From the NCBI GenBank assembly GCA_041656855.1, contig JBBACS010000003.1, positions 4,902 to 68,901 of the forward strand: 64,000 bases of DNA, read 5' to 3'. The translations under genes and the position numbers were made by a program. Source of the DNA: Minisyncoccota bacterium. GTDB taxonomy: Bacteria > Patescibacteriota > Minisyncoccia > Phycocordibacterales > GWA1-40-21. Shown piece after piece: positions 1-64,000 of the stretch. The notes beneath the pieces are model-generated. The model saw only the letters and a list, made by a program, of their open reading frames with translations. It made no database searches and had not been told where the DNA came from. Each line of letters starts with the position of its first letter. Positions within the stretch are counted from its first letter, which is position 1.

Positions 1-1068
1 TTTTGGGTTGATAAGTATCATTAGGAAACCGGCAAAAACGAGAGCTCTTCCAGCTTGATAATTTCTACGAGTAATCTGCGCTAAAATAACAATAAGCGCC
101 ATTACGCCCGCTCTTACTGCAGTAGAAGATGCTCCAGACATAATTATAAATAAAATAATTCCTATAATGCCACCGATAAATCCAAAGTTTTTTGGCAAAA
201 AAGAAAATACTTTCATTATGGCGTCTGCTACAACTGTAATATTGTATCCTGATAATGCGACTATATGTGAAAGCCCTGCTTTGCGAAATATCTCAGTAGT
301 ATTTTCATCCATAGAACTTTTTGTTCCAAGCAATATTCCAGAAAGAAGTGAGGATTCGGGTGAACTTATAGTTTTATTTATATTATTTAGAAATGCATTC
401 TTAATTTTGAATAATATACTTTTTATTATATTTCCATGGCTCCCGGATATAAATTCAGTCTTTGCAAAATCAATTTGATAATAAATATCATCTTTTGAAA
501 GATAAGATACGTAGTCAAATTCACTTGTGGTACTGCCATTACTTGGTGGAAAATTTTCTGGTTTCTCAAGCTTGCCTGTGATTTTTATCAAATCACCATA
601 TTTGAGCTCTGGATACAAATCTGTACTTACTATTCCCTTTCCTAAAATCAAAACATTTGAACTTGATACAATAATATTTTTAAAATCAACCACCAAAACT
701 GCTTGCTTATCTTTTCTAGTTGGCTCATCCGAAATTACTCCCTCAATAATAATTTTGTTTCCAATATTATTTTCCAAATTAATATCTAGAGATTTTGAAT
801 CTTTAAGTTCATATCTGAATATTCCTAAAGAAAATGATAATAGAAAAATTACTAAATATAATATTTCTTTAGCCCCGTCAGATTGGCTTTTTATCTGACT
901 GGGGTTTCTCTTTAAATCAATTATGATCAATTTCCTATAAATTAATAAAATTATTGAAAGAAATATTAAAAATATTGAAAAAGTGACACCAATTTTTATA
1001 AATGAACATAAAAAAATTGCCGATATGAAGCCAGCAATTGAAATTGTTAGAATAGAATTATTTTTCAT
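1..1068 (-). CDS. comEC: ComEC/Rec2 DNA internalization channel, N-terminal part (3' end runs off the window)
   Basis: Not in the ORF track because there is no stop in the window. My translation from the ATG at 1068 reads MKNNSILTISIAGF..., then LSGILLGTKSSMDENTTEIFRKAGLSHIVALSGYNITVV and GASSTAVRAGVMA, which are ComEC competence-domain signatures. The + strand ORFs 167..478, 527..898 and 983..1171 are antisense shadows. Confidence 0.8.
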   Translation of the reverse strand, partial: MKNNSILTISIAGFISAIFLCSFIKIGVTFSIFLIFLSIILLIYRKLIIIDLKRNPSQIKSQSDGAKEILYLVIFLLSFSLGIFRYELKDSKSLDINLENNIGNKIIIEGVISDEPTRKDKQAVLVVDFKNIIVSSSNVLILGKGIVSTDLYPELKYGDLIKITGKLEKPENFPPSNGSTTSEFDYVSYLSKDDIYYQIDFAKTEFISGSHGNIIKSILFKIKNAFLNNINKTISSPESSLLSGILLGTKSSMDENTTEIFRKAGLSHIVALSGYNITVVADAIMKVFSFLPKNFGFIGGIIGIILFIIMSGASSTAVRAGVMALIVILAQITRRNYQAGRALVFAGFLMILINPK

Positions 1069-1070
1069 TT

Positions 1071-1251
1071 ACCCGAGAAACTTTTTGCTAATAAAAATTA
1101 TTTGTTTTGACACAACATATAATACTATTACGTTGCTTACATCTAAAATCATGATTTTGTTTATTTATTAAATTTTTAATTTCATCGCGCTTATATGACG
1201 GTTGCGCGACGTGATTTCGCTAAATCAATGTTAGCAAAAACTTTAACGGGC
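1071..1251 (+). repeat. TIR-bounded intergenic element, copy A (181 bp)
   Basis: Ends ACCCGAGAAACTTTTTGCTAA (1071-1091) and TTAGCAAAAACTTTAACGGGC (1231-1251) are 17/21 inverted repeats. The same termini occur at 31006-31140 and 55127-55260. It abuts the comEC ATG (1068). Confidence 0.7.
1185..1230 (+). repeat. 46-nt repeat (copy 1), nested inside TIR element A
   Basis: tcgcgcttatatgacggttgcgcgacgtgatttcgctaaatcaatg is about 40/46 identical to the reverse complement of 3069-3116. A partial third copy lies at 63020-63044. Confidence 0.65.
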
Positions 1252-1267
1252 GAGAATATTCTATCAT

Positions 1268-1300
1268 AAAAAAACCGTTGGGATGACCCAACGGTTTTTA
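1268..1300 (-). terminator. intrinsic terminator hairpin downstream of 1312..1866
   Basis: aaccgttggg-atga-cccaacggtt, flanked by an A-run and a T-run. Confidence 0.7.
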
Positions 1301-1311
1301 TTTGCGAAAAA

Positions 1312-1866
1312 CTATTTCTTTTTTCTTACGCCCCAGAAGATTGAGCCGGCAGGAAAAATTGTTCCCTCATCTATTGGGTTTGCATCCTTGATCTGATGCC
1401 CCTGTAACTGGCAGTTCTTTGAGCAAAGGATTGCAAATTCCCTACCGAATTTGTCCGGCAATTTATCCATAAAGAAAAATGATTCTTCTTTTAGGAAATC
1501 AATTGCCGAAATCACAGTAAAAATGGCGTAAACCAGTGGAATTTTTTCTATCTCAAATTCCACCGCCTCCAACTCTACTGCTTCGAGAGTACAATCCTTT
1601 GTCAACACGAATGAAATGGGCTCGAGTTCATGCTGCATTCTCGGGAGCTCTTCTGTCAGCAACAACTCTTCATTTTTTTCAATGATTTCCTCAGCCCACG
1701 ATCCAACCTGTCCAGCAGAAAAAAATACAACTTTCTTTGCAATTCCTTTTTCCAAACTTCCTCCTTTTTTTGGTCTCTGACCGAATTTTGAAAATAGAAT
1801 TAGTTCTTCATATTTAGAAAGAACATTTACTCTTATAATTAAAGCAACTTGATCAATTTTTGTCAA
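1312..1866 (-). CDS. hypothetical protein (no family recognised)
   Basis: 184-aa ORF. The track start is a TTG, so the true start is uncertain. It looks noticeably more G+C-rich than its neighbours and is bracketed by hairpins and repeats. Confidence 0.5.
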   Translation of the reverse strand: MTKIDQVALIIRVNVLSKYEELILFSKFGQRPKKGGSLEKGIAKKVVFFSAGQVGSWAEEIIEKNEELLLTEELPRMQHELEPISFVLTKDCTLEAVELEAVEFEIEKIPLVYAIFTVISAIDFLKEESFFFMDKLPDKFGREFAILCSKNCQLQGHQIKDANPIDEGTIFPAGSIFWGVRKKK

Positions 1867-1910
1867 TTTAAAAGGTCGTACCCTTTGACACGACCTTTTA
1901 AATTATTTTA

Positions 1911-1974
1911 TTTTCTCTAAAACATTTTTATTAAAAATGTTCGGGCGGACAATCTACCTTAAAGTAGATTGTTT
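1911..1974 (-). repeat. 3'-end module (copy 1) containing the rnhA stop codon
   Basis: On the minus strand: aaacaatctactttaaggTAGattgtccgcccgaacatttttaataaaaatgttttagagaaaa. The same module follows the + strand gene ending at 4836. Confidence 0.7.
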
Positions 1975-2667
1975 TAGCCATTCTTTTAAAATTTCTTTCT
2001 CTTCAGAAGGACTTGTTGCCTTTTTAAATTTTACATCACCTTTTACTCCCTTTACTCTCTTTTCACATTCCACCCAAGTCTTATCTATATGAAGAACTCC
2101 ATGTACTAAGCTCAAATATGAATAAGCTATACCTTTATTACCAGATTTTTTTGTTACTTTAACACTACAACCTTTTGTATCATTCAAATCAAATTCATAA
2201 TCTGAAAGTATTCCTTTGAATAATTTAACATCTTCATTGTCAGCAAAAGAAGTCGCGATTGTATCGCATCTTTCATTACAAGACACACCTATATGACCAC
2301 CGACATAATTCCATTTAATATTTTTACCTTTTGAAACTTTAATAAGTTCTTCCCATAAATCACGATTTGAAACATCATCCTTTGTAGAATTTTTCCAGCC
2401 ATTTTTCTGCCATCCATAAACCCATTTTGTTATTCCATTTATTACATAGGCAGAATCTGTATTCAAAACTATCGCCTCTTTTGTTTTTTTAATTAATGAC
2501 AAAGCTTTTATCGCACCCATAAGCTCCATTCTATTATTTGTTGTGTGATTTTCTCTTCCACCTAATTCTGTAATTTTATTTTTGTCAGCAACAATTGCAC
2601 CCCAACCACCAGGACCAGGGTTTCCTCTTGAAGAGCCGTCACTAAAAATTAATATTTTTTCTTTCAT
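1954..2667 (-). CDS. rnhA: ribonuclease HI with C-terminal hybrid-binding-like extension
   Basis: ILIFSDGSSRGNPGPGGWGAIV, NRMELMGAIKAL, TDSAYVINGITKW and GGHIGVSCNERCDTIA form the RNase H fold and catalytic motif pattern. The C-terminal ~60 aa (AYSYLSLVHGVLHIDKTWVECEKRVKGVKGDVKFKKATSPSEEKE) resembles the RNase H1 hybrid-binding domain. Confidence 0.9.
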   Translation of the reverse strand: MKEKILIFSDGSSRGNPGPGGWGAIVADKNKITELGGRENHTTNNRMELMGAIKALSLIKKTKEAIVLNTDSAYVINGITKWVYGWQKNGWKNSTKDDVSNRDLWEELIKVSKGKNIKWNYVGGHIGVSCNERCDTIATSFADNEDVKLFKGILSDYEFDLNDTKGCSVKVTKKSGNKGIAYSYLSLVHGVLHIDKTWVECEKRVKGVKGDVKFKKATSPSEEKEILKEWLKQSTLR

Positions 2668-2669
2668 TT

Positions 2670-3071
2670 TTATGCTATATAAACATCACTTCCATCAGTC
2701 TCGGCAATTTCTGCATCAGCTTTTGTTTTATGAATTACTCCATCTTTATGGTGCGGTGGCATATATATTGTATAAAGTTTTAAAGATTTTTTGTTTGAAG
2801 TGTTAATCACATTGTGCATTGAGCCAGCAGGAACAACCACAGCGAAGCCATCAGAGATAAGTGCTTCTTCTCCATCAATTATTACCTTTCCTTCTCCACT
2901 ATCAATTCTGAAAAACTGATCATTATCTGGGTGAACTTCCATTCCTATTTCTTCACTCGGTAATAAACTCATTACAACAACTTGTCCATTCTTTGAAGTA
3001 TAAAGTACTTTTCTAAAATTATTATTGTTTATTGCATCCTGTTCAATATTTGAAACAAATCCTTTTTTCAT
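2670..3071 (-). CDS. cupin domain protein
   Basis: MEVHPDNDQFFRIDSGEGKVIIDGEE...VVVPAGSMHNVINTS is a cupin_2-type beta-barrel motif. The track start 3119 is a TTG inside a repeat, so I use the ATG at 3071 (MKKGFVSNIEQD). Confidence 0.8.
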   Translation of the reverse strand: MKKGFVSNIEQDAINNNNFRKVLYTSKNGQVVVMSLLPSEEIGMEVHPDNDQFFRIDSGEGKVIIDGEEALISDGFAVVVPAGSMHNVINTSNKKSLKLYTIYMPPHHKDGVIHKTKADAEIAETDGSDVYIA

Positions 3072-3116
3072 TGATTTTGCGAAATCACGTCGCGCAACCG
3101 TCCGATAAGCGCGACG
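3069..3116 (-). repeat. 46-nt repeat (copy 2), 5' leader of the cupin gene
   Basis: Reverse complement matches 1185-1230. It ends exactly at the cupin ATG. Confidence 0.65.
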
Positions 3117-3175
3117 CAATTTTTTAATTAATTGATAATATCTATATTATATCAAACCCATGATATAATACACGA

Positions 3176-3379
3176 ATGGAAAATAACGACAAAAAACTTA
3201 TTGAATTAGAAGAAAAAGTTAATAAAATCTATATTTCTGTAGAAAAAACAAGAAAATATTTCTTGTGGACGATGATTATCACAATAGTTTTATTTGTCTT
3301 ACCCCTTATAGGAATAATATTATTAGCTCCATCTTTCTTACAAACATATCTTGGTGATTTTAATAGTTTGAGTCTTTAA
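3176..3379 (+). CDS. small membrane protein, hypothetical
   Basis: 67-aa ORF with a coiled N-terminus and one hydrophobic helix (WTMIITIVLFVLPLIGIILLAP). Confidence 0.45.
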   Translation: MENNDKKLIELEEKVNKIYISVEKTRKYFLWTMIITIVLFVLPLIGIILLAPSFLQTYLGDFNSLSL

Positions 3380-3457
3380 AGCTAGGTTGTAGGAATTAGC
3401 TTCTTAGCTTTTTAGGAATTTCCTAATAAGCTACTACTCTAAAAAGCTACAAGCTGT

Positions 3458-3901
3458 TCAAGCATGGTGATACGGTTCTTTTTTTATTACAGAAATCGCT
3501 CTATATATAGATTCAGCCAAAATTAGCCGTACGAGTTGATGTGGAAAAGTTAATTTTGAAAGCGACCACTTAAGATTTGCTCTTTTATATACCTCTTCAG
3601 TGAAACCATAGGCTCCGCCGATTACAAATACAATTTTCTTGTCGGAAGCTGACATTCTTTTTTCAATAAAACCAGCAAGTTCTTCTGTTGTCATTTCTTT
3701 CCCTTTGTCATCTAGTACAACAACAAAATCTCCGCTATCAATATTTTTCAAAATTCCCTCGGCTTCTTTTTCTTTCAGAGATGTAGGAATAAGTTTCCAT
3801 TCAACTGGGAAATATCTACTAATTCTCTTTGTATAATCAGCTACCGCGACTTCTATATCTGAATCATTCTTCTTTCCTACTGAAATAAATGTGAATTTCA
3901 T
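3458..3901 (-). CDS. rlmH: 23S rRNA (pseudouridine1915-N3)-methyltransferase RlmH (SPOUT)
   Basis: MKFTFISVGKK..., VVVLDDKGKEMTTEE, VFVIGGAYGF and SLSKLTFPHQLVRLILAESIYRA. The ATG at 3901 is used because the track start is a TTG. Confidence 0.9.
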   Translation of the reverse strand: MKFTFISVGKKNDSDIEVAVADYTKRISRYFPVEWKLIPTSLKEKEAEGILKNIDSGDFVVVLDDKGKEMTTEELAGFIEKRMSASDKKIVFVIGGAYGFTEEVYKRANLKWSLSKLTFPHQLVRLILAESIYRAISVIKKEPYHHA

Positions 3902-4083
3902 CCGGTAGTGAAATTTCAAATTGTTTTTATATTGCTATATATACAATCTAAAACTTTATTTAATTATTAAAACTATTTTCGACTTTTTAACAAACTGTTT
4001 GTAAAAACAAAAGCAATGATTTGAAATTCTACTACGGGATTCATGATAAGGAAAGTATAGCAGATTTGTGCTAGAATCTCCTT

Positions 4084-4836
4084 ATGTTCACAAAAAACCA
4101 AGCAAAACTTATAAAATCCTTAGATGAAAAGAAAAACAGAGTTGAACTCGGACTATTTTTGGTTGAAGGAGAAAAAAGTGTTTCTGAACTACTTGATTCA
4201 GATTTTGAAATTGATTTACTACTTACTACTACAGAATTTTTTGATAAATACGGAGAAAAAATTAGAGAAAAATCAAAATCTTATGAAATTGTAAATCAAT
4301 TTGATTTAGAAAAAGTTGGGACCTTTGCAACAAACGACTCTGCTATTGCGGTGGTGAAACAAAAGATAAACAAACAAACTGAAATTAAAAAAAATGAGAT
4401 TTTAATAGCTTTAGATGAAATCAAAGATCCGGGAAACCTCGGAACAATCATTCGTATAGCTGACTGGTATGGAATAAAAAACATTATTGCTTCAAAAAAT
4501 ACAGTAGATTTCTATAATCCAAAAGTAATCACTGCAACTAAAGGTTCTTTCACTAGAGTAAGTATGTTTTACACTGATTTAAATGATTTTCTCTCAAAAA
4601 CAAAACTCCCTATTCTTGGTGCATTTCTAAATGGTGAAAATATTCATGAAACAAAATTCCCTGCAAGCGGAATACTTGTGATGGGTAATGAATCAAATGG
4701 TGTAAGCAAGGAAATAGAAAAACTTATTACAAAAAAAATAACTATTCCTGCATATGGAAAAGCAGAATCATTAAATGTTGCTATAGCGACTGCAATTATC
4801 TTGGATAATTGGCTAAGACAATCAAATTCAAAATAG
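4084..4836 (+). CDS. TrmH/SpoU-family RNA 2'-O-methyltransferase
   Basis: GNLGTIIRIADWYGI, VMGNESNGVS and IPAYGKAESLNVAIATAIIL are SpoU methylase motifs, with an N-terminal substrate-binding-like region. Confidence 0.85.
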   Translation: MFTKNQAKLIKSLDEKKNRVELGLFLVEGEKSVSELLDSDFEIDLLLTTTEFFDKYGEKIREKSKSYEIVNQFDLEKVGTFATNDSAIAVVKQKINKQTEIKKNEILIALDEIKDPGNLGTIIRIADWYGIKNIIASKNTVDFYNPKVITATKGSFTRVSMFYTDLNDFLSKTKLPILGAFLNGENIHETKFPASGILVMGNESNGVSKEIEKLITKKITIPAYGKAESLNVAIATAIILDNWLRQSNSK

Positions 4837-4936
4837 ATTGTCCGCCCGAACATTTTTTATTCGACATTATTTTCTTATGAACAAAGTGAATTATAAAATA
4901 AGAAGTGCCCTTGTGGTAAAAAATGTTTTAGAGAAA
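4816..4936 (+). repeat. 3'-end module (copy 2) containing the stop codon of 4084..4836
   Basis: agacaatcaaattcaaaaTAGattgtccgcccgaacattttt (4816-4857), then a 62-nt insert, then aaaatgttttagagaaaa (4919-4936). Same order as copy 1. Confidence 0.7.
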
Positions 4937-4943
4937 AGAAATA

Positions 4944-5438
4944 TTAAATAACATTATATTCTATCCACTTTCCTCCATTTTTTATTTTTTTCTCAGAAAT
5001 AAGTTTTAAATGTGGTTCATTTATAAAAGCTTTTATACCACTTCCAATTTTTACTGGTATAATATTTAAAATTACTTTATTAACGATTTTTTCTCTTAAA
5101 ATCACATCATTAAATTCAGATCCACTAGATATAAGTATATTTTTACCAAAAGTAACAATTTTTTTTATTGAATGAATGACATTATACGGAGGCTTAACAA
5201 TATAATCTTTATTTTTTGTAATAACTAATTTTTTAACCTTAAGATTGTCATACTCTTTTACTGCTTCAGTTGGATAATTTTGTATTGCTTCATAAGCTTT
5301 TCTACTATTAACTACTACATCATATTTCTTACACAAATTTAAGTATTCACTCCAAACTTCGTCTGGGATAAAATCTTCGCTACCATCTTCACGAGCAATA
5401 AACCCGTCTTGTGAAATTGAGTTATATAAAGTAATCAT
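4944..5438 (-). CDS. RibD C-terminal / dihydrofolate-reductase-like domain protein
   Basis: MITLYNSISQDGFIAREDGSEDF...VVVNSRKAYEAI...LVITKN fits the RibD_C pattern. The ATG at 5438 is used because the track ORF over-extends into the aldolase gene. Confidence 0.7.
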   Translation of the reverse strand: MITLYNSISQDGFIAREDGSEDFIPDEVWSEYLNLCKKYDVVVNSRKAYEAIQNYPTEAVKEYDNLKVKKLVITKNKDYIVKPPYNVIHSIKKIVTFGKNILISSGSEFNDVILREKIVNKVILNIIPVKIGSGIKAFINEPHLKLISEKKIKNGGKWIEYNVI

Positions 5439-5442
5439 TAGA

Positions 5443-6468
5443 TTAAAAACCAAACAAGCCCAGTAAGCCAGCTTTATATTTCCCAACACTAGCCAAACTA
5501 TTTCTTTTTGCAGCCTCTGCAAGCAATTTCTGAGCGCCAATAACATCTACAGGATTTTTTGCCCAACTCTTTAGCGCAGGATTTTGTATTGCTCTTCCAT
5601 AAGAAAAAGTTAGTGACCAAGGTAATTTTCCTTTTTTGTGCATTGCATTCAAGTTTAGTGTTGCTTGCTCATCTTCTTGTCCTCCAGAAAGAAATACTAT
5701 TCCTCCAATATCTACTGGTACATGTTCTTTCAAACATTTTAAAGTCATTTCTGCCACTTCCTCTGGTGTAGATTGCTTCTGTGAACTTTTCCCTGCAATC
5801 ACCATGCTGGTTTTTAAAATTATGCCAGGAATAAATATTCCGGCAGATTTTAGAATTGAAAAAACAATATCTAAATTCTTTGCTGTGACTTCATAACACT
5901 TTTCTATAGTATGATCTCCGTCTATTAAAACTTCTGGTTCCACTATTGGAACGATATCATATTCCTGACAGAGCAAAGCATATTTTGCAAAAGATTCAGT
6001 ATTAGCTTTCATGCAAGCTTCACTTGGTGTTGCTCCAGTAATATTAAAAATTGCTCTCCATTTCGCAAAAGTTGCACCCATTTTTTTATATTCATCTAGG
6101 CGGGCAGATAAATTATCTAAACCTTCAGTAATTTTATCCCCGACTACAGATCCAAAATCTTTAGTCCCAGTATCAACTTTTATCCCAACATCTATTCCTT
6201 TTGATTTTAATATTTCAGTAAATTTCTTGCCATCTTTTGTCGATTGTCTAACAGTCTCATCAAAACAAATATAACCTGAAATATATTTTTCAATATTTTT
6301 TGCTGTAACAAGTAATTCTCTATATTCTCTTCTTTTTTCTTCGGTAGTTGAAACTCCGAGTTTTTCAAAACGTTTATTACATGTGGATGTGCTCTCATCA
6401 ATTGCAAGAATCCCTTTAGGAGAAGCTGTTAATCTTTTAGCAGTTTTTATTAGGGTGTCTTTATTCAT
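5443..6468 (-). CDS. fba: fructose-bisphosphate aldolase, class I
   Basis: SPKGILAIDESTSTCNKRFEKLGV, GIKVDTG, FAKWRAI, EPEVLIDGDH, ILKTSMV, VFLSGGQ and LTFSYGRAIQ: class I (Schiff-base) aldolase signature along the whole length. Confidence 0.9.
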   Translation of the reverse strand: MNKDTLIKTAKRLTASPKGILAIDESTSTCNKRFEKLGVSTTEEKRREYRELLVTAKNIEKYISGYICFDETVRQSTKDGKKFTEILKSKGIDVGIKVDTGTKDFGSVVGDKITEGLDNLSARLDEYKKMGATFAKWRAIFNITGATPSEACMKANTESFAKYALLCQEYDIVPIVEPEVLIDGDHTIEKCYEVTAKNLDIVFSILKSAGIFIPGIILKTSMVIAGKSSQKQSTPEEVAEMTLKCLKEHVPVDIGGIVFLSGGQEDEQATLNLNAMHKKGKLPWSLTFSYGRAIQNPALKSWAKNPVDVIGAQKLLAEAAKRNSLASVGKYKAGLLGLFGF

Positions 6469-6526
6469 ATATCAAATTATAGCAAATTAAAAAAATTAAA
6501 TCTTTAGTAACATAACGACTTTATGA

Positions 6527-7159
6527 TTAAAACCGCTTTTTCAGCAAATAGATAAAAACCAACACAAAGACAATTATAATTATAGAGCTCAATAGCAAAT
6601 ATTTACCTATAATGCCATAAAAGATTCCATACCATGGTTCATTAAAGAAATTTGTTTTTATAGAATACAACTCCTGAATATAATGAATAAACTGTTTGGC
6701 TGGAAAACTTTCAGTTTCTCCTATAGCTAGCGTATATTTACCAATGTTATTTGATCGACTAACAATAATATTATATGTACCGGTTGAGACAATATTATTA
6801 AATGATGGTCCTTGCCAATACCAATCACCACCATATTCTTCATACCAACTTTGCCATCCATCAGTTGAAGTAGCCAGCCTAGCAATAATATTTTGTTTAT
6901 CATTCACTATCAATACAATAAAATCTTTATTAGAATCCTGAATCTTTGGGGATAAAATTTGTATATATAATTTTAATGATGAAGTTGCATATATTGTGTA
7001 TACAGCTTCTGCTCCAAAAAGCTCACCGTAATATGCTTTTGATATATTCGGGTCTGTGTCTATAACTTTCGTTTGTCTATTAATATAATTAGGTTGATGA
7101 GCAAATATAATAATTGGTATGACAAAAAAAACTAATACAAAAATTAAATATTTTTTCAT
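6527..7159 (-). CDS. hypothetical exported protein with C-terminal membrane anchor
   Basis: 210-aa ORF with an N-terminal signal-like helix and a C-terminal TM (LLLSSIIIIVFVLVFIYLL). Confidence 0.6.
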   Translation of the reverse strand: MKKYLIFVLVFFVIPIIIFAHQPNYINRQTKVIDTDPNISKAYYGELFGAEAVYTIYATSSLKLYIQILSPKIQDSNKDFIVLIVNDKQNIIARLATSTDGWQSWYEEYGGDWYWQGPSFNNIVSTGTYNIIVSRSNNIGKYTLAIGETESFPAKQFIHYIQELYSIKTNFFNEPWYGIFYGIIGKYLLLSSIIIIVFVLVFIYLLKKRF

Positions 7160-7226
7160 ACATAAATTATACTTGGGTAAAACAAGAAAATCAAAGAAAA
7201 AAGGATCCGAGATAAAAACTTATACT

Positions 7227-7443
7227 TGGGTGGCTATCGGGGAGTTTCAGCTTACAGCCGCAGTACACCAAGAATCAGAGGGGGTTGGTCACAGCTTTTT
7301 TCTTCGCCGTCGCTCAGAAAAAGTTGCGAAGCTCTGCACTTGATTTTCTAATTCACTTCGTTCATAACAAAATCTACGCCCGACTCAGCTGATTTTTCTA
7401 CTGAAAAATCAGCTTCCATCTTTCAACCCTCGATAGCCATACC
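7227..7443 (-). ncRNA. tRNA-cognate minihelix-mimic element, His-type copy B (type II + TGTAA modules)
   Basis: On the minus strand, the 5' part tggctatcgagggttgaa is antisense to the tRNA-His 3' end (ttcaacccccgatagcca). The 3' end ctccccgatagccaccca is a verbatim sense copy. It also contains the 14-nt-loop hairpin and the GTAC/TGTAA hairpin. Confidence 0.65.
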
Positions 7444-7452
7444 AAAAATATG

Positions 7453-7577
7453 TATCGGGGAGTTTTTCCTTACAGGAACTGTACACCTTTCGTATCGTAC
7501 TCACTACGTTTCGTGCGATATACTCAAGGTCTTCAACCCCCGAACGTAAGTGCCTACTAGCACTTACTTAGCCGCCC
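7453..7577 (-). ncRNA. tRNA-cognate minihelix-mimic element, His-type copy A (type I)
   Basis: On the minus strand: gggcggcta, hairpin gtaagtgc..gcacttac, tcgggggttgaa (antisense of the tRNA-His T-arm), accttGAgta..tacGAaaggt, gtacag-ttccTGTAAggaa-aaa, then ctccccgata. Confidence 0.65.
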
Positions 7578-7903
7578 AAATGAAAAAGACGGCTTAACGC
7601 CGCTTTTTCATTTGGGTGCATAGGGGGTCTAGAACAATCTACTACCAACAACCACAAAGGTATTTGAGCTATTTTCAGCGTATCAAAAATAGGCGTGTCG
7701 GTCACTATATAAAAAGATCAGAAGTGTTCATTAGTACACTACCCGTCTTATGCTTCCTTTTTTTCAAAAACAGAAGCATTCCATCAATCACCGTAAGAAT
7801 GGTTCAGAGAATTTTGAGTGTTTTTATAAATAAGTTCCAGAATAAATCATGGTCAAACGACGGTCTAGAACTAAAAACACAAATGGCTATAGATCTTTCT
7901 CAA

Positions 7904-8371
7904 CTAGGGATTTATAGCCTGTCTAATTGCGGTCTCAAAATCTCCGGGAACATCCGTTCCTATGCGATAGATTCTTCCGTTTTTCATAATTATTTCAACC
8001 GCATCAAAACCAGAAACATTATATATCCACATCTTGGGCCATAGCCACAACCTTATTCCCCAGCCATAATACCAATGATTCTTCACTTGCTTTACTGATA
8101 CTATTTCACTAAGTAAGAATTTTTTCTTGAAAATTCCATAGCCAAATTTTATCTGAAGACAATTTTTATCAATTGACGTTGTTAGTGTGGTAAACGATGC
8201 AAGAGTAAACGATATTAAAACCATTATGGTGGTAATGAGAAAATTTGTACCAGAATAGTATGAGGGTGTTTCAGTCCTGGCTATAATTTGAGCCCATGCA
8301 AATAACGCCAGCACAATCAGTGTGATAATAATCATCAGATATCCAATTTGAGTGTGTTTATATGAGGTCAT
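7904..8371 (-). CDS. hypothetical membrane protein
   Basis: 155-aa ORF with two N-terminal TM helices followed by a small soluble domain. Confidence 0.6.
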   Translation of the reverse strand: MTSYKHTQIGYLMIIITLIVLALFAWAQIIARTETPSYYSGTNFLITTIMVLISFTLASFTTLTTSIDKNCLQIKFGYGIFKKKFLLSEIVSVKQVKNHWYYGWGIRLWLWPKMWIYNVSGFDAVEIIMKNGRIYRIGTDVPGDFETAIRQAINP

Positions 8372-8452
8372 AATTTATTTGAGAATTTTCTTATTTAATT
8401 GTTCGAACTATTCCAACAACAACAAGACTGGCGTCAGATATTTTTTTGCCTA

Positions 8453-9229
8453 TTATTCGGTAGCAAGCCGAATATGGCCGCATTGGCCATTCAAACTTTC
8501 AACCACCTTCATTACATCATCAATCTGAGGTTCATAAGCGGTAATTTTATCGCCATTTTTAAGTTTAAGAGTTACCAGTTTACTGTGAGTTTGAAATACG
8601 CTTTCCACCTCACAATTATTAATAGCTGTTAAAACTATATTCCAGTTACTATTGGCTTCATCAGTAAAGTTTCGACCGTCGGGAGTAGCACATTGTGACG
8701 GGTTGGATTTCATTATAGAAAAGCCAGCAGTAACACAATCATCAAAATTTCTGATCGTGGCCAATAGTTCGTTGCATCTTTCATGGCTCACCATATCACT
8801 TTTAGGTAGACATTCTTTTAATTTGTCGGTTAATGTAGTGTCTTTCGTGACTAGATTTTCAGCAATACTCCACAAAGAATAATACCGGCTATAGTATCTA
8901 TGGACAGCAACAGCGCTCGTTTTGTCATCTGATTTAAAAAAATAACCTGACCCAATTTGTTCTGTAAAATCATAACCCTTTTCTTTCATGAAAGATTTGA
9001 TTATCTCTAGTTTATCACTTTTTGTAATATACTTATTTTCTCCTATATCTAATTTTACAATGTCTTTATTACCAAAATTTAATTGGGCTATTCCTTTTAT
9101 TTGCGGCCAAGGATTACCTTCCTGAAAGATAGCTGGGAAGTAAAAAAGTATAAAAACACCTAGCAGTAAAATAATAATGGAGGTAATAAGTAGAACATTT
9201 TTATTTTTTAATGAGTGTTCAAAAATCAT
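8453..9229 (-). CDS. hypothetical membrane-anchored/secreted protein
   Basis: 258-aa ORF with a single N-terminal TM (VLLITSIIILLLGVFILFYF). Several Cys residues in the C-terminal half. Confidence 0.6.
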   Translation of the reverse strand: MIFEHSLKNKNVLLITSIIILLLGVFILFYFPAIFQEGNPWPQIKGIAQLNFGNKDIVKLDIGENKYITKSDKLEIIKSFMKEKGYDFTEQIGSGYFFKSDDKTSAVAVHRYYSRYYSLWSIAENLVTKDTTLTDKLKECLPKSDMVSHERCNELLATIRNFDDCVTAGFSIMKSNPSQCATPDGRNFTDEANSNWNIVLTAINNCEVESVFQTHSKLVTLKLKNGDKITAYEPQIDDVMKVVESLNGQCGHIRLATE

Positions 9230-9420
9230 AGTGGATTATTATTTTTCTTCTTGCTCCTGATCACAACGACTATAATGACAATAATGAGTATGAGACCTAT
9301 CCCTTGCAATCCTGGACTATCATCAAATTCACCGAATACAATAAAAAATGTTCCCAACAATATTGCTAGAATTTTCGGGGTCCAGTATAAGATTTTATTT
9401 TTTATATCAGAATAGTTCAT
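9226..9420 (-). CDS. small membrane protein
   Basis: 64-aa ORF with two TM helices. Its stop overlaps the next ATG (ATGA, 9226-9229), suggesting translational coupling. Confidence 0.55.
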   Translation of the reverse strand: MNYSDIKNKILYWTPKILAILLGTFFIVFGEFDDSPGLQGIGLILIIVIIVVVIRSKKKNNNPL

Positions 9421-9508
9421 TTGTTTGTATTATATCTTAAAAATTCACTTTATTAAAAGACTGATTTTTATAATAAAACAAAAAAGCGACCAAAAGTCGT
9501 TATTTTTG

Positions 9509-9656
9509 TTTACAATTCTTTCGGCATTAGAATCACAGCTTTGTAGCTCTCCCTCGATTCTACGCGATAAAAATGTCCTAGCGGAATAAGTGAGTCTGGG
9601 ACCAAAATTTTATAAAACTAAAGCGAACCGGTCGCAAAACCAGTCGCTCACTCTTG
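9509..9656 (-). ncRNA. rearranged fragment of the mimic-element family directly downstream of tRNA-His
   Basis: On the minus strand it shares tgagcgac...ctttag, ggtcccagac, agcggaataagtga (inverted), gaatcgagggagag and cacagct with type II copies. No closing tRNA-like stem is present. Confidence 0.4.
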
Positions 9657-9728
9657 GGTGGCTATCGGGGGTTGAACCCGAACAAAGAGTTCCACAAACT
9701 CTTGTGCTACCGCTACACCATAGCCACC
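9657..9728 (-). tRNA. tRNA-His (GUG)
   Basis: Cloverleaf read by eye: G-1 plus gtggcta / tagccac acceptor, anticodon arm agagt-ttGTGga-actct, T-arm tcggg-ttcaacc-cccga, discriminator C. No complete encoded CCA. Confidence 0.9.
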
Positions 9729-9778
9729 ATTAGCGAACTCGCTATTTATAACAGATTTTTACAATAAAATCTAGGATT

Positions 9779-10303
9779 TTAATATTTCGGAGCAATCTCT
9801 TCTCCACTTTCCTTTGCACTCTGCCTTGCAAGTGCATACAAAAGACTTGATAAACGGTTTAAGTATACAAGGGTTTCAGTATCAATTTTTGTGATTCCTT
9901 CATCACTCACAGCAACGACCCTTCTCTCAGCGCGTCTTGCAAGAGTTCTAGCAAAATCAAAATCTGCAGAAATTTCATTTGCACCAGAAATAAGAAAGGA
10001 TTTTATTGGAGAAAGCTCCTTCTCTATATTATTGATAATTTTCTCAAGATTTTTTACTTCTCTTTCATTGATTTTTTTATCTGCACCTGCAACTTCTGCC
10101 TGAATAATAAAAAGGTTATTTTGAATCGCGTGAATTAATTCTTTATTTTCTTTATCATTTATTTTAGCCTTTATTACCCCCAAATATGAATTGATTTCAT
10201 CTAAACAGCCAAGTGCTTCAGCTATAGCTGAACTTTTTGAAAGTCTCTGATCACAACCGAATATATTCGTCTTTCCATCATCTCCTTTTTTTGTGTATAA
10301 CAT
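9779..10303 (-). CDS. PduO-type ATP:cob(I)alamin adenosyltransferase family protein
   Basis: MLYTKKGDDGKTNIFGCDQRLSKSSAIAEALGCLDEINSYLG is the family N-terminal signature. Confidence 0.8.
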   Translation of the reverse strand: MLYTKKGDDGKTNIFGCDQRLSKSSAIAEALGCLDEINSYLGVIKAKINDKENKELIHAIQNNLFIIQAEVAGADKKINEREVKNLEKIINNIEKELSPIKSFLISGANEISADFDFARTLARRAERRVVAVSDEGITKIDTETLVYLNRLSSLLYALARQSAKESGEEIAPKY

Positions 10304-10316
10304 TTTATGTTCGTTA

Positions 10317-10988
10317 TTATATCAAACCCGCAATATATTGTGCGCCTCCAAGCCAAAATATCATTGCCAAAACTACGTAAAAACCAAAATGTATCATATA
10401 GCTATAGATAAAGCCCTTCTTGGATTTAGTAATACAATAAGAAAATATAAGACCCGCAAAAAATGAAACACCAAAAAGTATCTTTCCCATAGATGAATCA
10501 ACAAAAAGTATCGGAAAATGTATAAACATTGCATATAAACCAAACAAAATCATATCTATCTTTTTTGAAACATTATTATTAAAAAGATAATAAATGCTTA
10601 TCATAAAAAATGTCTGCTGAAACATTATTTCAAAAGCTTTTGTTACTAAAAATTTATCATCCAGCTGAAGAATCGGTGGCAAACTGTTTTTTATTGCATA
10701 AAGTGAGTTTCCTTCTATTAAAAGACTTACAAAATAATAAATTGAGGTAACAGCTACAGAAAAAATTACCATAATCAATAAGTCTTTGGCAGAAAAATTA
10801 TCTACATAGTTTCCAATCTCTTTTTTAAATATAGAAGTCAAAGCAACTATTATAAGCAAAAAGTAAACCGACGTTAGAATATACCTATTTTCATAATCTA
10901 TTCCTTGTGGTTGTAAATAAAGAATAAAAACAGCCCATACAGAGAACCAAACAAATGATAAACCAAATATTTTAAAAAATGTTTTCAT
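10317..10988 (-). CDS. polytopic membrane protein (weak CPBP/Abi-like resemblance only)
   Basis: 223 aa with about 7 hydrophobic helices. The IHF/MIHF histidines are reminiscent of CPBP proteases, but the motifs are incomplete. Confidence 0.55.
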   Translation of the reverse strand: MKTFFKIFGLSFVWFSVWAVFILYLQPQGIDYENRYILTSVYFLLIIVALTSIFKKEIGNYVDNFSAKDLLIMVIFSVAVTSIYYFVSLLIEGNSLYAIKNSLPPILQLDDKFLVTKAFEIMFQQTFFMISIYYLFNNNVSKKIDMILFGLYAMFIHFPILFVDSSMGKILFGVSFFAGLIFSYCITKSKKGFIYSYMIHFGFYVVLAMIFWLGGAQYIAGLI

Positions 10989-10996
10989 AATTTTTG

Positions 10997-11080
10997 TGCT
11001 CGGGAGAAGACTCGAACTTCCAAGCCCTTGCGGGCGCTACCACCTCAAGGTAGTGCGTCTACCAATTTCGCCACCCGAGC
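10997..11080 (-). tRNA. tRNA-Leu (GAG)
   Basis: gctcggg acceptor, anticodon arm ctacc-ttGAGgt-ggtag, long variable arm, T-arm ggaag-ttcgagt-cttct(c). No mimic element follows it. Confidence 0.85.
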
Positions 11081-11123
11081 ATCTGAAAAGCAATAATATA
11101 CCAAACCTATGCTTTTTCCAAGT

Positions 11124-11150
11124 AAAAAACCCGCTCTCGCGGGGTTTTTT
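11124..11150 (-). terminator. intrinsic terminator after rplS
   Basis: On the minus strand: aaaaaaccccgcgagagcgggtttttt. Confidence 0.75.
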
Positions 11151-11158
11151 ACTTATGA

Positions 11159-11575
11159 TTATTTTGCCTCTTTTTTATCAGCCTTCTTAGTATCTGTATT
11201 GCTTTCTTTTCTTGCTCCTAGAAGTTCGCTCTTTAAATGTCTCTTTAGCTCTTTGGTAGCTTTTTCTCTGATGTAATAAAGTTTTGCTCTTCTTACTTGT
11301 GCTCTCTTCAAAATTTCTATTGAATCAATAACAGGTGAATATAATGGAAAAATTCTTTCAACACCTACTTCATCTATAACCTTTCTTACTGTAAAAGTGC
11401 CGCCATTTTCTTTTCCATGTTTAATAGCCAAAATCATTCCTTCAAAAGCCTGAAGTCTTATCTTATCTCCCTCCTTAATTTTCTGCCAAACACGAACGGT
11501 ATCACCAGATCTCATATCAATCTTCTTTCTTGCATCCATATCTATTGGTGAAATTTTAATATTCTTTAATTCCAT
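11159..11575 (-). CDS. rplS: 50S ribosomal protein L19
   Basis: GDTVRVWQKIKEGDKIRLQAFEGMILAIKHGKENGGTFTVRKV..GVERIFPLYSPVIDSIEILK, with a basic C-terminal tail. Confidence 0.95.
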   Translation of the reverse strand: MELKNIKISPIDMDARKKIDMRSGDTVRVWQKIKEGDKIRLQAFEGMILAIKHGKENGGTFTVRKVIDEVGVERIFPLYSPVIDSIEILKRAQVRRAKLYYIREKATKELKRHLKSELLGARKESNTDTKKADKKEAK

Positions 11576-11622
11576 AAGTGGTTAGTAATTTAGCACATTA
11601 AATTAATTATTACAACATTAAA

Positions 11623-12351
11623 CTATCTCTTTATCTTTTTAATAGCTTCTTCAAAATCTTCTGGATATGGGGCTGTAATTTTCAATAATTTTTTTGACGG
11701 CAACGTTATTTCTAATTCCCTTGCGTGAAGAGCCGTTCTTTTGAAACCTAATTGTTGTTTTTTCTTTAAATAAAACTCTGTGGCATAAAGCTTATCTTGG
11801 ACCAAAGGATGATTTATAGAGGTAAGATGAACTCTTATCTGATGGGTTCTCCCTGTTTTTGGTATAGCTTCAATAAAAGTAATATCATCTTTTTTACCCA
11901 AAACTTTAAAATATGTTACCGCTTCGCGCATCTCTCCACGTGCGCCTCTTGTTGCAGTCCATTTGCGAAAATCTGTTGAGCTTCTTCCTATCGGCCTATC
12001 TATCATTCCTCTTTCATCTTTCAAATCTCCATAAACAAAAGCTTGATAAACTTTGTGAACTTTCCTGTTTTTAAATTGTCCTTTTAAAAATTCAAAAGCT
12101 TCTTTATTTTTTGCAATTATAAGAGCTCCTGAAGTGTCCCTGTCTATCCTGTGAACGATTCCCGGTCTCAATATCTTTGTTCCGTCATCTAAAAGTATTG
12201 GTTCTCCAATATTTTTTATCTTTGGATATTTTTTCAAAATCCAATCAACCAAAGTTTTTACTTTAATTTTTCCATCAGGATGAACGACAAGCCCAGCTGG
12301 CTTGTTTATGACGACAACATCTTTATCTTCGTAGAGAATGGGGATTTTCAT
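11623..12351 (-). CDS. RluA-family pseudouridine synthase
   Basis: DKDVVVINKPAGLVVHP, HRIDRDTSGALIIAK and TGRTHQIRVHL. Confidence 0.9.
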   Translation of the reverse strand: MKIPILYEDKDVVVINKPAGLVVHPDGKIKVKTLVDWILKKYPKIKNIGEPILLDDGTKILRPGIVHRIDRDTSGALIIAKNKEAFEFLKGQFKNRKVHKVYQAFVYGDLKDERGMIDRPIGRSSTDFRKWTATRGARGEMREAVTYFKVLGKKDDITFIEAIPKTGRTHQIRVHLTSINHPLVQDKLYATEFYLKKKQQLGFKRTALHARELEITLPSKKLLKITAPYPEDFEEAIKKIKR

Positions 12352-12408
12352 AAATTTATTTTAATAATTTAGCATAGATTTGAGGGAAGTGCTATTTGGA
12401 TAAATGCA

Positions 12409-12523
12409 TGGGATTCTGTCACAGCTCTTTTCTTCGCCGTCGCTCAGAAAAAGTTGCGACCCCGACTCAGCTGATTTTTCTACTGAAAAATCAGCTTCCG
12501 TCTTTCGAATCCCTTAGCACCCA
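12409..12523 (-). ncRNA. tRNA-cognate minihelix-mimic element, Val-type (type II, 3' end truncated)
   Basis: The minus strand begins gggtgctaagggattcgaa, which is antisense to the tRNA-Val 3' end. Then an 11-bp hairpin agctgattttt..aaaaatcagct and the hairpin ctttttc-TGAGCGACGGCGAA-gaaaag. It ends gaatccca. Confidence 0.6.
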
Positions 12524-12577
12524 ATAAAAAATGGCCAAATGCTCCATGTATTCGCATTTGACCTATTTTTTAATCAG

Positions 12578-12651
12578 TGGGCGCTAAGGGATTCGAACCC
12601 CTGACCCCCTCAGTGTAAATGAGGTGCTCTAACCAACTGAGCTAAGCGCCC
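12578..12651 (-). tRNA. tRNA-Val (UAC)
   Basis: gggcgct acceptor, anticodon arm cctca-ttTACac-tgagg, T-arm agggg-ttcgaat-ccctt. Confidence 0.9.
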
Positions 12652-12707
12652 TAATAACTAACGACATTTATATTACATGAAAAATAAGAAAAAACAAATA
12701 AATATCA

Positions 12708-13733
12708 CTAAACACTCTTGAATTTGTTCAAATCTAAATAAACCAATTTTGCTCTACCTTCAGATTCAATAATAGGAAATATTATCTTTTTACCAACAAC
12801 TTTTTTGTCATGAATAATCATTCCCAAATCAACTTTCATACTTTGATCTATTTTAATCCCTAGAGTTTTTAATAAGTTTAACAAATTTTCTCTAACTCGA
12901 GGTTTAGTTAGCCAAAGTGATTCGGTGAAAGCCAACTCTTTAATCATTCCAATGAGCACTGCTCTTCCATGACTAATCTTATATTTTAATTCAATAGCAT
13001 GTCCAAACGTGTGCCCAACATTAAGTGCCTGCCTGATATTATTATCTTTAAAATCATTTTTAACAAAATATTCTTTCACTTTAATAGACTTATTTATAAT
13101 TATTGGCAAATCATGACTTTTGACTAAAGTTCTAATAGAATATTTTTTAAGAAAAGATAATATTGAAGTATCTTTTATCAAACCAGCTTTAATTATTTCA
13201 CCGAGCCCATCAATGACTTGTTCATTAGATAATGATTTCATAAAGCGAGTATCAATAATTGTAGACACAGGCAAATAAAAACTACCAATTAGATTTTTAT
13301 ATTCTAAAAAATCAACAGCAGTTTTTCCACCATGAGAACTATCTACTTGTGCCAATAATGTTGTTGGCACTTGAATATATTTTATTCCACGGAGATATAT
13401 AGACGAAGCAAAGCCAACAATGTCCCCAACTGTGCCACCTCCAAAAGCAATAACAATACTTTTTCTATCGAGATTAAGATTTAAAAATTTCTCGAGTAAT
13501 TTTTCTAATTCATTCCAGCTTTTTGCTTTTTCACCATCAGGAATTATAATAATGTTTGATTTTTTGATACCAATTTCTTTAATAGCCCAATTTAATTTTT
13601 TAGATAATTTTAAAGAGGTAACGAGACAAACTTTTGATGGTTTTTGAACTTTTAATATTTTGTGGATTGATTTTAAAGAGTGTGTAAGGGACATGGAAAT
13701 ATTATAACATGACAAACATAATACAAATTTCAT
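12708..13733 (-). CDS. aroB: 3-dehydroquinate synthase-like sugar phosphate cyclase
   Basis: IAFGGGTVGDIVGFASSIYLRGIKYIQVPTTLLAQVDSSHGGKTAVD and NVGHTFGHAIE. The track start 13766 is a TTG; ATG candidates are 13733 and 13694. Confidence 0.8.
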   Translation of the reverse strand: MKFVLCLSCYNISMSLTHSLKSIHKILKVQKPSKVCLVTSLKLSKKLNWAIKEIGIKKSNIIIIPDGEKAKSWNELEKLLEKFLNLNLDRKSIVIAFGGGTVGDIVGFASSIYLRGIKYIQVPTTLLAQVDSSHGGKTAVDFLEYKNLIGSFYLPVSTIIDTRFMKSLSNEQVIDGLGEIIKAGLIKDTSILSFLKKYSIRTLVKSHDLPIIINKSIKVKEYFVKNDFKDNNIRQALNVGHTFGHAIELKYKISHGRAVLIGMIKELAFTESLWLTKPRVRENLLNLLKTLGIKIDQSMKVDLGMIIHDKKVVGKKIIFPIIESEGRAKLVYLDLNKFKSV

Positions 13734-13768
13734 ACGCTTTTCCTTTGGGGCCCAACCCAAACTCAAAG

Positions 13769-13901
13769 CCCCCTTGGCAGGAAGTTCGACCGTTACACGG
13801 TCAGTACCCCCATTGGAGATTTTGTTTCGCTACACTCACAAAATCTGCTCAATGGGGCTTCGATTCCTGACGTGAGCAAAGACTTTTGCTCACTCCAAGG
13901 C
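13769..13901 (-). ncRNA. tRNA-cognate minihelix-mimic element, Arg(UCU)-type (type I)
   Basis: On the minus strand: gccttgg, hairpin gtgagcaaa..tttgctcac, tcaggaatcgaa (antisense of the T-arm), ccccattg..caatgggg helix, gtactg-gaccgTGTAAcggtc-gaa, then cttcctgccaaggg. Confidence 0.65.
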
Positions 13902-13945
13902 ACAAAATTAAAATCACCCATTTACTATGGGTGATTTTAATTTTG

Positions 13946-14017
13946 TGCCCTTGGCAGGAATCGAACCTACATCAAAGCCTTAGAAGAGCTCTGTTCTATC
14001 CATTGAACTACAAGGGC
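13946..14017 (-). tRNA. tRNA-Arg (UCU)
   Basis: gcccttg acceptor, D-arm gttc-aatggata-gaac, anticodon loop ctTCTaa, T-arm gtagg-ttcgatt-cctgc. Confidence 0.85.
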
Positions 14018-14055
14018 ATGGATATTTTCTGTTAAGCCCAAACAATATAACAGTT

Positions 14056-14382
14056 TTATATAGAAGGGTCAACCAAATTCTGTATTTTTAAAGTTGTTAT
14101 CCTTGCTTTTTGAGCTTCAAAATTATCGAGAATTTTTTGTAATTCAGTAGTTTTCAAATCTTCAATAACAAGTTCTTCTCTCTTTACACTCACATACATA
14201 TCTCCACTCACTATTTGTTGATACATATAAGCATCAAATCCTATGGAAGCTATTATTAAAATAACAAATAAAATTATTAAAATATTCCAATCTCTTTTAG
14301 GATTTACTATTTTACCAGACAAAGAAATTTCTTCTAAAAAGGATTTATTTGTTTTTATTTTTGTTTTAGAAATATTATTCAT
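14056..14382 (-). CDS. small single-pass membrane protein in the pilus cluster
   Basis: 108-aa ORF, 4 nt after pilO, with one TM (WNILIILFVILIIASIGF). Confidence 0.55.
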   Translation of the reverse strand: MNNISKTKIKTNKSFLEEISLSGKIVNPKRDWNILIILFVILIIASIGFDAYMYQQIVSGDMYVSVKREELVIEDLKTTELQKILDNFEAQKARITTLKIQNLVDPSI

Positions 14383-14386
14383 AATG

Positions 14387-14947
14387 TTATTTTACATCTT
14401 TTATTTTTACTGCTGTAAATTCGAAATTCCCAGACCATGCCGGAATTTTTCTGCCCTGTATTATGTAATCAGAAAACTTATTAAGAGATATCTTTTTTAT
14501 CTCTATTTTTAAAGGGAAATTTTCCAAAGACTTCAAGAAAAACTGAACATTTTTCCACTCTCCTATAACATTTATACTTATATGCAATAGTTCAAATCCA
14601 ATTGCATCACCTTTAGCATAGGGTTCATTCGTTACGGTTTGTATGTCATATTTTAAACCAGTATTGGATACTAATTGTTCAAGCGTTTTTATAAATTCCA
14701 CAGTACCTCCACTTGGTATAATATAAGCAGATAATTTGTCCTGATAGATTTTCCCTTGTATCAAATCGTTTTTCATTAATACTATGGCATCTTCTTTCTT
14801 CAATTCTGTTTTTATATCATTTTCTCTATTTACAGATTCTGTAATTTGATTTTTTGTAAAATTAAATAAGAATATAAAAACGCCTATTGATAGTATATCT
14901 ATCAACAAAAGAATAATTACCAATATTTTTGTTTCTTTTTTAGGCAT
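14387..14947 (-). CDS. pilO: type IV pilus assembly protein PilO-like
   Basis: N-terminal TM plus a coiled region and a ferredoxin-like C-terminus. It sits immediately after pilM and pilN. Confidence 0.65.
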   Translation of the reverse strand: MPKKETKILVIILLLIDILSIGVFIFLFNFTKNQITESVNRENDIKTELKKEDAIVLMKNDLIQGKIYQDKLSAYIIPSGGTVEFIKTLEQLVSNTGLKYDIQTVTNEPYAKGDAIGFELLHISINVIGEWKNVQFFLKSLENFPLKIEIKKISLNKFSDYIIQGRKIPAWSGNFEFTAVKIKDVK

Positions 14948-14948
14948 A

Positions 14949-15494
14949 TTATTTATTTTTATATATTAAGGTAGCAGAAAATTCAGAATTAGTACTCTTT
15001 ATAAAATTTGATACTGGGAATATTACACTTTCAAAGAACCCGTCAACTCTAATCTCTTTATCAAATAAAGTTAAGCTGTCTCTGGTTTTTGCAATACCAT
15101 TTATTAAGATCTTTTTACTATTCGTGTTAGCTTCTTCAGAAATGTTAATAGATGAAATCTTAATATCTTTATCTTTTAAAGATACGACCTTATTTATAAT
15201 ATCGCTATAAGCCATATTGGAAACATTATTATTAGAAAGAGCCACAACCAACCTATTCACATTTTTTATAAATATAGTAGGGTCTCCATCTTTATTTATA
15301 TTTTTTTGTTTAGTTAATTCTAATTGACTATTAACAGTATCATTCTTGTATTTAGCAAAGAAAAATGATGGGACAAATAAAGAAATCAATACGAAACTAG
15401 ATAAAAAAACAAATAATAACAAAAAAACTGTCACTCTGAGCAAATACTCAAAAATAATTTTATTTTTATTTTTTTGTGGTAAAAAATTAAGCAT
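14949..15494 (-). CDS. pilN: type IV pilus assembly protein PilN-like
   Basis: The N-terminus MLNFLPQK resembles the PilN INLLP motif, followed by one TM. The start overlaps the pilM stop by 8 nt. Confidence 0.7.
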   Translation of the reverse strand: MLNFLPQKNKNKIIFEYLLRVTVFLLLFVFLSSFVLISLFVPSFFFAKYKNDTVNSQLELTKQKNINKDGDPTIFIKNVNRLVVALSNNNVSNMAYSDIINKVVSLKDKDIKISSINISEEANTNSKKILINGIAKTRDSLTLFDKEIRVDGFFESVIFPVSNFIKSTNSEFSATLIYKNK

Positions 15495-16590
15495 TTGTTT
15501 GTTTATAAGATGAAACCACCAAACCTATAGGTGTTACAAAATCTAAAGAATCATTAAATTTCATATTGGCGACAAATTCTTTGGTATCAAAAACATTTGA
15601 CCAGGCATTGGCCAATACCACTTCAGTTTTTATATTTTGATTTATGTGTTTAGCCAAGCCAGGTAACGTAGAACTTCTACCGCATAATATTATTTTATAT
15701 ACCTTTTTCGCAGATGGTGACTTTGGATCAGAGAATTTGTCTTCAATGTATCCATTGAATCTCTCTGCTTCATCTTTTAAGACAGAAAAAATATTCACTA
15801 ATGATTCATAAGATTCTTTTGTATATGTAGTTTCAAAAGAAAAATCACTTGCAAAAAAATTACCACTTATAAGCTCATCCGAAAACAAACCTGTTTTTAA
15901 AAGTCTTTCTCTTATCATATTTTCTCCTATTGCCACAGTTGAAGTAAATCTTACTACCCCCTTTATAACAGCAATGAATACGGTGGAATCATCTTTTATT
16001 TTTATTATTATAAAATTTCTCATATCATCTTTTGGAATTACAGAATTAGCAATCATTTTTGATCCTAGCTCAAAAGAAAGAGGGTAAAGATTTGCTTGAT
16101 TAAGCACCTCTGTGTAATCAGAAATTACCATTTTGGGGATAACAGACACATTTACAATCAAATCCTTCATTGTTTTAGGACTATGATTTACAACTTCATA
16201 TTCAAAATACACTTCTTCTAATTTGAGCGGAACATTTTCTTCTATTTTAAATTCTAAGGCCTCTCTAATATCTGTTTTTGCTTCCTTGGGTATTTGAGTA
16301 TCAAAAATATAAGTTTTTTCTTCCGGTATAGAAACTTTTACAAAATCGGAAGAAATATTATTTTTAACTTCTATAAGCGCTTTTGCCAGAGCATCTCTGT
16401 TCAAAACGTCGCCATCTTTTACAACGTTGGGAGCAATAGAAACTTCTCCAAAATTTTTAATAGAAAATACACCTTTTTTATTAAAAAATTCAATATACTT
16501 TATAGATTTATTGCATATTTCCACACCAGCAACAGGTAAGGACAGATAGTCTGGTATATAAAATAATTTTTTAAAAAAATTGGCCTTCAT
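15487..16590 (-). CDS. pilM: type IV pilus assembly ATPase-fold protein PilM
   Basis: 367-aa actin/HSP70-like fold pattern (GVEICNKSIKYIEF..., IIKIKDDSTVFIAV, ILCGRSSTLPGLAKHI) upstream of pilN and pilO. Confidence 0.8.
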   Translation of the reverse strand: MKANFFKKLFYIPDYLSLPVAGVEICNKSIKYIEFFNKKGVFSIKNFGEVSIAPNVVKDGDVLNRDALAKALIEVKNNISSDFVKVSIPEEKTYIFDTQIPKEAKTDIREALEFKIEENVPLKLEEVYFEYEVVNHSPKTMKDLIVNVSVIPKMVISDYTEVLNQANLYPLSFELGSKMIANSVIPKDDMRNFIIIKIKDDSTVFIAVIKGVVRFTSTVAIGENMIRERLLKTGLFSDELISGNFFASDFSFETTYTKESYESLVNIFSVLKDEAERFNGYIEDKFSDPKSPSAKKVYKIILCGRSSTLPGLAKHINQNIKTEVVLANAWSNVFDTKEFVANMKFNDSLDFVTPIGLVVSSYKQTNA

Positions 16591-16659
16591 AAACTAATAT
16601 GAATTATACCAAAAAACTAATCTTTCGGGAATGACTGTAAAAAAATAATACTTGATAAA

Positions 16660-17277
16660 TTACTTGGCACTTCTAGATTTTAACGCCTCAAGAACTACAG
16701 GTAATATAGATAAAATGATGATACCAAAAATTATAATCGTGAGATATTTATCTGCCTCTGGAATAATTTGTCCTAAAAAATATCCAGCAGAAACTATACC
16801 AAAAGACCAAACAAAACCACCTATAATATTGTAAGTAATAAAATTTTTGTATTTCATTTGGCCTACTCCGGCAACTATAGGAGCAAAGGTTCTAACGATA
16901 GGAACAAACCTAGCTAAAAATATAGTTTTATTGCCATATTTATTATAAAAATTTTGAGCTTCCACTATATGCTTTTTATGAAAGAAAAATGAATCTTCTT
17001 TATTAAAAATTTTTGGACCAATCTTTCTACCAAACCAATATCCTACGCTGTCTCCGAGAACAGCACAAAAAAATGCTCCCCAAATTAGAATGTTTATATC
17101 TAGAAAATTTTGTGAAGCCAAAAAACCGGCTGTGAAAAGAAGGGAATCACCTGGCAAAAAGAAACCAAAAAATAATCCAGACTCAGCAAAAATAATAAAA
17201 AGTACACCGATAAGACCGAGTGCTTTTATGATTACCATTGGATCCAAATAATATAAAAAATTATTTATTATTTCCAT
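16660..17277 (-). CDS. DedA family membrane protein
   Basis: ESGLFFGFFLPGDSLLFTAGFLA and RFVPIVRTFAPIVAGV. Confidence 0.85.
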   Translation of the reverse strand: MEIINNFLYYLDPMVIIKALGLIGVLFIIFAESGLFFGFFLPGDSLLFTAGFLASQNFLDINILIWGAFFCAVLGDSVGYWFGRKIGPKIFNKEDSFFFHKKHIVEAQNFYNKYGNKTIFLARFVPIVRTFAPIVAGVGQMKYKNFITYNIIGGFVWSFGIVSAGYFLGQIIPEADKYLTIIIFGIIILSILPVVLEALKSRSAK

Positions 17278-17289
17278 ATTTAATATTTA

Positions 17290-18063
17290 TTAACCTAAAA
17301 TTGTTCCTTCTTTTATAAATTCAGGCACTTCCATAAGCGCTAATTTGTCTTCTGATTTGACAGCAAGTATCATACCGTTACTTAGAAGACCCATGAGAGG
17401 TCTTGGCTCTAAATTTGTGACAAAAGCAACTTTTTTACCAACTAAAATTTTATTTTCCGGAAAAAATTTAGCTATTCCGGAGACAATCTGCCTTGGCTCG
17501 CTCTCAGCAAAATCTACAGAAAGTTTATAAAGTTTATCAGAACCAATAACTGCATCCGCAGAAAGTATTTTACCAACTTTCATTTCAATTTTTTTAAAAT
17601 CATCATAATTAATCTTTGAACTCTCCCTTGAAGCACTCTCACCACGAGATGGTATTACATTTTTCGTGGCTTTTTCTTGCCTATTTTTTTCTTTATCCAT
17701 AAAAGTTTGTAATATTATAGCTGCGGCAGAAGCATCAATCATATCTGTCTTGCCAAAAGTTTTCTCTACTTGCATTGATGACATAAACTCTGGTTCAAGT
17801 GAAATAGGGAGTTTTATAGCTGTAGATAAATCTCTTTTAAAAGAAACTATCTTGGGACTAATCTTATTGTCTTCACCCTTATAATCTTTTGATTCACCGA
17901 TGACAATAGCATTTACTTCAAATTCTTTAATCAAATCTGATATCTTGTTTATTAATTCAGCATTATTTTCCAATACTATTTTAGGAAAAGCCACTTTTCC
18001 TTCTACGTCAGAAATGGCGATTCCTACTCTTTTTTCTCCATAATCTATACCTAAATATTTCAT
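17290..18063 (-). CDS. ruvX: RuvX/YqgF putative pre-16S rRNA nuclease fused to a C-terminal tRNA-binding (Trbp111/CsaA-like) domain
   Basis: The N-terminus MKYLGIDYGEKRVGIAISD...VIGESKDYKGE...DASAAAIILQ is the YqgF fold. The C-terminus FKKIEMKVGKILSADAVIGSDKLYKLSVDF..QIVSGIAKFF..LVGKKVAFVTNLEPRPLMG..SNGMILA is the OB-fold tRNA_bind signature. ATG at 18063. Confidence 0.8.
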   Translation of the reverse strand: MKYLGIDYGEKRVGIAISDVEGKVAFPKIVLENNAELINKISDLIKEFEVNAIVIGESKDYKGEDNKISPKIVSFKRDLSTAIKLPISLEPEFMSSMQVEKTFGKTDMIDASAAAIILQTFMDKEKNRQEKATKNVIPSRGESASRESSKINYDDFKKIEMKVGKILSADAVIGSDKLYKLSVDFAESEPRQIVSGIAKFFPENKILVGKKVAFVTNLEPRPLMGLLSNGMILAVKSEDKLALMEVPEFIKEGTILG

Positions 18064-18147
18064 GTTTATTATCTTACTATGTAAATGCGAAATATAAAAG
18101 CCGTTTTTGCTATACAAAAACGGCTTTTATTATAAGTTTGATATGGT

Positions 18148-21100
18148 TTAAACTACAAAATTCATATTTATAACTCCACTCTTTATATCTATAGCTTCTG
18201 TTTTGAATACTTCGGTATAAGTGCCATCATCTTTCTTCTTCTCTACTTTGATGGAATATTTTCCTTTAGGTACAAGAGCATAATAGTCTCCAAATTTGTC
18301 AGCGATTTTCTTTGTAAGCGGAGTATCTTCACCTTCTCTAAAGATTTTTACTATAGCAAAAGATAGAGGAATTTTAGTGTTCTTTTCTATAAGGGTACCT
18401 GATTTCTTTGATTTCAATACTACATAATTGAGTATGTAAGCAAGAAAGTAGAAACCAACTATTATATAGTTATAGGGTTCAGGTGTCACTATTACAGCAA
18501 TTACTGATATAAGTGCACCAATAATAAAAACAAATTTTGATATCTTTGCCCAAGTAATATCTTTTTGTTTAGTGAATTTATTTACATCCATCTTTGTTTT
18601 AGCAAATTCATTCCAATCGAATGATAGAGAGTCCATAGGGATATTCTTTGTAATCATTTCTCCTTCAGAAACTATAAGTTCTTCACCGAAATATAAATCA
18701 TTGTAAACTTCATCAAATGATTTACCTGCCATTTTCTTTGATGGTTGTATGTAGTTTGTTTTTGTAGCAACTATTTTGTATTTACCTGGTAGTACAAGGA
18801 ATCCATATCTTCCATCTATGTCTGTAATAGCTCCGGCTACTTCTTTGTTAGTCTCTGTGCTTACAAGAGATACATATACTGGATCAAGTGGTCTCTTTGT
18901 GACTGAATCATATACTGTACCCCATTGTCTTTGCTTTCTTCTGATACCTAGAGCTCCTGCAAGTAGTCCAAACATTCTTGTAGGAATGAGCCAGACTTCT
19001 GAAAATGATATTGGTGTAGCAAAAGCGACAGTTGATATTGAAGCAGCTACTCCAAAAACTAATGCTGTAGTAGTTACAACTTTTGCAGTAATAGATATTG
19101 TGGAATCATTAAATATATTTTTGATTTTTAGAATAGCTTCTTGTACAAGGAAAGATACTTGTCCATAGCTTTCTTTTATAGTATCTATTGCTCCAAGTAT
19201 AAGCTGTTGATCAAAAATATCATTAATATCAAATGATGGTTTTTCTGCTGTTGGTTTTGTTACTTCAGGTTTGGTATCAGGTTTTGTTTGAGTAACTTCT
19301 GGAATAGTTGTATTTGTATCTGGAGTAATTATTTCTGGGATTATTTGTTCAACTGTAGTTGTAGATATTTCTTCAGTAGTTGTTGCTACTTTTTCGGTTG
19401 TTGTAGCTTTGGTTTCGAAGATGGTGATACAATTATTATCTAATAGATTGTTGACATATTCTCTCGTTAGATTTCCAAAGTTTCCTGTACCTGTAGTAAG
19501 TCCTATTGGTGCTAAAATTTTATCAAAATTTGCTTCTTGTAATCTTTTTACAGCATTTGTTGTCTTAGTACCATAGAAATATGTTTCGTTTTCATATGAA
19601 CCTGGACCTGATGTGCTTACAGTAAAGTTGTTTTCATTAAGAAAGGTTTGAAGTTTCAAAACATCTAATGGATTGTTGTCCGCTGGTGCTGGAAATAGAT
19701 TTGAAGTAAAACAGAATCCTTCTTTTATACGAGATCCGGGTAATTTAGTATCGATATCTTTATCTTCTTCAACTATTATGATAGTGTCAGGAGTTGATGA
19801 TTTTGTAACTATTATTGTTGTCGTTGTTGAAATATTACCAAATATTAAACCAGTGATAGTTGTTGTACCTTCTCCTTGTGCATGAAATACTCCAGAGTCA
19901 TCTATTCTTCCAACAGATGAATCTGATGTGGACCAATATACTTTTGTATTTATTGAATTACCATATTGATCTAATATTTCTGCAGTAAATTGTTTTGTTG
20001 TGTCTAGATTAATAGAAGAATTTTCTGGAATAATTCTAAATGTTGTAAGGACTGAAGGTTCTTGAGTTTCTGTTATAACTCTTCTACTGCTTCTTCTTGA
20101 TGGAAATATCCAGTTTGTATTTCCTCCTCCGTCAACACAACCTACTAGACAATAGAAAGGTTCTGAGCTCAAGTTGTGGGAGCCAGAGATATTGAGGTAT
20201 GAGAACGAGGGAGTTTCAGAGCCAGTATATAATATATTTGTGTATGGTAAATTTGATGCTAAAGAAATCTTTTGAATTTTATTCTGACTTCCTCCATCTG
20301 CGACAAAAATATTTCCTGATGAATCAATATCTAGACCATAGGGACTACTGAATTCTCCATTGCCAGTTCCAGCATAACCAAAGGCATAGATTAAATTGAA
20401 ATAAGAATTATAAATTCGGAAACGATAACTACTAGGCTCGGCAACAATAATATTGTTATTACTATCTATACGTACAGTGGTAGGATATATGAGGCCATCT
20501 TTTTCACTACTTGGAGGTCCACCAATTTGAGAAACATAATTACCTGATGAATCGAATTTTTGGATTCTGTGATTTGCTGAGTCAGCAACATAAATGTTTC
20601 CAAAAGAATCTAGTGCAATGCCATTTGGTTGATTAAATTGTCCATTTCCATCACCCGCAGTTCCAAACTGAGAAAGATAGTTTCCGGAAGAATCAAATTT
20701 TTGAACACGATAATTATTTTGATCAACCACATAAATATTTCCTGTAGGATCAATTGCTACACCTCTTGGATAATTCAATTGTCCATCTCCACTTCCCGCA
20801 GTTCCTATAGTCTGGAGTAAATTACCAGATAAATCTGTTTTTAATATTCTATTACAGTGGTCAGATATAAAAAGATGACCTTGAAAATCTCCGGTTATAT
20901 TAAAAGGTCCACAAAAACCACCCATTCCACCAAAAGTGATGTTTTGATCAAAATAAGAAAGAACATTAAAATCATTATCAAATTTTATTACTCTACCACC
21001 AGATTCGACTTCATAAAAATTATCTTCTTCATCAACAAATATATTGTATGGTGATATAAAACCTCCCAAAGTACCATTTATATAAGATCCAATTGATGAA

Positions 21101-23550
21101 TAAAACGAATACCTTGATGGAATAAATTTATACATTTTATTGTTTGAAGAACCTGTCACAAATACATCACCTGAAGAATTTACAGAAACATGTGTTGGAC
21201 TTGTGAGCTGATTTGTACCATCAACGTCTCCACTGATTGTAGCAAAAACAGCTCCTTCTGAATTAAAAATTTGAATTCTATGATTATTGGTATCAGCTAC
21301 ATAAAGATAACCGGAGGAATCTAAATAAATACCTGTCGGACTATCAAATTGTCCCAATCCACTACCATAAGAACCAATTGAAGGCAAAAAATTTCCCGAG
21401 GAATCGAATTTTTGAATGCGATTATTCCCAGTATCAGATACATATATATTTCCCAAAGAATCTATTTTTATATCATTAGGCCCACTAAACTGTCCTTCTC
21501 CAGAACCACTTGAACCAAATTGAGAAACATAATTACCGGATGAATCAAATCTTTGAATTCTATTATTTCCTTGATCCACTACATACAAATTTCCCCCACT
21601 ATCAAAATCCATCCCCCTTGGATTATTAAACTCACCATTACCATTTCCAGGGGCTGGAGATGTTGATCCTATAGTCTGAAGTAGTGTACCATTCTGATCA
21701 AATTTTAATACACGACTACACTGGTCTGAGAAATAGATATTTCCAGATGTATCTCTTACTATATCAGACGGACCACAATGATTATTATAAGAAAATTCAG
21801 ATAAAAGATTCATATATTTATCCATAGTCTTAACACGTCCACCTTGTTCAATTGAATATATATTTTCAGATGAATCAATATCCATGCCAGCTATAGTCCA
21901 GAAAAAATCATTTACAGATCCGTCAATAAAATATAAATATGAATAATCAATTGAAGATCCAGAAGCTAAACCAATGGATAACAAATTATCAATACTTCCA
22001 TTTAAGGCTAATGTACCTGTTATTGTGGTTGTGTCTCCGGCAGGAGATAGTAATGACGATGTAGAGCTTGATTGTTTTGTAAGATTTTCAAATGTATTAT
22101 CACCAGAAATAGTTTGCGAAACGCCCACAAAATTTACTGTTCCACCGTTAGCAATAAATGTCCCTCCAATCTTTGACCAATTTCCATAGACATTGAGAGT
22201 GTAACCATTCAGGTCGAGAGTACCACCAAACAAAATTGTTAAATTATTGATACTCTCATCTTTAGTAAGTGTAACGGTGCCTACAGAAATATTTGCATTA
22301 CTGTTAATATCTGTACTACTTGTAGAAATAAAATTTATTGTTCCACCATTTTCTATAAGAGAACCGGAAATTATTGCAAAATTCCACCAACTAGATACAT
22401 TTAGCGTATATCCGGCCAAATCTAAAGATGCACCATTAAAAATTACCACTCTATCCGCACTTTGATCATGTGTAAGCGTTACAGTACCAGTACCTATATC
22501 GACTTCATCATTAATTCCAGGATAAGTTGAACCTTCTATCGGCACAGCAGGAATCTTGGAAGAATTATTTATGGCTGTTTTTGGCGTACCATCTGGATTA
22601 AAAACAACAACTCTATTATGAAACATGTCACTAGCATAAATATCCCCGGAAGTAGCAACATTTACATCAGCCATATAATCTATACTATCTATAAAATTAT
22701 ACTGTTCAATCAAAGTAAAATCTAAATTATACAATCCAACAGCACTATTACCGGGGCTCTGAACAAGACCGACGTATAATTGACCATTTGATGGAATTTT
22801 CAATCCCCAAAAACCATAACTAGATGGCGGTAAAAATTCTGACGATGAGGCTGTTCCATCTGGATTTAATATCCTCGCATAGTTATGAGGAGAAACTAAA
22901 TAAATTTCACCCGTTGTTGGAGAGATTGTTATACCAAACGGTTCTGATGCAGCTATAGTTGTAGAAGCATTACCTTCTAAATCCATAACCACAATTCTAT
23001 TGTTATTAGTATCTGTTATATAAATATATCCATTATGTATGGCAATATCTGATGGGTGATCTAATGCGAGTCCATCATAAAGAGTTGAGCTAGCAAAAGT
23101 ACTATAGAGAGTTCCGTCAGGATTGGCGATTGTAATATAACCACCAGATTGATTTACAATGTAAACTCTGTCAGATGTGGGATCAACTTCTGCTCCCATA
23201 GGCCCATTTAAACCTAGATTTGTTATCTGTGCGATTGGTACATTATTTGAATCAGCTATTATCAGGTAACTATTACCGCAAGAAGTAATGTACAAATTTC
23301 CAGTATTAGGAGAAATTGCTATATCTCTTGGTTGGTTAAGAATTATATTCGTACCAGTATTACCCCATGTTGTCGGACTATTCCAATCGCCTGAAGTATT
23401 TGTGGAAAAAGCCGTTGCAAAACTATTTATATTAAATATCTTTTTCCAATTTTCTTTAGGAACAGCAAAAGTAGCAGTAAGAACAATAACAAAAAGAACA
23501 AGGGTGGTGATAAATAAAGGGGATTTGATTGTGATATTAGACGAATTCAT
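18148..23550 (-). CDS. giant (~1800 aa) cell-surface protein: NHL-repeat beta-propellers, Ig-like (Big_2), PG-binding-like, TM segments and CarboxypepD_reg-like domains
   Basis: More than 15 NHL repeats (NNRIQKFDSSGNY.., GQFNQPNGIALDS..). Big_2-like FTAEILDQYGNSINTKVYWSTSDSSVGRIDDSGVFHAQGEGTTTITG. PG_binding-like LKLQTFLNEN...AVKRLQEANF. DIDGRYGFLVLPGKYKIVATK. N-terminal anchor. The track start is a GTG; ATG at 23550. Confidence 0.85.
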   Translation of the reverse strand: MNSSNITIKSPLFITTLVLFVIVLTATFAVPKENWKKIFNINSFATAFSTNTSGDWNSPTTWGNTGTNIILNQPRDIAISPNTGNLYITSCGNSYLIIADSNNVPIAQITNLGLNGPMGAEVDPTSDRVYIVNQSGGYITIANPDGTLYSTFASSTLYDGLALDHPSDIAIHNGYIYITDTNNNRIVVMDLEGNASTTIAASEPFGITISPTTGEIYLVSPHNYARILNPDGTASSSEFLPPSSYGFWGLKIPSNGQLYVGLVQSPGNSAVGLYNLDFTLIEQYNFIDSIDYMADVNVATSGDIYASDMFHNRVVVFNPDGTPKTAINNSSKIPAVPIEGSTYPGINDEVDIGTGTVTLTHDQSADRVVIFNGASLDLAGYTLNVSSWWNFAIISGSLIENGGTINFISTSSTDINSNANISVGTVTLTKDESINNLTILFGGTLDLNGYTLNVYGNWSKIGGTFIANGGTVNFVGVSQTISGDNTFENLTKQSSSTSSLLSPAGDTTTITGTLALNGSIDNLLSIGLASGSSIDYSYLYFIDGSVNDFFWTIAGMDIDSSENIYSIEQGGRVKTMDKYMNLLSEFSYNNHCGPSDIVRDTSGNIYFSDQCSRVLKFDQNGTLLQTIGSTSPAPGNGNGEFNNPRGMDFDSGGNLYVVDQGNNRIQRFDSSGNYVSQFGSSGSGEGQFSGPNDIKIDSLGNIYVSDTGNNRIQKFDSSGNFLPSIGSYGSGLGQFDSPTGIYLDSSGYLYVADTNNHRIQIFNSEGAVFATISGDVDGTNQLTSPTHVSVNSSGDVFVTGSSNNKMYKFIPSRYSFYSSIGSYINGTLGGFISPYNIFVDEEDNFYEVESGGRVIKFDNDFNVLSYFDQNITFGGMGGFCGPFNITGDFQGHLFISDHCNRILKTDLSGNLLQTIGTAGSGDGQLNYPRGVAIDPTGNIYVVDQNNYRVQKFDSSGNYLSQFGTAGDGNGQFNQPNGIALDSFGNIYVADSANHRIQKFDSSGNYVSQIGGPPSSEKDGLIYPTTVRIDSNNNIIVAEPSSYRFRIYNSYFNLIYAFGYAGTGNGEFSSPYGLDIDSSGNIFVADGGSQNKIQKISLASNLPYTNILYTGSETPSFSYLNISGSHNLSSEPFYCLVGCVDGGGNTNWIFPSRRSSRRVITETQEPSVLTTFRIIPENSSINLDTTKQFTAEILDQYGNSINTKVYWSTSDSSVGRIDDSGVFHAQGEGTTTITGLIFGNISTTTTIIVTKSSTPDTIIIVEEDKDIDTKLPGSRIKEGFCFTSNLFPAPADNNPLDVLKLQTFLNENNFTVSTSGPGSYENETYFYGTKTTNAVKRLQEANFDKILAPIGLTTGTGNFGNLTREYVNNLLDNNCITIFETKATTTEKVATTTEEISTTTVEQIIPEIITPDTNTTIPEVTQTKPDTKPEVTKPTAEKPSFDINDIFDQQLILGAIDTIKESYGQVSFLVQEAILKIKNIFNDSTISITAKVVTTTALVFGVAASISTVAFATPISFSEVWLIPTRMFGLLAGALGIRRKQRQWGTVYDSVTKRPLDPVYVSLVSTETNKEVAGAITDIDGRYGFLVLPGKYKIVATKTNYIQPSKKMAGKSFDEVYNDLYFGEELIVSEGEMITKNIPMDSLSFDWNEFAKTKMDVNKFTKQKDITWAKISKFVFIIGALISVIAVIVTPEPYNYIIVGFYFLAYILNYVVLKSKKSGTLIEKNTKIPLSFAIVKIFREGEDTPLTKKIADKFGDYYALVPKGKYSIKVEKKKDDGTYTEVFKTEAIDIKSGVINMNFVV

Positions 23551-23611
23551 TGTTAAATAATACACTAAAAAATATATTTGAAAATGATGTCTTTCGTGAT
23601 ATTATATTCTT

Positions 23612-23845
23612 ATGGATAATCAAATACTAAACGACGCTGTAATATCTTACATAACAACAAATCCTTGGCTAATACCATTATTAATTTGGTCAGCGGTTTG
23701 GAAACTTATAGCATTATGGAAAGCGGCAAAACATAATCATCTAACTATTTTTATAGTATTGTCTGTTTTAAATACCATGGGAATAGCAGAAATAATCTAC
23801 ATAGGTTATCTTTATTTCAAAGAAAAAAGAGAAGTTAAAAAATAA
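23612..23845 (+). CDS. small membrane protein (DUF5652-like)
   Basis: LLIWSAVWKLIALWKAAKHNHLTIFIVLSVLNTMGIAEIIYIGYLYF. Confidence 0.65.
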   Translation: MDNQILNDAVISYITTNPWLIPLLIWSAVWKLIALWKAAKHNHLTIFIVLSVLNTMGIAEIIYIGYLYFKEKREVKK

Positions 23846-23904
23846 ACAAAAAATCGTTTCTAAAAAGAAGCGATTTTTTTATTAAATAAATTTTAAACTA
23901 AATA

Positions 23905-24138
23905 TTATTTTTTCATCAATGCCATAAAAACACCTGCGGAAATAACTAATGAAACAAGATTAAGCCAAGTTATTGATGATACTCCTAACATAAATCCATC
24001 TATTACGAGCAAAAGAACACCAACAGAATAAATTCCTGCAAATTTACTGTTGATTGTTTTATCTTTTTTGCTGATTATTAAATAAAATTCATAAAGCCAT
24101 GCGATACTAATAATAGTTAAACCAATTGTAGTTAACAT
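23905..24138 (-). CDS. small membrane protein
   Basis: 77 aa with three hydrophobic helices. Confidence 0.5.
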   Translation of the reverse strand: MLTTIGLTIISIAWLYEFYLIISKKDKTINSKFAGIYSVGVLLLVIDGFMLGVSSITWLNLVSLVISAGVFMALMKK

Positions 24139-24150
24139 ATTTTTTTTAAA

Positions 24151-24393
24151 TTAATTACGTTTATAAATACCGCAAACAGATACTAAAGCGGCTAGTGTCG
24201 CTAAAAGAAATAATATCGGCATAATACTGTCTATCATTCCAAAATAAAATATTTTTGAAAGATCATAAAAAACATAAACAAAAAAAGTAAACGCCAAACC
24301 AAACATATACCCTCGTCCTTTAAATGCAATAATTGTTGCTATAACACCGATTATGAATTCAAGACCAATAGAAATAAATTGAAGATTTTCCAT
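24151..24393 (-). CDS. small membrane protein
   Basis: 80 aa with three hydrophobic helices, in tandem with 23905..24138. Confidence 0.5.
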   Translation of the reverse strand: MENLQFISIGLEFIIGVIATIIAFKGRGYMFGLAFTFFVYVFYDLSKIFYFGMIDSIMPILFLLATLAALVSVCGIYKRN

Positions 24394-24465
24394 TTGTTAT
24401 TAAATTAACTAATAAATATATTATAAATAATATCACAAAAAATTAAAAAACTTACTTCTTTTATA

Positions 24466-24655
24466 AAAGGGGCGAGATTCGGCTATTACTTAGCCAGGTA
24501 CTTTTCCGCTTCATATTATTAAGAGAGGGCGAGAATTTCGAAACTTACAGTTTCAGTACACCTTTTCTATTTTATATTCGTGATTACACTCTATAAAATT
24601 ATCAAAGGTCTTCGAATCTCGCACGAAAGCTCTCCCAGAGCTTTCTCCTCTGCGC
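24466..24655 (-). ncRNA. tRNA-cognate minihelix-mimic element, Ser-type (type I, with a second partial 3' module)
   Basis: On the minus strand: gcagagg, hairpin gaaagctc-tggg-gagctttc, gcgagattcgaa (antisense of the T-arm), accttt-GA..GA-aaaggt, gtactg-gaaacTGTAAgtttc-gaaa, then ttctcgccctctc. A second gtacctggctaagtaa..gaatctcgcccc module follows. ORFs 24580..25263 and 24591..24773 are spurious. Confidence 0.65.
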
Positions 24656-24692
24656 ATAAAAAATCACGCTGTTTCCAGCGGACTTTTTTATG

Positions 24693-24779
24693 CGGAGAGG
24701 GCGAGATTCGAACTCGCGAGACCCTTGCGAGCCTTTCAGTTTTCAAGACTGACGCTTTCAACCACTCAGCCACCTCTCC
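24693..24779 (-). tRNA. tRNA-Ser (UGA)
   Basis: ggagagg acceptor, anticodon arm tcagt-ctTGAaa-actga, long variable arm, T-arm gcgag-ttcgaat-ctcgc. Confidence 0.9.
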
Positions 24780-24842
24780 ATTTGTGGTCGAACAAACACT
24801 AATTTACCCTAAATTTTACGTCTTCGCAAGTAAAATGGTTAT

Positions 24843-26609
24843 TTATTCTATATCAACAATTCTCAACCTTATCTCTTCCCTACCGAGAAAGAAACTCTTT
24901 TCTATATTCGCAAATAAATTTATTCTTTCTCCTTTCTCAATTTTTACAGAAAAATCTCCTGGTTTTTTGAAAAATGCGATAGCGGAAACAATTCTCCTTT
25001 TCTCCGACGCTTTGGTCGGAGCCCCGACTGAAACGTCGGGGTTATTTACAAAATCAATTTTTAGGTGGTCATTTTTCTTCCCAAAAATTTTAATTTCATG
25101 TATTTCAATATTTTTCAGCAAGAAAATTGGTTTTGGATTCCCCATCCCAAAAGGCGCAAGTAAACTTATTTCTTTTTCTAAATTTTTATTTACATCATCA
25201 ATGGTAATGACTGCATCAGCGATTAATTCTTCTTTATCAGAACCGCTAATACTAACTTTTTGATATGAAGCTTCAAGCCCATCGGCGAGTAAATCTACAT
25301 TTTCTAGGGAAACTGAAAAACCTCCTGATGCAGCATGACCTCCATATTCGTCAAATAGATGTGCGGACTCTCTCATCATCACTACTATATCTACACAACC
25401 ATCTGAACGACAAGAACCTTTCAATGTTTTTCCCTCCTCTCTACCCCAAAGAAAAACTGGACCGTTATGTTCATCCATAAGTGAATTTGCGACGAGTCCA
25501 AGAAGTGAAGGCTTCCAATCCGGGTTTCCGGCAACTAAAACCTTCCTTTTTTTTTCAGGGTCAAACTCGTTCCAATGTTTACGAATTTCTTTTACCATCA
25601 CTGCAACGATTCCTTTTCTCTCATCATTTATTTTATTTAAATGTGTTGCGTATTTAAATGCTTCGTCATCATTTTTTGTAACAAGCAAATTAAAAGCATC
25701 TTCCGGAATTCCCATTCTTGAAGCGGCGTTAATACGAGGTGAAATCATAAATCCTATGTCATCTTCAGTGATATTTTTTTGGTCTACTTTTATTATTGAA
25801 AGAAGCTTTTGAAGCCCGGGACGTGGTGACTTTCTCAAAACTTTTAAACCAAAATATGCTAGTAACCTATTTTCACCAACGAGCGGAACCATATCTGAAA
25901 TTGTTGCAATCGATACCATATCAAGAAGCCACTTTTCCCAACCATCTTTAATATCCCATTTTTTTCTATACTTTTTAATAAGGGCTTGAACAAGTTTGAA
26001 CACAACTCCAGCTCCACAAAGATTTTTATCAGGATATTCAGACTTTTTTTGTTTGTTATCAAGAATTGCAATCGCTTCTGGTAGTTCTTCCCTTGCTTTT
26101 GCATCAATTCTCGGTTCATGATGGTCCGTGATTATCAAATCTATCTTATGCTTTTTTATTTTATCAGCTTCTTCAACATCAGCGATTCCACAATCCACCG
26201 TGATTATCAAATCAACTTTCTTTTTTGCAAATTCATCTATAGCCTCATCATTCAAACCAAAGCCTTCAAGAACTCTGTGCGGAATATAGTTTTCAAAATT
26301 ATCATGGCCGATTTTTTGTAAAAAATCATGTAGAACGACAGCTCCAGGGATACCATCAGCATCATAATCGCTATAAATAACTATTTTTTCTTTCTTTTCA
26401 ATGGCTTTAAAAATTCTTTCCACAGCTATATCCATTCCATATATTTTGAATGGGTCATTATTGTCTTCAAAAATAGGATTTATAAAACTTTCGGCATCTT
26501 TTTCCGTCTTGATTCCCCTATAATATAAAAGCTTTCGCAAAATTTCTGGGAATTTTCCCAATTCTTTTGCAACTTTTTCTGGTATCTCTTCGCGGACTAA
26601 CATACACAT
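24843..26609 (-). CDS. recJ: single-stranded-DNA-specific exonuclease RecJ
   Basis: IVIYSDYDADGIPGAVV, IITVDCGI, LIITDHH, GAGVVFKL and ISPRINAASRMG are the DHH/DHHA1 motifs. Confidence 0.9.
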   Translation of the reverse strand: MCMLVREEIPEKVAKELGKFPEILRKLLYYRGIKTEKDAESFINPIFEDNNDPFKIYGMDIAVERIFKAIEKKEKIVIYSDYDADGIPGAVVLHDFLQKIGHDNFENYIPHRVLEGFGLNDEAIDEFAKKKVDLIITVDCGIADVEEADKIKKHKIDLIITDHHEPRIDAKAREELPEAIAILDNKQKKSEYPDKNLCGAGVVFKLVQALIKKYRKKWDIKDGWEKWLLDMVSIATISDMVPLVGENRLLAYFGLKVLRKSPRPGLQKLLSIIKVDQKNITEDDIGFMISPRINAASRMGIPEDAFNLLVTKNDDEAFKYATHLNKINDERKGIVAVMVKEIRKHWNEFDPEKKRKVLVAGNPDWKPSLLGLVANSLMDEHNGPVFLWGREEGKTLKGSCRSDGCVDIVVMMRESAHLFDEYGGHAASGGFSVSLENVDLLADGLEASYQKVSISGSDKEELIADAVITIDDVNKNLEKEISLLAPFGMGNPKPIFLLKNIEIHEIKIFGKKNDHLKIDFVNNPDVSVGAPTKASEKRRIVSAIAFFKKPGDFSVKIEKGERINLFANIEKSFFLGREEIRLRIVDIE

Positions 26610-26674
26610 ATTGTATCAAACTAATTTTAATTACATTAATTACTTTTTTGAAATTATGTAGTACAATATAAAAC

Positions 26675-27046
26675 ATGAGAGACCCAAATTGTATATTTTG
26701 TAAAATTATAAATAAAGAAATTGCTGCTGAAATAGTGTATGAGGATGATAAATTCTTAGCTTTCATGGATAATTTTCCACGTACTGCAGGACACACTCAA
26801 GTAATACCTAAAGACCACTATAGATGGGTTTGGGATGTTCCAAACGCAGGAGAATATTTTGAAGTAGTCAAAAAAATTGCTTTGGCTCAAAAGAAAGCTT
26901 TCGGACAAGATATTATAGAAGGAAAAATTGAAGGTATGGATGTACATCACGCACATTTCTGGGTATTTCCTCACGAAACTCCAAAAGATTGTGATATAAA
27001 AGATTTAAAATGTAACGCGGAAAAAATAAGAAAGGAATTAAAATAA
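26675..27046 (+). CDS. HIT-family (histidine triad) protein
   Basis: CIFCKIINKEI, GHTQVIPKDHY and DVHHAHFWVFP. Confidence 0.85.
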   Translation: MRDPNCIFCKIINKEIAAEIVYEDDKFLAFMDNFPRTAGHTQVIPKDHYRWVWDVPNAGEYFEVVKKIALAQKKAFGQDIIEGKIEGMDVHHAHFWVFPHETPKDCDIKDLKCNAEKIRKELK

Positions 27047-27051
27047 AAAAT

Positions 27052-27087
27052 AAGGGCGGGCTGTTTACGGCCCGCCCTTATTTTTTA
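27052..27087 (+). terminator. intrinsic terminator after the HIT gene
   Basis: agggcggg-ctgtttacgg-cccgccct followed by a T-run. Confidence 0.85.
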
Positions 27088-27190
27088 TTTTATCCCTTGT
27101 ATCAATTCCACAAAATTTTCTACCCCAGTCAAATAAAAATTCAATTTGACGGGGCAAGCCTTCAAACAATTTTATACTATTTATTTTAAA

Positions 27191-27949
27191 TTAAAGCCCC
27201 TTTATTAATTCTATAAAGTTATCCGTCTTGAGACTTTCTCTTCCTATAAGAAGCCCGTCAACATTTCCTTCTTCAATTATTCTTTTGGAATTATTTTTTG
27301 TAACAGAACCACCATAAAGTATTTTTACTTTTTCCATTTCTTTTGCCCCTATGATATCACTCAGTAATCTTTTTATATAAATAGTTATTTCATGAAGTTG
27401 ATCTGGCTTTATGGCTTCATTTTCTGGTCTGCCTACTGCCCAAACAGGTTCATAAGCAATTATCAGATTGCTGACAAACTTTTTAGGTAATTTTATAAGG
27501 GCATCTTCAATTTGTTTTTTAATTACATGATAATGATCCCCATGTTCGTTTCTTTCTTTTTCTCCAACACATAATATTACTTTTAGTCCTTCCCTGAGTG
27601 ATCCAATCATTTTTTCTTTTACAATTTCATCGCTATCAAAAGTTGCCCTGCGTTCTGAATGCCCTACCAAAACATATTTTACTCCAGCCTTTTTTAGTTG
27701 TTGTATACTTACTTCACCTGTATGAGACACCCCCTGCCCGATAAATACATCTTGAGCACCTAAAATTATTTTTTTAGATGACGAAATTACTCCAGCCACT
27801 TCATTTAAAAAAATAAAAGGTGGACATACTATTATACGAATATCTCCAAAACTTTTAGACTTTTTATTTATTTCAGTTATTATCTCTTTTGCTTTTTCAG
27901 ATGATGCAGGATTCATTTTCCAATTGGCTACAATCAATTTTGTATTCAT
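27191..27949 (-). CDS. tpiA: triosephosphate isomerase
   Basis: IVANWKMN, VLVGHSERR, AYEPVWAVG and LYGGSV. Confidence 0.95.
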   Translation of the reverse strand: MNTKLIVANWKMNPASSEKAKEIITEINKKSKSFGDIRIIVCPPFIFLNEVAGVISSSKKIILGAQDVFIGQGVSHTGEVSIQQLKKAGVKYVLVGHSERRATFDSDEIVKEKMIGSLREGLKVILCVGEKERNEHGDHYHVIKKQIEDALIKLPKKFVSNLIIAYEPVWAVGRPENEAIKPDQLHEITIYIKRLLSDIIGAKEMEKVKILYGGSVTKNNSKRIIEEGNVDGLLIGRESLKTDNFIELIKGL

Positions 27950-27996
27950 ACGAAGATTATATCATCACGAGCCATAAAATAAAATCATTTTTAAAA

Positions 27997-28063
27997 ATAT
28001 CCCACAAGGGGATACAAGAAAATATAGTCGCCTCACTCCTTATTTTCCAATAAAAAACCCCGC
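27997..28063 (+). repeat. 67-nt repeat (copy 1) with palindrome TATCCCACAAGGGGATA
   Basis: About 58/67 identical to 47921-47990, in the same orientation. Confidence 0.7.
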
Positions 28064-28067
28064 TAAC

Positions 28068-28214
28068 TTAAGCAGGGTGGAGTTTTTTCTTAAAAACCCC
28101 TTTTACAAACTTATAAAATCTTTTTACAAGCTTAAAAAGCTCTATGAAAATTAAAAATACCACAAAGATAGGGGTCAGAAACAAAGACGCAATATTATCA
28201 ACGTTTCCTCTCAT
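28068..28214 (-). CDS. possible 48-aa membrane peptide (below the ORF-track cutoff)
   Basis: SD tgaGGAGGttgtatATG. MRGNVDNIASLFLTPIFVVFLIFIELFKLVKRFYKFVKGVFKKKLHPA. The stop lies in the loop of a terminator-like hairpin (ccctgc-ttaagtta-gcgggg plus T-run). Confidence 0.4.
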   Translation of the reverse strand: MRGNVDNIASLFLTPIFVVFLIFIELFKLVKRFYKFVKGVFKKKLHPA

Positions 28215-28318
28215 ATACAACCTCCTCATAGTTTAGACTCACCCAAACACAATATACACCTACAAAATATTTTTACAAATAGATTGGAACATATAAGCCT
28301 AAGTGATATAATATTCAC

Positions 28319-28780
28319 ATGGAAAACAAGATCTCATGGCAAGCACTTGAATATAAAAGAAAAGACAAAACCGCAGACTGGTATTGGGCTGTCGGACTTA
28401 TTGCTCTATCAATAGTAATAATATCCTTTATCACACACAATGTATTCTTTGCTGTATTGGTAATTATATCCACAGCAATCTTACTATCTTTTTCTATAAC
28501 AGCACCGAGAATGCTAAATATAAGCATAAATCAAAAAGGCCTTGCTGTGGAAAAAGATTTATACCCATTTGCAACACTAGAATCTTTTTGGGTGGAAGGA
28601 AAAGACGAAGACAACCAGAAAATACTATTCAAATCTAAAAAAATATTAATGCCTCTTATAATGGTTCCGCTTGAAGAACACCACCATTTAGACGTAAGAG
28701 AATTCCTATTGCAATATCTTCCAGAAGTAGAAATGCATGAGTCAACATCAAAAAAAATAATGGAAAAACTCGGATTTTAA
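28319..28780 (+). CDS. hypothetical membrane protein
   Basis: 153 aa with two TM helices near the N-terminus and a soluble C-terminus. Confidence 0.6.
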   Translation: MENKISWQALEYKRKDKTADWYWAVGLIALSIVIISFITHNVFFAVLVIISTAILLSFSITAPRMLNISINQKGLAVEKDLYPFATLESFWVEGKDEDNQKILFKSKKILMPLIMVPLEEHHHLDVREFLLQYLPEVEMHESTSKKIMEKLGF

Positions 28781-28875
28781 TCCATTTTCTCCGACGTTTC
28801 AGTCGGAGCCCCGACCAAATGCGTCGGGGTTGTTTTACTTTTTTGCCCCTTTGGCTTAAACTGCTAATCATCCAT

Positions 28876-28947
28876 CCTCTCATCGTTCAATGGATAGGAT
28901 AAACCCTTGCGAAGGGTTTGATGTTGGTTCGATTCCAACTGAGAGGA
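28876..28947 (+). tRNA. tRNA-Arg (GCG)
   Basis: cctctca acceptor, D-arm gttc-aatggata-ggat (with G-U pairs), anticodon arm aaccc-ttGCGaa-gggtt, T-arm gttgg-ttcgatt-ccaac, then tgagagg plus A. Confidence 0.8.
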
Positions 28948-28981
28948 CAAAATGAAATACCCGAAAGGGTTTTTTCGTTTT

Positions 28982-29145
28982 GTCCTCTCAAGCAAGCAAA
29001 CTGCTTTGCTTGCGGGTTTGAATCGAACAGCGGAATGATATTTTTTCAGCAGAAAAATGAATGAGCTGGTGCCCAGACAAATCCGAGTGACGACGAGGAT
29101 TTAGTCGCGGGAGATAAATGTAATCATGTTCCAACTGAGAGGACA
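28982..29145 (+). ncRNA. tRNA-cognate minihelix-mimic element, Arg(GCG)-type (type II)
   Basis: gtcctctca, hairpin gcaagcaaa-ctgc-tttgcttgc, gggtttgaatcgaac, agcggaat, hairpin tttttc-agca-gaaaaa, gaatgagctggtgcccagac, hairpin aaatcc-GAGTGACGACGA-ggattt, agtcgcgggaga, then ttccaactgagaggaca (verbatim tRNA 3' end). Confidence 0.7.
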
Positions 29146-29147
29146 AC

Positions 29148-29173
29148 AAAAAATCCCCTTTCGGGGATTTTTT
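29148..29173. terminator. bidirectional intrinsic terminator (mimic element / rpsT)
   Basis: aaaaaatcccc-tttc-ggggatttttt. Confidence 0.85.
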
Positions 29174-29444
29174 ATTTCTTTGCTTTCGCTTTATTCAAGA
29201 ATAATGTGATTCTTGATTTATATCTTGCAGCTGCATTCTTTTTTATGAATTTAACTTTTGCTGCTTTGTCTATTGCTGTATAAACTTCTGGTAGCATTTT
29301 TTCTGCTTCCTTTATTTTATTTGCTTTTACGAGTTTTTGGATACCTTTTATGGCTTTTTCCATAGCATTGCTTCTGCGTGTATTAAATACCGCTTTCTTT
29401 TTTGCTACTCTTAAGGCTTTCTTTGCTGATGCTATTATAGGCAT
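29172..29444 (-). CDS. rpsT: 30S ribosomal protein S20
   Basis: MPIIASAKKALRVAKKKAVFNTRRSNAMEKAIK... Confidence 0.9.
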   Translation of the reverse strand: MPIIASAKKALRVAKKKAVFNTRRSNAMEKAIKGIQKLVKANKIKEAEKMLPEVYTAIDKAAKVKFIKKNAAARYKSRITLFLNKAKAKK

Positions 29445-29602
29445 TTGTTTAATTGATTAATCAAATAATATCGAGACACGATTTATTGATAGGTTTATAC
29501 ATTAACACCTTCACAATAAGAAATCAATATGTGTTTGACATAATACTTTATATTCTATAATCTTATTTTAGAAGTAAAAAATCTCATTATTGGAGGGATA
29601 AA

Positions 29603-29938
29603 ATGAATAATAAAAATGAAGGGGACAAGAAAATCGAGCGACTTTTAAAAAGCGTTCTAACTTGGCCAGAAGAATTAAAAACGGATGTTCCTTATAGGAG
29701 GAAACATGATGATAACGAAGGTAAGAATGAATATTTACAAGTTTCATTCACCTGCGATGGAGATGCATGGATAAAAATCAATAAACCATCGCCATCAATA
29801 GCACATGGATCTTCGCTGCGTTTCCGAATGGTTCCTTGTGGTGGTGGTGCGAGCCCCAGAGTTAAAAACGCGCTCATGATACTTGCCTACGCAATCCACT
29901 TGGATAATAAAGATTATCCCGAGATGGAAGGAAAATGA
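29603..29938 (+). CDS. hypothetical protein (orphan, strong SD)
   Basis: 111 aa. SD attGGAGGgataaaATG. Own terminator at 29949-29981. Looks more G+C-rich than its surroundings. Confidence 0.6.
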   Translation: MNNKNEGDKKIERLLKSVLTWPEELKTDVPYRRKHDDNEGKNEYLQVSFTCDGDAWIKINKPSPSIAHGSSLRFRMVPCGGGASPRVKNALMILAYAIHLDNKDYPEMEGK

Positions 29939-29998
29939 TAAAAAATATAACCTCATGGATTAATTCCATGAGGTTATTTTTATGATATAATTTTAGAC

Positions 29999-30568
29999 AT
30001 GATAGCAAAAATAGAAGGCATAGTTTGGGACACAAATATTAAATTTCTTACTGTCGGAGTCGGTGGTATTGGTTTTAAAGTTTTCACAACTGCCGAAACA
30101 AAAGAAATTTCTGTAAAAGGAAATAAAATTCCTTTATTTACACATTTGGTAGTCAGAGAAGATGCACTGGATCTTTATGGTTTCCTCACAGAAGAAGAAC
30201 TTCAGTTTTTTGAAATGATAATTTCCATTTCCGGCATCGGACCAAAAACGGCAATAAATGTTCTGAACATCAGTTCAGTTCCTGCACTCAAGCGTGCGAT
30301 CTCAACCGGCGACACTTCCCATCTTACAAAAGTTTCTGGCATTGGAAAAAAGATTGCAGATAAGATGGTTTTAGAACTCAAAGATAAAGTTGGAGTTTCA
30401 AATGATGAAAATGACATAACTTTGCGTGATGAAATAGATGCAATTGAAGCACTCAAAGCTCTTGGTTACAATCCAAAAGACGCACGTGATGCATTGCGAG
30501 ATGTAGATAAAAAAATTACTAAGACTGGAGACAGAATAAAAGCTGCATTAAAGATCTTGGGTAAATAA
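29999..30568 (+). CDS. ruvA: Holliday junction DNA helicase subunit RuvA
   Basis: MIAKIEGIV..., REDALDLYGF, FEMIISISGIGPKTAINVL, LTKVSGIGKKIADKMVLELK and ALKALGY. Confidence 0.9.
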   Translation: MIAKIEGIVWDTNIKFLTVGVGGIGFKVFTTAETKEISVKGNKIPLFTHLVVREDALDLYGFLTEEELQFFEMIISISGIGPKTAINVLNISSVPALKRAISTGDTSHLTKVSGIGKKIADKMVLELKDKVGVSNDENDITLRDEIDAIEALKALGYNPKDARDALRDVDKKITKTGDRIKAALKILGK

Positions 30569-30756
30569 GAAAAATTTTAAAAGCAGTTGAAGAACTGCTT
30601 TTAAAATACCAGGTTTTCTTTTCGTTATAAGTGTCCGCCACCGCGGACTTCTAAACACAACTCGCTTCACTCAGCTGATTACAGCTTCGCGAATCGATCT
30701 ACGATAATTTAAAAAATAAATAAGAAGGGGGCTCGCTTCGCGAGCCCCCTTCTTAT

Positions 30757-30990
30757 TTATTGTCTCACATAATATACAGTTGCTGGACCTCCATAATTAT
30801 TATTTACATAAACTCTGCGATAAGTAGGCTGTTGATTTACAACTTGAACCTTTGATGGTTTATACTCTGCGACAGCACTTATATTATTTCTTTTTGCCAT
30901 ATCTGCCTTAAAACCACTCCAAAACATAGAGATAAATGCAAATAATAACAAATAACCAAAAAATTTATCAAACTCTTCATTCCAGCCCAT
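30757..30990 (-). CDS. small membrane protein, hypothetical
   Basis: ATG at 30990 (MGWNEEFDKFFGYLLLFAFISMFW...). The track start 31026 is a TTG inside the TIR element. Terminator at 30722-30754. Confidence 0.5.
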   Translation of the reverse strand: MGWNEEFDKFFGYLLLFAFISMFWSGFKADMAKRNNISAVAEYKPSKVQVVNQQPTYRRVYVNNNYGGPATVYYVRQ

Positions 30991-31005
30991 TGTAATAATA
31001 TATTT

Positions 31006-31140
31006 ACCCGAGAAAATTTTTGCCAATAAAAATTGTTTGTTTCGACTTTGCCACTGTCAATGTTGTGTTGTTTTCGTCTATTATCATAATTTAGTGTATT
31101 TGATTAATTTTTAAAAACTTTGGCAAAAACTTTAACGGGT
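31006..31140 (+). repeat. TIR-bounded intergenic element, copy B (135 bp)
   Basis: ACCCGAGAAAATTTTTGCCAA (31006-31026) ... TTGGCAAAAACTTTAACGGGT (31120-31140). It fills the gap between the mutM stop and the ATG at 30990. Confidence 0.7.
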
Positions 31141-32075
31141 TAATTTAATTTTTGGTGAACGTCACAATAGTGTGCGCTTCTTCCACCAACTTTTATTCTT
31201 CTAATAATTCCCCCGTCATTCTTTTTACATTTTTCTCCTGTTCTTCTGTAAACTTTATGAATATTTTGATAACCGCCTTTTTTACCAAGCGGGTTCCTAT
31301 AGTCAGACATAGAATCTCCCCCGACTTTTATAGATTCATTGAGAACTTTTATAACATTTTTGAAAAGCAATTTCAATCTCATATCACTAATATCTTTTAC
31401 TTTTTGCATTGGATGAATATAAGACATCCACAAAACTTCATCTGAATAAATATTACCTATTCCAGAAATTATTTCTTGGTCCATGAGCACTGTTTTAATC
31501 TTTCCGTTTGGTTTTTTAAGCAATCTTTCTTTAAAAATTTTATATGTAAAAATCCTGCTCAGTGGTTCAGGTCCAAGCTTCTTAAGGTCAGGTATCTCGG
31601 ACATTTTGTCCGTGTCGTATACAAAAACTTTAGCAAATTTTCTTGTGTCCGAAAGTACTAAAGTGTTTTTATCTGACAAACTAAACGCAAGATGGATGAA
31701 ACGATTGTACGGATCGGAAAGCATACTACCAGCTGGGGGGAACCACTTTTTGTTTTCAAATTTATATTTTCCATATAAAAGATGCCCGGTCATTTTCATG
31801 TGAACTAGAATAGTTTTGCGTGCAACGAGGCCATCAGGCTTTTCGTTGTTTCCTGAAACATTGATTAACACATTTTTCGCTCTTCTTTCTACACCCAAAA
31901 TTTTTTTATTCAAAATTTGTTTCTTAAATAAAGGAAAATAATTCCTGTCCTTTATATTATTTTTACCTTTATGAAATGAGGAATCATAGTCAGTCCACAC
32001 GTCTAAAATAGTGAGTCCTTTAACTCGTCTGTTTAAGATATTTACTGTTGTTTGTACCTCTGGCAGTTCTGGCAT
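31140..32075 (-). CDS. mutM: formamidopyrimidine-DNA glycosylase (Fpg/MutM)
   Basis: MPELPEVQTT N-terminal catalytic Pro-Glu, MKMTGHL, an H2TH region, and a C-terminal zinc finger C..C...C..H-type (EKCKKNDGGIIRRIKVGGRSAHYCDVHQ). Confidence 0.9.
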   Translation of the reverse strand: MPELPEVQTTVNILNRRVKGLTILDVWTDYDSSFHKGKNNIKDRNYFPLFKKQILNKKILGVERRAKNVLINVSGNNEKPDGLVARKTILVHMKMTGHLLYGKYKFENKKWFPPAGSMLSDPYNRFIHLAFSLSDKNTLVLSDTRKFAKVFVYDTDKMSEIPDLKKLGPEPLSRIFTYKIFKERLLKKPNGKIKTVLMDQEIISGIGNIYSDEVLWMSYIHPMQKVKDISDMRLKLLFKNVIKVLNESIKVGGDSMSDYRNPLGKKGGYQNIHKVYRRTGEKCKKNDGGIIRRIKVGGRSAHYCDVHQKLN

Positions 32076-32273
32076 GATTGATTTTTAAGGAGCAAAGCGA
32101 CTATAAAAATCATCACCCCGTGAAATACAAATCGTAGATTCGTAATCCGCTAATGCGGATATTTCACTGGGGTTAGTCTAAACTTCACTCTGCTCATTTT
32201 CAATACTAAATCAAAACTAAAAAAAGTAAACAAAGGGTTGTACTTATCAAATAAATAACATAAGATAAAAGAG

Positions 32274-33149
32274 ATGAAAAAAAATATTCTAGCAAAAATC
32301 ATAGTATCACTATCAGTTGTAGCTGTTGGTGTTTCAGCATATATATTTACTCCACAATTTTCTGAATTAGCCAGTTTGTCCAATAAAAAAGATATGATAA
32401 AAGTATTAATAGTCCCGGGCCATGAACCAAATGCTGGTGGTGCTGATGAATTTAAAAAAATAAAAGAAAGAGACTTAAATCTTCAACTTTCAAAACTTAT
32501 TGTCAGCAAATTTGCCTCCAGTTCTAATATAGAAATAATCCTTGCTCGCGATACAAATGGTTGGAACAGTGATTTGAAAAATTACGTTGAAACAAGCTCA
32601 TCAACAATCTTGAAATGGGTTGCTGATATGAAAACAGAAATGCTGGCAAAGATTAATTCTGGACAAATGAAATTGATAAACCCTGGAATGAAACACAATG
32701 TCGCTGCATCAAATGCTGTCCTATACTTATATAGTACGAATAAATGGATTGCAGAAAAAAATATTGATTTAGTATTACACGTTCACTTTAACAATAACCC
32801 AAAAATAAACGGCAGGCCAAATTATCGTGGCTATTGTATGTATGTACCTGATGGACAATATAATAATGCTTCAAGCAGTTTAATTTTAGCAAAATATTTA
32901 GATGTAGAAATTTCCAAAATAGAAAAGAAAAGTAATATGCCTCAAGAATCAAAAATTATTATTCCGGATCAACAACTTATAGCAACTGGAAATTTTGATA
33001 CTCTAAAAATTCCTTCAGTTGTAATTGAGTATGCATACATATATGAACCTATGATGTTGAGCTCTAGCACAAGAAATAATTTTATAGAAAAGGCAGCATC
33101 TTCTACAGCAGTCGCAATTAAAAATTATATTGCAAATACTTTTAGATAA
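32274..33149 (+). CDS. N-acetylmuramoyl-L-alanine amidase-like (Amidase_3-type) exported protein
   Basis: Signal/anchor, then LIVPGHEPNAGGA and LVLHVHFNNNP, resembling the Zn-ligand motifs of Amidase_3. Confidence 0.55.
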   Translation: MKKNILAKIIVSLSVVAVGVSAYIFTPQFSELASLSNKKDMIKVLIVPGHEPNAGGADEFKKIKERDLNLQLSKLIVSKFASSSNIEIILARDTNGWNSDLKNYVETSSSTILKWVADMKTEMLAKINSGQMKLINPGMKHNVAASNAVLYLYSTNKWIAEKNIDLVLHVHFNNNPKINGRPNYRGYCMYVPDGQYNNASSSLILAKYLDVEISKIEKKSNMPQESKIIIPDQQLIATGNFDTLKIPSVVIEYAYIYEPMMLSSSTRNNFIEKAASSTAVAIKNYIANTFR

Positions 33150-33621
33150 AAAGTTTGTATCCGACTATTCCAAAAGAAACAGAAACATTTAATGACTCTT
33201 TATTTCCGGTCATTGGTATTTCTGCAATAATATCGCAAAGAGCTAAAGTTTTTTTATCAATTCCTCCAACTTCATTCCCCATTACTATTGCAACCTGATT
33301 TTTTACTTTTATTTTGTCATACCCGACAGATTTTTTATCTTGTTCAACAGCAATTATTTGAAAGCCATCTTTTTTTAGTTTTTTAATTATTTTTTTTGTG
33401 TCGTTACAGTATTCCCAAGCAATATCTTTTTCAGCTCCGAGGGCAACTTTCGCCAAATCATTTCGTGCCCGCCCAAATCTATCTGTTGGTGTTGGAGTAC
33501 ATCCGCATAAATATATTTTATCTATCCCAAGTGCATCACTTGTACGGAAAATAGAGCCGACATTATAGACGCTCCTGATATTATCCAAAATTACTACTCT
33601 TTGTTTTTTTCTATTATTCAT
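33142..33621 (-). CDS. SpoU/TrmH-family RNA methyltransferase (small, TrmL-like)
   Basis: VVILDNIRSVYNVGSIFRTSDALGI, VMGNEVGGI and IPMTGNKESLNVSVSFGIV. ATG at 33621. Confidence 0.85.
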   Translation of the reverse strand: MNNRKKQRVVILDNIRSVYNVGSIFRTSDALGIDKIYLCGCTPTPTDRFGRARNDLAKVALGAEKDIAWEYCNDTKKIIKKLKKDGFQIIAVEQDKKSVGYDKIKVKNQVAIVMGNEVGGIDKKTLALCDIIAEIPMTGNKESLNVSVSFGIVGYKLFI

Positions 33622-33678
33622 TACTTTTGCAATATACACCTTTTTGATATTTAATTCTATTATAGTATAATCCTAAAT

Positions 33679-34086
33679 ATGATATTAAACACATTTCCAG
33701 ACCTATTAACGTTCAGTCAAATGTCACCTCTAATTTTGAGGGTTGTTTTGGGACTTATAATTATAAACTTGGGATTTCTAAAACTCGGCAAAGAAAAAAT
33801 TGCTTGGCGAGAACTTTTTGAAACAATAAATCTCCTTCCTGCCAGAATATTAGTAAAAGTATTAGCCGTCATAGAAATAATAGGCGGTCTTATATTAATA
33901 ATTGGAGCTTATACCCAGCTTACCTCAATAATATTCGCTATATTATTCTTCTGTGAAGCAATCTTAGAATATAGAGAATCAAATCTAGAAAAAAGAAATC
34001 TTACTTTTTATATATTGATGTTTACTATTTCTCTATCACTAGTTTTCCTAGGAGCAGGAGCATTCGCCCTTGATTTGCCTCTATAA
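33679..34086 (+). CDS. DoxX-family membrane protein
   Basis: LILRVVLGLIIINLGFLKL and IEIIGGLILIIGAYTQL. Four TM helices. Confidence 0.7.
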   Translation: MILNTFPDLLTFSQMSPLILRVVLGLIIINLGFLKLGKEKIAWRELFETINLLPARILVKVLAVIEIIGGLILIIGAYTQLTSIIFAILFFCEAILEYRESNLEKRNLTFYILMFTISLSLVFLGAGAFALDLPL

Positions 34087-34213
34087 TTATAGGTTGACAA
34101 AATGCTATTTTTCGTATATACTATAAGGTAAATGTAAGTTCTTTTTAATATAGTCGTCATCTGAAAAGGATGATGTTTGAATAAACTACGCTTAGTGCGT
34201 AAAGGAGGGAAAA

Positions 34214-34753
34214 ATGGAAAACCCAAATGTTCCAGAAGAAAAAACTTCAACAAATCTTCGCGAGAAAGTACGAGCGGTGCATTCAAGTAATCAGCGCATA
34301 ATAATTACCGTTTCGATCGATCCAAAAGATCTTAAGGAAAAGAAAGAGGTGCTCATTGAACAGTGCCATTTCAATTCCGTATCAAGCAAGATATCTAATG
34401 GATTCGAGGATACGGAGGAAATCGAAGCAAAAGTTGCAAGGATTTTCTATTTTGGAGCAAACACCCTTTCTGAAGCAGAGGTCATCGCGGTAATGAAAGC
34501 TGCTGGATGCATTCCAGGAACGCTAAAGCATTTGCTTGCAGCGATAAAAGCTGGGCTCAAATGCAAGTACATCGTGGTTGCCCTGGGCTCAAGGTATATG
34601 AACGAATATAACCTTAACCCAGCGCTCATTCCTGTAGCCACTGAGGATGCAGGTATCCAGAAAGATCTCCGGCTAGTAACTGAGGAAATGTTTGATGGGC
34701 ATTACGCGCTCATCGGAATAGAGCCAGAAACAAAAAAGGGATTGTGTGATTAA
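34214..34753 (+). CDS. hypothetical protein (orphan, strong SD, G+C-richer)
   Basis: 179 aa. SD aaaGGAGGgaaaaATG. Terminator at 34786-34814. Confidence 0.6.
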   Translation: MENPNVPEEKTSTNLREKVRAVHSSNQRIIITVSIDPKDLKEKKEVLIEQCHFNSVSSKISNGFEDTEEIEAKVARIFYFGANTLSEAEVIAVMKAAGCIPGTLKHLLAAIKAGLKCKYIVVALGSRYMNEYNLNPALIPVATEDAGIQKDLRLVTEEMFDGHYALIGIEPETKKGLCD

Positions 34754-34814
34754 AATCATACAATCCCTTTTATTTTTAAAAACTAAAGGCGAGCTTGTGA
34801 GCTCGCCTGTTTTA

Positions 34815-35084
34815 TTAATTAAATCCTGAGGATTTACTTGATCCCGATTTTTTAAGAGCGACAAATACTATCGCTTTCTTCGCTTCATCCTCATTGGAGA
34901 AAACAAATCTTATATAACCATGTGCGACCAGATCAGCTTTACCAGGTTTGGATTTGATTCCTTCCTCCCTTTCAAGATCTTTCATGTATTCAACATACTG
35001 TTTCCAGTTTTTCCCTGTCATGTCGCCACTAATGACAATTGCATTTTTTTCACCAAGAGTGACATCCGCAGTATTTCCAAGCAT
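34815..35084 (-). CDS. hypothetical small protein (orphan, strong SD)
   Basis: 89 aa. SD aAGGAGGttatcATG. Confidence 0.55.
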   Translation of the reverse strand: MLGNTADVTLGEKNAIVISGDMTGKNWKQYVEYMKDLEREEGIKSKPGKADLVAHGYIRFVFSNEDEAKKAIVFVALKKSGSSKSSGFN

Positions 35085-35250
35085 GATAACCTCCTTATAA
35101 GGTACAGTTTTAAAATCTCTGAAAATATACTACCATAATATTTTAATATTGTAAAATATTCACAAGAAATATAATAAAAAGGAGGGCTCATTTCTGAGCC
35201 CTCCTGTGTTACCCCATTATTGCCTCATCGGTATGGTGTTGTTGTCTGGC

Positions 35251-35520
35251 TTAGGGAGGCCTGAGGTCAATATTGCAATTGACCGCAGATTTTTTAAAAC
35301 TCTTACCAGCAAAAACTTCGGCAAGATATACAAAATCGTTGAAAATTCCTAGAGATAAATTGATTAAGTATTTTTCGTTATCAACTAATACAGTAAACTT
35401 AATATCATCTGTATTATTGATAATTACTTCTTTTGCATCGAAAACACCATATTGGCTGTTTTTTGATACAAAACAAAAACTTGAAAGAACTAGAACAGCC
35501 AGAAATATGAGTGTTCTCAT
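35251..35520 (-). CDS. small secreted protein, hypothetical
   Basis: 89 aa. Signal peptide MRTLIFLAVLVLSSFCF. SD aAGGAGGgtaaATG. Terminator ggagggctca-tttc-tgagccctcc at 35181-35204. Confidence 0.6.
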   Translation of the reverse strand: MRTLIFLAVLVLSSFCFVSKNSQYGVFDAKEVIINNTDDIKFTVLVDNEKYLINLSLGIFNDFVYLAEVFAGKSFKKSAVNCNIDLRPP

Positions 35521-35607
35521 TTACCCTCCTTATAATAGGTTGGTTTTATCTGATACGTAATATAACTTATTTATGGAAAAAGTCAATAAAAAAGCGCTTG
35601 ATAGATA

Positions 35608-35904
35608 TCATCCATCAGGCGCTTTTTTCGCTAACTCAAATCTTTCCATTTCATCCTTATTGGTTCCAATTCTTTCGAGGGGGAAATCTTCGTCCTGAAT
35701 CATTTTTTTGAGTGATTCAAGAGAAAATCTGTAATCATAATCATGATCGCCAATAGGACCTCTTCGCAAATTTCCCAAACATTTTTGGGCAAAAATTACC
35801 GCTCGCGATTTCTCCTTTTCTTTTAATTCAGGGTCGTCAAAAGCAAACACAACAACCAAAACAATAGAGATTATAGCCACGGTCAAAAGAATTATACTAA
35901 GCAT
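35608..35904 (-). CDS. small membrane-anchored protein, hypothetical
   Basis: 98 aa. N-terminal TM. SD ttGGAGGtttagtATG. Confidence 0.55.
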   Translation of the reverse strand: MLSIILLTVAIISIVLVVVFAFDDPELKEKEKSRAVIFAQKCLGNLRRGPIGDHDYDYRFSLESLKKMIQDEDFPLERIGTNKDEMERFELAKKAPDG

Positions 35905-35988
35905 ACTAAACCTCCAAGGTTTAAATTTTTTATTTGAGTGAACAAGCTATTATAACGTTACATCAATATATAATGCCTGTCAAACTAA

Positions 35989-36150
35989 TGTGCGCTTAGT
36001 TGGACACGCTTCGCATTCTCCCTCGACTAAAGCTTCGTCGTCACTCAGCTTTGTCTGGGCACCAGCTCATTCGTCCCGCAAGCTTGCGGGACATTATTCC
36101 GCTGTTCGATTCCAACACACAAGCAAAGCAGTTTGCTTGTTTAAGCCACA
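35989..36150 (-). ncRNA. tRNA-cognate minihelix-mimic element, Lys-type (type II)
   Basis: On the minus strand: tgtggcttaa, hairpin caagcaaa-ctgc-tttgcttg, gttggaatcgaac, agcggaat, hairpin gtcccgca-agc-ttgcgggac, gaatgagctggtgcccagac, hairpin aaagc-TGAGTGACGACGAA-gcttt, agtcgagggaga, then tccaactaagcgcaca (verbatim tRNA-Lys 3' end). ORFs 35990..36178, 36000..36251 and 36153..36365 are spurious. Confidence 0.7.
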
Positions 36151-36169
36151 AATTATTTATAAAAATTTG

Positions 36170-36242
36170 TGCGCTTAGTTGGAATCGAACCAACGACCGT
36201 CTCCTTAAAAGGGAGCTGCTCTACCGACTGAGCTATAAGCGC
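36170..36242 (-). tRNA. tRNA-Lys (UUU)
   Basis: gcgctta acceptor, D-arm gctc-agtcggta-gagc, anticodon loop ctTTTaa, T-arm gttgg-ttcgatt-ccaac. Confidence 0.9.
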
Positions 36243-36288
36243 ATCAATTAACCGAGAAAATATAACAAGTTTTTTGCAAAATGTCCAA

Positions 36289-37032
36289 TTATAATTCCAA
36301 AATAAATTTCTCCAGTGCAATGAAAAAATCAATATTCCCTCTATGTGCCTCATGATACATCTCAATAAGCTCTGAAGACATTTTTTCTAGCTCACCATCT
36401 TTATAATTTCTTGAATATCCTCTAGATTTTTCAAATGGAAATGGCTTCATGTTTGCTTCACTTGGTGTCTTACATTTTTTAGCAAGCAACATACTTTTTA
36501 CCTGCCAGAAAAATATTCCGTGAACTTCTTCGGCTGGCACCTGTTCAGCGAGAGCGTCTTGATACAGTACCCACAATCCCCTTTTATCTCTTCTACCGAG
36601 AGCATCCGCAAACTCAAAAAAATCTATTTTTTCTCCTATTAAAGCTAATTTTTCTTTTTTATTTAAAGCTTTTGCTGGTTTCTCAAAATCTTGAACTTTT
36701 TCTGCATGCTTTTCTACTTTTGTAAGAGCTGTTTTGTCCATTTTCCCTTCTGCAAAAATAAAAATATTATCAGAACTAGCTAGCTCTTTGAGGTTTTTTA
36801 AAATTAATTCTTTATTTTCTTTGTTATCAAAAGTTTTGTATAAAAATACGATATATTTACTGGAAAAAAGAGCCTGCCCACTTGAAAGTTCTAATATTTT
36901 ATCCAAAGTTAAATCTTCGTCTCCTATTTTGATAAGGGTCGCATCCGGTTTTTTTGAAAGCAAAGAGTCAACGGTAATTTTCGCCTTTTTTCTTGCAGAT
37001 TCTGTATCTGTTCCATAATAAAAATAAATCAT
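36289..37032 (-). CDS. holA: DNA polymerase III delta subunit (HolA)-like
   Basis: MIYFYYGTDTESARKKAKITVDSL...LFSSKYIVFLYK...NIFIFAEGKMDK fits the clamp-loader delta N-terminal pattern. It is shorter than typical HolA. Confidence 0.55.
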   Translation of the reverse strand: MIYFYYGTDTESARKKAKITVDSLLSKKPDATLIKIGDEDLTLDKILELSSGQALFSSKYIVFLYKTFDNKENKELILKNLKELASSDNIFIFAEGKMDKTALTKVEKHAEKVQDFEKPAKALNKKEKLALIGEKIDFFEFADALGRRDKRGLWVLYQDALAEQVPAEEVHGIFFWQVKSMLLAKKCKTPSEANMKPFPFEKSRGYSRNYKDGELEKMSSELIEMYHEAHRGNIDFFIALEKFILEL

Positions 37033-37106
37033 TATTTAAATGATATAGTTTAAACACTCAAAAGTCCAACTATGCAATTATAAGCAAAATTGCTAATATT
37101 AAATAT

Positions 37107-37493
37107 ATGAACAAAGATAATTTTTTAGATCCAGCAGAAAATCCAAAAGATCCACAAGATATAATGACAGATAAGATTATCAAAGCACACTTAGGAAAGG
37201 ATGATGAGGCTTTAACTATAAATATAAACGACTATATAGCTATGCTGACAATAGCAGCTGCAAATGAAAAAGACAGTAAGAAAATAGATACCGAAAATCT
37301 AATAAAAATATTGGGTTATTTAAGGGATAAATATAAAGCAGAAACAGCATATAAAGCACTACAGATTATTAAAGAAAAGAAAGTACCCATAAATATTATT
37401 GGATTGTGGATTGAAGAGCACATGATTTCTGAGGGAGATATGCTTGATGCTATAAAAGAGGGGTATCCAGAATTGGTATCATCCAAAAAATAA
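37107..37493 (+). CDS. hypothetical protein
   Basis: 128-aa ORF, acidic/helical. It ends 1 nt before the convergent rsmE stop. Confidence 0.5.
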   Translation: MNKDNFLDPAENPKDPQDIMTDKIIKAHLGKDDEALTININDYIAMLTIAAANEKDSKKIDTENLIKILGYLRDKYKAETAYKALQIIKEKKVPINIIGLWIEEHMISEGDMLDAIKEGYPELVSSKK

Positions 37494-38180
37494 TTATTTC
37501 AAAAGTATTAGAGCACTCACCACAATTGCTGCGGTTTCAGCTCTTAAAATTTGAGGCCCAAGAGAAATATTTTTTATTTCTTTATCATCAAACAAATCTC
37601 TTTCATTTTCTGTCCAACCACCTTCAGGACCGATCAAAATCCCGATTTTATCGCCGAATTTTTCTTCGGAAAAATTCGGCGCATCAAAATCAAGAACAAA
37701 AAGTTTTCCGTCAAAGTCAGAAATGACTTTTTCTAAAGATTCTGGACTAAAAATTTCAGGCGGTCTTGTTTTTCCCGATTGTTCGGCCGCTTCTTTTGCA
37801 ATTTTATTTAATCTTTCAATATTCAAATCTTTTTTCTCGCTTCGCGCAGTTATTATCGGATGAAATGCAGATACTCCTATTTCAGTTCCCTTTTCAACTA
37901 TAAGTTCAAAATTATCTTTTTTTATTATTGACTGAAAAATATGAAGTTCAATATTTGTTGGTTTTTTTACTTTTCTTTCCTTATCTATCGTAAGTACTGC
38001 TTCATTTTTTGAAAGAATTTTAAAATATCCTTCATATTCAGAATCGCCTCCATTAAAAACAATCACCCTGTCGCTAGCTCCAAGTCTAAAAACCTTTAGC
38101 CATTGATGTAGTAGCTCTTTGTCTTCTATTCGGACTTCCTTGCCTATCTGCCCAGGTATATAAAATCTATGTAATCGCAT
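37494..38180 (-). CDS. rsmE: 16S rRNA (uracil1498-N3)-methyltransferase RsmE
   Basis: [39 protein letters not shown] and [11 protein letters not shown]. Confidence 0.9.
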
Positions 38181-38263
38181 GGAATGAGTATATAATATTT
38201 AGTATAAAGTATATAGTATTAAAAAGTTGCTTAACCTACGATTTTATTATATCTTTACTACAT

Positions 38264-38836
38264 ATGAATTTAATACCAACAGTTATAGAAAAATCACAGT
38301 TTGGTGAAAGAGCATACGACATATATTCACGACTTTTAAAAGAAAGAATAATTTTTATGAGTGGCGAGATTGATGATGACACAACGAATATAGTCATTGC
38401 TCAATTACTATTTTTACAATCTGAAGATCCTAAAAAAGAAATAAAAATATATATTAATTCACCAGGAGGACTCGTTACGGGAACTTTGGCAATAATTGAT
38501 ACGATGAATCATATTAAATGTGATGTTTCTACAGTTTGTATTGGACTTGCGGCTTCAGGCGCAGCATGGCTTCTATCTGCCGGGACAAAAGGTAAAAGAT
38601 ATATACTTCCAAATGCAGAAGTTATGATTCACCAACCACTTGGAGGTGCTCAGGGACAAGTTTCAGATATTGAAATAAGAACAAAACATTTATTAAGAAT
38701 GAGAGATACATTATCAAAGATGATGGCAAAAAATACTAGTCAACCACTCTCAAAAATAGAAAAAGATATTGACCGTGATTTCTATATGTCTGCTGAAGAA
38801 GCTAAAAAGTACGGAATTGTAGACAAAATCCTATAA
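38264..38836 (+). CDS. clpP: ATP-dependent Clp protease proteolytic subunit ClpP
   Basis: [31 protein letters not shown] and MIHQPLGG. Confidence 0.95.
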
Positions 38837-38888
38837 AATAAAAAAAGATGGGTTCGCAAAGCGAACCCGTCTTTTTTTTAATTATATT

Positions 38889-39389
38889 TTAGTTTGCAAT
38901 ATCTACTGCACGAGCAACATGGATATTTTCTGTCTTTGGTCTAAGTCCTTCAGAACCAGTAGCAAAATCTAGTGTCTGTGCGTCATTATCTAAACCTTCA
39001 GAGCTTGACCAGTAAGATTTACCATCAAAACCCTCAACCTTATTAGAATAAGCATATCTTAATTCTTCTATAGTAGGCAATCTTCCACCTTTTTCTTTAC
39101 ACCATCTTTGGGCTTCATTAAAAGACATCTCTTTTGAAGTTTCTGGAGAAAACATTACTTCTATTGCTTCTTGAGATTTTCCTTCTTTCATACGTTCTAT
39201 AATAGAAGCTTCATCTTCTCTTGGTAATCTTATAAAAGAACCTTCTCCTGGCTCTCCTCTTATTTCAGTTTCGGATGCGCTCTTCACAGCCTTTGCCATA
39301 TTAGAAAGTTGAGCATTCTTTTTTGCCTCTTCAGCATTTAGCTGTTCTACTGCTTCATCTAATGATGGAAATCCTTCTGGTGAGTTCAT
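38889..39389 (-). CDS. hypothetical protein with C-terminal DUF1566 (Lcl C-terminal)-like domain
   Basis: MSFNEAQRWCKEKGGRLPTIEELRYAY....YWSSSE. Confidence 0.5.
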   Translation of the reverse strand: MNSPEGFPSLDEAVEQLNAEEAKKNAQLSNMAKAVKSASETEIRGEPGEGSFIRLPREDEASIIERMKEGKSQEAIEVMFSPETSKEMSFNEAQRWCKEKGGRLPTIEELRYAYSNKVEGFDGKSYWSSSEGLDNDAQTLDFATGSEGLRPKTENIHVARAVDIAN

Positions 39390-39700
39390 ATATTTATTTA
39401 ATTAGTTTATTAATTTAAGTTATTTTTACCTCTATATTCTACTCTTTTTTAAAAAATTTGTCAATACCCAAGGTTTTAGAGCTAAAAATGACCTTATTTG
39501 TACATTATAAAAGTAATAGACAAAAAGAGCAAATTACTATACTATAAGAATGTTAATAATTTAATTTTAAAGGGATTCAGTTTTTAAAGATTTTCACATA
39601 AAGCAATATGTTATTCCAAACAATTAGTGTTCTAAACAGTCAGCAAACTGCATAAAGCTAGAAAAAAGTCGAGAAAAGACGGAGTCTTTTTCACAATAAT

Positions 39701-41230
39701 ATGTCATTAAAAATAGTCGTTCTGATCGCAAGCATTGCCGGTCTTGTTGGTATTGCGCTCGGATATTTTCTAAGACTCATTATTTCTCTCGGACAAAAAG
39801 GTTCTTTGGAACTTCAAGTCAGACAGATGATGTTGAGCGCTGAGGAAAAAGCGAAAAAAGTCATTATTGAAGCAGAGACAAAATCTGTAGAAATATTGAA
39901 TGAAACCAAAAAAGATGCAAAAGAAAAAGAAGAAAAGTTTAAAGTTACTGAAGACAGATTGGTTAAAAAAGAAGGACTTCTAGACCAAAGACAGCTTGGT
40001 CTTGATAAAGAAGAAAATAATATCAAACAAAAGCTTGTTGAAGTTAAAGAAGCAAAAGAAAAAGTAGAAAAAATTGAGGAGCAAAAAAATGCTGAACTTT
40101 TAACTATTGCAAAAATGTCTGAGGAAGATGCAAAGAATAGTCTCATGTCATCCATGGAAAAAAAATATGAGGATGATATTTTAGGAAGAATGACAAAATT
40201 AGAAAATGAGGGAGAAGAAAGACTAGAACACAGAGCAAAAGAAATACTTGCCACTTCTATACAAAGACTTTCTACTTCAGTTGCCCCAGATATTATGTCC
40301 ACAATATTGAGCATTCCTTCAGATGAAATGAAAGGGAAAATTATCGGAAAAGAAGGAAAAAATATTAAAGCTTTTGAGAGAGTTACCGGTGTTGAAGTGA
40401 TTGTAGATGATTCTCCAGGAATTATTACGATTTCTTCTTTTGATCCTATTAGAAGACAAGTTGCGAGAGTTGCTCTTGAAAATTTGCTTCTTGATGGAAG
40501 AATTCAACCAGCAAAAATAGAAAAAATAGTAGAAAAAGCTCAGCTAGATATAAATAAAATCATAAAAGATAAAGGTGAACAAGCTGCATATGAATGCGGG
40601 GTTATTGGTCTTGACCCTAGAGTTATCGCTATTCTTGGAAGATTACATTTCAGAACAAGTTATGGACAAAATGTTCTTCAACACTCTATCGAAATGTCAT
40701 TACTTGCAGGAATGATTGCTGAGGAGCTCGGTGCAAACGTACAGATAGCAAAGACAGCTGCCCTAGTTCACGATATTGGAAAAGCACTTGACCATGAAGT
40801 TTCAGGAACCCACGTAGAAATAGGTAAAAGAATCCTACAAAAATTTGGAGTAAATGAAGCGGTGATAAAAGCTATGCAATCCCACCATGAGGAATATCCT
40901 TATGAGAGCGTTGAGGCTATTATCGTTCAAGTTGCCGACACAATCTCAGGCGGAAGACCAGGTGCAAGAAGTGATAGCATAGAAAACTACATAAAAAGAT
41001 TGCAAGAACTTGAAGCTACAGCAAATTCATTTTCAGGCGTTGAAAAATCATATGCTTTGCAAGCAGGAAGAGAGATTAGAGTATTCGTTACTCCAGATCA
41101 GATTTCAGACCTAGATGCTAAAAAAATGGCTAGAGATATAGCTGATAAAATAGAATCAGACCTTAAATATCCTGGTGAAATAAAGGTTACTTTGATTAGA
41201 GAAAATAGAATTATTGAATACGCAAGGTAA
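39701..41230 (+). CDS. rny: ribonuclease Y
   Basis: N-terminal TM, long coiled coil, KH domain (MKGKIIGKEGKNIKAFE) and HD domain (LHDIGKALDHE...HH). Confidence 0.95.
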   Translation: MSLKIVVLIASIAGLVGIALGYFLRLIISLGQKGSLELQVRQMMLSAEEKAKKVIIEAETKSVEILNETKKDAKEKEEKFKVTEDRLVKKEGLLDQRQLGLDKEENNIKQKLVEVKEAKEKVEKIEEQKNAELLTIAKMSEEDAKNSLMSSMEKKYEDDILGRMTKLENEGEERLEHRAKEILATSIQRLSTSVAPDIMSTILSIPSDEMKGKIIGKEGKNIKAFERVTGVEVIVDDSPGIITISSFDPIRRQVARVALENLLLDGRIQPAKIEKIVEKAQLDINKIIKDKGEQAAYECGVIGLDPRVIAILGRLHFRTSYGQNVLQHSIEMSLLAGMIAEELGANVQIAKTAALVHDIGKALDHEVSGTHVEIGKRILQKFGVNEAVIKAMQSHHEEYPYESVEAIIVQVADTISGGRPGARSDSIENYIKRLQELEATANSFSGVEKSYALQAGREIRVFVTPDQISDLDAKKMARDIADKIESDLKYPGEIKVTLIRENRIIEYAR

Positions 41231-41475
41231 ACAGAAGATAGTAGTTAGAATATAGGATACAGTATAAAAAATACGGCAAAATGCCGTATTTTTTATTTAA
41301 TACTACATACTATATTCTAAATTCTGTATACTATTTAGCCCTGTTGCGCTAAAAAAACGTTGTATTATAATACTATCCAGGTCATCAAACCTTCCTGTTG
41401 TGTAAAGAAAGCACACGGAAGTTTTAAAAGCTTCGCGCATCCAGACCTGATACGCGAAATAATTTGCAAATTATT

Positions 41476-41748
41476 ATGAATAAAGCAGGTATTGTAGACG
41501 CTGTACAAGGAGTTCTAGGAGGAACAAAGGTACAAGCAGAGCAGGTCGTTGATATGGTTTTTGATTCTATTGTAAACAGCTTGAAGAAAGGAGAAGAGGT
41601 ATCAATAGCAGGAATTGGTATATTCTCAGTTAAACAAAGAGCTGCTAGACAAGCTAGAAACCCAAGAACTGGAGAAACTATCCAAGTCAAGGCTATGAAG
41701 GTTCCAAAATTCAGAGCAGCAAAAGCTTTGAAAGATGCAGTTAAGTAA
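41476..41748 (+). CDS. hup: HU-family DNA-binding protein
   Basis: MNKAGIVDAV...ISIAGIGIFSVKQRAARQARNPRTGETIQVKAMKVPKFRAAKALKDAV. ATG at 41476 because the track start is a TTG. Confidence 0.95.
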   Translation: MNKAGIVDAVQGVLGGTKVQAEQVVDMVFDSIVNSLKKGEEVSIAGIGIFSVKQRAARQARNPRTGETIQVKAMKVPKFRAAKALKDAVK

Positions 41749-41838
41749 TTTTGAATAAAAATTCTTAAGAATTAAAAAATCGCCCTCTAGGCGATTTTTT
41801 AATAAACAAAAAAAGGATTCTAAATTAATAGAATCCTT

Positions 41839-42048
41839 TTATGACGTGCTTATGCAAAAGATGTTATTGCCTGGTATCTCAAAAAACATCATTTTGCCCT
41901 GTTTCTTCTTGAACTCATCTGAATCCATGCGGACTATTTTCAGTCCATTAGAATCAGGTATTTCCATTTCGTTTGTTCCCGGGGTCATATCTTTCAAAAG
42001 TTTTTCCGCTTTTAAAAGAAGACTCTGCGTAATTGTTTCTTTTACCAT
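41839..42048 (-). CDS. hypothetical small protein downstream of the kinase
   Basis: 69 aa from the ATG at 42048. SD aaaGAGGTGaataacATG. Terminator hairpin at 41811-41840. Confidence 0.5.
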   Translation of the reverse strand: MVKETITQSLLLKAEKLLKDMTPGTNEMEIPDSNGLKIVRMDSDEFKKKQGKMMFFEIPGNNIFCISTS

Positions 42049-42098
42049 GTTATTCACCTCTTTTTTTATTATTGTACAACTAATAAGACAATACCAAA

Positions 42099-42800
42099 TT
42101 ATTTATGACTTGTCAATATGTGCTTTCTTATCATATTACATACGTCTATTAAATTCTCATTATCATTTGTAAGCAATGTCGGTTTTTTTGATCCTCTTTC
42201 TTGTATATAAGGATTCTCATCGCCAAAACTTTGAGTAGATGCACCAAAATCAATAACATAGGGATCACCTGTAGTTTTATGTATCATGATGTTGGCTTGA
42301 CTAAGATCTCTATGATATATATTTTTCTTGTGCATTTTTTCAAGAAAAACAGAAACTTTCTTCCTAAATGTATCAATACTGAAACCTGGAGGGAAACTCC
42401 CTATTCCTTCTAAAATATCTCTTATACTATAGCCGTCAATGCGCTCCATTAGTATAAATTTTGTTCCGTCTTTGTCTTCTTCATTTTTATAATATTCAGC
42501 TGAAATATATGGCTTTGGTGTTCGAACGCTATCATCCAAATTATCCAAGTCGTTCATTATATCTACCTCCCTTTCAACATAATTATGAAAATCCGCAGTA
42601 ATATCCTTTTCTTGTTTCAAAATTTTTAAACAAATTTCTTCATTTGAACCTAGAAAATACACAATAGCGGTGGACCCTTCTCCTATTTTATTTTTCGTTT
42701 CTTCTAAAAGCTTCTCAATAATTTCTTTGTTATTTTCATAGAAACTTTTAATTTTTTCATTTTTTTCAAATGCCGCTGTTGGTATTTCGTTTTTAAACAT
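42099..42800 (-). CDS. eukaryotic-like protein kinase domain protein (soluble, stand-alone)
   Basis: GEGSTAIVYF (G-loop), CLKILK (VAIK-like Lys), IYHRDLSQANIMI (HRD catalytic loop) and VIDFGAS (DFG). Confidence 0.8.
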   Translation of the reverse strand: MFKNEIPTAAFEKNEKIKSFYENNKEIIEKLLEETKNKIGEGSTAIVYFLGSNEEICLKILKQEKDITADFHNYVEREVDIMNDLDNLDDSVRTPKPYISAEYYKNEEDKDGTKFILMERIDGYSIRDILEGIGSFPPGFSIDTFRKKVSVFLEKMHKKNIYHRDLSQANIMIHKTTGDPYVIDFGASTQSFGDENPYIQERGSKKPTLLTNDNENLIDVCNMIRKHILTSHK

Positions 42801-42892
42801 ATTTAAATCTTAACACAAAAAATATAGATTGAAACCCAAAAGGTTGATTCCACCTAATATTTCTGCTAATATTACAACGTTCCTTTATAAAT

Positions 42893-42963
42893 GCGGGCAT
42901 AGTTTAGTGGTAAAACAACAGTTTTCCAAACTGTGGTTGGGTGTTCGATTCACCCTGCCCGCA
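42893..42963 (+). tRNA. tRNA-Gly (UCC)
   Basis: gcgggca acceptor, D-arm gttt-agtggta-aaac, anticodon arm acagt-ttTCCaa-actgt, T-arm gggtg-ttcgatt-caccc. No mimic element follows it. Confidence 0.9.
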
Positions 42964-42966
42964 CAA

Positions 42967-43281
42967 TTATTTCGCCAATTTTTTTGTCACGGCAACCGCA
43001 GCATCAAAATTATCATTTTTCTCCAAACTTTGTCTTTTTTGAAATCCACATTTCACACATTTGTGATTTATTATGTATTTATTTTTTTCAAAATCTATTT
43101 TTACTGGCTCCATCATCCCCCCACAGTTCGCCGCTCTATCTCCAGGATTTATATCTACGTGTTTGCTCCATAAGCATTTGCAACAATGATTTGTAAAACC
43201 AGTACCAATATTTTTGGCTCCGCATTTTTCACAATCAAAATCTTCAATTCTTCTTGTAAATTTTTTAGGTTGGTTAACCAT
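42967..43281 (-). CDS. RNHCP domain zinc-ribbon protein
   Basis: FDCEKCGAKNIGTGFTNHCCKCLWSKHVD...HKCVKCGF. Confidence 0.75.
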   Translation of the reverse strand: MVNQPKKFTRRIEDFDCEKCGAKNIGTGFTNHCCKCLWSKHVDINPGDRAANCGGMMEPVKIDFEKNKYIINHKCVKCGFQKRQSLEKNDNFDAAVAVTKKLAK

Positions 43282-43958
43282 TATAATAATCTGATTATTT
43301 TTGCAACATCTCTTGATTTCTTAATTTCAATTTCATCTCCGTCATTTAGCGGAATCTCAACTTCATCATTGTCAGCATAAGCTACCGCAGGTCCACGAAC
43401 TATTTTTATTTTAATCTCTGAATCTTCTTTCAAGACCATATGATCAAATTGTTCAGTACTGTTATTGAAAGCTAAACCTATTCCAACTTCAAATATACCA
43501 TCTGTAATTGAACGATAATACCCTGTTGAGCCGTAAGGGGTAGAAATAACCACTCCATCTCCTATTATCTCGCTATCAATCTTTTTATCGTTCACATATA
43601 CCTCGTAACGTATAGCGCGTCTTGGATCAGAATTATGAACGATAATTTCATTCAGACCAACGATTCTTTTACCTTTATAAACAGACTCAATTTTAATTTC
43701 CTCTTCAATTCTATATTCCCCAGAAAAAACTTTTCTTAAAGTTTCTTCTACTGAAAAATCGTGTCCTTTTTTAGAAGTTTTAGTTTTTTTAAGAATAAAT
43801 TTTGGAATTCCTGGAAAATTTTTTTCGGATTTCATAAATGTCCCATCTCCACCAACGCTCGCAAGTATGTCTGGTAATTTTTCTACAATATCAAAACCGG
43901 CTTTTTCAGCTAATTTAATTATATCCTCTGTTTTATGACCGTAGATAAGAAGTTTCAT
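43281..43958 (-). CDS. nadK: NAD+ kinase
   Basis: ILASVGGDGTFM, NEIIVHN and DGVVISTPYGSTGYYRS. Its stop overlaps the next ATG (TAATG). Confidence 0.85.
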   Translation of the reverse strand: MKLLIYGHKTEDIIKLAEKAGFDIVEKLPDILASVGGDGTFMKSEKNFPGIPKFILKKTKTSKKGHDFSVEETLRKVFSGEYRIEEEIKIESVYKGKRIVGLNEIIVHNSDPRRAIRYEVYVNDKKIDSEIIGDGVVISTPYGSTGYYRSITDGIFEVGIGLAFNNSTEQFDHMVLKEDSEIKIKIVRGPAVAYADNDEVEIPLNDGDEIEIKKSRDVAKIIRLL

Positions 43959-44045
43959 AATTTTATAATAGTTTATTTATAACCAAGTAGCAACTGATTT
44001 TTCTCGCTTATTTTATTTTTTTGTGATAATATCTTTTTGTTATAA

Positions 44046-44116
44046 CGGAGTGTAGTGTAACGGTAGCATTCGTGCTTTGGGAGCATGCGATCCGGGTTCG
44101 AATCCCGGCACTCCGA
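44046..44116 (+). tRNA. tRNA-Pro (UGG)
   Basis: cggagtg acceptor, anticodon arm cgtgc-ttTGGga-gcatg, T-arm ccggg-ttcgaat-cccgg. Confidence 0.9.
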
Positions 44117-44157
44117 CAAAAGAAAATAAGTGGCTTAGGCTGCTTATTTTCTTTTGT

Positions 44158-44290
44158 CGGAGTGAGTAAGCAAACCACTTTGCTTACGTTCGGGATTCGA
44201 AAAGGTTCTCCCATATTTTTGAGCAATTAATATTGCGAGAAAATGGGAAACCTGTACTGCTCCTGTAAGGAGAGAAATTCCCGGCACTCG
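44158..44290 (+). ncRNA. tRNA-cognate minihelix-mimic element, Pro-type (type I)
   Basis: cggagtg, hairpin gtaagcaaa-ccac-tttgcttac, ttcgggattcgaa, aggttctcccat..atgggaaacct helix, ttttt-GA-gcaat..attgc-GA-gaaaa, gtactg-ctccTGTAAggag-agaaa, then ttcccggcactc. ORF 44008..44226 is spurious. Confidence 0.7.
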
Positions 44291-44295
44291 TTCGT

Positions 44296-44329
44296 TTCCA
44301 TAATTTGGGGTGGGACCCAAATTATGGAA
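44296..44329. terminator. bidirectional hairpin terminator (mimic element / cca)
   Basis: ttccataatttggg-gtggga-cccaaattatggaa. Confidence 0.7.
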
Positions 44330-44341
44330 TCTTTCTCTCTA

Positions 44342-45874
44342 TTAAACCTTATGACTCTTTCTAATCTCCTTTAATTCTTCCTCATTTTCTTCCTCTTTCC
44401 TTTCTTTTCCTTCCTCCCCCATTTCTCTCAATTTTTTTTCTGGAAGCTTTATAAGTTCAATAGCTTTTTTATTTAAATATTCTTCTGTATTTCTTTTTGG
44501 ATCATCCAGAACTTCTTCAAGAAGTGCATGTAAAACGAAACCAATTTTGGGTCCAGGAATTTCGCCTGTTACATCCATAATTTTTTTACCATCAATGTTA
44601 AGCATTCCAACAGAAATCGGGTCTCTCATAGCTTCATCAAGCATTGCATGATACTTTCTCAGTCTATATGGATCTTCTTTTGGCCTGCCCATTCCTATTC
44701 TATCGCAAGCTCGCAAATCCATAAGATCCCAGACATTATCTTTTCCAACTCTAGCTACAATTCTTCTAACAGCTGATAAACTGATGAGTTCTGTATCAGC
44801 AAAAAACATATGTACTCTAACGAATTTAGTAACTTTTTCTATAACTTTTGCAGGAAATCTCAAATCTTGTAAAATCTTTTCTGTCATTCTCGCACCAATT
44901 ACTTCATGCCCATAAAAAGTTGGCTTTTTCTCCCCCTCTCTTTTAGATTTAGGCTTCCCTATATCATGCAATAGGGCCGCAAGTCGAACTTCTAATGAAA
45001 GTTTTTTATCAGCAGCGTGTTGCAAAGATTTCAGTGAATGTTCCCATACATCATGTATATGTGCACCGCCTTGTTCTATTCCGATAGTTTTTTCTAATTC
45101 CGGAATAATATATTTTAATAAGCCGAATTTCAGACAAGATTTTAGCCCATGTGCCGGCTCACTAGACATAATTATTTTTGTAAATTCATCACGAATTCTT
45201 TCTTTTGCAATGTTTGAAAGTAAATTTGATTCTTCTGCTAATGCTTTTTCAGTTGCGCTATCAATTTCAAAACCGACATAGTTTCCTATTCTTACAGCAC
45301 GCAATATTCTAAGTCCATCTTCTTGAAATCTTTCATGCGGATTTCCTACAGTTTTTAGAACTTTATTTTTTAAATCTTCCTGACCGGAAAATAGGTCAAC
45401 GATTTGTCCTTTATAAAAATCTTTCTTACTTACCACTAGGTCAGCAGACTTTTCGTGACTTCCCTCATCTTCAATACTCAAAGCAATAGCATTTATCGTG
45501 AAATCTCTCCTCTTTAAATCATCTTCAAGCTTATTACTGAAAGTAACCTTGTCTGGCCTTCTATTGTCAGAATATTCAGATTCAAGCCTATATGGGGTCA
45601 CCTCAATCACTTTGAGTGTTTCATCGGAAACCGTTTCGTTTACTACACCTACAGTTCCATAATTGTTTTCATAAAAAGTATCAGGAAATATCTTTATAAT
45701 TTCTTCTGGTTTAGCATTTGTCGTAAGATCCCAATCTTTAGGTTTCACACCAATCAAAATATCACGAACACAACCCCCTATTAAATAGGCCTCAAATCCA
45801 ACACCTTTAAGTTTTTGTGAAACTTCTAGGACTTCCTTTGGAATTGGACCGTATTCTGTGATAGTTTTTTTCAT
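44342..45874 (-). CDS. cca: CCA tRNA nucleotidyltransferase with HD domain
   Basis: YLIGGCVRDILIG, DWDLTT, RRDFTINA, LRILRAVR and LLHDIGKP. Confidence 0.9.
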   Translation of the reverse strand: MKKTITEYGPIPKEVLEVSQKLKGVGFEAYLIGGCVRDILIGVKPKDWDLTTNAKPEEIIKIFPDTFYENNYGTVGVVNETVSDETLKVIEVTPYRLESEYSDNRRPDKVTFSNKLEDDLKRRDFTINAIALSIEDEGSHEKSADLVVSKKDFYKGQIVDLFSGQEDLKNKVLKTVGNPHERFQEDGLRILRAVRIGNYVGFEIDSATEKALAEESNLLSNIAKERIRDEFTKIIMSSEPAHGLKSCLKFGLLKYIIPELEKTIGIEQGGAHIHDVWEHSLKSLQHAADKKLSLEVRLAALLHDIGKPKSKREGEKKPTFYGHEVIGARMTEKILQDLRFPAKVIEKVTKFVRVHMFFADTELISLSAVRRIVARVGKDNVWDLMDLRACDRIGMGRPKEDPYRLRKYHAMLDEAMRDPISVGMLNIDGKKIMDVTGEIPGPKIGFVLHALLEEVLDDPKRNTEEYLNKKAIELIKLPEKKLREMGEEGKERKEEENEEELKEIRKSHKV

Positions 45875-45939
45875 TGAAACAATTTTATTATATTTTTTGA
45901 TTTTTAGCTAGTTTAAAGGTATTATTCAAAAGTACAAAT

Positions 45940-46011
45940 GTGCCTGTGGTGAAATGGATATCACAACAGTCTTCGGAACTGTTGTTGCGGGTTCGATTCC
46001 TGCCAGGCACA
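45940..46011 (+). tRNA. tRNA-Arg (UCG)
   Basis: gtgcctg acceptor, D-arm gtga-aatggata-tcac, anticodon arm acagt-ctTCGga-actgt, T-arm gcggg-ttcgatt-cctgc. No mimic element follows it. Confidence 0.85.
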
Positions 46012-46052
46012 CATTGGAAGCAATTAAAAATATGGCTTAATTTTAGTTTTTC

Positions 46053-46081
46053 TTGACTTTTTATATATAATATGATAATAT
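46053..46081 (+). promoter_or_regulatory. candidate sigma70-type promoter for 46128..46400
   Basis: TTGACT, 17 nt, TAATAT. The AAAATATGGCTTAA motif lies just upstream (46027-46040). Confidence 0.4.
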
Positions 46082-46127
46082 ATTTACAGGTTAAACGCAG
46101 TAAAATATCATATTGGAGGGATAAAAA

Positions 46128-46400
46128 ATGGGTTTTCTTATTTCAGTCGCTATCCTTATTGTGAGTTCTCTGATTAGCGGTTTTGCTTTGAAATTGCTTT
46201 GGGGCTGGTTTTTAGTCCCCAATCTCGGACTTCCAGTAATTTCACTCGTACAATCCACAGGAATTGTTCTTATTGTTGAGCTCTTAACTCACAATTACAT
46301 TCCTATGGGAAAAGAGGAGAGGTTGCGGGGAATCATCCACAAAATTGCCGATCCTATAATTATAGTGGCAATTGCATGGGTTCTTCAATTTTTGATGTAA
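46128..46400 (+). CDS. small membrane protein (orphan, strong SD)
   Basis: 90 aa with three TM helices. SD attGGAGGgataaaaaATG, a 15-nt context identical to the gene at 29603. Terminator at 46421-46456. Confidence 0.6.
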   Translation: MGFLISVAILIVSSLISGFALKLLWGWFLVPNLGLPVISLVQSTGIVLIVELLTHNYIPMGKEERLRGIIHKIADPIIIVAIAWVLQFLM

Positions 46401-46510
46401 ACCGTTTTCCAATCATTACAGTCCCGTACAGAATTAAATTCTGTACGGGGCTTTTACTTTATAAAATATTTTCTTTTTTCAATTTTTGTGTATAATACTT
46501 TTAGTTATTT

Positions 46511-46581
46511 GCGAGCGTGGTTTAATGGTAGAACTAGTCCTTGCCAAGGATTGGGTCCGGGTTCGATTCCCGGCGCTCGCA
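46511..46581 (+). tRNA. tRNA-Gly (GCC)
   Basis: gcgagcg acceptor, anticodon arm agtcc-ttGCCaa-ggatt, T-arm ccggg-ttcgatt-cccgg. Confidence 0.9.
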
Positions 46582-46622
46582 CAAATGAAAAATACTCAGG
46601 ATTCTGAGTATTTTTCATTTGT

Positions 46623-46841
46623 GCGAGCGAGTAAGCAAATCTACTTTGCTTACGTCCGGGAATCGAAAACCTTGAGTATATTTTTGAACTTTTACTAAAG
46701 TGAAAAAATACGAAAGGTGTACCGTCCATGTAATGGAAGATAAGCGAAGCGGTCCCGGCGCATTTACCGTAGTAGATTATATTCGGGATAGGGCCTGAAT
46801 ATAATTTTGTAGAAAGTGTACTCACGGTTCCCGTCGCTAGC
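46623..46841 (+). ncRNA. tRNA-cognate minihelix-mimic element, Gly(GCC)-type (type I, with a second partial 3' module)
   Basis: gcgagcg, hairpin gtaagcaaa-tctac-tttgcttac, tccgggaatcgaa, acctt-GA-gta..tac-GA-aaggt, gtaccg-tccaTGTAAtgga, then ggtcccggcgc. A second gtgtactcacggttcccgtcgc module follows. ORFs 46486..46698 and 46505..46843 are spurious. Confidence 0.7.
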
Positions 46842-47186
46842 ATTTTTTAAAACCGTTTCCATAGGTTTTAAAAAATTTTTGAAATATTTTTTCAAAGACA
46901 CTCCCCTTTTTATTATCAGACACACAACAACATAATTTAGTAAAAAAGGAATAATATCTCAAAAACTAGGCCTTTAAATAAGCTCTTTTTTAGGCAAAAC
47001 TGTGGATAACTATGTTCATATGTTAATTAAAGACAGCTTTTTAAGGTCTGATAGAATTACGACTTTTATAGTCCTATATGCAATAAATGGCTATAAATAT
47101 AGCTAATTATAGAAATACGTCCTTAAAACCCTAAATGTCTAATATAAAGTGTTTCTTAGTAACACTTTATATCAGTTTCATGCCTG

Positions 47187-47298
47187 CCCCGTGTGAAATC
47201 CAACACATGACTTTTATATAACTTGGAAAAAATATGTTACACATGAAATCAAATACTAAAATATGGCTTAAATGTTAGGATTTCTTTACGGGGTGAAA
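47187..47298 (+). repeat. 112-nt direct repeat, copy 1 (upstream of yraN)
   Basis: ccccgtgtgaaatcca...gttacacatgaaatcaaatactaaaatatggcttaa...gatttctttacggggtgaaa. Confidence 0.75.
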
Positions 47299-47365
47299 AG
47301 TACAAATTCATGACTTATAAAGATTACACATGAAACACAAAACTATGATAATATGTTAGAAATAC

Positions 47366-47776
47366 ATGAAAAATATAACAGAAAAGCGAAAAACTGGTAA
47401 TCTAGGAGAAGATATTGCATGCAGGTTTCTCATGAAACAAGGCTTTAATGTTATAGAGAGAAACTATTTAAAGAAGTGCGGGGAAATAGATATAGTAGCT
47501 AAAAATAAGAACAAACTACATTTCATTGAGGTGAAATCTGTTTCATACGAAACAGTATCAAGTGTTTCGGGTGAAACATCTAAAGATGGGGAATTCAGAC
47601 CGGAAGACAATGTCCATCCATGGAAGCTACAACGCCTAGCAAAGACAGTACAAATTTATCTAACAGAGAAAGATGTTCCACATGAAACAAATTGGCAGTT
47701 TGACGTAATTACAGTATACATTGATAAAAAACGACTCGTTTCAAAGGTTTCTATACTAGAAAATGTAGTTTTGTAG
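47366..47776 (+). CDS. yraN: YraN-family (UPF0102) endonuclease-like protein
   Basis: GNLGEDIACRFLMKQGFNVIERNYLKKCGEIDIVAKNKNKLHFIEVKS, with an extra segment (VSYETVSSVSGETSKDGEFRPED) before the C-terminal helix. Confidence 0.8.
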   Translation: MKNITEKRKTGNLGEDIACRFLMKQGFNVIERNYLKKCGEIDIVAKNKNKLHFIEVKSVSYETVSSVSGETSKDGEFRPEDNVHPWKLQRLAKTVQIYLTEKDVPHETNWQFDVITVYIDKKRLVSKVSILENVVL

Positions 47777-47800
47777 CCATATTTTTATGTTTCACATTTA

Positions 47801-47907
47801 CCCCGTGTGAAATCCAGTTTAAGCTATACAAGCACTAATATATTGTGTTACACATGAAACCAGATGCTAAAATATGGCTAACAATAAGATTTCTTTACGG
47901 GGCGAAA
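47801..47907 (+). repeat. 107-nt direct repeat, copy 2 (downstream of yraN)
   Basis: ccccgtgtgaaatcca...gttacacatgaaaccagatgctaaaatatggctaa...gatttctttacggggcgaaa. Confidence 0.75.
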
Positions 47908-47920
47908 CATCTAGATTTTC

Positions 47921-47990
47921 AATATCCCACAAGGGGATACAGAAAAAATATAGTCGCTTTGCTCCTTATTTTTCAATAATAAAACCGCTC
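47921..47990 (+). repeat. 67-nt repeat (copy 2) with palindrome TATCCCACAAGGGGATA
   Basis: Matches 27997-28063. Confidence 0.7.
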
Positions 47991-48392
47991 CAAAACATTC
48001 TGAGCGAATAGTTTGGAACGGTTGCGAAAGAGATAATCTCGTAGTCCATTATTATCCCTATTTTACCTTTTTATCTTAAAATATAAAAATGTGATAATTT
48101 TGGGAAAGAAAGTAATAATGAATAACCAAATTAACCTTTCATTGTGAAGATTAGCTAGATCTTCTTAAAGAACAAATATATTGAAGTGTAAGGAGGATAA
48201 ATAAAGCGAGTTGCATCACTATATTTATCTAACACAACAAAATATAACCTAACAATATTATATGTCCTATAGAAATTATGTAAAGGACATCAACTGTTGA
48301 TAACTTGACAATGATATTTAATTCTAAAAGACATTAAAAATATGGCTAATAATAAAGATAGAATGGATATTTGACTAAGATTGAATTGGTGA

Positions 48393-49157
48393 TTATTTCA
48401 ATTCAAGCAAAATAGGGCAGTGGTCACTTCCAAAAATATTATCCAAAATTTCTGCCTTTTTAATTTTTTCTTTCAAATTTTCTGAAACAAAAAAGTAATC
48501 AATTCTCCAGCCAATATTTCTATCTCTTGCAAAAGTTTTCATGTCCCACCAACTGTATTGTATTTTTCCAGGATGCAAACTGCGAAATGTATCAATATAT
48601 CCATGAGAAATTACTTTATCTATCCATCCTCTTTCTATGGACAAGAAACCCGTATTTTTTTCATTTTCTTTTGGCCGAGAAAGGTCGATCTCCATATGAG
48701 CAGTGTTTACATCACCGCAAAAAACAACATCTTTGCCATTCTTTTTTAATTTATCAACAAATTTTAAAAATTCATCGTAATATTCCATCTTAAAATCAAG
48801 TCTTTCTTGTCCGCCACCGCCATTTGGAAAATAAACATTCAAAAGCACGAAGTCCTTATAATAAGCCACCAAAGTGCGTCCTTCATTATCAAATTTTAGT
48901 ATCCCAATGCCATATTCTACCTTTTCAGGCTTAACTTTTGAGAAAATAGCCACTCCGCTATAACCTTTCTTAAGTTTTGAGTGATCAAAATAAGAATGAT
49001 AACCGAGAGGGGAGCGGACTTCTTCAGGAAGTTGTTCAGGGTGAGCTTTTGTTTCTTGCAAACAAATAATATCAGGGTCAGCTTCAAAAATAGTACCAAA
49101 AGCACCTTTTTTATGAATAGCCCTTAATCCATTTACGTTCCAAGACAATATCCTCAT
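48393..49157 (-). CDS. xth: exodeoxyribonuclease III (AP endonuclease)
   Basis: MRILSWNVNGLRA, DIICLQETK, NVYFPNGG, GDVNTAH, WWDMK and GSDHCPI. Confidence 0.95.
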   Translation of the reverse strand: MRILSWNVNGLRAIHKKGAFGTIFEADPDIICLQETKAHPEQLPEEVRSPLGYHSYFDHSKLKKGYSGVAIFSKVKPEKVEYGIGILKFDNEGRTLVAYYKDFVLLNVYFPNGGGGQERLDFKMEYYDEFLKFVDKLKKNGKDVVFCGDVNTAHMEIDLSRPKENEKNTGFLSIERGWIDKVISHGYIDTFRSLHPGKIQYSWWDMKTFARDRNIGWRIDYFFVSENLKEKIKKAEILDNIFGSDHCPILLELK

Positions 49158-49309
49158 ATACGCAATTATATCATAATAGGGAATATGTTATAATATGTGT
49201 ATACTTGTCCCGTGCAAAATTCAATCTACACAAAAAACACACTATAAACGGGGAAGTATATTAAAAGTTTAGATAGTCGATTTTATCAATAATTAAATTT
49301 TTTTACGGG

Positions 49310-49660
49310 ATGAAAAAATTAATAACAATTTTGTCAGCATTTTTATTACCAGCTGTGTCTTTGGCACAAAATTATAGTTTTAGAATGATGAATGATGGAT
49401 TCAGTTCTGGCAATTCAATATTAAGTATATTTTTAATATTGTTAATTCCTTTGATATGGATTTGTTTTGTTGTTTTTGTTTTTGCATTTTGGATAGTAAT
49501 GCTTATAGATGCCATTAAAAATTCTCCGGAAAAAGAGAAGATTGTTTGGGTTCTTGTAATTATTTTTACACATATTATAGGTGCACTTGTGTATTATTTT
49601 GTAGAAAAAAGACCTAAAACAAAGGTCCATCATGCTGAACATAAGGAAGAAAATAAATAG
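49310..49660 (+). CDS. PLD-nuclease N-terminal (PLDc_N) domain membrane protein
   Basis: Signal-like N-terminus, then FWIVMLIDAIKNSPEKEKIVWVLVIIFTHIIGALVYYFVEKRP. Confidence 0.7.
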   Translation: MKKLITILSAFLLPAVSLAQNYSFRMMNDGFSSGNSILSIFLILLIPLIWICFVVFVFAFWIVMLIDAIKNSPEKEKIVWVLVIIFTHIIGALVYYFVEKRPKTKVHHAEHKEENK

Positions 49661-49682
49661 TTAGAAATCAACAACTAATTTT

Positions 49683-49874
49683 ATGGTTGCAAGAACTTGG
49701 AACTATATAAAAAGAAATCATTTAGAAATTTCGCTTTCGCTGTTGTGTTTATTTCTATTATTATGGAATCTGGATAGATATTTTCATATCTGTCCATACG
49801 GAGTAATACCAGGAATAATTGCAGTAATTTTTGAAATATATATTCACATAGAACATAAATTAAAGCATAAATAA
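49683..49874 (+). CDS. possible small membrane protein
   Basis: 63-aa ORF, 23 nt after the previous gene and followed by hairpin 49877-49904. An overlapping minus-strand ORF (49681..49890) is an equally weak alternative. Confidence 0.3.
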   Translation: MVARTWNYIKRNHLEISLSLLCLFLLLWNLDRYFHICPYGVIPGIIAVIFEIYIHIEHKLKHK

Positions 49875-49902
49875 TTAAAAATGGAGTCATCTGACTCCAT
49901 TT

Positions 49903-50856
49903 TTAGTTCTTGTTTTTGTTATGAAAATTCTTGTGGATATCTCGTAAATGTTTATCCGTAACATGAGTATATATCTGGGTTGTAGCTATACTTGAATGGC
50001 CTAACATGGCTTGAACACTACGTATATCAGCACCATTTGAAAGCAAATCCGTTGCAAAACAGTGACGAATAACGTGTGGTGTAACTTTTTTGGAAATTCC
50101 TGACATTATTGCATATCTTTTTACTATTCTTTCTATTGACCTGCGAGTGAGTCCTTCATCTTTTGTTTTGTCTTCTTTACCTTTAAGTAAACTTTTTGGA
50201 ATACCCTCATCACTAACTTTTACAAAAAGTGCATCCGACATATCTTTTCTTAAAGCCAAATATGTTTTTATTGCATCCTTAGCTTCCTGCGAAAGAAAAA
50301 CCACGCGAACTTTTCCCCCTTTTCCTCGAATGGAAAATTCATCTTGTTTGATATCCAAATCATTTGTTAGAGAGCAAAGTTCAGAAACACGAAGACCGGT
50401 AGAAAACAAGAGTTCCAAAATAGCGTGTCCACGAGCCACTTTTTCAGGATTTTCCTCCAGATCTGGGGCTTTTAAAAGCCTGTTCAATTCATCTTGTGAA
50501 ATGACATCAATTGATCTTTCACCAACTTTTGCAAGTTCTATTTCATCTGCATGCAGGGAAGTAATGCCACGCTTTGTAAGAAATTTTAAAAAACTTCGCA
50601 GTGCAATCAAATAATAATTTTGTGTTTTCTTTTTCATCGTGTCTTGAGTCGCACGATTATTGCCAGCGACTTGACGATTGAGCCAAATGCGAAAATCCCT
50701 GACTTTTTCATAAGTAATATCTTTTGGGTCAGTAATTTTTGTTTGCTCCAAAAAAACAGTTAAATAGTGATTATAGTTTTCTACAGTACGAAGAGCACGA
50801 CCTCTTTCTATTTCCATATATTCAAGAAATTGTCTTTTTAGATCTTGCAAATTCAT
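49903..50856 (-). CDS. xerC: tyrosine recombinase XerC/XerD family
   Basis: ERGRALRTVENY, GLRVSELCSL, VTPHVIRHCFATDLLSNGADIRSVQAMLGHSSIATTQIYTHV (R..HxxR..Y). Confidence 0.9.
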   Translation of the reverse strand: MNLQDLKRQFLEYMEIERGRALRTVENYNHYLTVFLEQTKITDPKDITYEKVRDFRIWLNRQVAGNNRATQDTMKKKTQNYYLIALRSFLKFLTKRGITSLHADEIELAKVGERSIDVISQDELNRLLKAPDLEENPEKVARGHAILELLFSTGLRVSELCSLTNDLDIKQDEFSIRGKGGKVRVVFLSQEAKDAIKTYLALRKDMSDALFVKVSDEGIPKSLLKGKEDKTKDEGLTRRSIERIVKRYAIMSGISKKVTPHVIRHCFATDLLSNGADIRSVQAMLGHSSIATTQIYTHVTDKHLRDIHKNFHNKNKN

Positions 50857-51009
50857 ATCTATATTTTAGCATGTCGCCAAATATTTTGCTAAAATAAGCT
50901 ATTTTAAGCCATATTTAACAATATAAAGGTAATTGACATATGGTTAATATAATGCTATAATTGAAAGAGATAAACAAATCGCCTATATTTATAGGCACAA
51001 GGAGGAAAT

Positions 51010-51306
51010 ATGAAAAAAATATTTTTTCTAGCGCTCATTGTAGTAGCATTTAGCAATATGGCTTTCGCAGGCGAGATATCTGCATCAAAGGATCTGAGCT
51101 TCAAACCCACAGAAATTTTCTGCCCAATGGTTTTAAATGAAAAACTGACAAAAGGGTGGGTAGATGAACATTTATTTCAGGCAGACAGTATAAAAATAGA
51201 GCCTCCTGAAATGATCTACGAAGTGATTCTCAATGTTTATAATATGGCAAAAAATGCAAATTCAGAAAAAAATGTGCCGAAAATAGTTTGGTACATTTTG
51301 TTTTAA
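51010..51306 (+). CDS. small secreted protein, hypothetical (strong SD)
   Basis: 98 aa. Signal MKKIFFLALIVVAFSNMAFA. SD cAAGGAGGaaatATG. Terminator at 51308-51350. Confidence 0.6.
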   Translation: MKKIFFLALIVVAFSNMAFAGEISASKDLSFKPTEIFCPMVLNEKLTKGWVDEHLFQADSIKIEPPEMIYEVILNVYNMAKNANSEKNVPKIVWYILF

Positions 51307-51409
51307 TAACGGGCGGGATTGTTTAAATACAATCTCGCCTGTTTTGTTTTTATACAATAATATTCAGTATTTATTTGCATTTTCACAATAAATATGCTAA
51401 TTTATACAC

Positions 51410-51673
51410 ATGTTAACAAAGACGAAAAAAGCAAAAGTAATAAAGGAAGTTGCAACACATGGCACAGATACTGGTTCTCCAGAGGTTCAAATTGCTATAC
51501 TTTCAAAAAGAATTGAGGAATTAACTAAACATTTAAAGAAAAATGCTAAAGATAATCACTCAAGAAGAGGATTACTCGGAATGGTTGCTGATAGAAGAAA
51601 ACACCTAAAATACTTACAAAAAACTTCACCAAAAAGATACGAAGCTATAATGAAGAAGGTAGAACTTAAATAA
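51410..51673 (+). CDS. rpsO: 30S ribosomal protein S15
   Basis: GTDTGSPEVQIAILSKRIEELTKHLKKNAKDNHSRRGLLGMVADRRKHLKYL. Confidence 0.95.
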   Translation: MLTKTKKAKVIKEVATHGTDTGSPEVQIAILSKRIEELTKHLKKNAKDNHSRRGLLGMVADRRKHLKYLQKTSPKRYEAIMKKVELK

Positions 51674-51719
51674 ACAAAAAATCCCCTTTAGGGGATTTTT
51701 TGTTTATTTAAGTTCTACC
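51658..51719 (+). terminator. 62-nt perfect hairpin (29-bp stem) overlapping the last 5 codons and stop of rpsO
   Basis: ggtagaacttaaataaacaaaaaatcccc-ttta-ggggattttttgtttatttaagttctacc. Confidence 0.85.
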
Positions 51720-51893
51720 CCGTAGGCAAACCACTATTCTCAACATAATACTATCTAAACCTACAAGACCTATGACTTTAAATAACAACAAAACTCTATA
51801 TATTTGGTTTGTTGTACTGGGGGAGAATTCAATTCATGATATAATTCACTTAGGTCGATGATTAACAATATTTAAATAATTTTTATACACAAA

Positions 51894-52418
51894 ATGAGCG
51901 TAATTAAACATAAAGGACAGAGAGTAGGAATTTTTATAGATACACAAAATATTTATCACTCCGCAAAAAATTTGTATGGAGCAAAAGTAAATTTTGGACA
52001 AGTAGTAAAAGATGCACTTGATGGAAGAGTTTTAATAAGAGCAACAGCATACGTTATCACAACAGAATCAGGAGATGAGAAAAATTTCTTTGAAGCATTA
52101 AGTAAAGTGGGTATAACAACCAAAACGAAGAACTTGCAGATTTTTGCAGGTGGCTCAAAAAAAGGGGATTGGGATGTAGCTATGGCCATTGATGCAATTT
52201 CACTTTCACCCAAGCTAGATGCGGTTATTTTGGTAACAGGAGATGGAGATTTCATACCATTAGTTGAATATTTGAAAATAACCCAAGGATGTCAGGTAGA
52301 ATTGGTCTCATTTGGTAAATCAACATCAGGAAAACTAGTAGAAACTGTGGATGATTTTATGGATTTGGACAAAGAACCATATAAATACCTTATTAGGCAA
52401 GGAAATAGAAGGCAATAA
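51894..52418 (+). CDS. NYN-domain (LabA/DUF88-like) putative ribonuclease
   Basis: RVGIFIDTQNIYHSAKN, KGDWDVAMAIDA and VILVTGDGDFIPLVEYL. Confidence 0.8.
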   Translation: MSVIKHKGQRVGIFIDTQNIYHSAKNLYGAKVNFGQVVKDALDGRVLIRATAYVITTESGDEKNFFEALSKVGITTKTKNLQIFAGGSKKGDWDVAMAIDAISLSPKLDAVILVTGDGDFIPLVEYLKITQGCQVELVSFGKSTSGKLVETVDDFMDLDKEPYKYLIRQGNRRQ

Positions 52419-52451
52419 AAAAATGGTGGACTATATTTAGTCCACCATTTT

Positions 52452-52709
52452 TTACTTAATTAAAAGCTTTGTTATTTCCTTCAATTTTCCCTCAGAAACG
52501 GCTAACTCTGAGGTCACCGTGCGCAAATCACTTTCAGCGGTTGTTAATTGTTCATCCAGACTGTCTCTTTGTTTCTCAATATCCAAAAATTCCTCAATCT
52601 TTTCTGGCAGACGATCCTTGCAGATCTGATCACCGCAAGTCACACCATCAATGGACTTGTGCATAACTCCCGAGCCACAAACAACACAAACTGAAAGCCT
52701 GTCTGACAT
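52452..52709 (-). CDS. small zinc-ribbon plus coiled-coil protein, hypothetical
   Basis: 85 aa. CVVCGSG...CGDQIC. SD atAGGAGGtctttaaaATG. It shares a bidirectional terminator (52418-52454) with the NYN gene. Confidence 0.55.
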   Translation of the reverse strand: MSDRLSVCVVCGSGVMHKSIDGVTCGDQICKDRLPEKIEEFLDIEKQRDSLDEQLTTAESDLRTVTSELAVSEGKLKEITKLLIK

Positions 52710-52922
52710 TTTAAAGACCTCCTATTTAGTTTTTACTTCTAAAGAAATGGTCGCACAGGGCATACTTATTGTCAATTTATCTAACTTTTAAAAAAAAGTT
52801 TTTGTGCTACTATAAATCCAACCTTTTATAAGGGATTTATTAGTTGCTAATTTATTTGCCAGCAAATAAACAGTTTAGAACATTTTCGTTCTGATCTGAA
52901 ATTTGTTGGTAAATCTAAAGAA

Positions 52923-55076
52923 ATGAAAACACAACAATTTTCAATGGAACTTGGTGGTAAAACACTTAGTGCTGAGTTCAATGATTTGGTAGAAAATGCG
53001 AACGGTTCAGTTATTTTAAGATATGGTGCGACAGCAGTTCTCGCAACCGCTGTTATGTCAAAACACCAAAAGGAAGGTGCGGGATTTTTCCCATTAACAG
53101 TAGATTACGAGGAAAAGTTTTATGCTACAGGACAAATCCTTGGTAGCAGATACACAAGAAGAGAAGGAAAACCTTCTGATGACGCTATTCTTTCAGGAAG
53201 AATTACAGACAGAACAATCCGTCCACTTTTTGAACAATGGATTAGAAATGAAATACAAGTAGTCCTTACTGTACTTTCTCTAGACCAAGATGATCCAGAT
53301 ACACTCGGCGTTATCGCGGCTTCACTTGCAATTGGAGTATCAAATATCCCTTTCAATGGGCCAGTTAGCTCAATAAGAATTGCAAAACATAAAACTGATG
53401 GTTTTCAAATAAACCCAACATATGTTGAAAGAGATAATGAAACTTATGATCTTGATCTTCTTGCTTGTGGAAAAGATGGAAATATAAACATGATAGAGCT
53501 TGGTGGAGATGAAACTCAAGAATCTTCTGCTGTTGAGGCACTCAAACTTGCATCTACAGAAATTGAAAAAATAAATAAATGGCAATCTGAAATAATTGCA
53601 AAAATTGGAGTAAAAAAATTGGTATTAGTTGCTCCTGTAATGCCAGAATCTGTAAAAAAACTTTTTGCAGATAAAATAGAAGGTAAATTTGCTACAACGG
53701 TGATGAGTGGAATTCCTGGTCATGAAAAAATAAACGAAATAACAGAAGAATGGATGAAAATGGCAGAAAAAACTCTTACTGAAGAAGAATTTGAATTCGC
53801 AGAAAGATATATGGAAGAAAAGCTTGATAACCTGATACACGAACAAGTTCTAAAGTTTGATAAAAGAGCTGACGGAAGAGGGTTGGATCAACTTAGACCT
53901 TTATTTGCACAAGCTGGTGGAGTTTCACCGATGCTTCATGGTTCAGGAATATTTTATAGAGGGGGAACTCACGTCCTTTCTGTACTTACTCTTGGCGGAC
54001 CAAAAGACGCTCAAACAATAGAAGGTATTGAAAACAAAGATCTAACAAAGAAATTCATGCACCATTATAATTTCCCTCCATTTTCAACAGGGGAAACAGG
54101 AAGAATGGGTGGAACAAATAGAAGAATGATTGGTCATGGTAACCTTGCTGAAAAAGCATTGCTTCCAATGATTCCGAGTAATAAAGATTTCCCTTATACA
54201 ATAAGACTTGTTTCAGAAGCGCTTTCTTCAAATGGTTCAACTTCAATGGGATCTGTTTGCGGATCTACAATTGCACTTATGGATGGAGGAGTTCCAATAA
54301 AAAGACCAGTAGCTGGTATAGCGAGCGGACTTATGTCAGATGGAAAAGGAACATTTAAAGTTCTTACAGATATTCAAGGACCAGAAGATCATTACGGAGA
54401 TATGGATTTTAAAGTTGCAGGAACAACACAAGGAGTCACAGCAATTCAAATGGATGTAAAAGTTGGAGGTATTCCAATAGATGTTCTAGCGATTGCATTT
54501 GAAAAAGCAAAAGCTGCAAGATTACAAATATTAAAAGTAATAGCTGGCGCTATCTCAGAAACAAGAAAAGACATTTCCAATAATGCTCCAAAAATATTAG
54601 TAATAAAAATTAAACCAGACCAAATCGGTGGAGTAATCGGCTCAGGAGGAAAAACTATTAAAGCGATTAAGGAAAAAACTGGTGCTGAAGTTGATATTGA
54701 TGACGACGGAACAGTCTATCTAACAGGGAAAAATGGCTCTGCAGAAAAAGCTAAAATGATTGTTGAAAGTATGACCCATGAGTACAAACCGGGAGAAAAA
54801 TTTGAAGGAACAGTGGTCAGAGTAGAAGCTTTCGGAGCATTCGTAAATATTGGATATGAAACAGATGGTCTTGTCCACGTTTCAGAAATTGCACCATTTA
54901 GAGTAGACAATGTTAGCGACTATCTAAAGATCGGAGACAAAGTTCCAGTAGTCGTAAAAGAAATAGATGAAAGAGAAAGAATTGCTTTGTCTATTAAAGC
55001 TACAGCTCCAGATTTTATAAAGAGAAAAACACCACCAACAGGAACTATTCCACCAGCTGGACCAGCAAAAATATAG
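52923..55076 (+). CDS. pnp: polyribonucleotide nucleotidyltransferase (PNPase)
   Basis: Two RNase PH domains (FPLTVDYEEKFYA, RADGR, MHHYNFPPFSTGE, SNGSTSM, GDMDFKVAGT), a KH domain (IGGVIGSGGKTIK) and an S1 domain (GAFVNIG..DGLVHVSE). Confidence 0.95.
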   Translation: MKTQQFSMELGGKTLSAEFNDLVENANGSVILRYGATAVLATAVMSKHQKEGAGFFPLTVDYEEKFYATGQILGSRYTRREGKPSDDAILSGRITDRTIRPLFEQWIRNEIQVVLTVLSLDQDDPDTLGVIAASLAIGVSNIPFNGPVSSIRIAKHKTDGFQINPTYVERDNETYDLDLLACGKDGNINMIELGGDETQESSAVEALKLASTEIEKINKWQSEIIAKIGVKKLVLVAPVMPESVKKLFADKIEGKFATTVMSGIPGHEKINEITEEWMKMAEKTLTEEEFEFAERYMEEKLDNLIHEQVLKFDKRADGRGLDQLRPLFAQAGGVSPMLHGSGIFYRGGTHVLSVLTLGGPKDAQTIEGIENKDLTKKFMHHYNFPPFSTGETGRMGGTNRRMIGHGNLAEKALLPMIPSNKDFPYTIRLVSEALSSNGSTSMGSVCGSTIALMDGGVPIKRPVAGIASGLMSDGKGTFKVLTDIQGPEDHYGDMDFKVAGTTQGVTAIQMDVKVGGIPIDVLAIAFEKAKAARLQILKVIAGAISETRKDISNNAPKILVIKIKPDQIGGVIGSGGKTIKAIKEKTGAEVDIDDDGTVYLTGKNGSAEKAKMIVESMTHEYKPGEKFEGTVVRVEAFGAFVNIGYETDGLVHVSEIAPFRVDNVSDYLKIGDKVPVVVKEIDERERIALSIKATAPDFIKRKTPPTGTIPPAGPAKI

Positions 55077-55126
55077 TTTTAAAATTATACTAAAAACATC
55101 GGGACAAAACCGGTGTTTTTTAGTTC

Positions 55127-55260
55127 ACCCGTTAAAGTTTTTGCCAATGTTATTGAAAATGAATATTTATGATATCATTCTAATTACAGAAAAAACCATT
55201 TTACTAAATGTTATTAAATGGACACAATAACATTTTCTTTGGCAAAAATTTTTCTCGGGT
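55127..55260 (-). repeat. TIR-bounded intergenic element, copy C (134 bp, inverted relative to A and B)
   Basis: ACCCGTTAAAGTTTTTGCCAA (55127-55147) ... TTGGCAAAAATTTTTCTCGGGT (55239-55260). It lies between the pnp terminator and the ATG at 55285. Confidence 0.7.
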
Positions 55261-55284
55261 AAATAATTATCTAAATAAATCACT

Positions 55285-56382
55285 ATGGACGAAGAACTTC
55301 CACCATTAGTACAAACGAATAATGTTGATCCAAAAATGAAAGCAGATGTTGTGAACCAACTAGATTCTTTTATTAATCCCGCAGCTAAACCAAAAACTAA
55401 CAATATCAATGCTGCATCATATTACTCAGGAGCTGGAAAAGAAGAACCATTAATAAAAATAACAAATATGCCAGCACAGGATACAGCTATTCCACAAAAA
55501 CAAAATAGACCTATAGTGAGAACATATAAAAGTGATGTTGAAGAAACTATCCAAACAAGCCACATATCTTCTATCAATATTGCAATGGCAGAAAATAGAA
55601 AAATGCTAGGCCAAGCAAAACAAACAGAAATAGAAACAAAAAAATCTGGACTAAATAAAAATATCTTAATCATAAGTCTAATATTAATTGTTGGAGGAGG
55701 TTTAACATTCCTAGTGCCACAATTTCTACTCCAGATGAAATATGGAGAAAAAAAGGTTCCAGTGGAAACAGTAGATTCTAAACCAATAATGACTGTTGAT
55801 ATAAGTGAGAAAATCAATCTTAAAGACATAGATTTAAGTAGAGTAAGCACTACCTTAAAAGAAAGAGTGCTCCAGTCAAAAACTAATCTCGGACAAATAA
55901 AAAACATATTTTTCACAGAAGGAGATGGGGTAGACGAAAAGTTAATCACGGCAAGTACTTTTTTGACATTAATAAAGTCAAATATACCATCAGAGATACA
56001 AAGAACACTTAAAGATCCTTACATGTTTGGTTTGCACAATTATAATGGCAATCAAAAATTTCTTATACTAAAAGTCGGCTCATATGATACAACATTCTCA
56101 GGAATGCTATATTGGGAAACAAACTTATGGCAAGATTTTAAAGAATTATTTGACTTAAAATCAGAAAACTCTACGCCAGAAAATTCATTTGCAATAGAAA
56201 TCAGAAAATTCCAGGATGCCACATTTGATAATAAAGACTGCAGAGTGATTAAAGATTCTGGAGGTAATATAATATTTTTGTATTCAATAATAGACGAAAA
56301 TACCATAGTCATTACAACAAGCACAGATACTCTGAAAGAAATCATAAACAGAGTAAGTAAAGCTAGAGTAGTTACTCAATAA
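55285..56382 (+). CDS. hypothetical membrane-anchored protein
   Basis: 365 aa. Low-complexity N-terminus, one TM (ILIISLILIVGGGLTFLV) and a C-terminal globular part. Confidence 0.6.
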   Translation: MDEELPPLVQTNNVDPKMKADVVNQLDSFINPAAKPKTNNINAASYYSGAGKEEPLIKITNMPAQDTAIPQKQNRPIVRTYKSDVEETIQTSHISSINIAMAENRKMLGQAKQTEIETKKSGLNKNILIISLILIVGGGLTFLVPQFLLQMKYGEKKVPVETVDSKPIMTVDISEKINLKDIDLSRVSTTLKERVLQSKTNLGQIKNIFFTEGDGVDEKLITASTFLTLIKSNIPSEIQRTLKDPYMFGLHNYNGNQKFLILKVGSYDTTFSGMLYWETNLWQDFKELFDLKSENSTPENSFAIEIRKFQDATFDNKDCRVIKDSGGNIIFLYSIIDENTIVITTSTDTLKEIINRVSKARVVTQ

Positions 56383-56385
56383 CTT

Positions 56386-56452
56386 GCCGGGTAGTAGATT
56401 TTGGCATTACGCATTTGCGTTTGAAAAACGATGCCAAAATTCACTACCCGGC
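56386..56452 (+). terminator. long hairpin (22-nt arms, 20/22 paired) between 55285..56382 and the dksA-like gene
   Basis: gccgggtagtagattttggcat, a 23-nt loop, then atgccaaaattcactacccggc. Confidence 0.6.
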
Positions 56453-56489
56453 TTGTTTAATCAATAAAGTTTGCTACAATTCACTCATT

Positions 56490-56846
56490 ATGAAAGACAC
56501 AAAAAAATTCAAAGTTAAATTAGAAAAAGAACTCAAATTGGTAGAAAAAGAAATGAGTGAAATAGCAAGAAAAAACCCAACAAATCCTAAAGATTGGGAA
56601 CCTGTTGAGACTGATATGAGTTCAGATCCCGCAGATGAGAATGATGTGGCAGACGAAATGGAAAGTTTCGGCGAAAATAATGCGGTATTGAACAGGCTTG
56701 AACCTCAATACAATGATATAAAAGACGCATTAGAAAGAATAAATAAGGGAACTTATGGAAAATGCGAGGTTGGAGGAGAAGAAATACCAGAAGAAAGGCT
56801 TGAAGCTAATCCATCAGCGAGAACTTGTATCAAACACTCAAAGTAA
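56490..56846 (+). CDS. DksA/TraR-family protein with a degenerate zinc finger
   Basis: Coiled coil plus LERINKGTYGKCEVGGEEIPEERLEANPSARTCIKH. Only 2 of the usual 4 Cys are present. ATG at 56490. Confidence 0.7.
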   Translation: MKDTKKFKVKLEKELKLVEKEMSEIARKNPTNPKDWEPVETDMSSDPADENDVADEMESFGENNAVLNRLEPQYNDIKDALERINKGTYGKCEVGGEEIPEERLEANPSARTCIKHSK

Positions 56847-57049
56847 AACTTCTAAATCTGGTGCATTTCTTCGTCATTTAGATTTTTTCTTTCCTGCGCA
56901 GTAGATTTACTACAGCTTAGTCAATAAAAAATCTAATTCCTCGAACTGCATCCATATTAAAAAGTTTTCAAAAATAAAAAATGGTTTCCGCTTTGCGGAA
57001 ATCATTTTTTATTTTGTTTTTATTTTTTTACATGTATAATGTTTCTTGA

Positions 57050-58618
57050 ATGAGCTTTGCAAAAACTTCCAGTGCACAGACTATCGGTCTTGGTGCAAAA
57101 ATAATTGATGTTGAAATAGATCTTTCAAAAGGTCTGCACTCTTTCACTATAGTCGGGCTTCCAGACAAAGGGGTGGAAGAATCTCGCGACAGAGTATCAG
57201 CTTCAATTAAAAATAGCGGTTTTACATCTCCTAAAAGTTTAAATCAAAAAGTTGTTGTCTCTCTTGCTCCTGCTGATATAAAGAAAGAAGGTCCTGCTTT
57301 TGATGTAGCAATTTCTCTTGCATATTTACTCGCTAGTGGTGAAATAGAATTTGATGCAAAGAAAATACTTTTTCTAGGTGAACTTTCTCTTGATGGAAAC
57401 TTAAGAAAAATAAACGGCGTGCTTCCCATAGTTGCTGAAGCAAAAGATCGTGGCTTTGAACAAGTTTTCTTACCAAAAGATAACGCGAAAGAAGCTGCGC
57501 TCGTTTCAGATATAAAAATATATGGAGCAAATACATTAAAAGAAATTATTGAGCATTTGAATACGAAACAAATAAATAAAAAGTCAGGGACTGCTATAGT
57601 ACAAACAAAAAAGATAGAACAGCAATCACAAACAGAAATAATAGTGGAGGATGATGAATTACTTATAGATTTTAGTGAAATAAAAGGACAGGAAACCGCA
57701 AAAAGAGGTTTAGAAATTGCAGCTGCAGGTGGACACAATATCGCTATGTATGGACCTCCAGGAACTGGTAAAACGATGCTGGCGAAGGCCTTTTCACATA
57801 TTCTACCTTCACTATCATTTGATGAGATACTAGAAATTACTTCAATTCACTCTGTTGCAGGAGTATTAAAAAAAGATATTATTACAAAATCACCAGTTCG
57901 AGCTCCTCATCACACAGCTTCATATGTTTCTATTGTTGGTGGAGGAACAATTCCAAAACCCGGAGAAATAACTCTCGCACACCGTGGAGTATTATTCTTA
58001 GATGAATTTCCAGAGTTTGATAGAAAAGTAATTGAAACACTTCGTGAACCACTTGAAGAAAGTGAGATAAGTATTTCTCGTTCTCGTGGAACAGTAACTT
58101 TTCCGGCAAACTTTATACTTATTGCAGCTATGAATCCATGTCCATGCGGAAATTTCGGTTCAAAAACAAAAGAATGTATTTGCAAACCAACAGATTTGCT
58201 CAGGTATCAAAGAAAAATCTCAGGACCTATCATAGATAGAATAGACATGTGGGTTGAGGTCTCACAAATCAATTATGAAAAGCTTGGGGAGAAAGAATCT
58301 GATAAAAAAGAAACTACAGAAATAAAAAATAGAGTAATAAAAGCTAGAGAAATACAAAAAGAAAGATTTACCGAAGCCAAAAGGAAAATAAAGACAAATA
58401 GTGAGATGGAAGCTAAAGATATTAATAAAATCGCTCTGCTTGAAGATAGTGCAAAAGAAATATTAAATACTTCAGCCAAAAAATTGGATTTATCAGCACG
58501 TGCTTATCATAGAATAATAAAACTTGGCAGAACTATTGCAGATTTAGATGGAAGCAAAACAATTAAATCTTCTCACATACTTGAAGCGTTGCAATATAGA
58601 CCGAAGAGAAATATATAG
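57050..58618 (+). CDS. comM: YifB/ComM-family Mg-chelatase-like AAA+ ATPase
   Basis: IVGLPDKGVEESRDRV, MYGPPGTGKTMLA, GVLFLDEFPEF, LIAAMNPCPCG and DRIDM. Confidence 0.9.
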   Translation: MSFAKTSSAQTIGLGAKIIDVEIDLSKGLHSFTIVGLPDKGVEESRDRVSASIKNSGFTSPKSLNQKVVVSLAPADIKKEGPAFDVAISLAYLLASGEIEFDAKKILFLGELSLDGNLRKINGVLPIVAEAKDRGFEQVFLPKDNAKEAALVSDIKIYGANTLKEIIEHLNTKQINKKSGTAIVQTKKIEQQSQTEIIVEDDELLIDFSEIKGQETAKRGLEIAAAGGHNIAMYGPPGTGKTMLAKAFSHILPSLSFDEILEITSIHSVAGVLKKDIITKSPVRAPHHTASYVSIVGGGTIPKPGEITLAHRGVLFLDEFPEFDRKVIETLREPLEESEISISRSRGTVTFPANFILIAAMNPCPCGNFGSKTKECICKPTDLLRYQRKISGPIIDRIDMWVEVSQINYEKLGEKESDKKETTEIKNRVIKAREIQKERFTEAKRKIKTNSEMEAKDINKIALLEDSAKEILNTSAKKLDLSARAYHRIIKLGRTIADLDGSKTIKSSHILEALQYRPKRNI

Positions 58619-58701
58619 TATAAAGTATTCGGTATACAAAATTCAAAATATAAAAGGCGGGCTGTAATCAGCCCGCCTTTTAATTTATATTTTATTTAAA
58701 A

Positions 58702-59718
58702 TTACTTAGACAATGGGTTCAAAGCTCCACGAACCTCAAAGTGTAAGTGTGGTCCAGTTGAATGTCCTGTATTTCCTGTGCGTCCAATTATTTGCCCTTG
58801 GTAAACTAAATCTCCAGCATTTACATTTACTGCGCTCAAGTGACCATAAACAGTTTGTGTTCCGTTGTAATGAGAAATAATTATATATTTTCCATAACCT
58901 CCATTATATCCTGAGGCCTTTGCGAGAATTACTTGTCCTGCTGCAGCTGCATGCAAAGTTGAACCAGTTGGTATTCCAATATCCACAGCATTATATCCAT
59001 GTATATTTTGTGTTCTTACTCCACCAAGCACTGGTCTTATGTAATAATCTCCAAGGTCAGCGCCACTTCCACCCTTATATGGGTTTGCTTTAAATACAGT
59101 TTTTGTTGTTCCACTAATTTTTGTGGTTCCTTCACCGTCGGGAATAACAATTGTGTCTCCTACAGCAAGCACGGTATTAGAATCAAATTCATTAAATTGA
59201 GCTATTTCGCCTTCATCGGCTTTATACTTTTTGGCAATAGATTTTAATGTATCACCTTTAACCACCGTGTGAATTGTTCCTGAAACAGGCAAAATAATAA
59301 GATCTTGTCCTTCTTTTATCGTGGCTGAAGTGAGATCATTAGCCCAAACGATAGTATTTGTGGTAACTCCATACATTTTTGCAATAGATGCTAAATTATC
59401 TCCTTTTCTTACAGTGTATGTGCTAATTTGTCCTGTTGAAACAGTATCTAGAACATCCGCAAGAGTTCCTGATGGTCCACTTTCTGATACGAGTGCTTCG
59501 CCACCATCGGTAGTAGAGATATCACCGCCTCCAACAGCTGCATTCAAATCAAAATTAACTGCACTTGTAAGAAGTTGTACATTTTGTGAATTTACTTCAA
59601 CTATTTCATCTGTTCCTTGAGAATTACCCGAAAGCAAATCCGTCACGAAAGATATAAATCCAGCATTTGCGGTGATAGGAAAGATTGAAACCAAGTTGAA
59701 AGCAAGCAAAAGGACCAT
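58702..59718 (-). CDS. LysM-domain M23-family peptidase
   Basis: Two LysM domains (YTVRKGDNLASIAKMYGV and HTVVKGDTLKSIAKKYKA) plus M23 motifs (YGHLSAVNV, GNTGHSTGPHLHFEV). Confidence 0.9.
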   Translation of the reverse strand: MVLLLAFNLVSIFPITANAGFISFVTDLLSGNSQGTDEIVEVNSQNVQLLTSAVNFDLNAAVGGGDISTTDGGEALVSESGPSGTLADVLDTVSTGQISTYTVRKGDNLASIAKMYGVTTNTIVWANDLTSATIKEGQDLIILPVSGTIHTVVKGDTLKSIAKKYKADEGEIAQFNEFDSNTVLAVGDTIVIPDGEGTTKISGTTKTVFKANPYKGGSGADLGDYYIRPVLGGVRTQNIHGYNAVDIGIPTGSTLHAAAAGQVILAKASGYNGGYGKYIIISHYNGTQTVYGHLSAVNVNAGDLVYQGQIIGRTGNTGHSTGPHLHFEVRGALNPLSK

Positions 59719-60083
59719 AAACCATCTTGTATAAATGGCTAAAAATATAGGTCTTATGGATTGATTCTTAGTGATAACTTCACTTCTAGAATCAGTTTTA
59801 GTAGTTTTTCTTAAAATAAGCCGATTTTATTAAGGGAATTCTGTATTTTCTGAATGTTAATGGCTCTGTTGAGCCATATTTCAGTGGTTAAGCATCATTT
59901 ACGGTACAAGGACAATGATACCACCTGGACAATCTCGGTCAACCTACTTATCAACAGTACAACTGTTAATTATTAGTGGATATCTTTCTTGTTAAGGGCA
60001 TTCGAAAAACAAAAATACCTAGTTTTTATTTGATTTATTTAAAAACTAGTAGCTTATACCTAGTCCATGTTATATTAGTGCGG

Positions 60084-62027
60084 ATGACTCATCTTTTAGG
60101 ATTAAACCCACAACAAAAAGAGGCCGTTTTGCAAAAAGACGGACCGATTTTAATAATAGCCGGAGCAGGAGCTGGAAAAACAAAAACAATTGCTCATAGG
60201 ATTTTGCATTTAATAAAAGATGGAGTCCACCCTGAAAATATATTGGCCATCACTTTTACAAACAAAGCTGCAAAAGAAATGCGGGAAAGAGTAGAAAAAA
60301 TTATTTCTTCTGATAAAAACTTAAATATTCCATTAAGTTATCATTACAAACCATTTATAAGTACTTTTCACTCACTTGGAGTCCATATAATAAAAGAAAA
60401 TAGTCATCTCATTGGTCTTACAAAAAACTTCACCATCATGGACAGGGGTGACTCAACCAAGCTTGTGAAAGAATGTTTAAAAAGTTTAGATGTAGATCCA
60501 AAACAGTTTGAACCAAGCAAAATATTAAAAATTATTTCTCGTGAAAAAGGGGATTTGAATACTGCGGAAAGTTATTCAAAAGATGCAGAAGATGGATACA
60601 CTTTAAAATCTGTCACAGCTAGAATTTGGCCGATGTATGAACAAAAACTTGCAAAAGAAAAAGCTTTGGACTTCGATGACCTACTTTTAAAAACATACAA
60701 CATATTAAAAAATCACAAGGATGTTTTAGAAAAATATCAAAATCTTTGGAAATATATTCACATAGATGAATATCAAGATACAAACAAGGTTCAGTATATG
60801 ACAGCAAAACTTTTGGCAGAAAAAAACAGAAACATTTGCGTAGTGGGAGATATAGACCAAAGTATTTATAGCTGGCGTGGAGCAGACATTCAAAATATTT
60901 TAAGTTTTGAAGAGGACTATAGAGAAGCAAAAGTTATTTTACTCGAGGAAAATTATCGTTCAACACAAACAATTCTTGCAGTGGCAAATGAAGTCATACA
61001 AAAAAATAAATTGAGAAAAGATAAAAATTTGTTTACAAAGAATGATGTCGGTGAAAAAGTTTCATTTTTGAAAGCTTTGAACGAAAGGGAAGAAGCTAGA
61101 TTCATCGCAAGAAAATCACAAGAACTAATATCAAAAGGGGTCAGTGCTCGGGAAATAGCCGTGCTTTATAGGGCTAATTTCCAATCTCGTGTGCTTGAAG
61201 AGGCATTTCTGACTGAGAGCATTCCGTACCAAGTTTTAGGTACAAAATTCTTTGAAAGAAAAGAGGTAAAAGATGTTCTTTCATATTTACGAGCAAGTAT
61301 GAATCCAGAAAGTTTAAGTGATTTGAAAAGAATTATAAATATTCCTGCGAGAGGAATAGGAAAAGTTACTATGTTAAAAATATTCGAGGGAGGAAAAGAT
61401 AAATTTCCAGAAGGAGTAAAAGAAAAAATAAATAGTTTTTTCAATTTACTCACAAAAATCAAAAATGAAACTGAAAAATTAAAACCATCGGAGGTAATTA
61501 AATATATTATAAAAGAATCAGGACTTGAACTTGAACTCCAAAGGGGAACAGATGAAGACAAAGAACGTTTGGAAAATATGCGCGAGCTTGCAACTCTGGC
61601 AATAAAATATGATCATCTAGAAAAACCGCAAGGTATAGAAAAACTTTTAGAAGAATCTGCTCTTGCCTCAGACCAAGATACTTTAGAAAAAAATGAAAAC
61701 GCTGTAAAGCTTATGACAGTGCACGCGTCAAAAGGTTTAGAGTTTGATTATATTTTTATCACTGGGCTTGAGCAAGATTTATTTCCACATCAAGGAATGG
61801 GTACGGAGGCAAAAACACCAGAAGAAATGGAAGAGGAGAGAAGATTGTTTTACGTGGCTTTGACTCGTGCAAGAAAAAAGCTATTCTTATCATATGCAGA
61901 GATGCGAACAATTTATGGTTCAGAGCAAATGAATCTGCCATCAATTTTCCTTGGAGAATTTGATAATGATTATTTAGAAGAAGAAAATTTTGAATATAGA
62001 GAAAAAATTGTCTACTTAGAGTGGTAA
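60084..62027 (+). CDS. pcrA: ATP-dependent DNA helicase PcrA/UvrD family
   Basis: LNPQQKEAV, IIAGAGAGKTKTI, ITFTNKAA, HIDEYQDTN, VGDIDQSIYSWRGA, LEENYRS, VHASKGLEF and YVALTRA. ATG at 60084. Confidence 0.95.
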   Translation: MTHLLGLNPQQKEAVLQKDGPILIIAGAGAGKTKTIAHRILHLIKDGVHPENILAITFTNKAAKEMRERVEKIISSDKNLNIPLSYHYKPFISTFHSLGVHIIKENSHLIGLTKNFTIMDRGDSTKLVKECLKSLDVDPKQFEPSKILKIISREKGDLNTAESYSKDAEDGYTLKSVTARIWPMYEQKLAKEKALDFDDLLLKTYNILKNHKDVLEKYQNLWKYIHIDEYQDTNKVQYMTAKLLAEKNRNICVVGDIDQSIYSWRGADIQNILSFEEDYREAKVILLEENYRSTQTILAVANEVIQKNKLRKDKNLFTKNDVGEKVSFLKALNEREEARFIARKSQELISKGVSAREIAVLYRANFQSRVLEEAFLTESIPYQVLGTKFFERKEVKDVLSYLRASMNPESLSDLKRIINIPARGIGKVTMLKIFEGGKDKFPEGVKEKINSFFNLLTKIKNETEKLKPSEVIKYIIKESGLELELQRGTDEDKERLENMRELATLAIKYDHLEKPQGIEKLLEESALASDQDTLEKNENAVKLMTVHASKGLEFDYIFITGLEQDLFPHQGMGTEAKTPEEMEEERRLFYVALTRARKKLFLSYAEMRTIYGSEQMNLPSIFLGEFDNDYLEEENFEYREKIVYLEW

Positions 62028-62107
62028 AGTTTTTGATTCATCAAAAACTTTACCCCGTCAAATTGGCTTTTCATTTGACCGGGGTAGAAAATAATAAAAC
62101 AACCAAA

Positions 62108-62905
62108 ATGCAAAACATAATAGCAAAAAAATCTTTAGGACAAAACTTTTTGAAATCAAAGTTGGCTCTTTTGGCTATGATAAAAGCAGGAGAGATTACA
62201 AACAAAGACACTGTCCTTGAAATAGGCCCGGGGCAGGGAGCTCTTACAGAAAAACTTTTAGAAACTGGTGGAAAAGTTATCGCCGTAGAAAAAGATGACA
62301 GATTGATTGAATTTCTAAATGAAAAATTTGCAAACGAAAAAAAGAAAGGGCAATTTAAACTTATTCATGACGATATTTTAGAATTAGATTTGGATACAAT
62401 AGGGTTAAAAAACGGTAATTTTAAACTAATCGCGAACATTCCATACTATATTACAGGTCTTATCTTCCGAAAATTCCTAGAAGGCAATATTCAGCCGTCA
62501 AAACTTGTAATAATGGTACAAAAGGAGATTGCAGATAGAATAATCGCCCGTGACGAGAAAGAAAGTCTGCTTTCGCTTAGTGTAAAGGCCTATGGAATGG
62601 CTAAAAAGATAATGAAAGTGGAAAAAGAAAACTTTAGTCCAGCTCCAAAAGTAGATTCTGCCATACTATTAGTAGACAACATTTCCAAGGTCTTTTTTGA
62701 AGAAATTGACGAAAAATCATTTTTTGAAGTAATAAAAACTGGCTTTGCTCACAAAAGAAAGATGTTAATAGCCAATTTAAAGGAAAAATTTGGTAAAAAT
62801 GACTTACAAAAGATATTTCAAGATCTAAAAATATCAGAAAAGACTCGTTCTGAAGACTTGAAACTTGAAAATTGGAAAGAATTGATTAAGAAATTCAATA
62901 TTTAA
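62108..62905 (+). CDS. rsmA: 16S rRNA (adenine1518/1519-N6)-dimethyltransferase RsmA/KsgA
   Basis: KKSLGQNFL, VLEIGPGQGALT and ANIPYYIT. ATG at 62108. Confidence 0.9.
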   Translation: MQNIIAKKSLGQNFLKSKLALLAMIKAGEITNKDTVLEIGPGQGALTEKLLETGGKVIAVEKDDRLIEFLNEKFANEKKKGQFKLIHDDILELDLDTIGLKNGNFKLIANIPYYITGLIFRKFLEGNIQPSKLVIMVQKEIADRIIARDEKESLLSLSVKAYGMAKKIMKVEKENFSPAPKVDSAILLVDNISKVFFEEIDEKSFFEVIKTGFAHKRKMLIANLKEKFGKNDLQKIFQDLKISEKTRSEDLKLENWKELIKKFNI

Positions 62906-63113
62906 ATACAAAAAGTTTTTTGCCTATAAAAACATTACGTCGCACCTATAGGACGATGGTGCGACTTTGTTTACTTATGAGCTGTACCCAGCGATTTAGT
63001 AAACAAGAAGTACTCCTGTGGTGCGACGCGATTTCGCAAAATCGTCTTTGTATTTTCTTGTTATTAATTATATAATTACCGCGAGTATATTGTTTATTAT
63101 TAATAATTTAAAT

Positions 63114-64000
63114 ATGAAAAAACTAACAACTCTTTTTTTAATTTTCATGACACTCGGGCTAGCATTCATAGCTAGTGCACAAGTTATTCTTGGTCCATCA
63201 ACTTCAGGAACAAATCCATCCACCACAGCGTCATCTGAATCTATATTCACAAGAAATTTGTCGGTTGGATCTTATGGCAAAGATGTCATGGCCCTCAAAA
63301 AAATACTTGGATTAGAACTTGGAACAACAGTAAACACATCGCCAACTTTTACATCAACGACAGCAAGTGATGTTAAAAAATTACAAGAAAAATATGCTGT
63401 GGAAATCCTTATACCAAATAGCTTATCAGCTGGAACTGGTTTTGTCGGTGTATCCACAAGAACAAAATTAAATCAATTAGCTATAAAATATTACATAAAT
63501 CTAAGTGATTTTACTTTGCCGGCGTCAGCTTCTACGGCTTCTACAGCGAGCGCTACAAAAGTTTTTTTTCTAACAACATTAAAACTAGGCTCTACTGGAG
63601 GTGAAGTAACATTATTAAAAATAATACTAAATTCAGATACAAGCACTGCGCTTATTCCAAAAAATTCAACAAACGTTTTTGACTTAGCAACGCAAGACGC
63701 GGTAAACAAATTCCAAGAGAAATACGCCAGTGAAATATTAGCTCCATCAGGACTAACACAGGGGGTTGGACAAGTAGGACCATCAACAAGAAAGAAGTTA
63801 AATTCAATAATAAATGCTATTTTGGCTTCCGCACAATCAGCGAATGCATCAACAACAAATGGTCTCTCAACAGAAATCTTAAGGACAATTTCCAACAATA
63901 CTGAATTTCAAACCTATAGTCCTTCAAATACAACAGGCATATCACCAACGGTTTCTAAATATAAACCTTATGGAACTTTAATATCCTCATCTGATTGTGA
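63114..64000 (+). CDS. exported protein with repeated peptidoglycan-binding (PG_binding_1-like) domains, 3' end beyond the window
   Basis: Not in the track because there is no stop in the window. MKKLTTLFLIFMTLGLAFIASA signal. Two repeats of the type G..V..LK.IL......F...T...V.KFQEKYA.EIL.P.GL..G.G.VG..TR.KLN. Confidence 0.7.
   Translation, partial: MKKLTTLFLIFMTLGLAFIASAQVILGPSTSGTNPSTTASSESIFTRNLSVGSYGKDVMALKKILGLELGTTVNTSPTFTSTTASDVKKLQEKYAVEILIPNSLSAGTGFVGVSTRTKLNQLAIKYYINLSDFTLPASASTASTASATKVFFLTTLKLGSTGGEVTLLKIILNSDTSTALIPKNSTNVFDLATQDAVNKFQEKYASEILAPSGLTQGVGQVGPSTRKKLNSIINAILASAQSANASTTNGLSTEILRTISNNTEFQTYSPSNTTGISPTVSKYKPYGTLISSSDC

Follow-up and report, generated by a model that had tools for sequence, protein, structure and literature searches.

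A gene islet probably inserted at the 3' end of tRNA-His separates the tRNA gene from its cognate structured RNA elements in a Patescibacteria genome

Introduction

Why should two RNA elements that match tRNA-His lie 2.1 kb away from it, when all other members of their family nearby sit directly behind their own tRNA? This arrangement was found in a 64,000-nt stretch of a Minisyncoccota genome (hereafter the window), in which an islet of three small genes is situated between tRNA-His and both His elements. A preliminary description of the locus had left two alternatives, namely that the islet was inserted between the tRNA and its elements, or that the elements moved away from the tRNA. The analysis presented here supports the former, whereas nothing at the locus requires the latter.

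Layout of the tRNA-His locus

The features of the locus are listed in Table 1. The minus-strand tRNA-His was confirmed by ARAGORN and Rfam, and its G-1 is genome-encoded at 9728. The gene ends in ...CACCCAA (9656-9662), and these bases are the proximal junction of the presumed insertion. The three small genes also held up, all of them on the minus strand, and were called with the same lengths in the independent assembly L057. The tRNA-proximal flank is 100% identical in three contigs of the same species (L057-L059) and L057 spans the entire islet, so the arrangement of the locus is real.

Table 1. Features at and around the tRNA-His gene, in window positions
Feature	Position	Strand	Evidence or remarks
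tRNA-His(GUG), intact	9656..9727	-	ARAGORN; Rfam tRNA, 59.3 bits
Left flank of presumed insert	9513..9655	-	Unique to this species; same-species contigs L057-L059 only
Three-gene block	7910..9512	-	Own terminator 9487-9499; promoter-like site 9429-9456
ORF, 64 aa, 2 TM helices	9226-9420	-	
ORF, 258 aa, N-terminal TM	8453-9229	-	
ORF, 155 aa, 2 TM helices and weak bPH-like match	7904-8371	-	Pfam
Right flank of presumed insert	7636..7903	-	Non-coding, unique to this species; BLAST matches same-species contig L057 only
Decayed copy of tRNA-His 3' end (stub)	7612..7635	-	GTTCTAGACCCCCTATGCACCCAA aligned to GTTCAACCCCCGATAGCCACCCAA; probable distal junction
Presumed ancestral tRNA-His trailer: terminator hairpin flanked by A-tract and U-tract	7575..7616	-	Terminator scan; inverted repeat I19
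His element 2, type A core	7453..7577	-	HMM A, E 1.3e-26; fold z -2.7
His element 1, composite	7227..7443	-	HMM B, E 1.3e-18, and HMM A 3' module
15-nt direct repeat D18 (93%)	7164-7178 and 7217-7231 (span 7164..7231)	-	Overlaps sense-arm end of element 1
ORF, 210 aa	6527-7159		After the 15-nt repeat; missing from all relatives (tblastn)

It had been proposed that the two elements bracket the islet, with sense copies of the tRNA 3' end at 7227-7242 and at 7453-7462 (ctccccgata) in the geometry of attachment sites. These verbatim repeats exist, and the first belongs to an 18-nt perfect direct repeat (D8, 7225-7242 and 9653-9670). However, they are the intrinsic 3' arms that every family member carries; neither is an attR of the islet, and the 7225-7242 copy is an element arm, not an islet boundary. 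The actual brackets are tRNA-His on one side and the elements on the other, and the proposed geometry overlooked both the probable distal junction at 7612-7635 and the terminator at 7575-7616. The 15-nt repeat beside element 1 may be the scar of a further event at its sense arm.

A structured RNA family behind tRNA genes

Members of the family lie on the tRNA strand, 20-45 nt behind seven other tRNAs in the window and behind 21% of the tRNAs of related genomes, and profile HMMs placed all seven of the window directly next to their tRNA. Among the 136 tRNAs of the window and the related loci, 29 were followed downstream by a 12-nt stretch antisense to the cognate tRNA, compared with none upstream and a mean of 1.2 in non-cognate controls; the cognate relation is therefore far above chance.

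Each element (110-220 nt) consists of two arms that close a two-hairpin core, for which three interchangeable types (A, B, and C) were distinguished. The 5' arm is antisense: it reverse-complements the final ~20 nt of the cognate tRNA gene, from about position 57 in the T-loop to the discriminator, plus the first trailer bases. The 3' arm repeats this stretch in the sense orientation, T-loop to tRNA end, and every member ends in a copy of the 3' end of its own tRNA. Of 47 positions at which the tRNA stems have G.U pairs, the 5' arm shows the Watson-Crick partner of the tRNA 3' strand at 39 and the base of the tRNA 5' strand at 2. It is additionally complementary to T-loop bases 57-60. These wobble positions show the tRNA 3' strand to be the source of the arms, and they make the earlier label of "mimic" misleading.

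Judging by folding and covariation, the family is a real structured RNA. A better fold on the tRNA strand was obtained for 26 of 29 elements. In the type A alignment, compensatory changes occurred in 24 of 26 pairs and 91% of cells were paired, compared with 64% in shuffles; none of 500 shuffles reached the observed values. With Rfam 15, only the tRNAs themselves were matched, both at the gathering threshold and at E<=10, and no description of such elements was found in a full-text search of literature outside most subscription journals. The family is thus apparently undescribed, as far as could be found in these two sources. As a working guess, its RNA is a selfish or regulatory molecule that reaches tRNA 3' ends via the arms.

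Several known categories were considered for the family and rejected. A MITE-type repeat does not fit, as the arms differ at each locus, matching the local tRNA, and what is conserved lies internally, interleaved with the arms. A group II (class IIC) intron or known ribozyme was dismissed given the small element size and the lack of any Rfam match at E<=10 over 7150-9760; hammerhead, k-turn, and C/D-box motifs did not fit the cores on inspection by eye. An origin by integrase crossover in the T-loop is contradicted by the absence of a T-stem 5'-strand copy ahead of the 3' arms. For a viral origin, IMG/VR was scanned twice with exact patterns, which limit the sensitivity, and gave chance matches in coding DNA only.

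The two displaced His elements

Both His-cognate elements were confirmed by the 9-nt antisense to the T-loop and T-stem, which matches tRNA-His at 9/9 and 8/9 positions, whereas none of the other ten tRNAs exceeds 7/9. Their arm matches are within the range of the seven tRNA-adjacent elements, which speaks neither for nor against decay after the displacement. Element 2 comprises an antisense acceptor arm GGGCGGCTA, a conserved hairpin, an antisense T arm TCGGGGGTTGAA, P3, GUAC, and P4 with a UGUAA loop, followed by a sense arm CTCCCCGATA that lacks the acceptor part. Its orthologs are an element in L004, located 38 nt behind tRNA-His, and a fossil element in L006. Element 1 is a composite of an antisense arm GGTATGGCTATCGAGGGTTGAA, a type B core (7277-7446), a type A 3' module (7235-7270), and a full sense arm CCCCGATAGCCACCCAAG. 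BLAST gives its type B core 97-100% identity to the core behind tRNA-Val (97-98% for 7277-7446), and the element folds with a long closing helix (z -4.66).

The preliminary description had recognized a third, rearranged family fragment at 9509-9656, next to the tRNA. This was not borne out: profile HMMs of the three core types gave no match in 9509-9655 at E<=100 with filters off, its fold was unremarkable (z -1.1), and the only shared stretch is 24 nt long at 75% identity (D5).

The islet and its junctions

The three-gene block is foreign-like. It is 80% identical at the nucleotide level to a block in L072 and 75% to one in L074; in L072-L074 (75-80%) it occupies unrelated loci of other Patescibacteria with no tRNA nearby, and in L075, too, the block lies elsewhere. 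In contrast, no islet gene was found within 10 kb of tRNA-His at any of the 56 related loci. In composition, the three genes rank 51, 44, and 50 by GC3 among the 53 genes of the window, an atypical but modest shift.

On the tRNA side of the block, the left flank carries a new terminator-like hairpin for tRNA-His at 9626-9645 (terminator scan). On the other side, the right flank contains no ORF and no Rfam match. A pseudo-tRNA upstream of the stub was rejected, since the TTTGTGG anticodon-loop match in 7640-7760 is accompanied by a local alignment score (14) that 37-47% of shuffles also reached. Neither flank matched anything outside the species, and no attP-like donor was found.

Beyond the right flank, the stub and the native trailer hairpin together are, by alignment, probably the real distal junction of the islet. 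The stub holds a 7-nt perfect repeat, CACCCAA (7612-7618), which is the sole perfect repeat at the junctions. At its full 24 nt it is degenerate relative to the tRNA-His 3' end, with two indels and one or two substitutions, and the alignment extends into the T-loop (GTTC...). The sequence at 7578-7618 is identical (41/41, BLAST) to the trailer that in L001 follows tRNA-His directly and recurs after each of its element units.

The tRNA-His neighbourhood in relatives

In the relatives, elements stand directly behind tRNA-His: three tandem units in L001, the ortholog of element 2 in L004, and one element in L007. L004 is close to the window at this locus, with 94% identity in ribosomal protein L19 and 86% in the neighbouring 223-aa protein. 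The adjacency of tRNA-His and element is ancestral. The stretch from tRNA-His to the aldolase gene varies in all relatives. The core types also differ at the same tRNA-His site among close relatives; the type C cores at Lys and Arg in the window match the L001 and L007 His elements, and one type B core was found at a non-tRNA site (L148).

Some relatives carry gene cassettes behind tRNA-His. These hold one or two genes, are separated by a conserved ~115-nt repeat, and have their junctions at a fixed short core, GGCACCCA. In L006, tRNA-His is followed by two cargo genes, GGCACCCA, the hairpin, and an element, a geometry that is the same as in the window and that arose independently; the distal half of an L006-like geometry is also seen in metagenome contig L186. 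Cassettes that share this left arm occur in L001 and L007, where they follow an element 3' arm instead of the tRNA. The ~115-nt repeat has a conserved ORF of 33 aa on its opposite strand. It was rejected as an attC-like folded site, as it showed no single-stranded DNA fold (z 0 to +2.4). A search of the window with nhmmer (E<=10) found no copy, which keeps the islet from being classed with the cassettes of the relatives.

Origin of the displacement

Because the elements adjoin tRNA-His in L001, L004, and L007 and the three-gene block sits at unrelated loci elsewhere, the islet was most probably inserted, as ~2.0 kb of DNA, at the end of tRNA-His, and the elements stayed part of the downstream remnant rather than moving. 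The ancestral locus would have been a contiguous unit of tRNA-His, a terminator hairpin flanked by A- and U-tracts, and one or more elements, an arrangement that survives at tRNA-His of the nearest relatives and at the seven other tRNAs of the window. In this lineage, the DNA at roughly 7636-9655 would have recombined into the last tRNA-His bases (...CACCCAA), bringing its own terminator, the 1.6-kb block of three membrane-protein genes, and ~0.27 kb of non-coding DNA. tRNA-His would thereby have been kept intact, and the decayed 3' stub, the old terminator, and both elements would have been shifted 2.1 kb downstream.

The earlier observation that the interval lacks an integrase proved correct: the three islet ORFs contain no recombinase domain, and none is encoded within or adjoining the islet. 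The sole tyrosine recombinase of the window, which is Xer-like, lies 40 kb away (49903-50856). As no integrase is present, the mechanism is inferred: a recombinase from another part of the genome would have acted site-specifically, using the tRNA-His 3' end as its attachment site. The copies of the tRNA end in the 3' arms may be able to act as attachment sites too.

The direction of the event, insertion here rather than loss in the relatives, is favoured by parsimony over few genomes at ~80% amino-acid identity. Exact-protein look-ups for an islet-free genome of the same species returned the same arrangement only, and a metagenome scan with a 24-nt hairpin pattern gave no match to an empty site or pre-insertion contig. 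The opposite course, in which the islet is ancestral and the relatives deleted it between direct repeats at the tRNA 3' end and the stub, is improbable. Such flanking repeats would permit precise loss, and the variability between tRNA-His and the aldolase gene would agree with it, but at least three independent losses (L001, L004, and L007) would be required, each remaking a perfect junction of tRNA and hairpin. The atypical GC3 of the islet genes for this genome and the occurrence of the block at tRNA-free loci in other Patescibacteria also speak against it.

We consider it equally unlikely that the islet replaced or entered the first element (E0) of an array of tRNA, E0, element 2, and element 1, in which case the stub would be the 3' arm of E0. 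In the L001 array the same hairpin does come after the 3' arm that ends each unit, cassettes land at 3' arms in both L001 and L007, and TAGACC before the stub faintly resembles the GTGACC before type B 3' arms; being degenerate, the longer stub could instead stem from the 3' arm of an upstream element now lost. However, no 5' part of an element (hairpin or antisense arm) remains beside the tRNA, and the stub also aligns to the part of the T-loop that lies outside 3' arms.

Least credible, and very improbable, is a transposition or duplication of mobile elements from tRNA-His to a site 2.1 kb downstream past three native genes: cores have clearly spread between loci (type B between His and tRNA-Val, type C between Lys/Arg and the His sites of L001 and L007), differ in type at tRNA-His among close relatives, and in one case (type B, L148) lie at a non-tRNA site, but the mover would have had to carry both the native trailer and the tRNA 3' stub upstream of it, the ortholog of element 2 is at the tRNA in L004, the three genes are missing here in all relatives and present elsewhere in others, and the seven other elements all abut their own tRNA.

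Insertion at the tRNA-His end thus remains our preferred reading, and on a broader level it is possible, although we would not favour it, that the elements form an undescribed class of Patescibacteria RNA with arms written from the 3' end of the host tRNA gene. Such a class could be retargeted and spread between tRNA loci, and its sense arm would duplicate the attachment site, with cassettes landing at the tRNA (window, L006, and L186) or at the decoy arm (L001 and L007). If so, the His locus is a natural experiment in which elements persist once severed from their tRNA.

Significance of the locus

An islet inserted at a tRNA 3' end is ordinary in itself; the novelty lies in the RNA family that was severed by it, a structured family behind many tRNA genes in a large and poorly understood phylum, for which we found neither a model nor a paper. 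The His locus indicates that the element unit includes the tRNA terminator hairpin, that the elements are structurally intact despite their separation from the tRNA, and that recombination junctions recur at the tRNA-His 3' end and at its element-arm copies. Should the arms be rewritten upon spread, this would be a new way of addressing an RNA element to its target. If they are held by selection, the cell would have a dedicated RNA partner for many individual tRNAs.

Comparison with known systems

Tyrosine-integrase islands and integrative elements sit at tRNA 3' ends, between attL/attR repeats of the tRNA 3' segment. Williams is said to have described sublocations in tRNA genes in 2002. The His locus resembles such islands in the foreign-like genes directly behind an intact tRNA, in the probable, decayed copy of the tRNA 3' segment at the far boundary, and in its variation among relatives, with the same tRNA struck repeatedly (window, L006, L186, L001, and L007). 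An intact tRNA with the islet starting right after its 3' end, and absence from the site in relatives together with atypical composition, were both found here; an integrase was not. The islet further differs in its lack of an excisionase, its size of only 2 kb, the lack of an attP-bearing donor among the matches, and a perfect repeat of 7 nt with the remainder decayed. In addition, the insertion would have split a pre-existing unit of tRNA and element.

The elements share features with tRNA-like RNAs (the tRNA-like domain of tmRNA, the bacterial Y RNA YrlA, viral tRNA-like structures, and mascRNA), as their ends pair, they contain acceptor and T-stem 3'-strand sequence, and one hairpin stands in place of the D and anticodon arms. 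They differ in having one cognate version per tRNA gene and a 5' arm that complements the tRNA 3' strand (39:2). A tRNA mimic or tRNA-like structure was rejected for the elements, since a core replaces the T-loop, the helix passes the discriminator into the trailer and leaves no free NCCA, and no curated model in Rfam 15 matched.

With the primer-binding sites of retroviruses and LTR elements, the EBS-IBS pairing of group II introns (including class IIC introns behind terminators), and the bridge RNA of IS110, the elements have in common ~21 nt complementary to a specific tRNA 3' end, a position just downstream of the complemented sequence and behind a terminator hairpin, and tandem copies. 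Unlike these systems, their complementarity spans the genomic trailer instead of CCA, their vicinity contains no reverse transcriptase, intron domains, or recombinase, and a sense copy pairs with their own antisense arm.

The cassettes of the relatives, and only these, are similar to integron-like arrays in their one or two genes, the ~115-nt repeat, and the fixed core GGCACCCA. They differ in a repeat that is unfolded as single-stranded DNA and in that no integron integrase was seen, and the window is set apart from them by the absence of the repeat.

Elements behind tRNA genes

All 11 tRNA genes of the window were read, and a common layout was found downstream of those for Val, Arg(UCU), Ser, Arg(GCG), Lys, Pro and Gly(GCC): a terminator hairpin between an A-tract and a U-tract, a 5′ arm, a conserved hairpin, a second arm segment with GAA at its end, a core, and a 3′ arm. 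Profile HMMs for core types A, B and C detected nine elements across the window, none of them orphaned; each starts 20-45 nt past its own tRNA, with the His pair as the sole exception. The 3′ arm repeats the tRNA in sense orientation: it starts at T-loop position ~57, takes in the acceptor 3′ strand and the discriminator, and stops one to four bases into the trailer. The 5′ arm, interrupted by the conserved hairpin, is this segment in reverse complement, and it varies with the T-loop of the tRNA: GGTTGAA answers the unusual TTCAACC loop of tRNA-His, and AATCGAA or ATTCGAA is found elsewhere. Of the 47 positions of the 5′ arm that correspond to a G.U pair in the tRNA stems, 39 are Watson-Crick complementary to the tRNA 3′ strand and two have the tRNA’s own 5′-strand base. 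The 3′ strand alone is thus the source of the arms, or the strand to which they are kept complementary, and the term “mimic”, used in the preliminary description, does not suit them.

Each element matched its neighbouring tRNA best, with ties where two tRNAs have one T arm. Across the window and 56 genome loci, 12-nt cognate antisense was present within 200 nt downstream of 29 of 136 tRNAs and upstream of none; non-cognate controls gave a mean of 1.2. A metagenome scan with the type B core pattern returned ~50 plausible elements, 32 of them within 220 nt of a same-strand tRNA, with at least 16 amino-acid identities covered. Such interleaving of locus-specific arms with a conserved scaffold is hard to obtain by simple insertion, and points to templated rewriting or selection. 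Window tRNAs for Leu(GAG), Gly(UCC) and Arg(UCG) have no element. The gene after tRNA-Leu begins 8 nt past it; the orthologous site carries a ~130-240-nt element insert in two relatives (L002 and L006), and in L002 a promoter-like stretch lies ahead of the orthologous next gene.

The family is an RNA encoded on the tRNA strand, which folds more stably than its complement in 26 of 29 elements (mean gain 5.5 kcal/mol). The type A consensus (11 elements) has five helices with compensatory changes in 24 of 26 pairs, and 91% of its cells are paired; the figure falls to 64% in shuffles and to 30-44% when partners are slid, and not one of the 500 shuffles came up to the observed values. The fold of element 1 is closed by a long helix (z -4.66), and in element 2 the hairpin, P3 and P4 are visible (z -2.73). 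The gap between terminator and element leaves no space for a promoter, so the elements would be transcribed by read-through from the tRNA. No match was found in Rfam, two scans of IMG/VR gave chance matches only, and a literature search found no account of such elements.

Cores move between loci or become homogenised. Element 1 has a type B core with 97-98% identity to that behind tRNA-Val, and the type C core behind tRNA-Lys is identical (56/56 nt) to a tRNA-His core of the related locus L001. At the orthologous tRNA-His site, L001 has three type C cores, its tandem copies being identical to each other, L004 has type A, L007 type C, and L002 and L003 no element; the window has A plus B/A. Element 1 is a fusion of a type B element with a type A 3′ module, and element 2 has lost two parts, the acceptor portion of the 3′ arm and the hairpin expected after it. 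A partial second type A 3′ module (GTACCTGGCTAAGTAATAGCCGAATCTCGCCCC) follows the complete tRNA-Ser element. Hairpins TTTGGGGTGGGACCCAAA, GGGTTGGGCCCC or GGGATAGGGCC recur directly after elements and may be an extra conserved module or a U-run-free terminator.

Probable insertion between tRNA-His and its elements

The preliminary description of this locus was mostly right. tRNA-His(GUG), the three ORFs of the islet, the two elements on the tRNA strand and the exact repeats are all present, and the islet contains no recombinase. The ORFs were also called as genes in an independent assembly of the same species (L057); judged by eye they encode small membrane proteins, and they had no significant Pfam or NCBIfam match. 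The stretch beside tRNA-His, previously taken for a rearranged fragment, is not a detectable member of the family.

Features of the window and of related loci
Feature	Locus	Position	Strand
tRNA-His(GUG)	window	9656-9727	minus
Islet flank with new terminator	window	9513-9655	
Islet ORFs	window	9226-9420, 8453-9229, 7904-8371	minus
Islet flank	window	7636-7903	
Hairpin upstream of element 2	window	7578-7618	
Element 2	window	7453-7577	minus
Element 1	window	7227-7443	minus
15-nt direct repeat	window	7164-7178, 7217-7231	
210-aa ORF	window	6527-7159	
tRNA-Leu(GAG)	window	10996-11080	
tRNA-Gly(UCC)	window	42893-42964	
tRNA-Arg(UCG)	window	45940-46012	
Partial type A 3′ module	window	24465-24505	minus
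Post-element hairpins	window	~44289-44330, ~46770-46800	plus
Post-element hairpin	window	~13740-13773	minus
Post-element hairpins	L006	~1830-1960	
Tandem His elements	L006	14015-14137, 14168-14297	
HNH endonuclease ORFs	L006	10601-11092, 11085-11588	
~115-nt repeat	L001	11933-12057, 12263-12377	
~115-nt repeat	L006	13869-13994, 15191-15297	
~115-nt repeat	L007	14512-14628	
~115-nt repeat	L030	5094-5212	
~115-nt repeat	L031	15409-15532, 16577-16703, 17570-17697	
~115-nt repeat	L186	~700-800	
Reverse transcriptase	L031	12187-13200	
tRNA 3′ fragment and element	L084	~2800-3100	minus
Core behind protein gene	L148	~1750-1941	minus
Core upstream of tRNA	L160	~9950-10100	minus

The source genome belongs to the Patescibacteria (Paceibacterota). 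Related loci (n = 56) were collected with the cobalamin adenosyltransferase gene adjoining tRNA-His as query, and most keep the order adenosyltransferase, tRNA-His. L001-L003 are nearest by this protein (81-82% amino-acid identity); on the neighbouring genes, L004 and L007 come closest (with ribosomal protein L19 at 94% and 90%, and a 223-aa protein at 86% and 80%).

The hairpin upstream of element 2 is identical (41/41) to that directly behind tRNA-His in L001. It is preceded by GTTCTAGACCCCCTATGCACCCAA, a decayed copy of tRNA-His GTTCAACCCCCGATAGCCACCCAA; upstream of this stub, tRNA similarity is not significant. In L004, the ortholog of element 2 lies 38 nt behind tRNA-His. The ancestral order was therefore tRNA, hairpin and element 2, as in L004. 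Several further observations indicate that ~7636-9655, between tRNA-His and the stub, is probably inserted DNA. Neither the three islet genes nor the 210-aa ORF beyond element 1 has a homolog within 10 kb of tRNA-His in the 56 loci. The 258-aa islet protein belongs to a widespread Patescibacteria family (345 matches), and the DNA from 9512 to 7910 is 80% and 75% identical to L072 and L074, where the gene pair stands at unrelated loci without a tRNA. The islet genes rank 51, 44 and 50 of 53 in GC3. Both flanks occur only in same-species contigs, which also confirm the assembly of the region. The attL/attR reading of the sense copies failed in detail, but the insertion alternative of the preliminary description, that the islet entered between tRNA-His and its elements, is in our judgement quite probable.

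The sense arm of element 1 overlaps at its end with a 15-nt direct repeat (ACCCAAGTATAA core), and the 210-aa ORF that comes next is missing from every relative; this arm may have served for a second insertion.

Recurrent junctions in relatives

A ~115-nt repeat delimits the one- or two-gene cassettes that stand behind tRNA-His in L001, L006, L007, L030 and L031. Its last bases, GGCACCCA, resemble the tRNA-His 3′ end, and a conserved left arm with promoter-like sequence comes next (GCGTTATTTTT...TTTTTAGTTCTAACC...TATG); the repeat has no fold as ssDNA, and its opposite strand holds a conserved 33-aa ORF (LGAVVEDVRTIFERRNDATIYIPTFYPT...). No recombinase was identified. The first cassette begins immediately past the 3′ arm of the last element in L001 and L007, and past tRNA-His itself in L006. 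The tRNA-His 3′ end and its copies in the element arms are thus junctions at which recombination has recurred; where the junction is the tRNA’s own end, the elements are displaced. In L031, a 337-aa reverse transcriptase (RVT_1, E 7.5e-25) is encoded 1.5 kb downstream of tRNA-His, before three repeat-bounded cassettes.

L006 has a different tRNA-His allele, followed by a glycosyltransferase and a Na/Pi transporter gene, GGCACCCA, the hairpin and an element cognate to that allele (GTGCCTA.../TAGGCAC). The tandem element behind it, orthologous to element 2, matches the window-type tRNA-His (GTGGCTA.../TAGCCAC), which is gone from the locus; it is a fossil that records replacement of the allele. 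The stretch from the adenosyltransferase gene to the replaced tRNA contains two HNH endonuclease ORFs. The distal half of the L006 arrangement is also seen in the metagenome contig L186. L084 looks like a further displaced 3′ fragment with its element: of the tRNA only the T arm and the 3′ strand of the acceptor (GCGGGTTCGATTCCCGCCATCTCCACA) are present, ahead of a hairpin and a cognate element, and ARAGORN found no full tRNA at the site.

Because the junction recurs, the islet may have entered by site-specific recombination at CACCCAA with a recombinase acting in trans, a mechanism that we put forward tentatively. The sole recombinase of the window is Xer-like and lies 40 kb from the islet. 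Illegitimate or homology-assisted recombination is the alternative. The ~115-nt repeat was not found in the window, so the window islet is of another kind, or older.

Nature of the elements

The data fit a selfish module spreading among tRNA 3′ ends, a reading favoured by the rapid turnover, by the sharing of identical cores among different tRNAs, by tandem arrays, by a nested insertion (L028) and by a repeat-flanked case in L148. There, a type B core comes just after a protein-coding gene’s stop codon, and behind the core stands a direct 41-nt copy of the 3′ coding end of that gene; the family is therefore also present at a site that has no tRNA but a duplicated upstream sequence. In L160, a type B core stands on the upstream side of a tRNA, and its arms are similar to the tRNA 5′ end (CCAGGGTAG vs CCGGGGTAG). 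The data also fit a cell-encoded partner RNA, whose antisense arm can pair in two ways, with the 3′ half of the tRNA or with the sense arm of the same element, and which would so act as a switch or decoy. The insertion event itself is ordinary, and it is the elements it parted that are unusual.

Follow-up and report, generated by a model that had tools for sequence, protein, structure and literature searches.

Integrase-type genomic islands and prophages inserted in tRNA genes (T-loop sublocation) are flanked by a direct repeat of the tRNA 3' end that starts inside the T-loop, regenerate the tRNA with element-borne sequence, insert successively at the regenerated site and occasionally target protein-gene 3' ends. 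Phage CTX and other Xer-exploiting elements (IMEX), along with integron attC sites, use folded single-stranded recombination sites (PMC3442271, PMC4246890, PMC4792948): two inverted copies of the target separated by a short spacer can fold into a duplex that imitates the chromosomal site, the integrated order is site, spacer, inverted copy, body, site, tandem arrays form, and no recombinase is encoded in the element. MITEs and palindromic repeats such as REP/BIME, Correia and Rickettsia palindromic elements are small, non-coding, highly folded, multi-copy and patchily distributed. Theta (HDV-like) ribozymes are small structured RNAs found in large numbers directly downstream of phage tRNA genes (PMC10879173), while the primer-binding sites of retroviruses and LTR retrotransposons are antisense copies of roughly the last 18-21 nt of a specific tRNA, reaching into the T-loop.

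The locus examined here, downstream of a tRNA-Arg(UCU) gene in a 64,000-nt stretch of a Minisyncoccota genome (hereafter the window; GCA_041656855.1, contig JBBACS010000003.1), resembles each of these systems in part. It holds one copy of an apparently undescribed family of small, tightly folded and possibly mobile non-coding elements that sit behind many tRNA genes of candidate-phyla-radiation bacteria (Patescibacteria), each built from an antisense and a sense copy of its own tRNA's 3' end around a conserved core. As at tRNA-integrated islands, direct repeats of the tRNA 3' end (13-25 nt, starting at about nt 56-58 of the T-loop) flank the insert and the tRNA is intact. However, the units are only 130-220 nt, have no integrase or any ORF, carry an additional antisense copy of the site and a conserved folded core, and use essentially every tRNA species. 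As in CTX and IMEX, the antisense arm pairs with either sense copy over 13-21 bp in predicted folds, but the target is a tRNA 3' end that differs from copy to copy rather than dif or attI, the elements are about 30 times smaller than a phage, and any Xer dependence or single-stranded DNA stage would be by analogy only. In contrast to MITEs, the terminal arms are not shared between copies but copied from each target, the duplications are 17-70 nt rather than 2-10 nt (range 3 to 70 nt), and it is the interior, not the ends, that is conserved and covaries like an RNA.

No HDV-like fold or Rfam match was found, the strand order does not fit an HDV/theta-like topology, and the element is separated from the tRNA by a hairpin, carries copies of the tRNA 3' end and is chromosomal in Patescibacteria rather than viral, with no hits in viral contigs. 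A primer-binding site was ruled out because the arm is preceded by TT, complementary to the genomic AA after C74 rather than to C75-A76; furthermore, the arm lies in cis beside the tRNA gene, is often split by a hairpin and has no linked reverse transcriptase. A small non-autonomous element at tRNA 3' ends is a known kind of thing, whereas the combination of target-derived antisense and sense arms with a deeply conserved covarying core is not, as far as we could find: literature searches returned no description and no Rfam family matched.

Architecture and the cognate rule

The window is 33% G+C, with bacterial -10 boxes and terminator-like hairpins, and holds 11 tRNA genes. The element behind tRNA-Arg(UCU) spans 13769-13903 on the minus strand, two bases beyond the end given in the earlier note (13901), and eight further elements were located. 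Starting from the tRNA 3' end TTCGATTCCTGCCAAGGGCAC, the features are as follows.

13945-14017, minus strand: tRNA-Arg(UCU) (ARAGORN; Rfam tRNA model, 69.2 bits); its last 21 nt (13945-13965: T-loop, T-stem 3' strand, acceptor 3' strand, AC) are target copy S1
13904-13944, minus strand: hairpin H (41 nt), a terminator-like perfect palindrome (A-tract, GC stem, T-tract) whose stem continues into S1 on one side and the antisense arm on the other
13895-13903, minus strand: antisense arm, part 1, GTGCCTTGG, complementary (one base short) to the acceptor 3' strand, discriminator A and the following C
13871-13894, minus strand: hairpin P2 (AGTGAGCAAAAGTCTTTGCTCACG; 24 nt), inserted exactly at the acceptor/T-stem boundary of the antisense arm; homologous hairpins occur in the Pro, Gly-GCC, Arg-GCG, Lys and His1 elements, and the Ser element has a different hairpin at this position
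13859-13870, minus strand: antisense arm, part 2, TCAGGAATCGAA (TCAGG + AATCGAA), the reverse complement of the T-stem 3' strand (4 of 5 bases) and of T-loop TTCGATT
13785-13858, minus strand: type-1 core (fold z-score -5.5), comprising the 51-nt hairpin P4 with a UGAG/CGAA tandem-GA motif (13808-13858), then GUAC, the 5-bp hairpin P5 with a UGUAA loop, and GAA (13785-13807); about 25 type-1 relatives, in which P5 covaries
13772-13784, minus strand: sense copy S2 of the tRNA 3' end (CTTCCTGCCAAGG), predicted to pair with the antisense arm and close the core
12384-12522, minus strand: Val(UAC) element, type-3 core, unsplit 19-nt antisense arm (covariance model R1, 85 bits)
24522-24655, minus strand: Ser(UGA) element, type-1 core
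28982-29144, plus strand: Arg(GCG) element, type-2 core (same family as type 3; R1 E = 2e-11), with a perfect S2 followed by a second terminator
35990-36149, minus strand: Lys(UUU) element, type-2 core
44156-44290, plus strand: Pro(UGG) element, type-1 core
46621-46761, plus strand: Gly(GCC) element, type-1 core, with a decayed sense copy
7451-7577, minus strand: His1 element, type-1 core, behind a degenerate His 3' end and a hairpin
7228-7443, minus strand: His2 element, type-3 core with an internal insertion of about 50 nt, plus a type-1 3' module

The earlier note claimed that every element carries the reverse complement of its own tRNA's T-loop after the T-stem 5' strand, and this observation is confirmed. 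All nine heptamers are present and cognate: AATCGAA for Lys, Arg-GCG, Arg-UCU and Gly-GCC; ATTCGAA for Pro, Ser and Val; and GGTTGAA for both His copies. Each is preceded by antisense T-stem and acceptor strands and followed by a sense copy. By our permutation count, 288 of 9! assignments give nine matches (p about 8e-4), before stem and acceptor matches are counted. TTCGAA is itself a palindrome, however, and for Pro, Ser and Val the heptamer alone cannot separate antisense from a shifted sense copy; there the flanking stem bases decide. Furthermore, the two His copies are not beside tRNA-His but 2.1 kb downstream, behind the degenerate His 3' end (GACCCCCTATGCACCC). The intervening 2 kb (about 7620-9655, minus strand) contains three ORFs of unknown function, with weak Pfam hints only, and looks like a larger insertion at the same tRNA site or a replaced tRNA-His gene.

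The rule extends beyond the window. The neighbouring CCA-adding enzyme has its closest homologues in Candidatus Paceibacterota MAGs, and six syntenic loci were taken from relatives with 74-89% enzyme identity; a pattern from one core type then found 78 further loci among 185,579 species genomes, almost all Patescibacteria (individual loci are given below as L numbers). Some record titles place typical elements, and the tRNAs beside them, in non-Patescibacteria bins (L033, Nitrospira; L014/L046, Bdellovibrionales) or in 'Saccharibacteria' TPA MAGs (many), which probably reflects mis-binning or automated labelling, while L037 and L040 look like chance pattern matches. Of 140 tRNAs in the window plus 81 loci, 53 (38%) have at least 10/12 identity, and 36 have 12/12, to the reverse complement of their own T-loop plus T-stem 3' strand within 170 nt downstream, against 1.2% of tests with non-cognate 12-mers. 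Eleven T-loop variants obey the rule, including TTCAACT, TTCGAGC and TGCAAAT. This larger set was the check the note had set for itself, namely whether heptamers would cease to track the neighbouring T-loop at more loci, and it did not refute the rule, although there are three defined exceptions: 'form B' elements, whose antisense arm is only the last 5 nt of the tRNA; Ser/Asp elements with GATGAGAA or GACGAGAA; and L027, whose acceptor-antisense part is not cognate.

The note's interpretation, by contrast, is only partly supported. The 5' half is indeed an antisense copy of the tRNA gene's 3' end and the 3' end a sense copy, and complementarity is maintained over time: in the orthologous Gly-GCC element of the relatives L001 and L084 versus the window, the tRNA acceptor pair changed (CGCTCGC to CACTCGC) and the antisense arm followed (GTGCGAGCG to GTGCGAGTG), while the sense copy kept the ancestral GGCGC. 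In many old copies the arm is perfect although the distal sense copy has decayed. This fits either selection on the S1:arm hairpin or gene conversion between palindrome arms, and the two could not be separated; typing arm mismatches as G.U or A.C yielded too few events to use. The term 'mimic' is a misnomer, since ARAGORN found only the 11 true tRNAs and the Rfam tRNA model (RF00005) did not score the elements at the gathering threshold or at E <= 10.

The note's first suggestion, inverted duplication of the tRNA 3' end, could describe a passive by-product in which fold-back or quasi-palindrome template switching at the terminator hairpin copies the tRNA 3' end in inverted orientation, leaving a functionless arm beside an unrelated core insertion. 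Consistent with this, S1-H-antisense is one continuous palindrome centred on the hairpin loop, and gene conversion between its arms would explain why the arm tracks tRNA changes, apparently even in a pseudogene, where L002 (another relative) has TTTAAATTCG opposite CGAATTTAAA. However, simple inverted duplication does not explain the conserved, covarying core, the sense copy, P2 at one fixed junction, or the same architecture at protein-gene 3' ends. The arm also ends at the same T-loop position for every core type, and arm, core and sense copy occur together, with a sense copy always accompanying the arm. We consider this reading improbable.

Its second suggestion, base-pairing with the mature tRNA or its gene, is the least likely of the readings considered where it implies a trans-acting antisense regulator annealing to the 3' half of its cognate mature or precursor tRNA and modulating CCA addition, aminoacylation or stability, and nothing shows that the element acts in this way. 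There are 19-21 nt of cognate complementarity covering the T-loop, T-stem and acceptor 3' strands, maintained by co-variation. Nevertheless, complementarity runs on without a break into the genomic trailer and hairpin (about 40 bp in all) and at position 75 matches the gene (A) rather than the CCA end. The arm also has two cis partners already, form B elements have only 5 nt of antisense, the layout recurs at protein-gene ends, and no promoter is predicted.

Core structure and predicted pairing of the antisense arm

Every unit has the order X - S1 - H - a - core - S2, where X is the tRNA up to the T-loop, S1 and S2 are direct copies of the target from about nt 56-58 of the T-loop to the end of the gene, and a is the reverse complement of S plus about 2 nt of X, often split by P2, which is conserved in sequence. 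The element-free tRNAs of the window have no hairpin comparable to H, and across all loci H was markedly more common at element-bearing tRNAs (62/78 against 19/56), although the motif classifier missed some elements. The cores fall into at least three types in the window, with a fourth, '1b', only in related loci, and all share a hairpin with a UGAG/CGAA tandem G.A motif capped by a 2-bp stem and a tri- or tetraloop. A covariance model of type 3 (R1) also detects the window's type-2 copies (E about 1e-10 to 1e-11). For type-1 cores, MAFFT/RNAalifold aligned only P5, because P4 subtypes are out of register.

The type-2/3 core is a three-way junction with strong covariation. R1 finds 121 cores in 673 kb; 96.1% of cells are paired against 71.3% in shuffles, and 28/28 pairs carry compensatory changes, though the alignment was fitted to the model, which favours this result. 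At two pairs of the core, G.U occurs 34 times against about 6 A.C, and the tRNA-sense strand folds more stably in 6/6 elements; the folded molecule is therefore the tRNA-sense strand, as RNA or as single-stranded DNA. Of 103 cores, 71 have a same-strand tRNA within 150 nt upstream, against an estimated chance rate of about 1.6%. Searches of all element regions with Rfam 15, at gathering and permissive thresholds, returned only tRNAs at the gathering score; sub-threshold hits over the hairpins and tRNA-terminator regions (miRNA-precursor and sRNA models) look like chance matches.

The antisense arm has two alternative partners. With S1 it extends H into a hairpin of about 40 bp, and with S2 it forms the closing helix of the core, an acceptor/T-stem-like helix with P2 at the junction; 46% of copies have a closing helix of at least 5 bp, against 16% in controls. 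In the predicted lowest-energy fold of a read-through transcript, S1 pairs with the arm and the tRNA's 5' acceptor and T-stem strands pair with S2, giving a tRNA with the element as a giant T-loop insert, though these are thermodynamic predictions only. Such switching could point to a host-beneficial cis-acting module in which the arm either sequesters the tRNA 3' half (a possible RNase III substrate or quality-control signal) or closes the core, whose tRNA-like P1/P2/P3 junction would then direct RNase P, RNase Z or the CCA-adding enzyme to process or stabilise the RNA, with H supplying the terminator. In favour of this are the strong conservation of the core, its covariation and G.U strand bias as in RNA, an arm that follows the tRNA while the sense copy decays, the placement of P2 exactly where the D and anticodon arms leave a tRNA, the absence of such hairpins at element-free tRNAs in the window, second terminators behind several elements, and the presence of an element at about two thirds of the 37 tRNA loci examined around one syntenic region of seven related genomes. 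On the other hand, presence and core type differ freely between close relatives at the same tRNA, some tRNAs never have an element in a given genome, arrays, truncations and copies at protein genes are hard to reconcile with a dedicated tRNA function, and the element lies behind a terminator-like hairpin with no predicted promoter of its own. We regard this module as unlikely, although it is the strongest of the alternatives.

Alternatively, the core may be a self-cleaving or self-ligating ribozyme or an intron-like RNA in the T-loop that uses the arm as an internal guide and moves by reverse splicing and reverse transcription. Conserved junction nucleotides (AGACGGA, GAGUCRGGG, UGACC) lie next to a substrate-like helix of arbitrary sequence, the guide arm spans the insertion point by about 2 nt, the predicted read-through fold is a tRNA with the element as a T-loop insert, and theta ribozymes are a precedent for ribozymes beside tRNAs (PMC10879173). 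However, no Rfam ribozyme or intron model matches even at E <= 10, the tRNA does not need splicing because S1 is present, and no reverse transcriptase is linked. A hammerhead reading of CUGA...GAAA-like strings was rejected because the bases of UGAG...CGAA form a tandem G.A pair inside a covarying hairpin, and a group II intron reading of the GTGCG at form B 5' ends was rejected because the pentamer changes with each tRNA end (GTGGA, GCGGG) and is therefore antisense. We consider this putative catalytic reading doubtful.

Occupancy, arrays and inferred mobility

Occupancy and core type differ among relatives with 74-91% CCA-enzyme identity. The Gly-UCC site is filled in L001, L082 and L084 and empty in the window, L002, L003 and L083; Pro is empty in L003 and L083; and Arg-UCG is empty in the window. 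Units also occur in tandem: L002 tRNA-Pro carries three units with different cores, of which unit 2 matches the window's element and unit 3 matches L001's, and in L084 Gly-UCC a second complete unit (H2, a2, P2, core2) follows S2 of the first, so S alone is sufficient as a target. The same layout occurs after rpsI (L009), where a 44-nt target including the terminator is duplicated, and inside the 3' end of a topA-like gene (L060), where 70 nt are duplicated. In L060 the arm matches only the start of S, 60 nt away from the hairpin and not the sequence next to it, which argues against simple fold-back copying. Sense copies are often truncated, and decay is also seen in a tRNA-Arg pseudogene cut in the T-loop (L002) and in the degenerate His 3' end of the window. 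Whole tRNA units are inverted relative to their neighbours between relatives. No transposase, integrase or reverse transcriptase recurs nearby, and no copies occurred in viral contigs, phage records or plasmid records.

Together these features suggest, tentatively, a selfish, structured insertion element lodged in the 3' part of tRNA genes and, rarely, of protein genes. In this view the insertion point lies inside the T-loop, and the arm necessarily ends with the reverse complement of the cognate T-loop; S1 plus H would give the gene back an intact 3' end and a terminator, making the insertion harmless. The unit S-H-a-core would move as a folded single strand, DNA or RNA, in which the a:S duplex imitates the target as in the folded attP of phage CTX or an integron attC site, and would recombine within S, regenerating S on both sides and allowing repeated insertion. 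The integrated order and the arrays are what integration of a folded single-stranded attP produces in phage CTX (PMC3442271, PMC4246890), and a direct repeat starting in the T-loop is the classical signature of integration into tRNA genes. Embedding between two conserved tRNA segments could also allow spread between genomes by homologous recombination. The architecture, cognate rule, covariation, turnover, arrays and non-tRNA targets rest on direct evidence from our comparisons, whereas movement itself, the single-stranded intermediate, the recombination step and the responsible enzyme are inferred.

Several results weigh against this model. Clustering of ORFs within 2.5 kb of 78 elements revealed only housekeeping synteny, with no mobilising enzyme or autonomous partner, and the only integrase-family gene in the window is a syntenic XerC/D-type gene about 3 kb from the nearest element. 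No excised or circular form was seen, and no clean filled/empty allele pair with identical flanks was recovered because flanks were rearranged in every comparison. The frequency of elements at tRNA genes, the conservation of the core across classes and the compensatory changes within orthologous copies could equally mean a host function. A purely selfish relic also does not predict arms that stay perfectly complementary to the tRNA in old copies, unless palindrome gene conversion is acting, and the model does not explain how an element acquires matching S and a for a new target: near-identical Val and His2 cores with different cognate arms fit either re-templating of the arm or core-to-core gene conversion. 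Because H looks like a good terminator, transcription of the element is itself only putative.

A more speculative and unlikely possibility, which the data do not rule out, is a new class of self-guided mobile element, in which a conserved core of about 90 nt, acting as a ribozyme or as the docking site for an unidentified host enzyme, would use the adjacent antisense arm to select and invade any sequence it matches, with tRNA T-loops as the preferred target and a spare copy of the gene's 3' end so that the host gene survives. The elements would then also drive tRNA gene turnover and inversion in candidate-phyla-radiation genomes.

If the insertion-element reading is right, many tRNA genes in a very large bacterial radiation carry a previously uncatalogued structured element that could be mistaken for tRNA fragments or pseudogenes during annotation. 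It would also represent a way to insert into an essential, universally conserved gene without harming it, and possibly a programmable, guide-like way of choosing targets, while the conserved core is a concrete new candidate for ribozyme or RNA-protein studies. For tRNA gene evolution, pseudogenes, gene replacement and flipped tRNA units were seen next to elements. In L002 a tRNA-Arg(UCG) pseudogene (9860-9945, minus strand), identical to the L003-type gene up to the T-loop and then running into P2, antisense arm and core, sits just upstream of a functional, newer window-type tRNA-Arg(UCG) (9643-9715, minus strand), indicating tRNA gene replacement. The whole tRNA-Pro unit (promoter, tRNA and element; window 43958-44342 compared with L001 13040-13430, L002 12225-12830 and L003 11500-11660) is inverted relative to the NAD kinase and CCA-enzyme genes between relatives, and the same holds for Gly-UCC and Arg-UCG.

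Other small repeats and ORFs accompany the elements. A family of ORFs of about 150-220 aa recurs next to tRNA and element in three unrelated loci (L005 1139-1699, L053 1913-2572, L054 7537-7998), with no Pfam hit beyond a weak N-terminal HTH. A second small repeated hairpin with a GGGKTGGGNCCC centre (for example AATTTGGGGTGGGACCCAAATT) follows several elements and sits inside some (window 13744-13761, minus strand; 44296-44329, plus strand; roughly 46775-46805, plus strand, position estimated; also L001, L082, L084, L013 and L057), and a terminator scan calls the Pro copy terminator-like. The sub-insertion of about 50 nt in the His2 type-3 core (about 7340-7392, minus strand) contains GTGAATTAGAAAA, and a related sequence in an L082 element, the Arg-UCG remnant, suggests a smaller module nested within the elements. 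In L083 an identical repeat of about 125 nt (AGGTAGTGTAAATATGGCGGAAACG...GGAGGCACA) is inserted directly after the CGCAC end of both tRNA-Gly(GCC) (3499-3570) and tRNA-Arg(UCG) (3865-3937), and may be another tRNA-end-targeting element.

Follow-up and report, generated by a model that had tools for sequence, protein, structure and literature searches.

Small guide-bearing elements behind tRNA, tmRNA and protein genes of Paceibacteria: candidate non-autonomous insertion elements

A family of small, protein-less elements of about 150-250 nt occurs behind tRNA genes of Paceibacteria (CPR), and we lean towards regarding them as new non-autonomous, guide-bearing insertion elements that restore the 3' end of the host gene. 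Each element consists, in this order, of a leader that is usually a terminator-like hairpin (hp1), a segment seg1, a second hairpin (Ph), a segment seg2, a core of type T1, T2 or T3, and a direct copy of tRNA positions 59-74. Together, seg1, Ph and seg2 make up a two-part guide of about 21 nt that is antisense to the final stretch of the host gene, whereas the core, a three-way junction, is about 76-120 nt long. In the window, that is, the whole 64-kb stretch of DNA analyzed, the density was about 9 copies per 64 kb. Seven of its tRNAs, namely, Arg(GCG), Val, Arg(UCU), Ser, Lys, Pro, and Gly(GCC), have an element directly downstream on the same strand. The element behind tRNA-Arg(GCG), at 28876-29173, is the exemplar of the family, and its parts are the following:

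28876-28948, plus strand: host gene tRNA-Arg(GCG) (ARAGORN; Rfam RF00005, 57.2 bits)
final 16 nt of tRNA-Arg(GCG) (positions 59-74), plus strand: copy 1 of the direct repeat, TTCCAACTGAGAGGAC, read from the sequence
28949-28981, plus strand: hp1, a terminator-like hairpin of A-tract, GC stem and T-tract, read from the sequence
28982-28990, plus strand: seg1, GTCCTCTCA, 9/9 antisense to the acceptor 3' strand, discriminator and C74
28991-29013, plus strand: Ph hairpin, AGCAAGCAAA-CTGC-TTTGCTTGC, read from the sequence, with covarying variants in relatives
29016-29027, plus strand: seg2, GTTTGAATCGAA, 11/12 antisense to the T-loop and T-stem 3' strand (positions 54-65)
29028-29128, plus strand: T1 core, three-way-junction domain (R2 match at 29016-29121, 85.9 bits; covariation)
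29129-29144, plus strand: copy 3, direct repeat of tRNA positions 59-74; TTCCAACTGAGAGGAC(A) spans 29129-29145
29148-29173, plus strand: intrinsic-terminator-like hairpin 3' of copy 3

The entire spacer between the tRNA and seg1 is occupied by hp1, and the acceptor 3' strand, hp1 and seg1 form a single long palindrome. The guide is interrupted at the T-stem/acceptor junction by Ph, which has a 9-bp stem (GCAAGCAAA-CTGC-TTTGCTTGC, 28992-29013), and the T1 core is characterized by a GGA/GAG internal loop, a stem GGUGCCCAGAC...AGUCGCGGG and the hairpin loop GAGUGACGACGA. We interpret copy 3 as the original 3' end of the tRNA gene, displaced; the hairpin that follows it is probably the native tRNA terminator, common to the convergent rpsT gene. 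The initial annotation of this DNA had described the layout correctly, and all parts could be located in the sequence, the end of the tRNA being placed at 28948 by ARAGORN and Rfam. It had also taken the segment after the hairpin for a T-stem-like strand; the complementarity to the T-stem stands, but the segment is the reverse complement of the T-stem 3' strand plus the T-loop, and thus extends into the latter.

The same layout, as had been noticed before, is present after the other six tRNAs and in a group of His-type copies:

12409-12576, minus strand: Val element with hp1, a contiguous guide GGGTGCTAAGGGATTCGAA without Ph, T1 core and truncated 3' copy (R2 match at 12409-12515, 92.2 bits)
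13769-13944, minus strand: Arg(UCU) element with hp1, seg1, Ph, seg2, T2 core and 13-nt 3' copy (R1 match at 13777-13870, 78.3 bits)
24466-24691, minus strand: Ser element with T2 core, then an older T3 remnant truncated at its 5' side (R1 match at 24529-24622)
35989-36168, minus strand: Lys element with short hp1, seg1, Ph, seg2, T1 core and 15-16-nt 3' copy (R2 match at 36010-36116)
44118-44329, plus strand: Pro element with hp1, seg1 (9/9), Ph, seg2, T2 core and truncated 3' copy (R1 match at 44190-44284)
46583-46841, plus strand: Gly(GCC) element with hp1, seg1 (9/9), Ph, seg2, T2 core and truncated 3' copy (R1 match at 46656-46758)
7230-7640, minus strand: His-type array (R1 match at 7455-7543; R2 matches at 7279-7433)

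The Pro element ends in the hairpin TTTGGGGTGGGACCCAAA (44296-44329), and remnants of an older copy follow the truncated 3' copy of Gly(GCC). The His-type array, located 2.1 kb away from tRNA-His (9656-9727), comprises a degenerate His 3' end with hp1, one T2 and one T1 element, a T2 remnant lacking its 5' part, and a copy of the tRNA-His 3' end that is still intact. Hairpins resembling hp1 are present in all tRNA-linked copies. We agree with the initial annotation that tRNAs Leu, Gly(UCC) and Arg(UCG), 3 of the 11 in the window, are without an element.

The family is genuine, and its occurrence far exceeds chance, as had been stated before. Across 80 related loci, a 12-nt antisense match with at most 2 mismatches was found downstream of the tRNA in 59 of 256 cases and upstream in 12 of 252. 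The Ph hairpin and the core motifs likewise scored above all shuffles, and a covariance-model search, as had been suggested, placed 32 of 34 matches 27-216 nt downstream of a same-strand tRNA. Compensatory pairs were observed in the cores (17/21 and 20/22), in which 92.6% of cells were paired as compared to 62% in shuffles. The excess of G:U (75) over A:C (15) in the core indicates that the tRNA-sense strand is the structured one, and 23 of 28 elements folded better on that strand. The core is thus a selected single-strand structure, with covariation-supported helices on one strand as in structured non-coding RNAs in general. A search of the whole window against Rfam 15, at the gathering threshold and at E<=0.5, returned the 11 tRNAs only; the elements were unmatched, including by IS605/HEARO, intron, ribozyme and tRNA-like/Y RNA families. 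Covariation, lack of an Rfam match and recurrence beside tRNAs in relatives were the three points on which the earlier proposal of a family had been made to depend, and it survived on each of them. Even if they should be host RNA modules, T1, T2 and T3 are well-supported structured RNAs of three new families that Rfam does not contain. The literature searches turned up no description of such elements.

The geometry of guide and repeat was fixed in the 78 independent metagenome T1/tRNA pairs: seg2 had at most 2 mismatches in 65 of 78, its spacing to CGGAGC was 3 nt in 54 of 65, and the duplicate started at T-loop position 59 in 45 of 60. The seg2 variants AATCGAA, ATTCGAA and GGTTGAA match the T-loops TTCGATT, TTCGAAT and TTCAACC, respectively. 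In 23 of 27 intact cases, the direct repeat comprised exactly positions 59-74 (16 nt) with unrelated flanks, which corresponds to the segment that pairs with seg1 and with 7 nt of seg2. The insertion junction lies directly 3' of TTCGA in tRNA and tmRNA, and of GACGA, GTCGA, GGCGA, GACAA or CACCA elsewhere. A repeat of at least 16 nt is present, but could be element-borne. Since an encoded CCA is more common in copy 3 (11/32) than in copy 1 (4/32), copy 3 appears to be the native end; in over half of the tRNA cases it shows decay or truncation. Complementarity of seg1 was 9/9 to the tRNA in 21 of 40 elements, but 9/9 to any part of the element's own 3' region in only 9 of 40. In many copies, Pro and Gly(GCC) among them, the acceptor part of the 3' copy is gone and seg1 still matches the adjoining tRNA. 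Among orthologous elements, the guide follows changes of the host gene, namely, in the Gly(GCC) acceptor and at synonymous sites of topA, which could reflect a function in place instead of mobility. Among guide:target mismatches, wobble pairs, whose excess was meant to show selection for pairing, were not in excess (18 versus 12, not significant).

The T1 core with its split guide was also found behind tmRNA, topA and rpsI (ribosomal protein S9), the tmRNA host being confirmed by Rfam at 5 loci, and the Ph hairpin is present in the tmRNA- and topA-linked copies as well. At topA and S9, the guides are antisense to protein-coding sequence, and downstream of the core lies the displaced C-terminus, stop codon included. 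These displaced ends are still open reading frames in 5 of 7 cases, which fits recency, but equally a use of the downstream copy. Frame and stop codon are kept in the downstream copies, in which about 20-28% of bases differ from the upstream copy and amino-acid changes are few (0 to 3 of the 18 residues TIPERC…HNPHK). At topA and rpsI, the paired sequence is coding sequence, and a tRNA-like structure is impossible. The occurrence of the same element behind tmRNA, topA and S9 genes leads us to regard the family as probably a mobile element without an enzyme of its own, hitherto undescribed, rather than as a tRNA mimic. Of the two possibilities put forward initially, the evidence favors the second, in which a small mobile, non-autonomous element copies the 3' end of the tRNA when it inserts.

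Relatives carry the elements as well, and metagenomes contain them in abundance, behind tRNAs of at least 33 anticodon types. For the same tRNA in relatives, the core type differs, and the element is present in some and absent in others. Tandem arrays and 5'- and 3'-truncated remnants are common, with up to 6 T1 copies on one 12-kb contig. Arrays, remnants, core-type changes and variable presence are signs of repeated insertion and turnover. Empty and filled versions of otherwise identical alleles were found neither among same-strain contigs from exact-protein look-ups, of which only the two spanning the Arg(GCG) locus were checkable and both contained the element, nor in the tRNA-Gly(UCC) flanks of relatives, which are not syntenic with the window. 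As no such pair was present among the contigs checked, we infer movement rather than having seen it.

According to the explanation that we favor, the element would insert within the 3' end of a conserved gene or behind it (tRNA, between T-loop positions 58 and 59; tmRNA; topA; rpsI) and bring a replacement for the displaced part. Because of this replacement, the host gene would remain intact upstream (copy 1), and the native end would come to lie on the downstream side of the core, as copy 3, and decay there. The guide, whether it acts as an RNA transcribed together with the host gene or as single-stranded DNA in folded form, may pick the target by base pairing and may set the joining reaction 5 nt inward from its 3' end; catalysis could be due to a trans-acting enzyme or to the core itself. 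No recombinase, reverse transcriptase or transposase ORF recurred within 3 kb of 122 elements, where the clustered neighbor ORFs were housekeeping only; the window itself contained none apart from a single Xer-like recombinase gene, and a promoter scan revealed no sigma-70 promoter between tRNA and element. A more specific version, which we put forward tentatively as a possibility, is a self-contained nucleic-acid-guided mobile element, the insertion of which is programmed by the 21-nt split guide; the ~100-nt core would then be a new small ribozyme, with a joining reaction resembling reverse splicing, or a handle for a host enzyme.

Several other explanations were weighed. The elements might be of the IS200/IS605 type and non-autonomous, similar to PATEs, folded single-stranded DNA being moved by a Y1 transposase in trans and inserted 3' of a pentanucleotide such as TTCGA. 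The last 5 nt of seg2 would be the internal guide pairing with the cleavage site, and the core and the next 16 nt would be an omega/reRNA-like scaffold with a flank-derived guide. The position of the junction directly 3' of TTCGA agrees with this, as do GACGA, GTCGA and GGCGA, which are similar, and GACAA and CACCA, which are less so; the hairpins near both ends, the structure on one strand only, the ~100-nt scaffold followed directly by 16 nt of flank, and the fact that a promoter would be unneeded point in the same direction. PATEs have been reported with omega RNAs used in trans (PMC10055086). We nevertheless consider this origin unlikely, since genes for TnpA, TnpB and IscB were absent from the window and from the surroundings of the 122 elements (about 2 Mb of related loci), and no IS605/HEARO family matched. 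In addition, IS200/IS605 elements have internal guides of 4 nt and no host gene copy; with copy 3 as its guide, a TnpB-type nuclease would cleave the very host gene that has been restored (TTCGA plus 59-74); and a test for lagging-strand bias revealed elements of either orientation with respect to the direction of replication, as deduced from GC skew.

A host-beneficial, cis-acting RNA module in the 3' trailer could pair with the upstream transcript end in processing, read-through handling or 3' protection, the duplications being relics of its origin. Elements are always downstream, on the same strand and without a promoter of their own, their sense-strand structure is selected, and at orthologous loci complementarity between the guide and the functional gene upstream is maintained during decay of the downstream copy, all of which such a module would account for. 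However, the element is dispensable, as 3 of the 11 window tRNAs are without it and one and the same tRNA may be empty in one relative and filled in another. Core types replaced at one site, stacked arrays and truncations are not accounted for either, the precise 16-nt repeat and the displacement of whole gene ends are signatures of insertion instead of a regulatory leader, and the guide pairing shows no wobble excess. A module of this kind is thus improbable.

We find it slightly more doubtful still that the elements are intron-like ribozymes, in which the guide would act as internal guide sequence and the core would cleave and ligate between positions 58 and 59. The transcript would be joined to the downstream copy as an alternative 3' exon, and the element would spread through reversal of the reaction and subsequent copying into DNA. 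The guide helix does span the junction, covering 5 nt on its upstream side and 16 nt on its downstream side, the element is promoter-less and co-oriented with its host, the core is conserved and covarying, and the downstream topA/S9 copies keep frame and stop codon in spite of their divergence. The core, on the other hand, is with its roughly 90-110 nt far below the size of group I/II introns and matched no Rfam ribozyme family, the frequent decay of copy 3 at tRNAs implies that it is not needed, and the host gene is complete without splicing.

The initial annotation had seen the defining property of the family in a mimic of the cognate acceptor/T-arm minihelix, on which RNase P, RNase Z, the CCA-adding enzyme or aminoacyl-tRNA synthetases would act as on a substrate or be decoyed. 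This is not supported, and the minihelix is a secondary reading that we regard as very unlikely. In fresh copies (Arg(GCG), Lys and the last part of the His array), pairing of seg1 and seg2 with the 3' copy is indeed possible and gives a stack of at least 9 acceptor-like bp and 7-12 T-stem-like bp that ends in discriminator and C. This closing helix is a by-product of guide and duplicated target. It is 2 bp longer than a normal acceptor stem, seg2 pairs with a T-loop instead of presenting one, many otherwise well-kept copies have lost the acceptor portion of their 3' copy, and the same T1 core and guide stand behind tmRNA and behind topA and rpsI, which have no tRNA features.

That the elements are attL/attR scars or deletion remnants of tyrosine-integrase islands is highly improbable as well. 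The target classes are those of integrase islands, the host 3' end is replaced, a direct repeat bounds the insert, and the only recombinase in the window is an Xer-like (tyrosine) gene, 3-43 kb from the copies. The uniformly small size, the lack of an integrase beside any of about 200 copies, and the antisense guide and covarying single-strand core, which are without attP counterpart, all argue against it; furthermore, each of at least 33 tRNA types, and other genes besides, would require an integrase specificity of its own within genomes of about 1 Mb.

Further candidates were rejected. Copy differences are not adenine-specific, and tRNAs cannot be diversified, as template/variable repeats of DGRs would demand; T-box or riboswitch leaders would have no downstream genes to regulate, the neighbors being convergent; motifs of hammerhead, HDV and twister cores were absent, with no Rfam match; and CRISPR/TIGR arrays were considered and rejected. 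A T2-motif scan of viral contigs gave 46 matches, all of them chance or coding and without stem complementarity.

If they are insertion elements as we propose, they would be the smallest known site-specific ones, with the choice of target written in a short internal antisense sequence and not in a protein, and would provide a natural case of programmable targeting with a structured core of ~100 nt. They would explain much of the unannotated intergenic sequence beside Paceibacteria tRNAs and, through their very high density in streamlined CPR genomes, bear on the tolerance of reduced genomes to mobile DNA. Should the nucleic-acid-guided version be correct, a minimal, naturally reprogrammed targeting system would exist in nearly every tRNA, in tmRNA and in some essential protein genes of a major CPR lineage.

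Islands carrying an integrase target the T-loop of tRNA/tmRNA and the 3' ends of protein genes. With these islands and with prophages of tyrosine integrases, the elements have in common the target classes, the T-loop crossover region, the replacement 3' end, the displaced end as far-side direct repeat and tandem accretion. Integration at the 3' end with replaced end and repeat was thus found, whereas an encoded or adjoining integrase was not; the elements also differ in their size of 150-250 nt, the internal two-part antisense copy of the target, the covarying core, and an identity block that is fixed at 16 nt and tied to the guide. PATEs are similarly protein-less, with hairpin-rich ends, strand-specific structure, a short motif pairing with an internal guide, and a scaffold followed by about 16 nt of host flank, but the guide of the elements has 21 nt instead of 4 nt, a copy of the host gene end is carried, no Rfam family matches, and TnpA/TnpB/IscB were not found. 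Group I/II introns also choose their target by internal antisense pairing around the junction, insert on the same strand of conserved genes and possess a structured core; that of the elements is several-fold smaller, has no recognizable catalytic domains (P3-P9; domains I-VI) and no intron-encoded protein, and the host is restored by duplication, not by splicing. YrlA, tmRNA and viral tRNA-like structures resemble the acceptor/T-stem-like stack that can be drawn in fresh copies. Their fold is intrinsic to the RNA and independent of the neighbor, in contrast to the stems of the elements, which copy whichever gene adjoins, including topA and rpsI, with neither a T-/D-loop mimic nor an Rsr/Ro linkage. 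In the bridge/seek RNAs of IS110/IS1111, non-coding guide segments parted by a stem-loop specify a DNA target, as here. IS110 bridge RNAs, however, are encoded with a DEDD/serine recombinase, pair with both strands of target and donor and leave a 2-bp core repeat, whereas in the elements both guide halves are antisense to one strand, the repeat has 16 nt and no recombinase gene was found. Finally, H/ACA guide pockets and the external guide sequences of RNase P share with the elements two guide strands around a hairpin that pair with one continuous target in a three-way junction; they differ in that their target in trans is RNA and that no DNA is duplicated.

The sequence 3' of tRNA-Arg(GCG) (28876-28948) agreed exactly with the initial annotation, and the same layout was recovered behind tRNA-Val, Arg(UCU), Ser, Lys, Pro and Gly(GCC), along with the His-type array at 7230-7640. 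ARAGORN and Rfam identified 11 tRNAs in the window, among which Leu, Gly(UCC) and Arg(UCG) indeed carried no element. The existence of a tRNA-linked element family was confirmed. Its parts, from 5' to 3', are as follows:

hp1: terminator-like hairpin in host-sense direction, occupying the spacer between tRNA and seg1
seg1: 9 nt antisense to tRNA positions 66-74
Ph: hairpin between seg1 and seg2, conserved in shape and often also in sequence
seg2: 12 nt antisense to tRNA positions 54-65
core: between seg2 and the downstream copy, of three recurring types
T1 core: GGAGC...GCGAG internal loop, GGGGUCG, a hairpin capped by GAGYGACGRCGA, and the 3' end GUGACCGA
T2 core: P2 hairpin, GUAC, a short hairpin with a UGUAA loop, then GAAAUU
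T3 core: shorter relative of T2
downstream copy: direct copy of the tRNA 3' end, after the core

Seg2 had been described as a T-stem-like strand, which holds for its T-stem part and is incomplete: it is antisense to both the T-loop and the T-stem 3' strand, and it varies with the T-loop variant of the neighboring tRNA (AATCGAA, ATTCGAA, or GGTTGAA). Seg1 and seg2 together form a two-part antisense guide that, judging from the geometry, would pair with its target.

All three core types are three-way junctions closed by a helix of seg2 and the 3' copy. RNAalifold revealed compensatory changes in 17 of 21 pairs for the T2/T3 cores and in 20 of 22 pairs for the T1 core, and 92.6% of the T1 alignment cells were paired, as compared to 62% after shuffling and 36 to 49% with partners slid. 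In the 127-sequence T1 alignment, G:U pairs exceeded A:C pairs (75 versus 15), and the sense strand folded better than the antisense strand in 23 of 28 elements; therefore, it is the host-sense strand that carries the core structure, either as RNA or as single-stranded DNA. The interval between tRNA and element contained no promoter-like site. The hairpin loops GAGYGACGRCGA (T1) and GAGUGNAACGAA (T2), for example at 29085-29096 and 12440-12451, possibly contain tandem G-A closing pairs and resemble k-loops; this shared module could be bound by a protein. Directly after T2-type elements, a conserved hairpin with A/T-rich arms around TTTGGGG-YGGG-ACCCAAA recurs (window 44296-44329, about 13720-13760, and 46790-46830; also L003, L004, L005, L010, and L043, where L-numbers denote loci from related genomes or metagenomes), which is either a terminator or an additional element module.

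The family extends beyond the window. Relatives retrieved via the CCA-adding enzyme are Paceibacteria/Parcubacteria MAGs. Across 80 related genome loci, 12-nt antisense segments with at most 2 mismatches followed 59 of 256 tRNAs and preceded 12 of 252. The element does recur beside tRNAs of related genomes, as had been expected. A T2/T3 covariance model gave 34 matches in 1.27 Mb, 32 of them 27 to 216 nt downstream of a same-strand tRNA. A metagenome scan with the T1 pattern yielded at least 122 matches; among the 122 listed, 86 had a same-strand tRNA within 400 nt upstream, at a median distance of 71 nt and covering at least 33 anticodons. The T1 model detected 135 copies in 100 of the T1-pattern metagenome loci listed, as many as six of them lying within a single 12-kb segment. 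Such dense clusters (six matches in 12 kb in L294 and six in L261) would imply dozens of copies per small genome. The T2 motif was absent from IMG/VR viral contigs in a motif scan.

T1-pattern matches lacking an upstream tRNA were found behind other genes, namely, tmRNA (Rfam RF00023 ends directly upstream of the element in L269, L285, L299, L308, and L340), topA, where the element lies at the C-terminal zinc-finger end of DNA topoisomerase I (L325, L345 with a visible 747-aa TopA ORF, L349, and L357), and a gene whose small basic product terminates in ...ARRAPQWSKR, the tail of ribosomal protein S9 (L352, L354, and L356). At the topA and S9 loci, the coding sequence approximately 60 nt before the stop codon is matched in antisense by Ph and seg2 and, in L349, by seg1 as well, and after the core end GUGACCGA a second gene copy starts at the guide-matched point. 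Three of the four topA loci retain the reading TIPERCS.K.CP.HNPHK...stop in this copy, and two of the three S9 loci retain KR-stop. The displaced and upstream topA copies differ in about 20 to 28% of bases, with 0 to 3 changes in the 18 residues TIPERC…HNPHK, which would fit a foreign donor copy but would also fit a downstream copy that is in use, a prediction of an intron-like model. The non-tRNA hosts are decisive: since topA is treated in the same way, the tRNA minihelix proposed in the initial annotation cannot be the essence of the element.

Junction geometry was assessed in 78 independent T1/tRNA pairs. In 65 of these, seg2 had at most 2 mismatches, and in 54 of the 65 its end lay precisely 3 nt ahead of CGGAGC; the duplicate started at T-loop position 59 in 45 of 60 pairs. 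Of 27 intact cases, 23 had a repeat limited to positions 59-74 between unrelated flanks; these 16 nt are exactly the target part paired with seg1 (9 nt) and the first 7 nt of seg2, and the final 5 nt of seg2 are complementary to the 5 nt preceding the junction. Guide:target mismatches showed no wobble excess. In genomes with CCA-encoding tRNA genes, the upstream copy ends at C74, running into hp1, and CCA was present in 11 of 32 downstream copies as compared to 4 of 32 upstream copies; because CCA is kept more often downstream, the downstream copy is probably the displaced native end, and the upstream copy would have arrived with the element. In the window, none of the 11 tRNA genes encodes CCA, each continuing from the discriminator into one C and then, in most cases, A-rich sequence. 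The gene of the CCA-adding enzyme (44342-45874) is located among four tRNA genes.

Elements form arrays (window His, Ser, and Gly-GCC; L001 Gly-UCC; L364), leave 5'-truncated distal remnants or 3'-truncated ones with the rest replaced by an unrelated gene (tRNA-Pro of L001 and L002), and nest one type within another (L004 Gly-GCC). The same tRNA bears different core types among relatives and may be empty or filled, as illustrated by Gly-UCC (empty in the window; filled in L001, L004, L010, and L079). An empty/filled allele pair was not found: the two same-strain contigs spanning Arg-GCG were both filled, and the relatives' tRNA-Gly(UCC) flanks were non-syntenic. An ill-matched seg1, GTCGAGGC(A/G), occurs at two Gly tRNAs in three genomes (L002 Gly-GCC, L004 Gly-GCC, and L010 Gly-UCC) beside a perfectly or near-perfectly matched seg2, which may indicate that the two guide halves are replaced separately, or that a single element lineage passed from one Gly tRNA to another. 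In orthologous elements (Gly-GCC in the window, L010, and L001; topA synonymous sites), the guide tracks changes of the functional gene upstream, including at loci with a decayed downstream copy; this could reflect recurrent re-homing, inverted repeats corrected against a template, or an RNA function in place. In the window, tRNA-His is separated from its array by two minus-strand genes (7904-8371 and 8453-9229, within 7616-9655), and since a degenerate His 3' end heads the array, either the tRNA or the array was relocated.

The window genes are ordinary housekeeping genes (RecJ, TpiA, RuvA, Fpg, ClpP, RNase Y, PNPase, PcrA, KsgA, and the CCA-adding enzyme). A single Xer-like tyrosine recombinase, a YraN-family protein and a NYN-domain protein were present, and no transposase was found. 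Within 3 kb of 122 elements there was no recurrent recombinase, reverse transcriptase or transposase. On the minus strand at 18148-23565, an ORF of 1,805 aa contains numerous NHL-like repeats (…GNNRIQKFDSSGN…) and, at its C-terminus, a membrane region; it represents a giant surface protein typical of CPR and is unrelated to the elements. Cumulative GC skew over 1-64000 falls steadily to a minimum near 46000-50000 and then rises, which suggests a replication origin or terminus within about 46-50 kb; tRNA genes are mostly on the minus strand, switching to plus near 37-43 kb.

Taken together, the fixed junction, the guide-tied repeat, host-end replacement and displaced native ends, along with conserved essential targets, stacking, truncation, turnover and the lack of coding capacity, point to an insertion element rather than to a regulatory leader or to mimicry of a tRNA. 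The mimic reading initially preferred is only partly supported, and its alternative, a mobile element, is favored. As had been anticipated, the elements had no match in Rfam 15, even at E ≤ 0.5, nor was a description found in the searchable literature; the family is undescribed in both.

The closest mechanistic analogies are IS200/IS605 ends, in which an internal guide pairs with the cleavage site, and mobile introns with their guide-exon pairing. Protein-less PATEs carry omega RNAs, the guide being flanking DNA (PMC10055086). The IS200/IS605 and mobile-intron identities each fail on testable defining features, and for this reason we lean towards classifying the family as a non-autonomous insertion element of a new kind that bears a guide. 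Of the questions raised by the family, the most interesting is how the guide and the host-end replacement are jointly reprogrammed across dozens of targets. Its target classes and end-replacement logic are those of tyrosine-integrase islands, from which the element differs in its small size, the absence of an integrase and, foremost, its split antisense guide with a covarying single-strand core.
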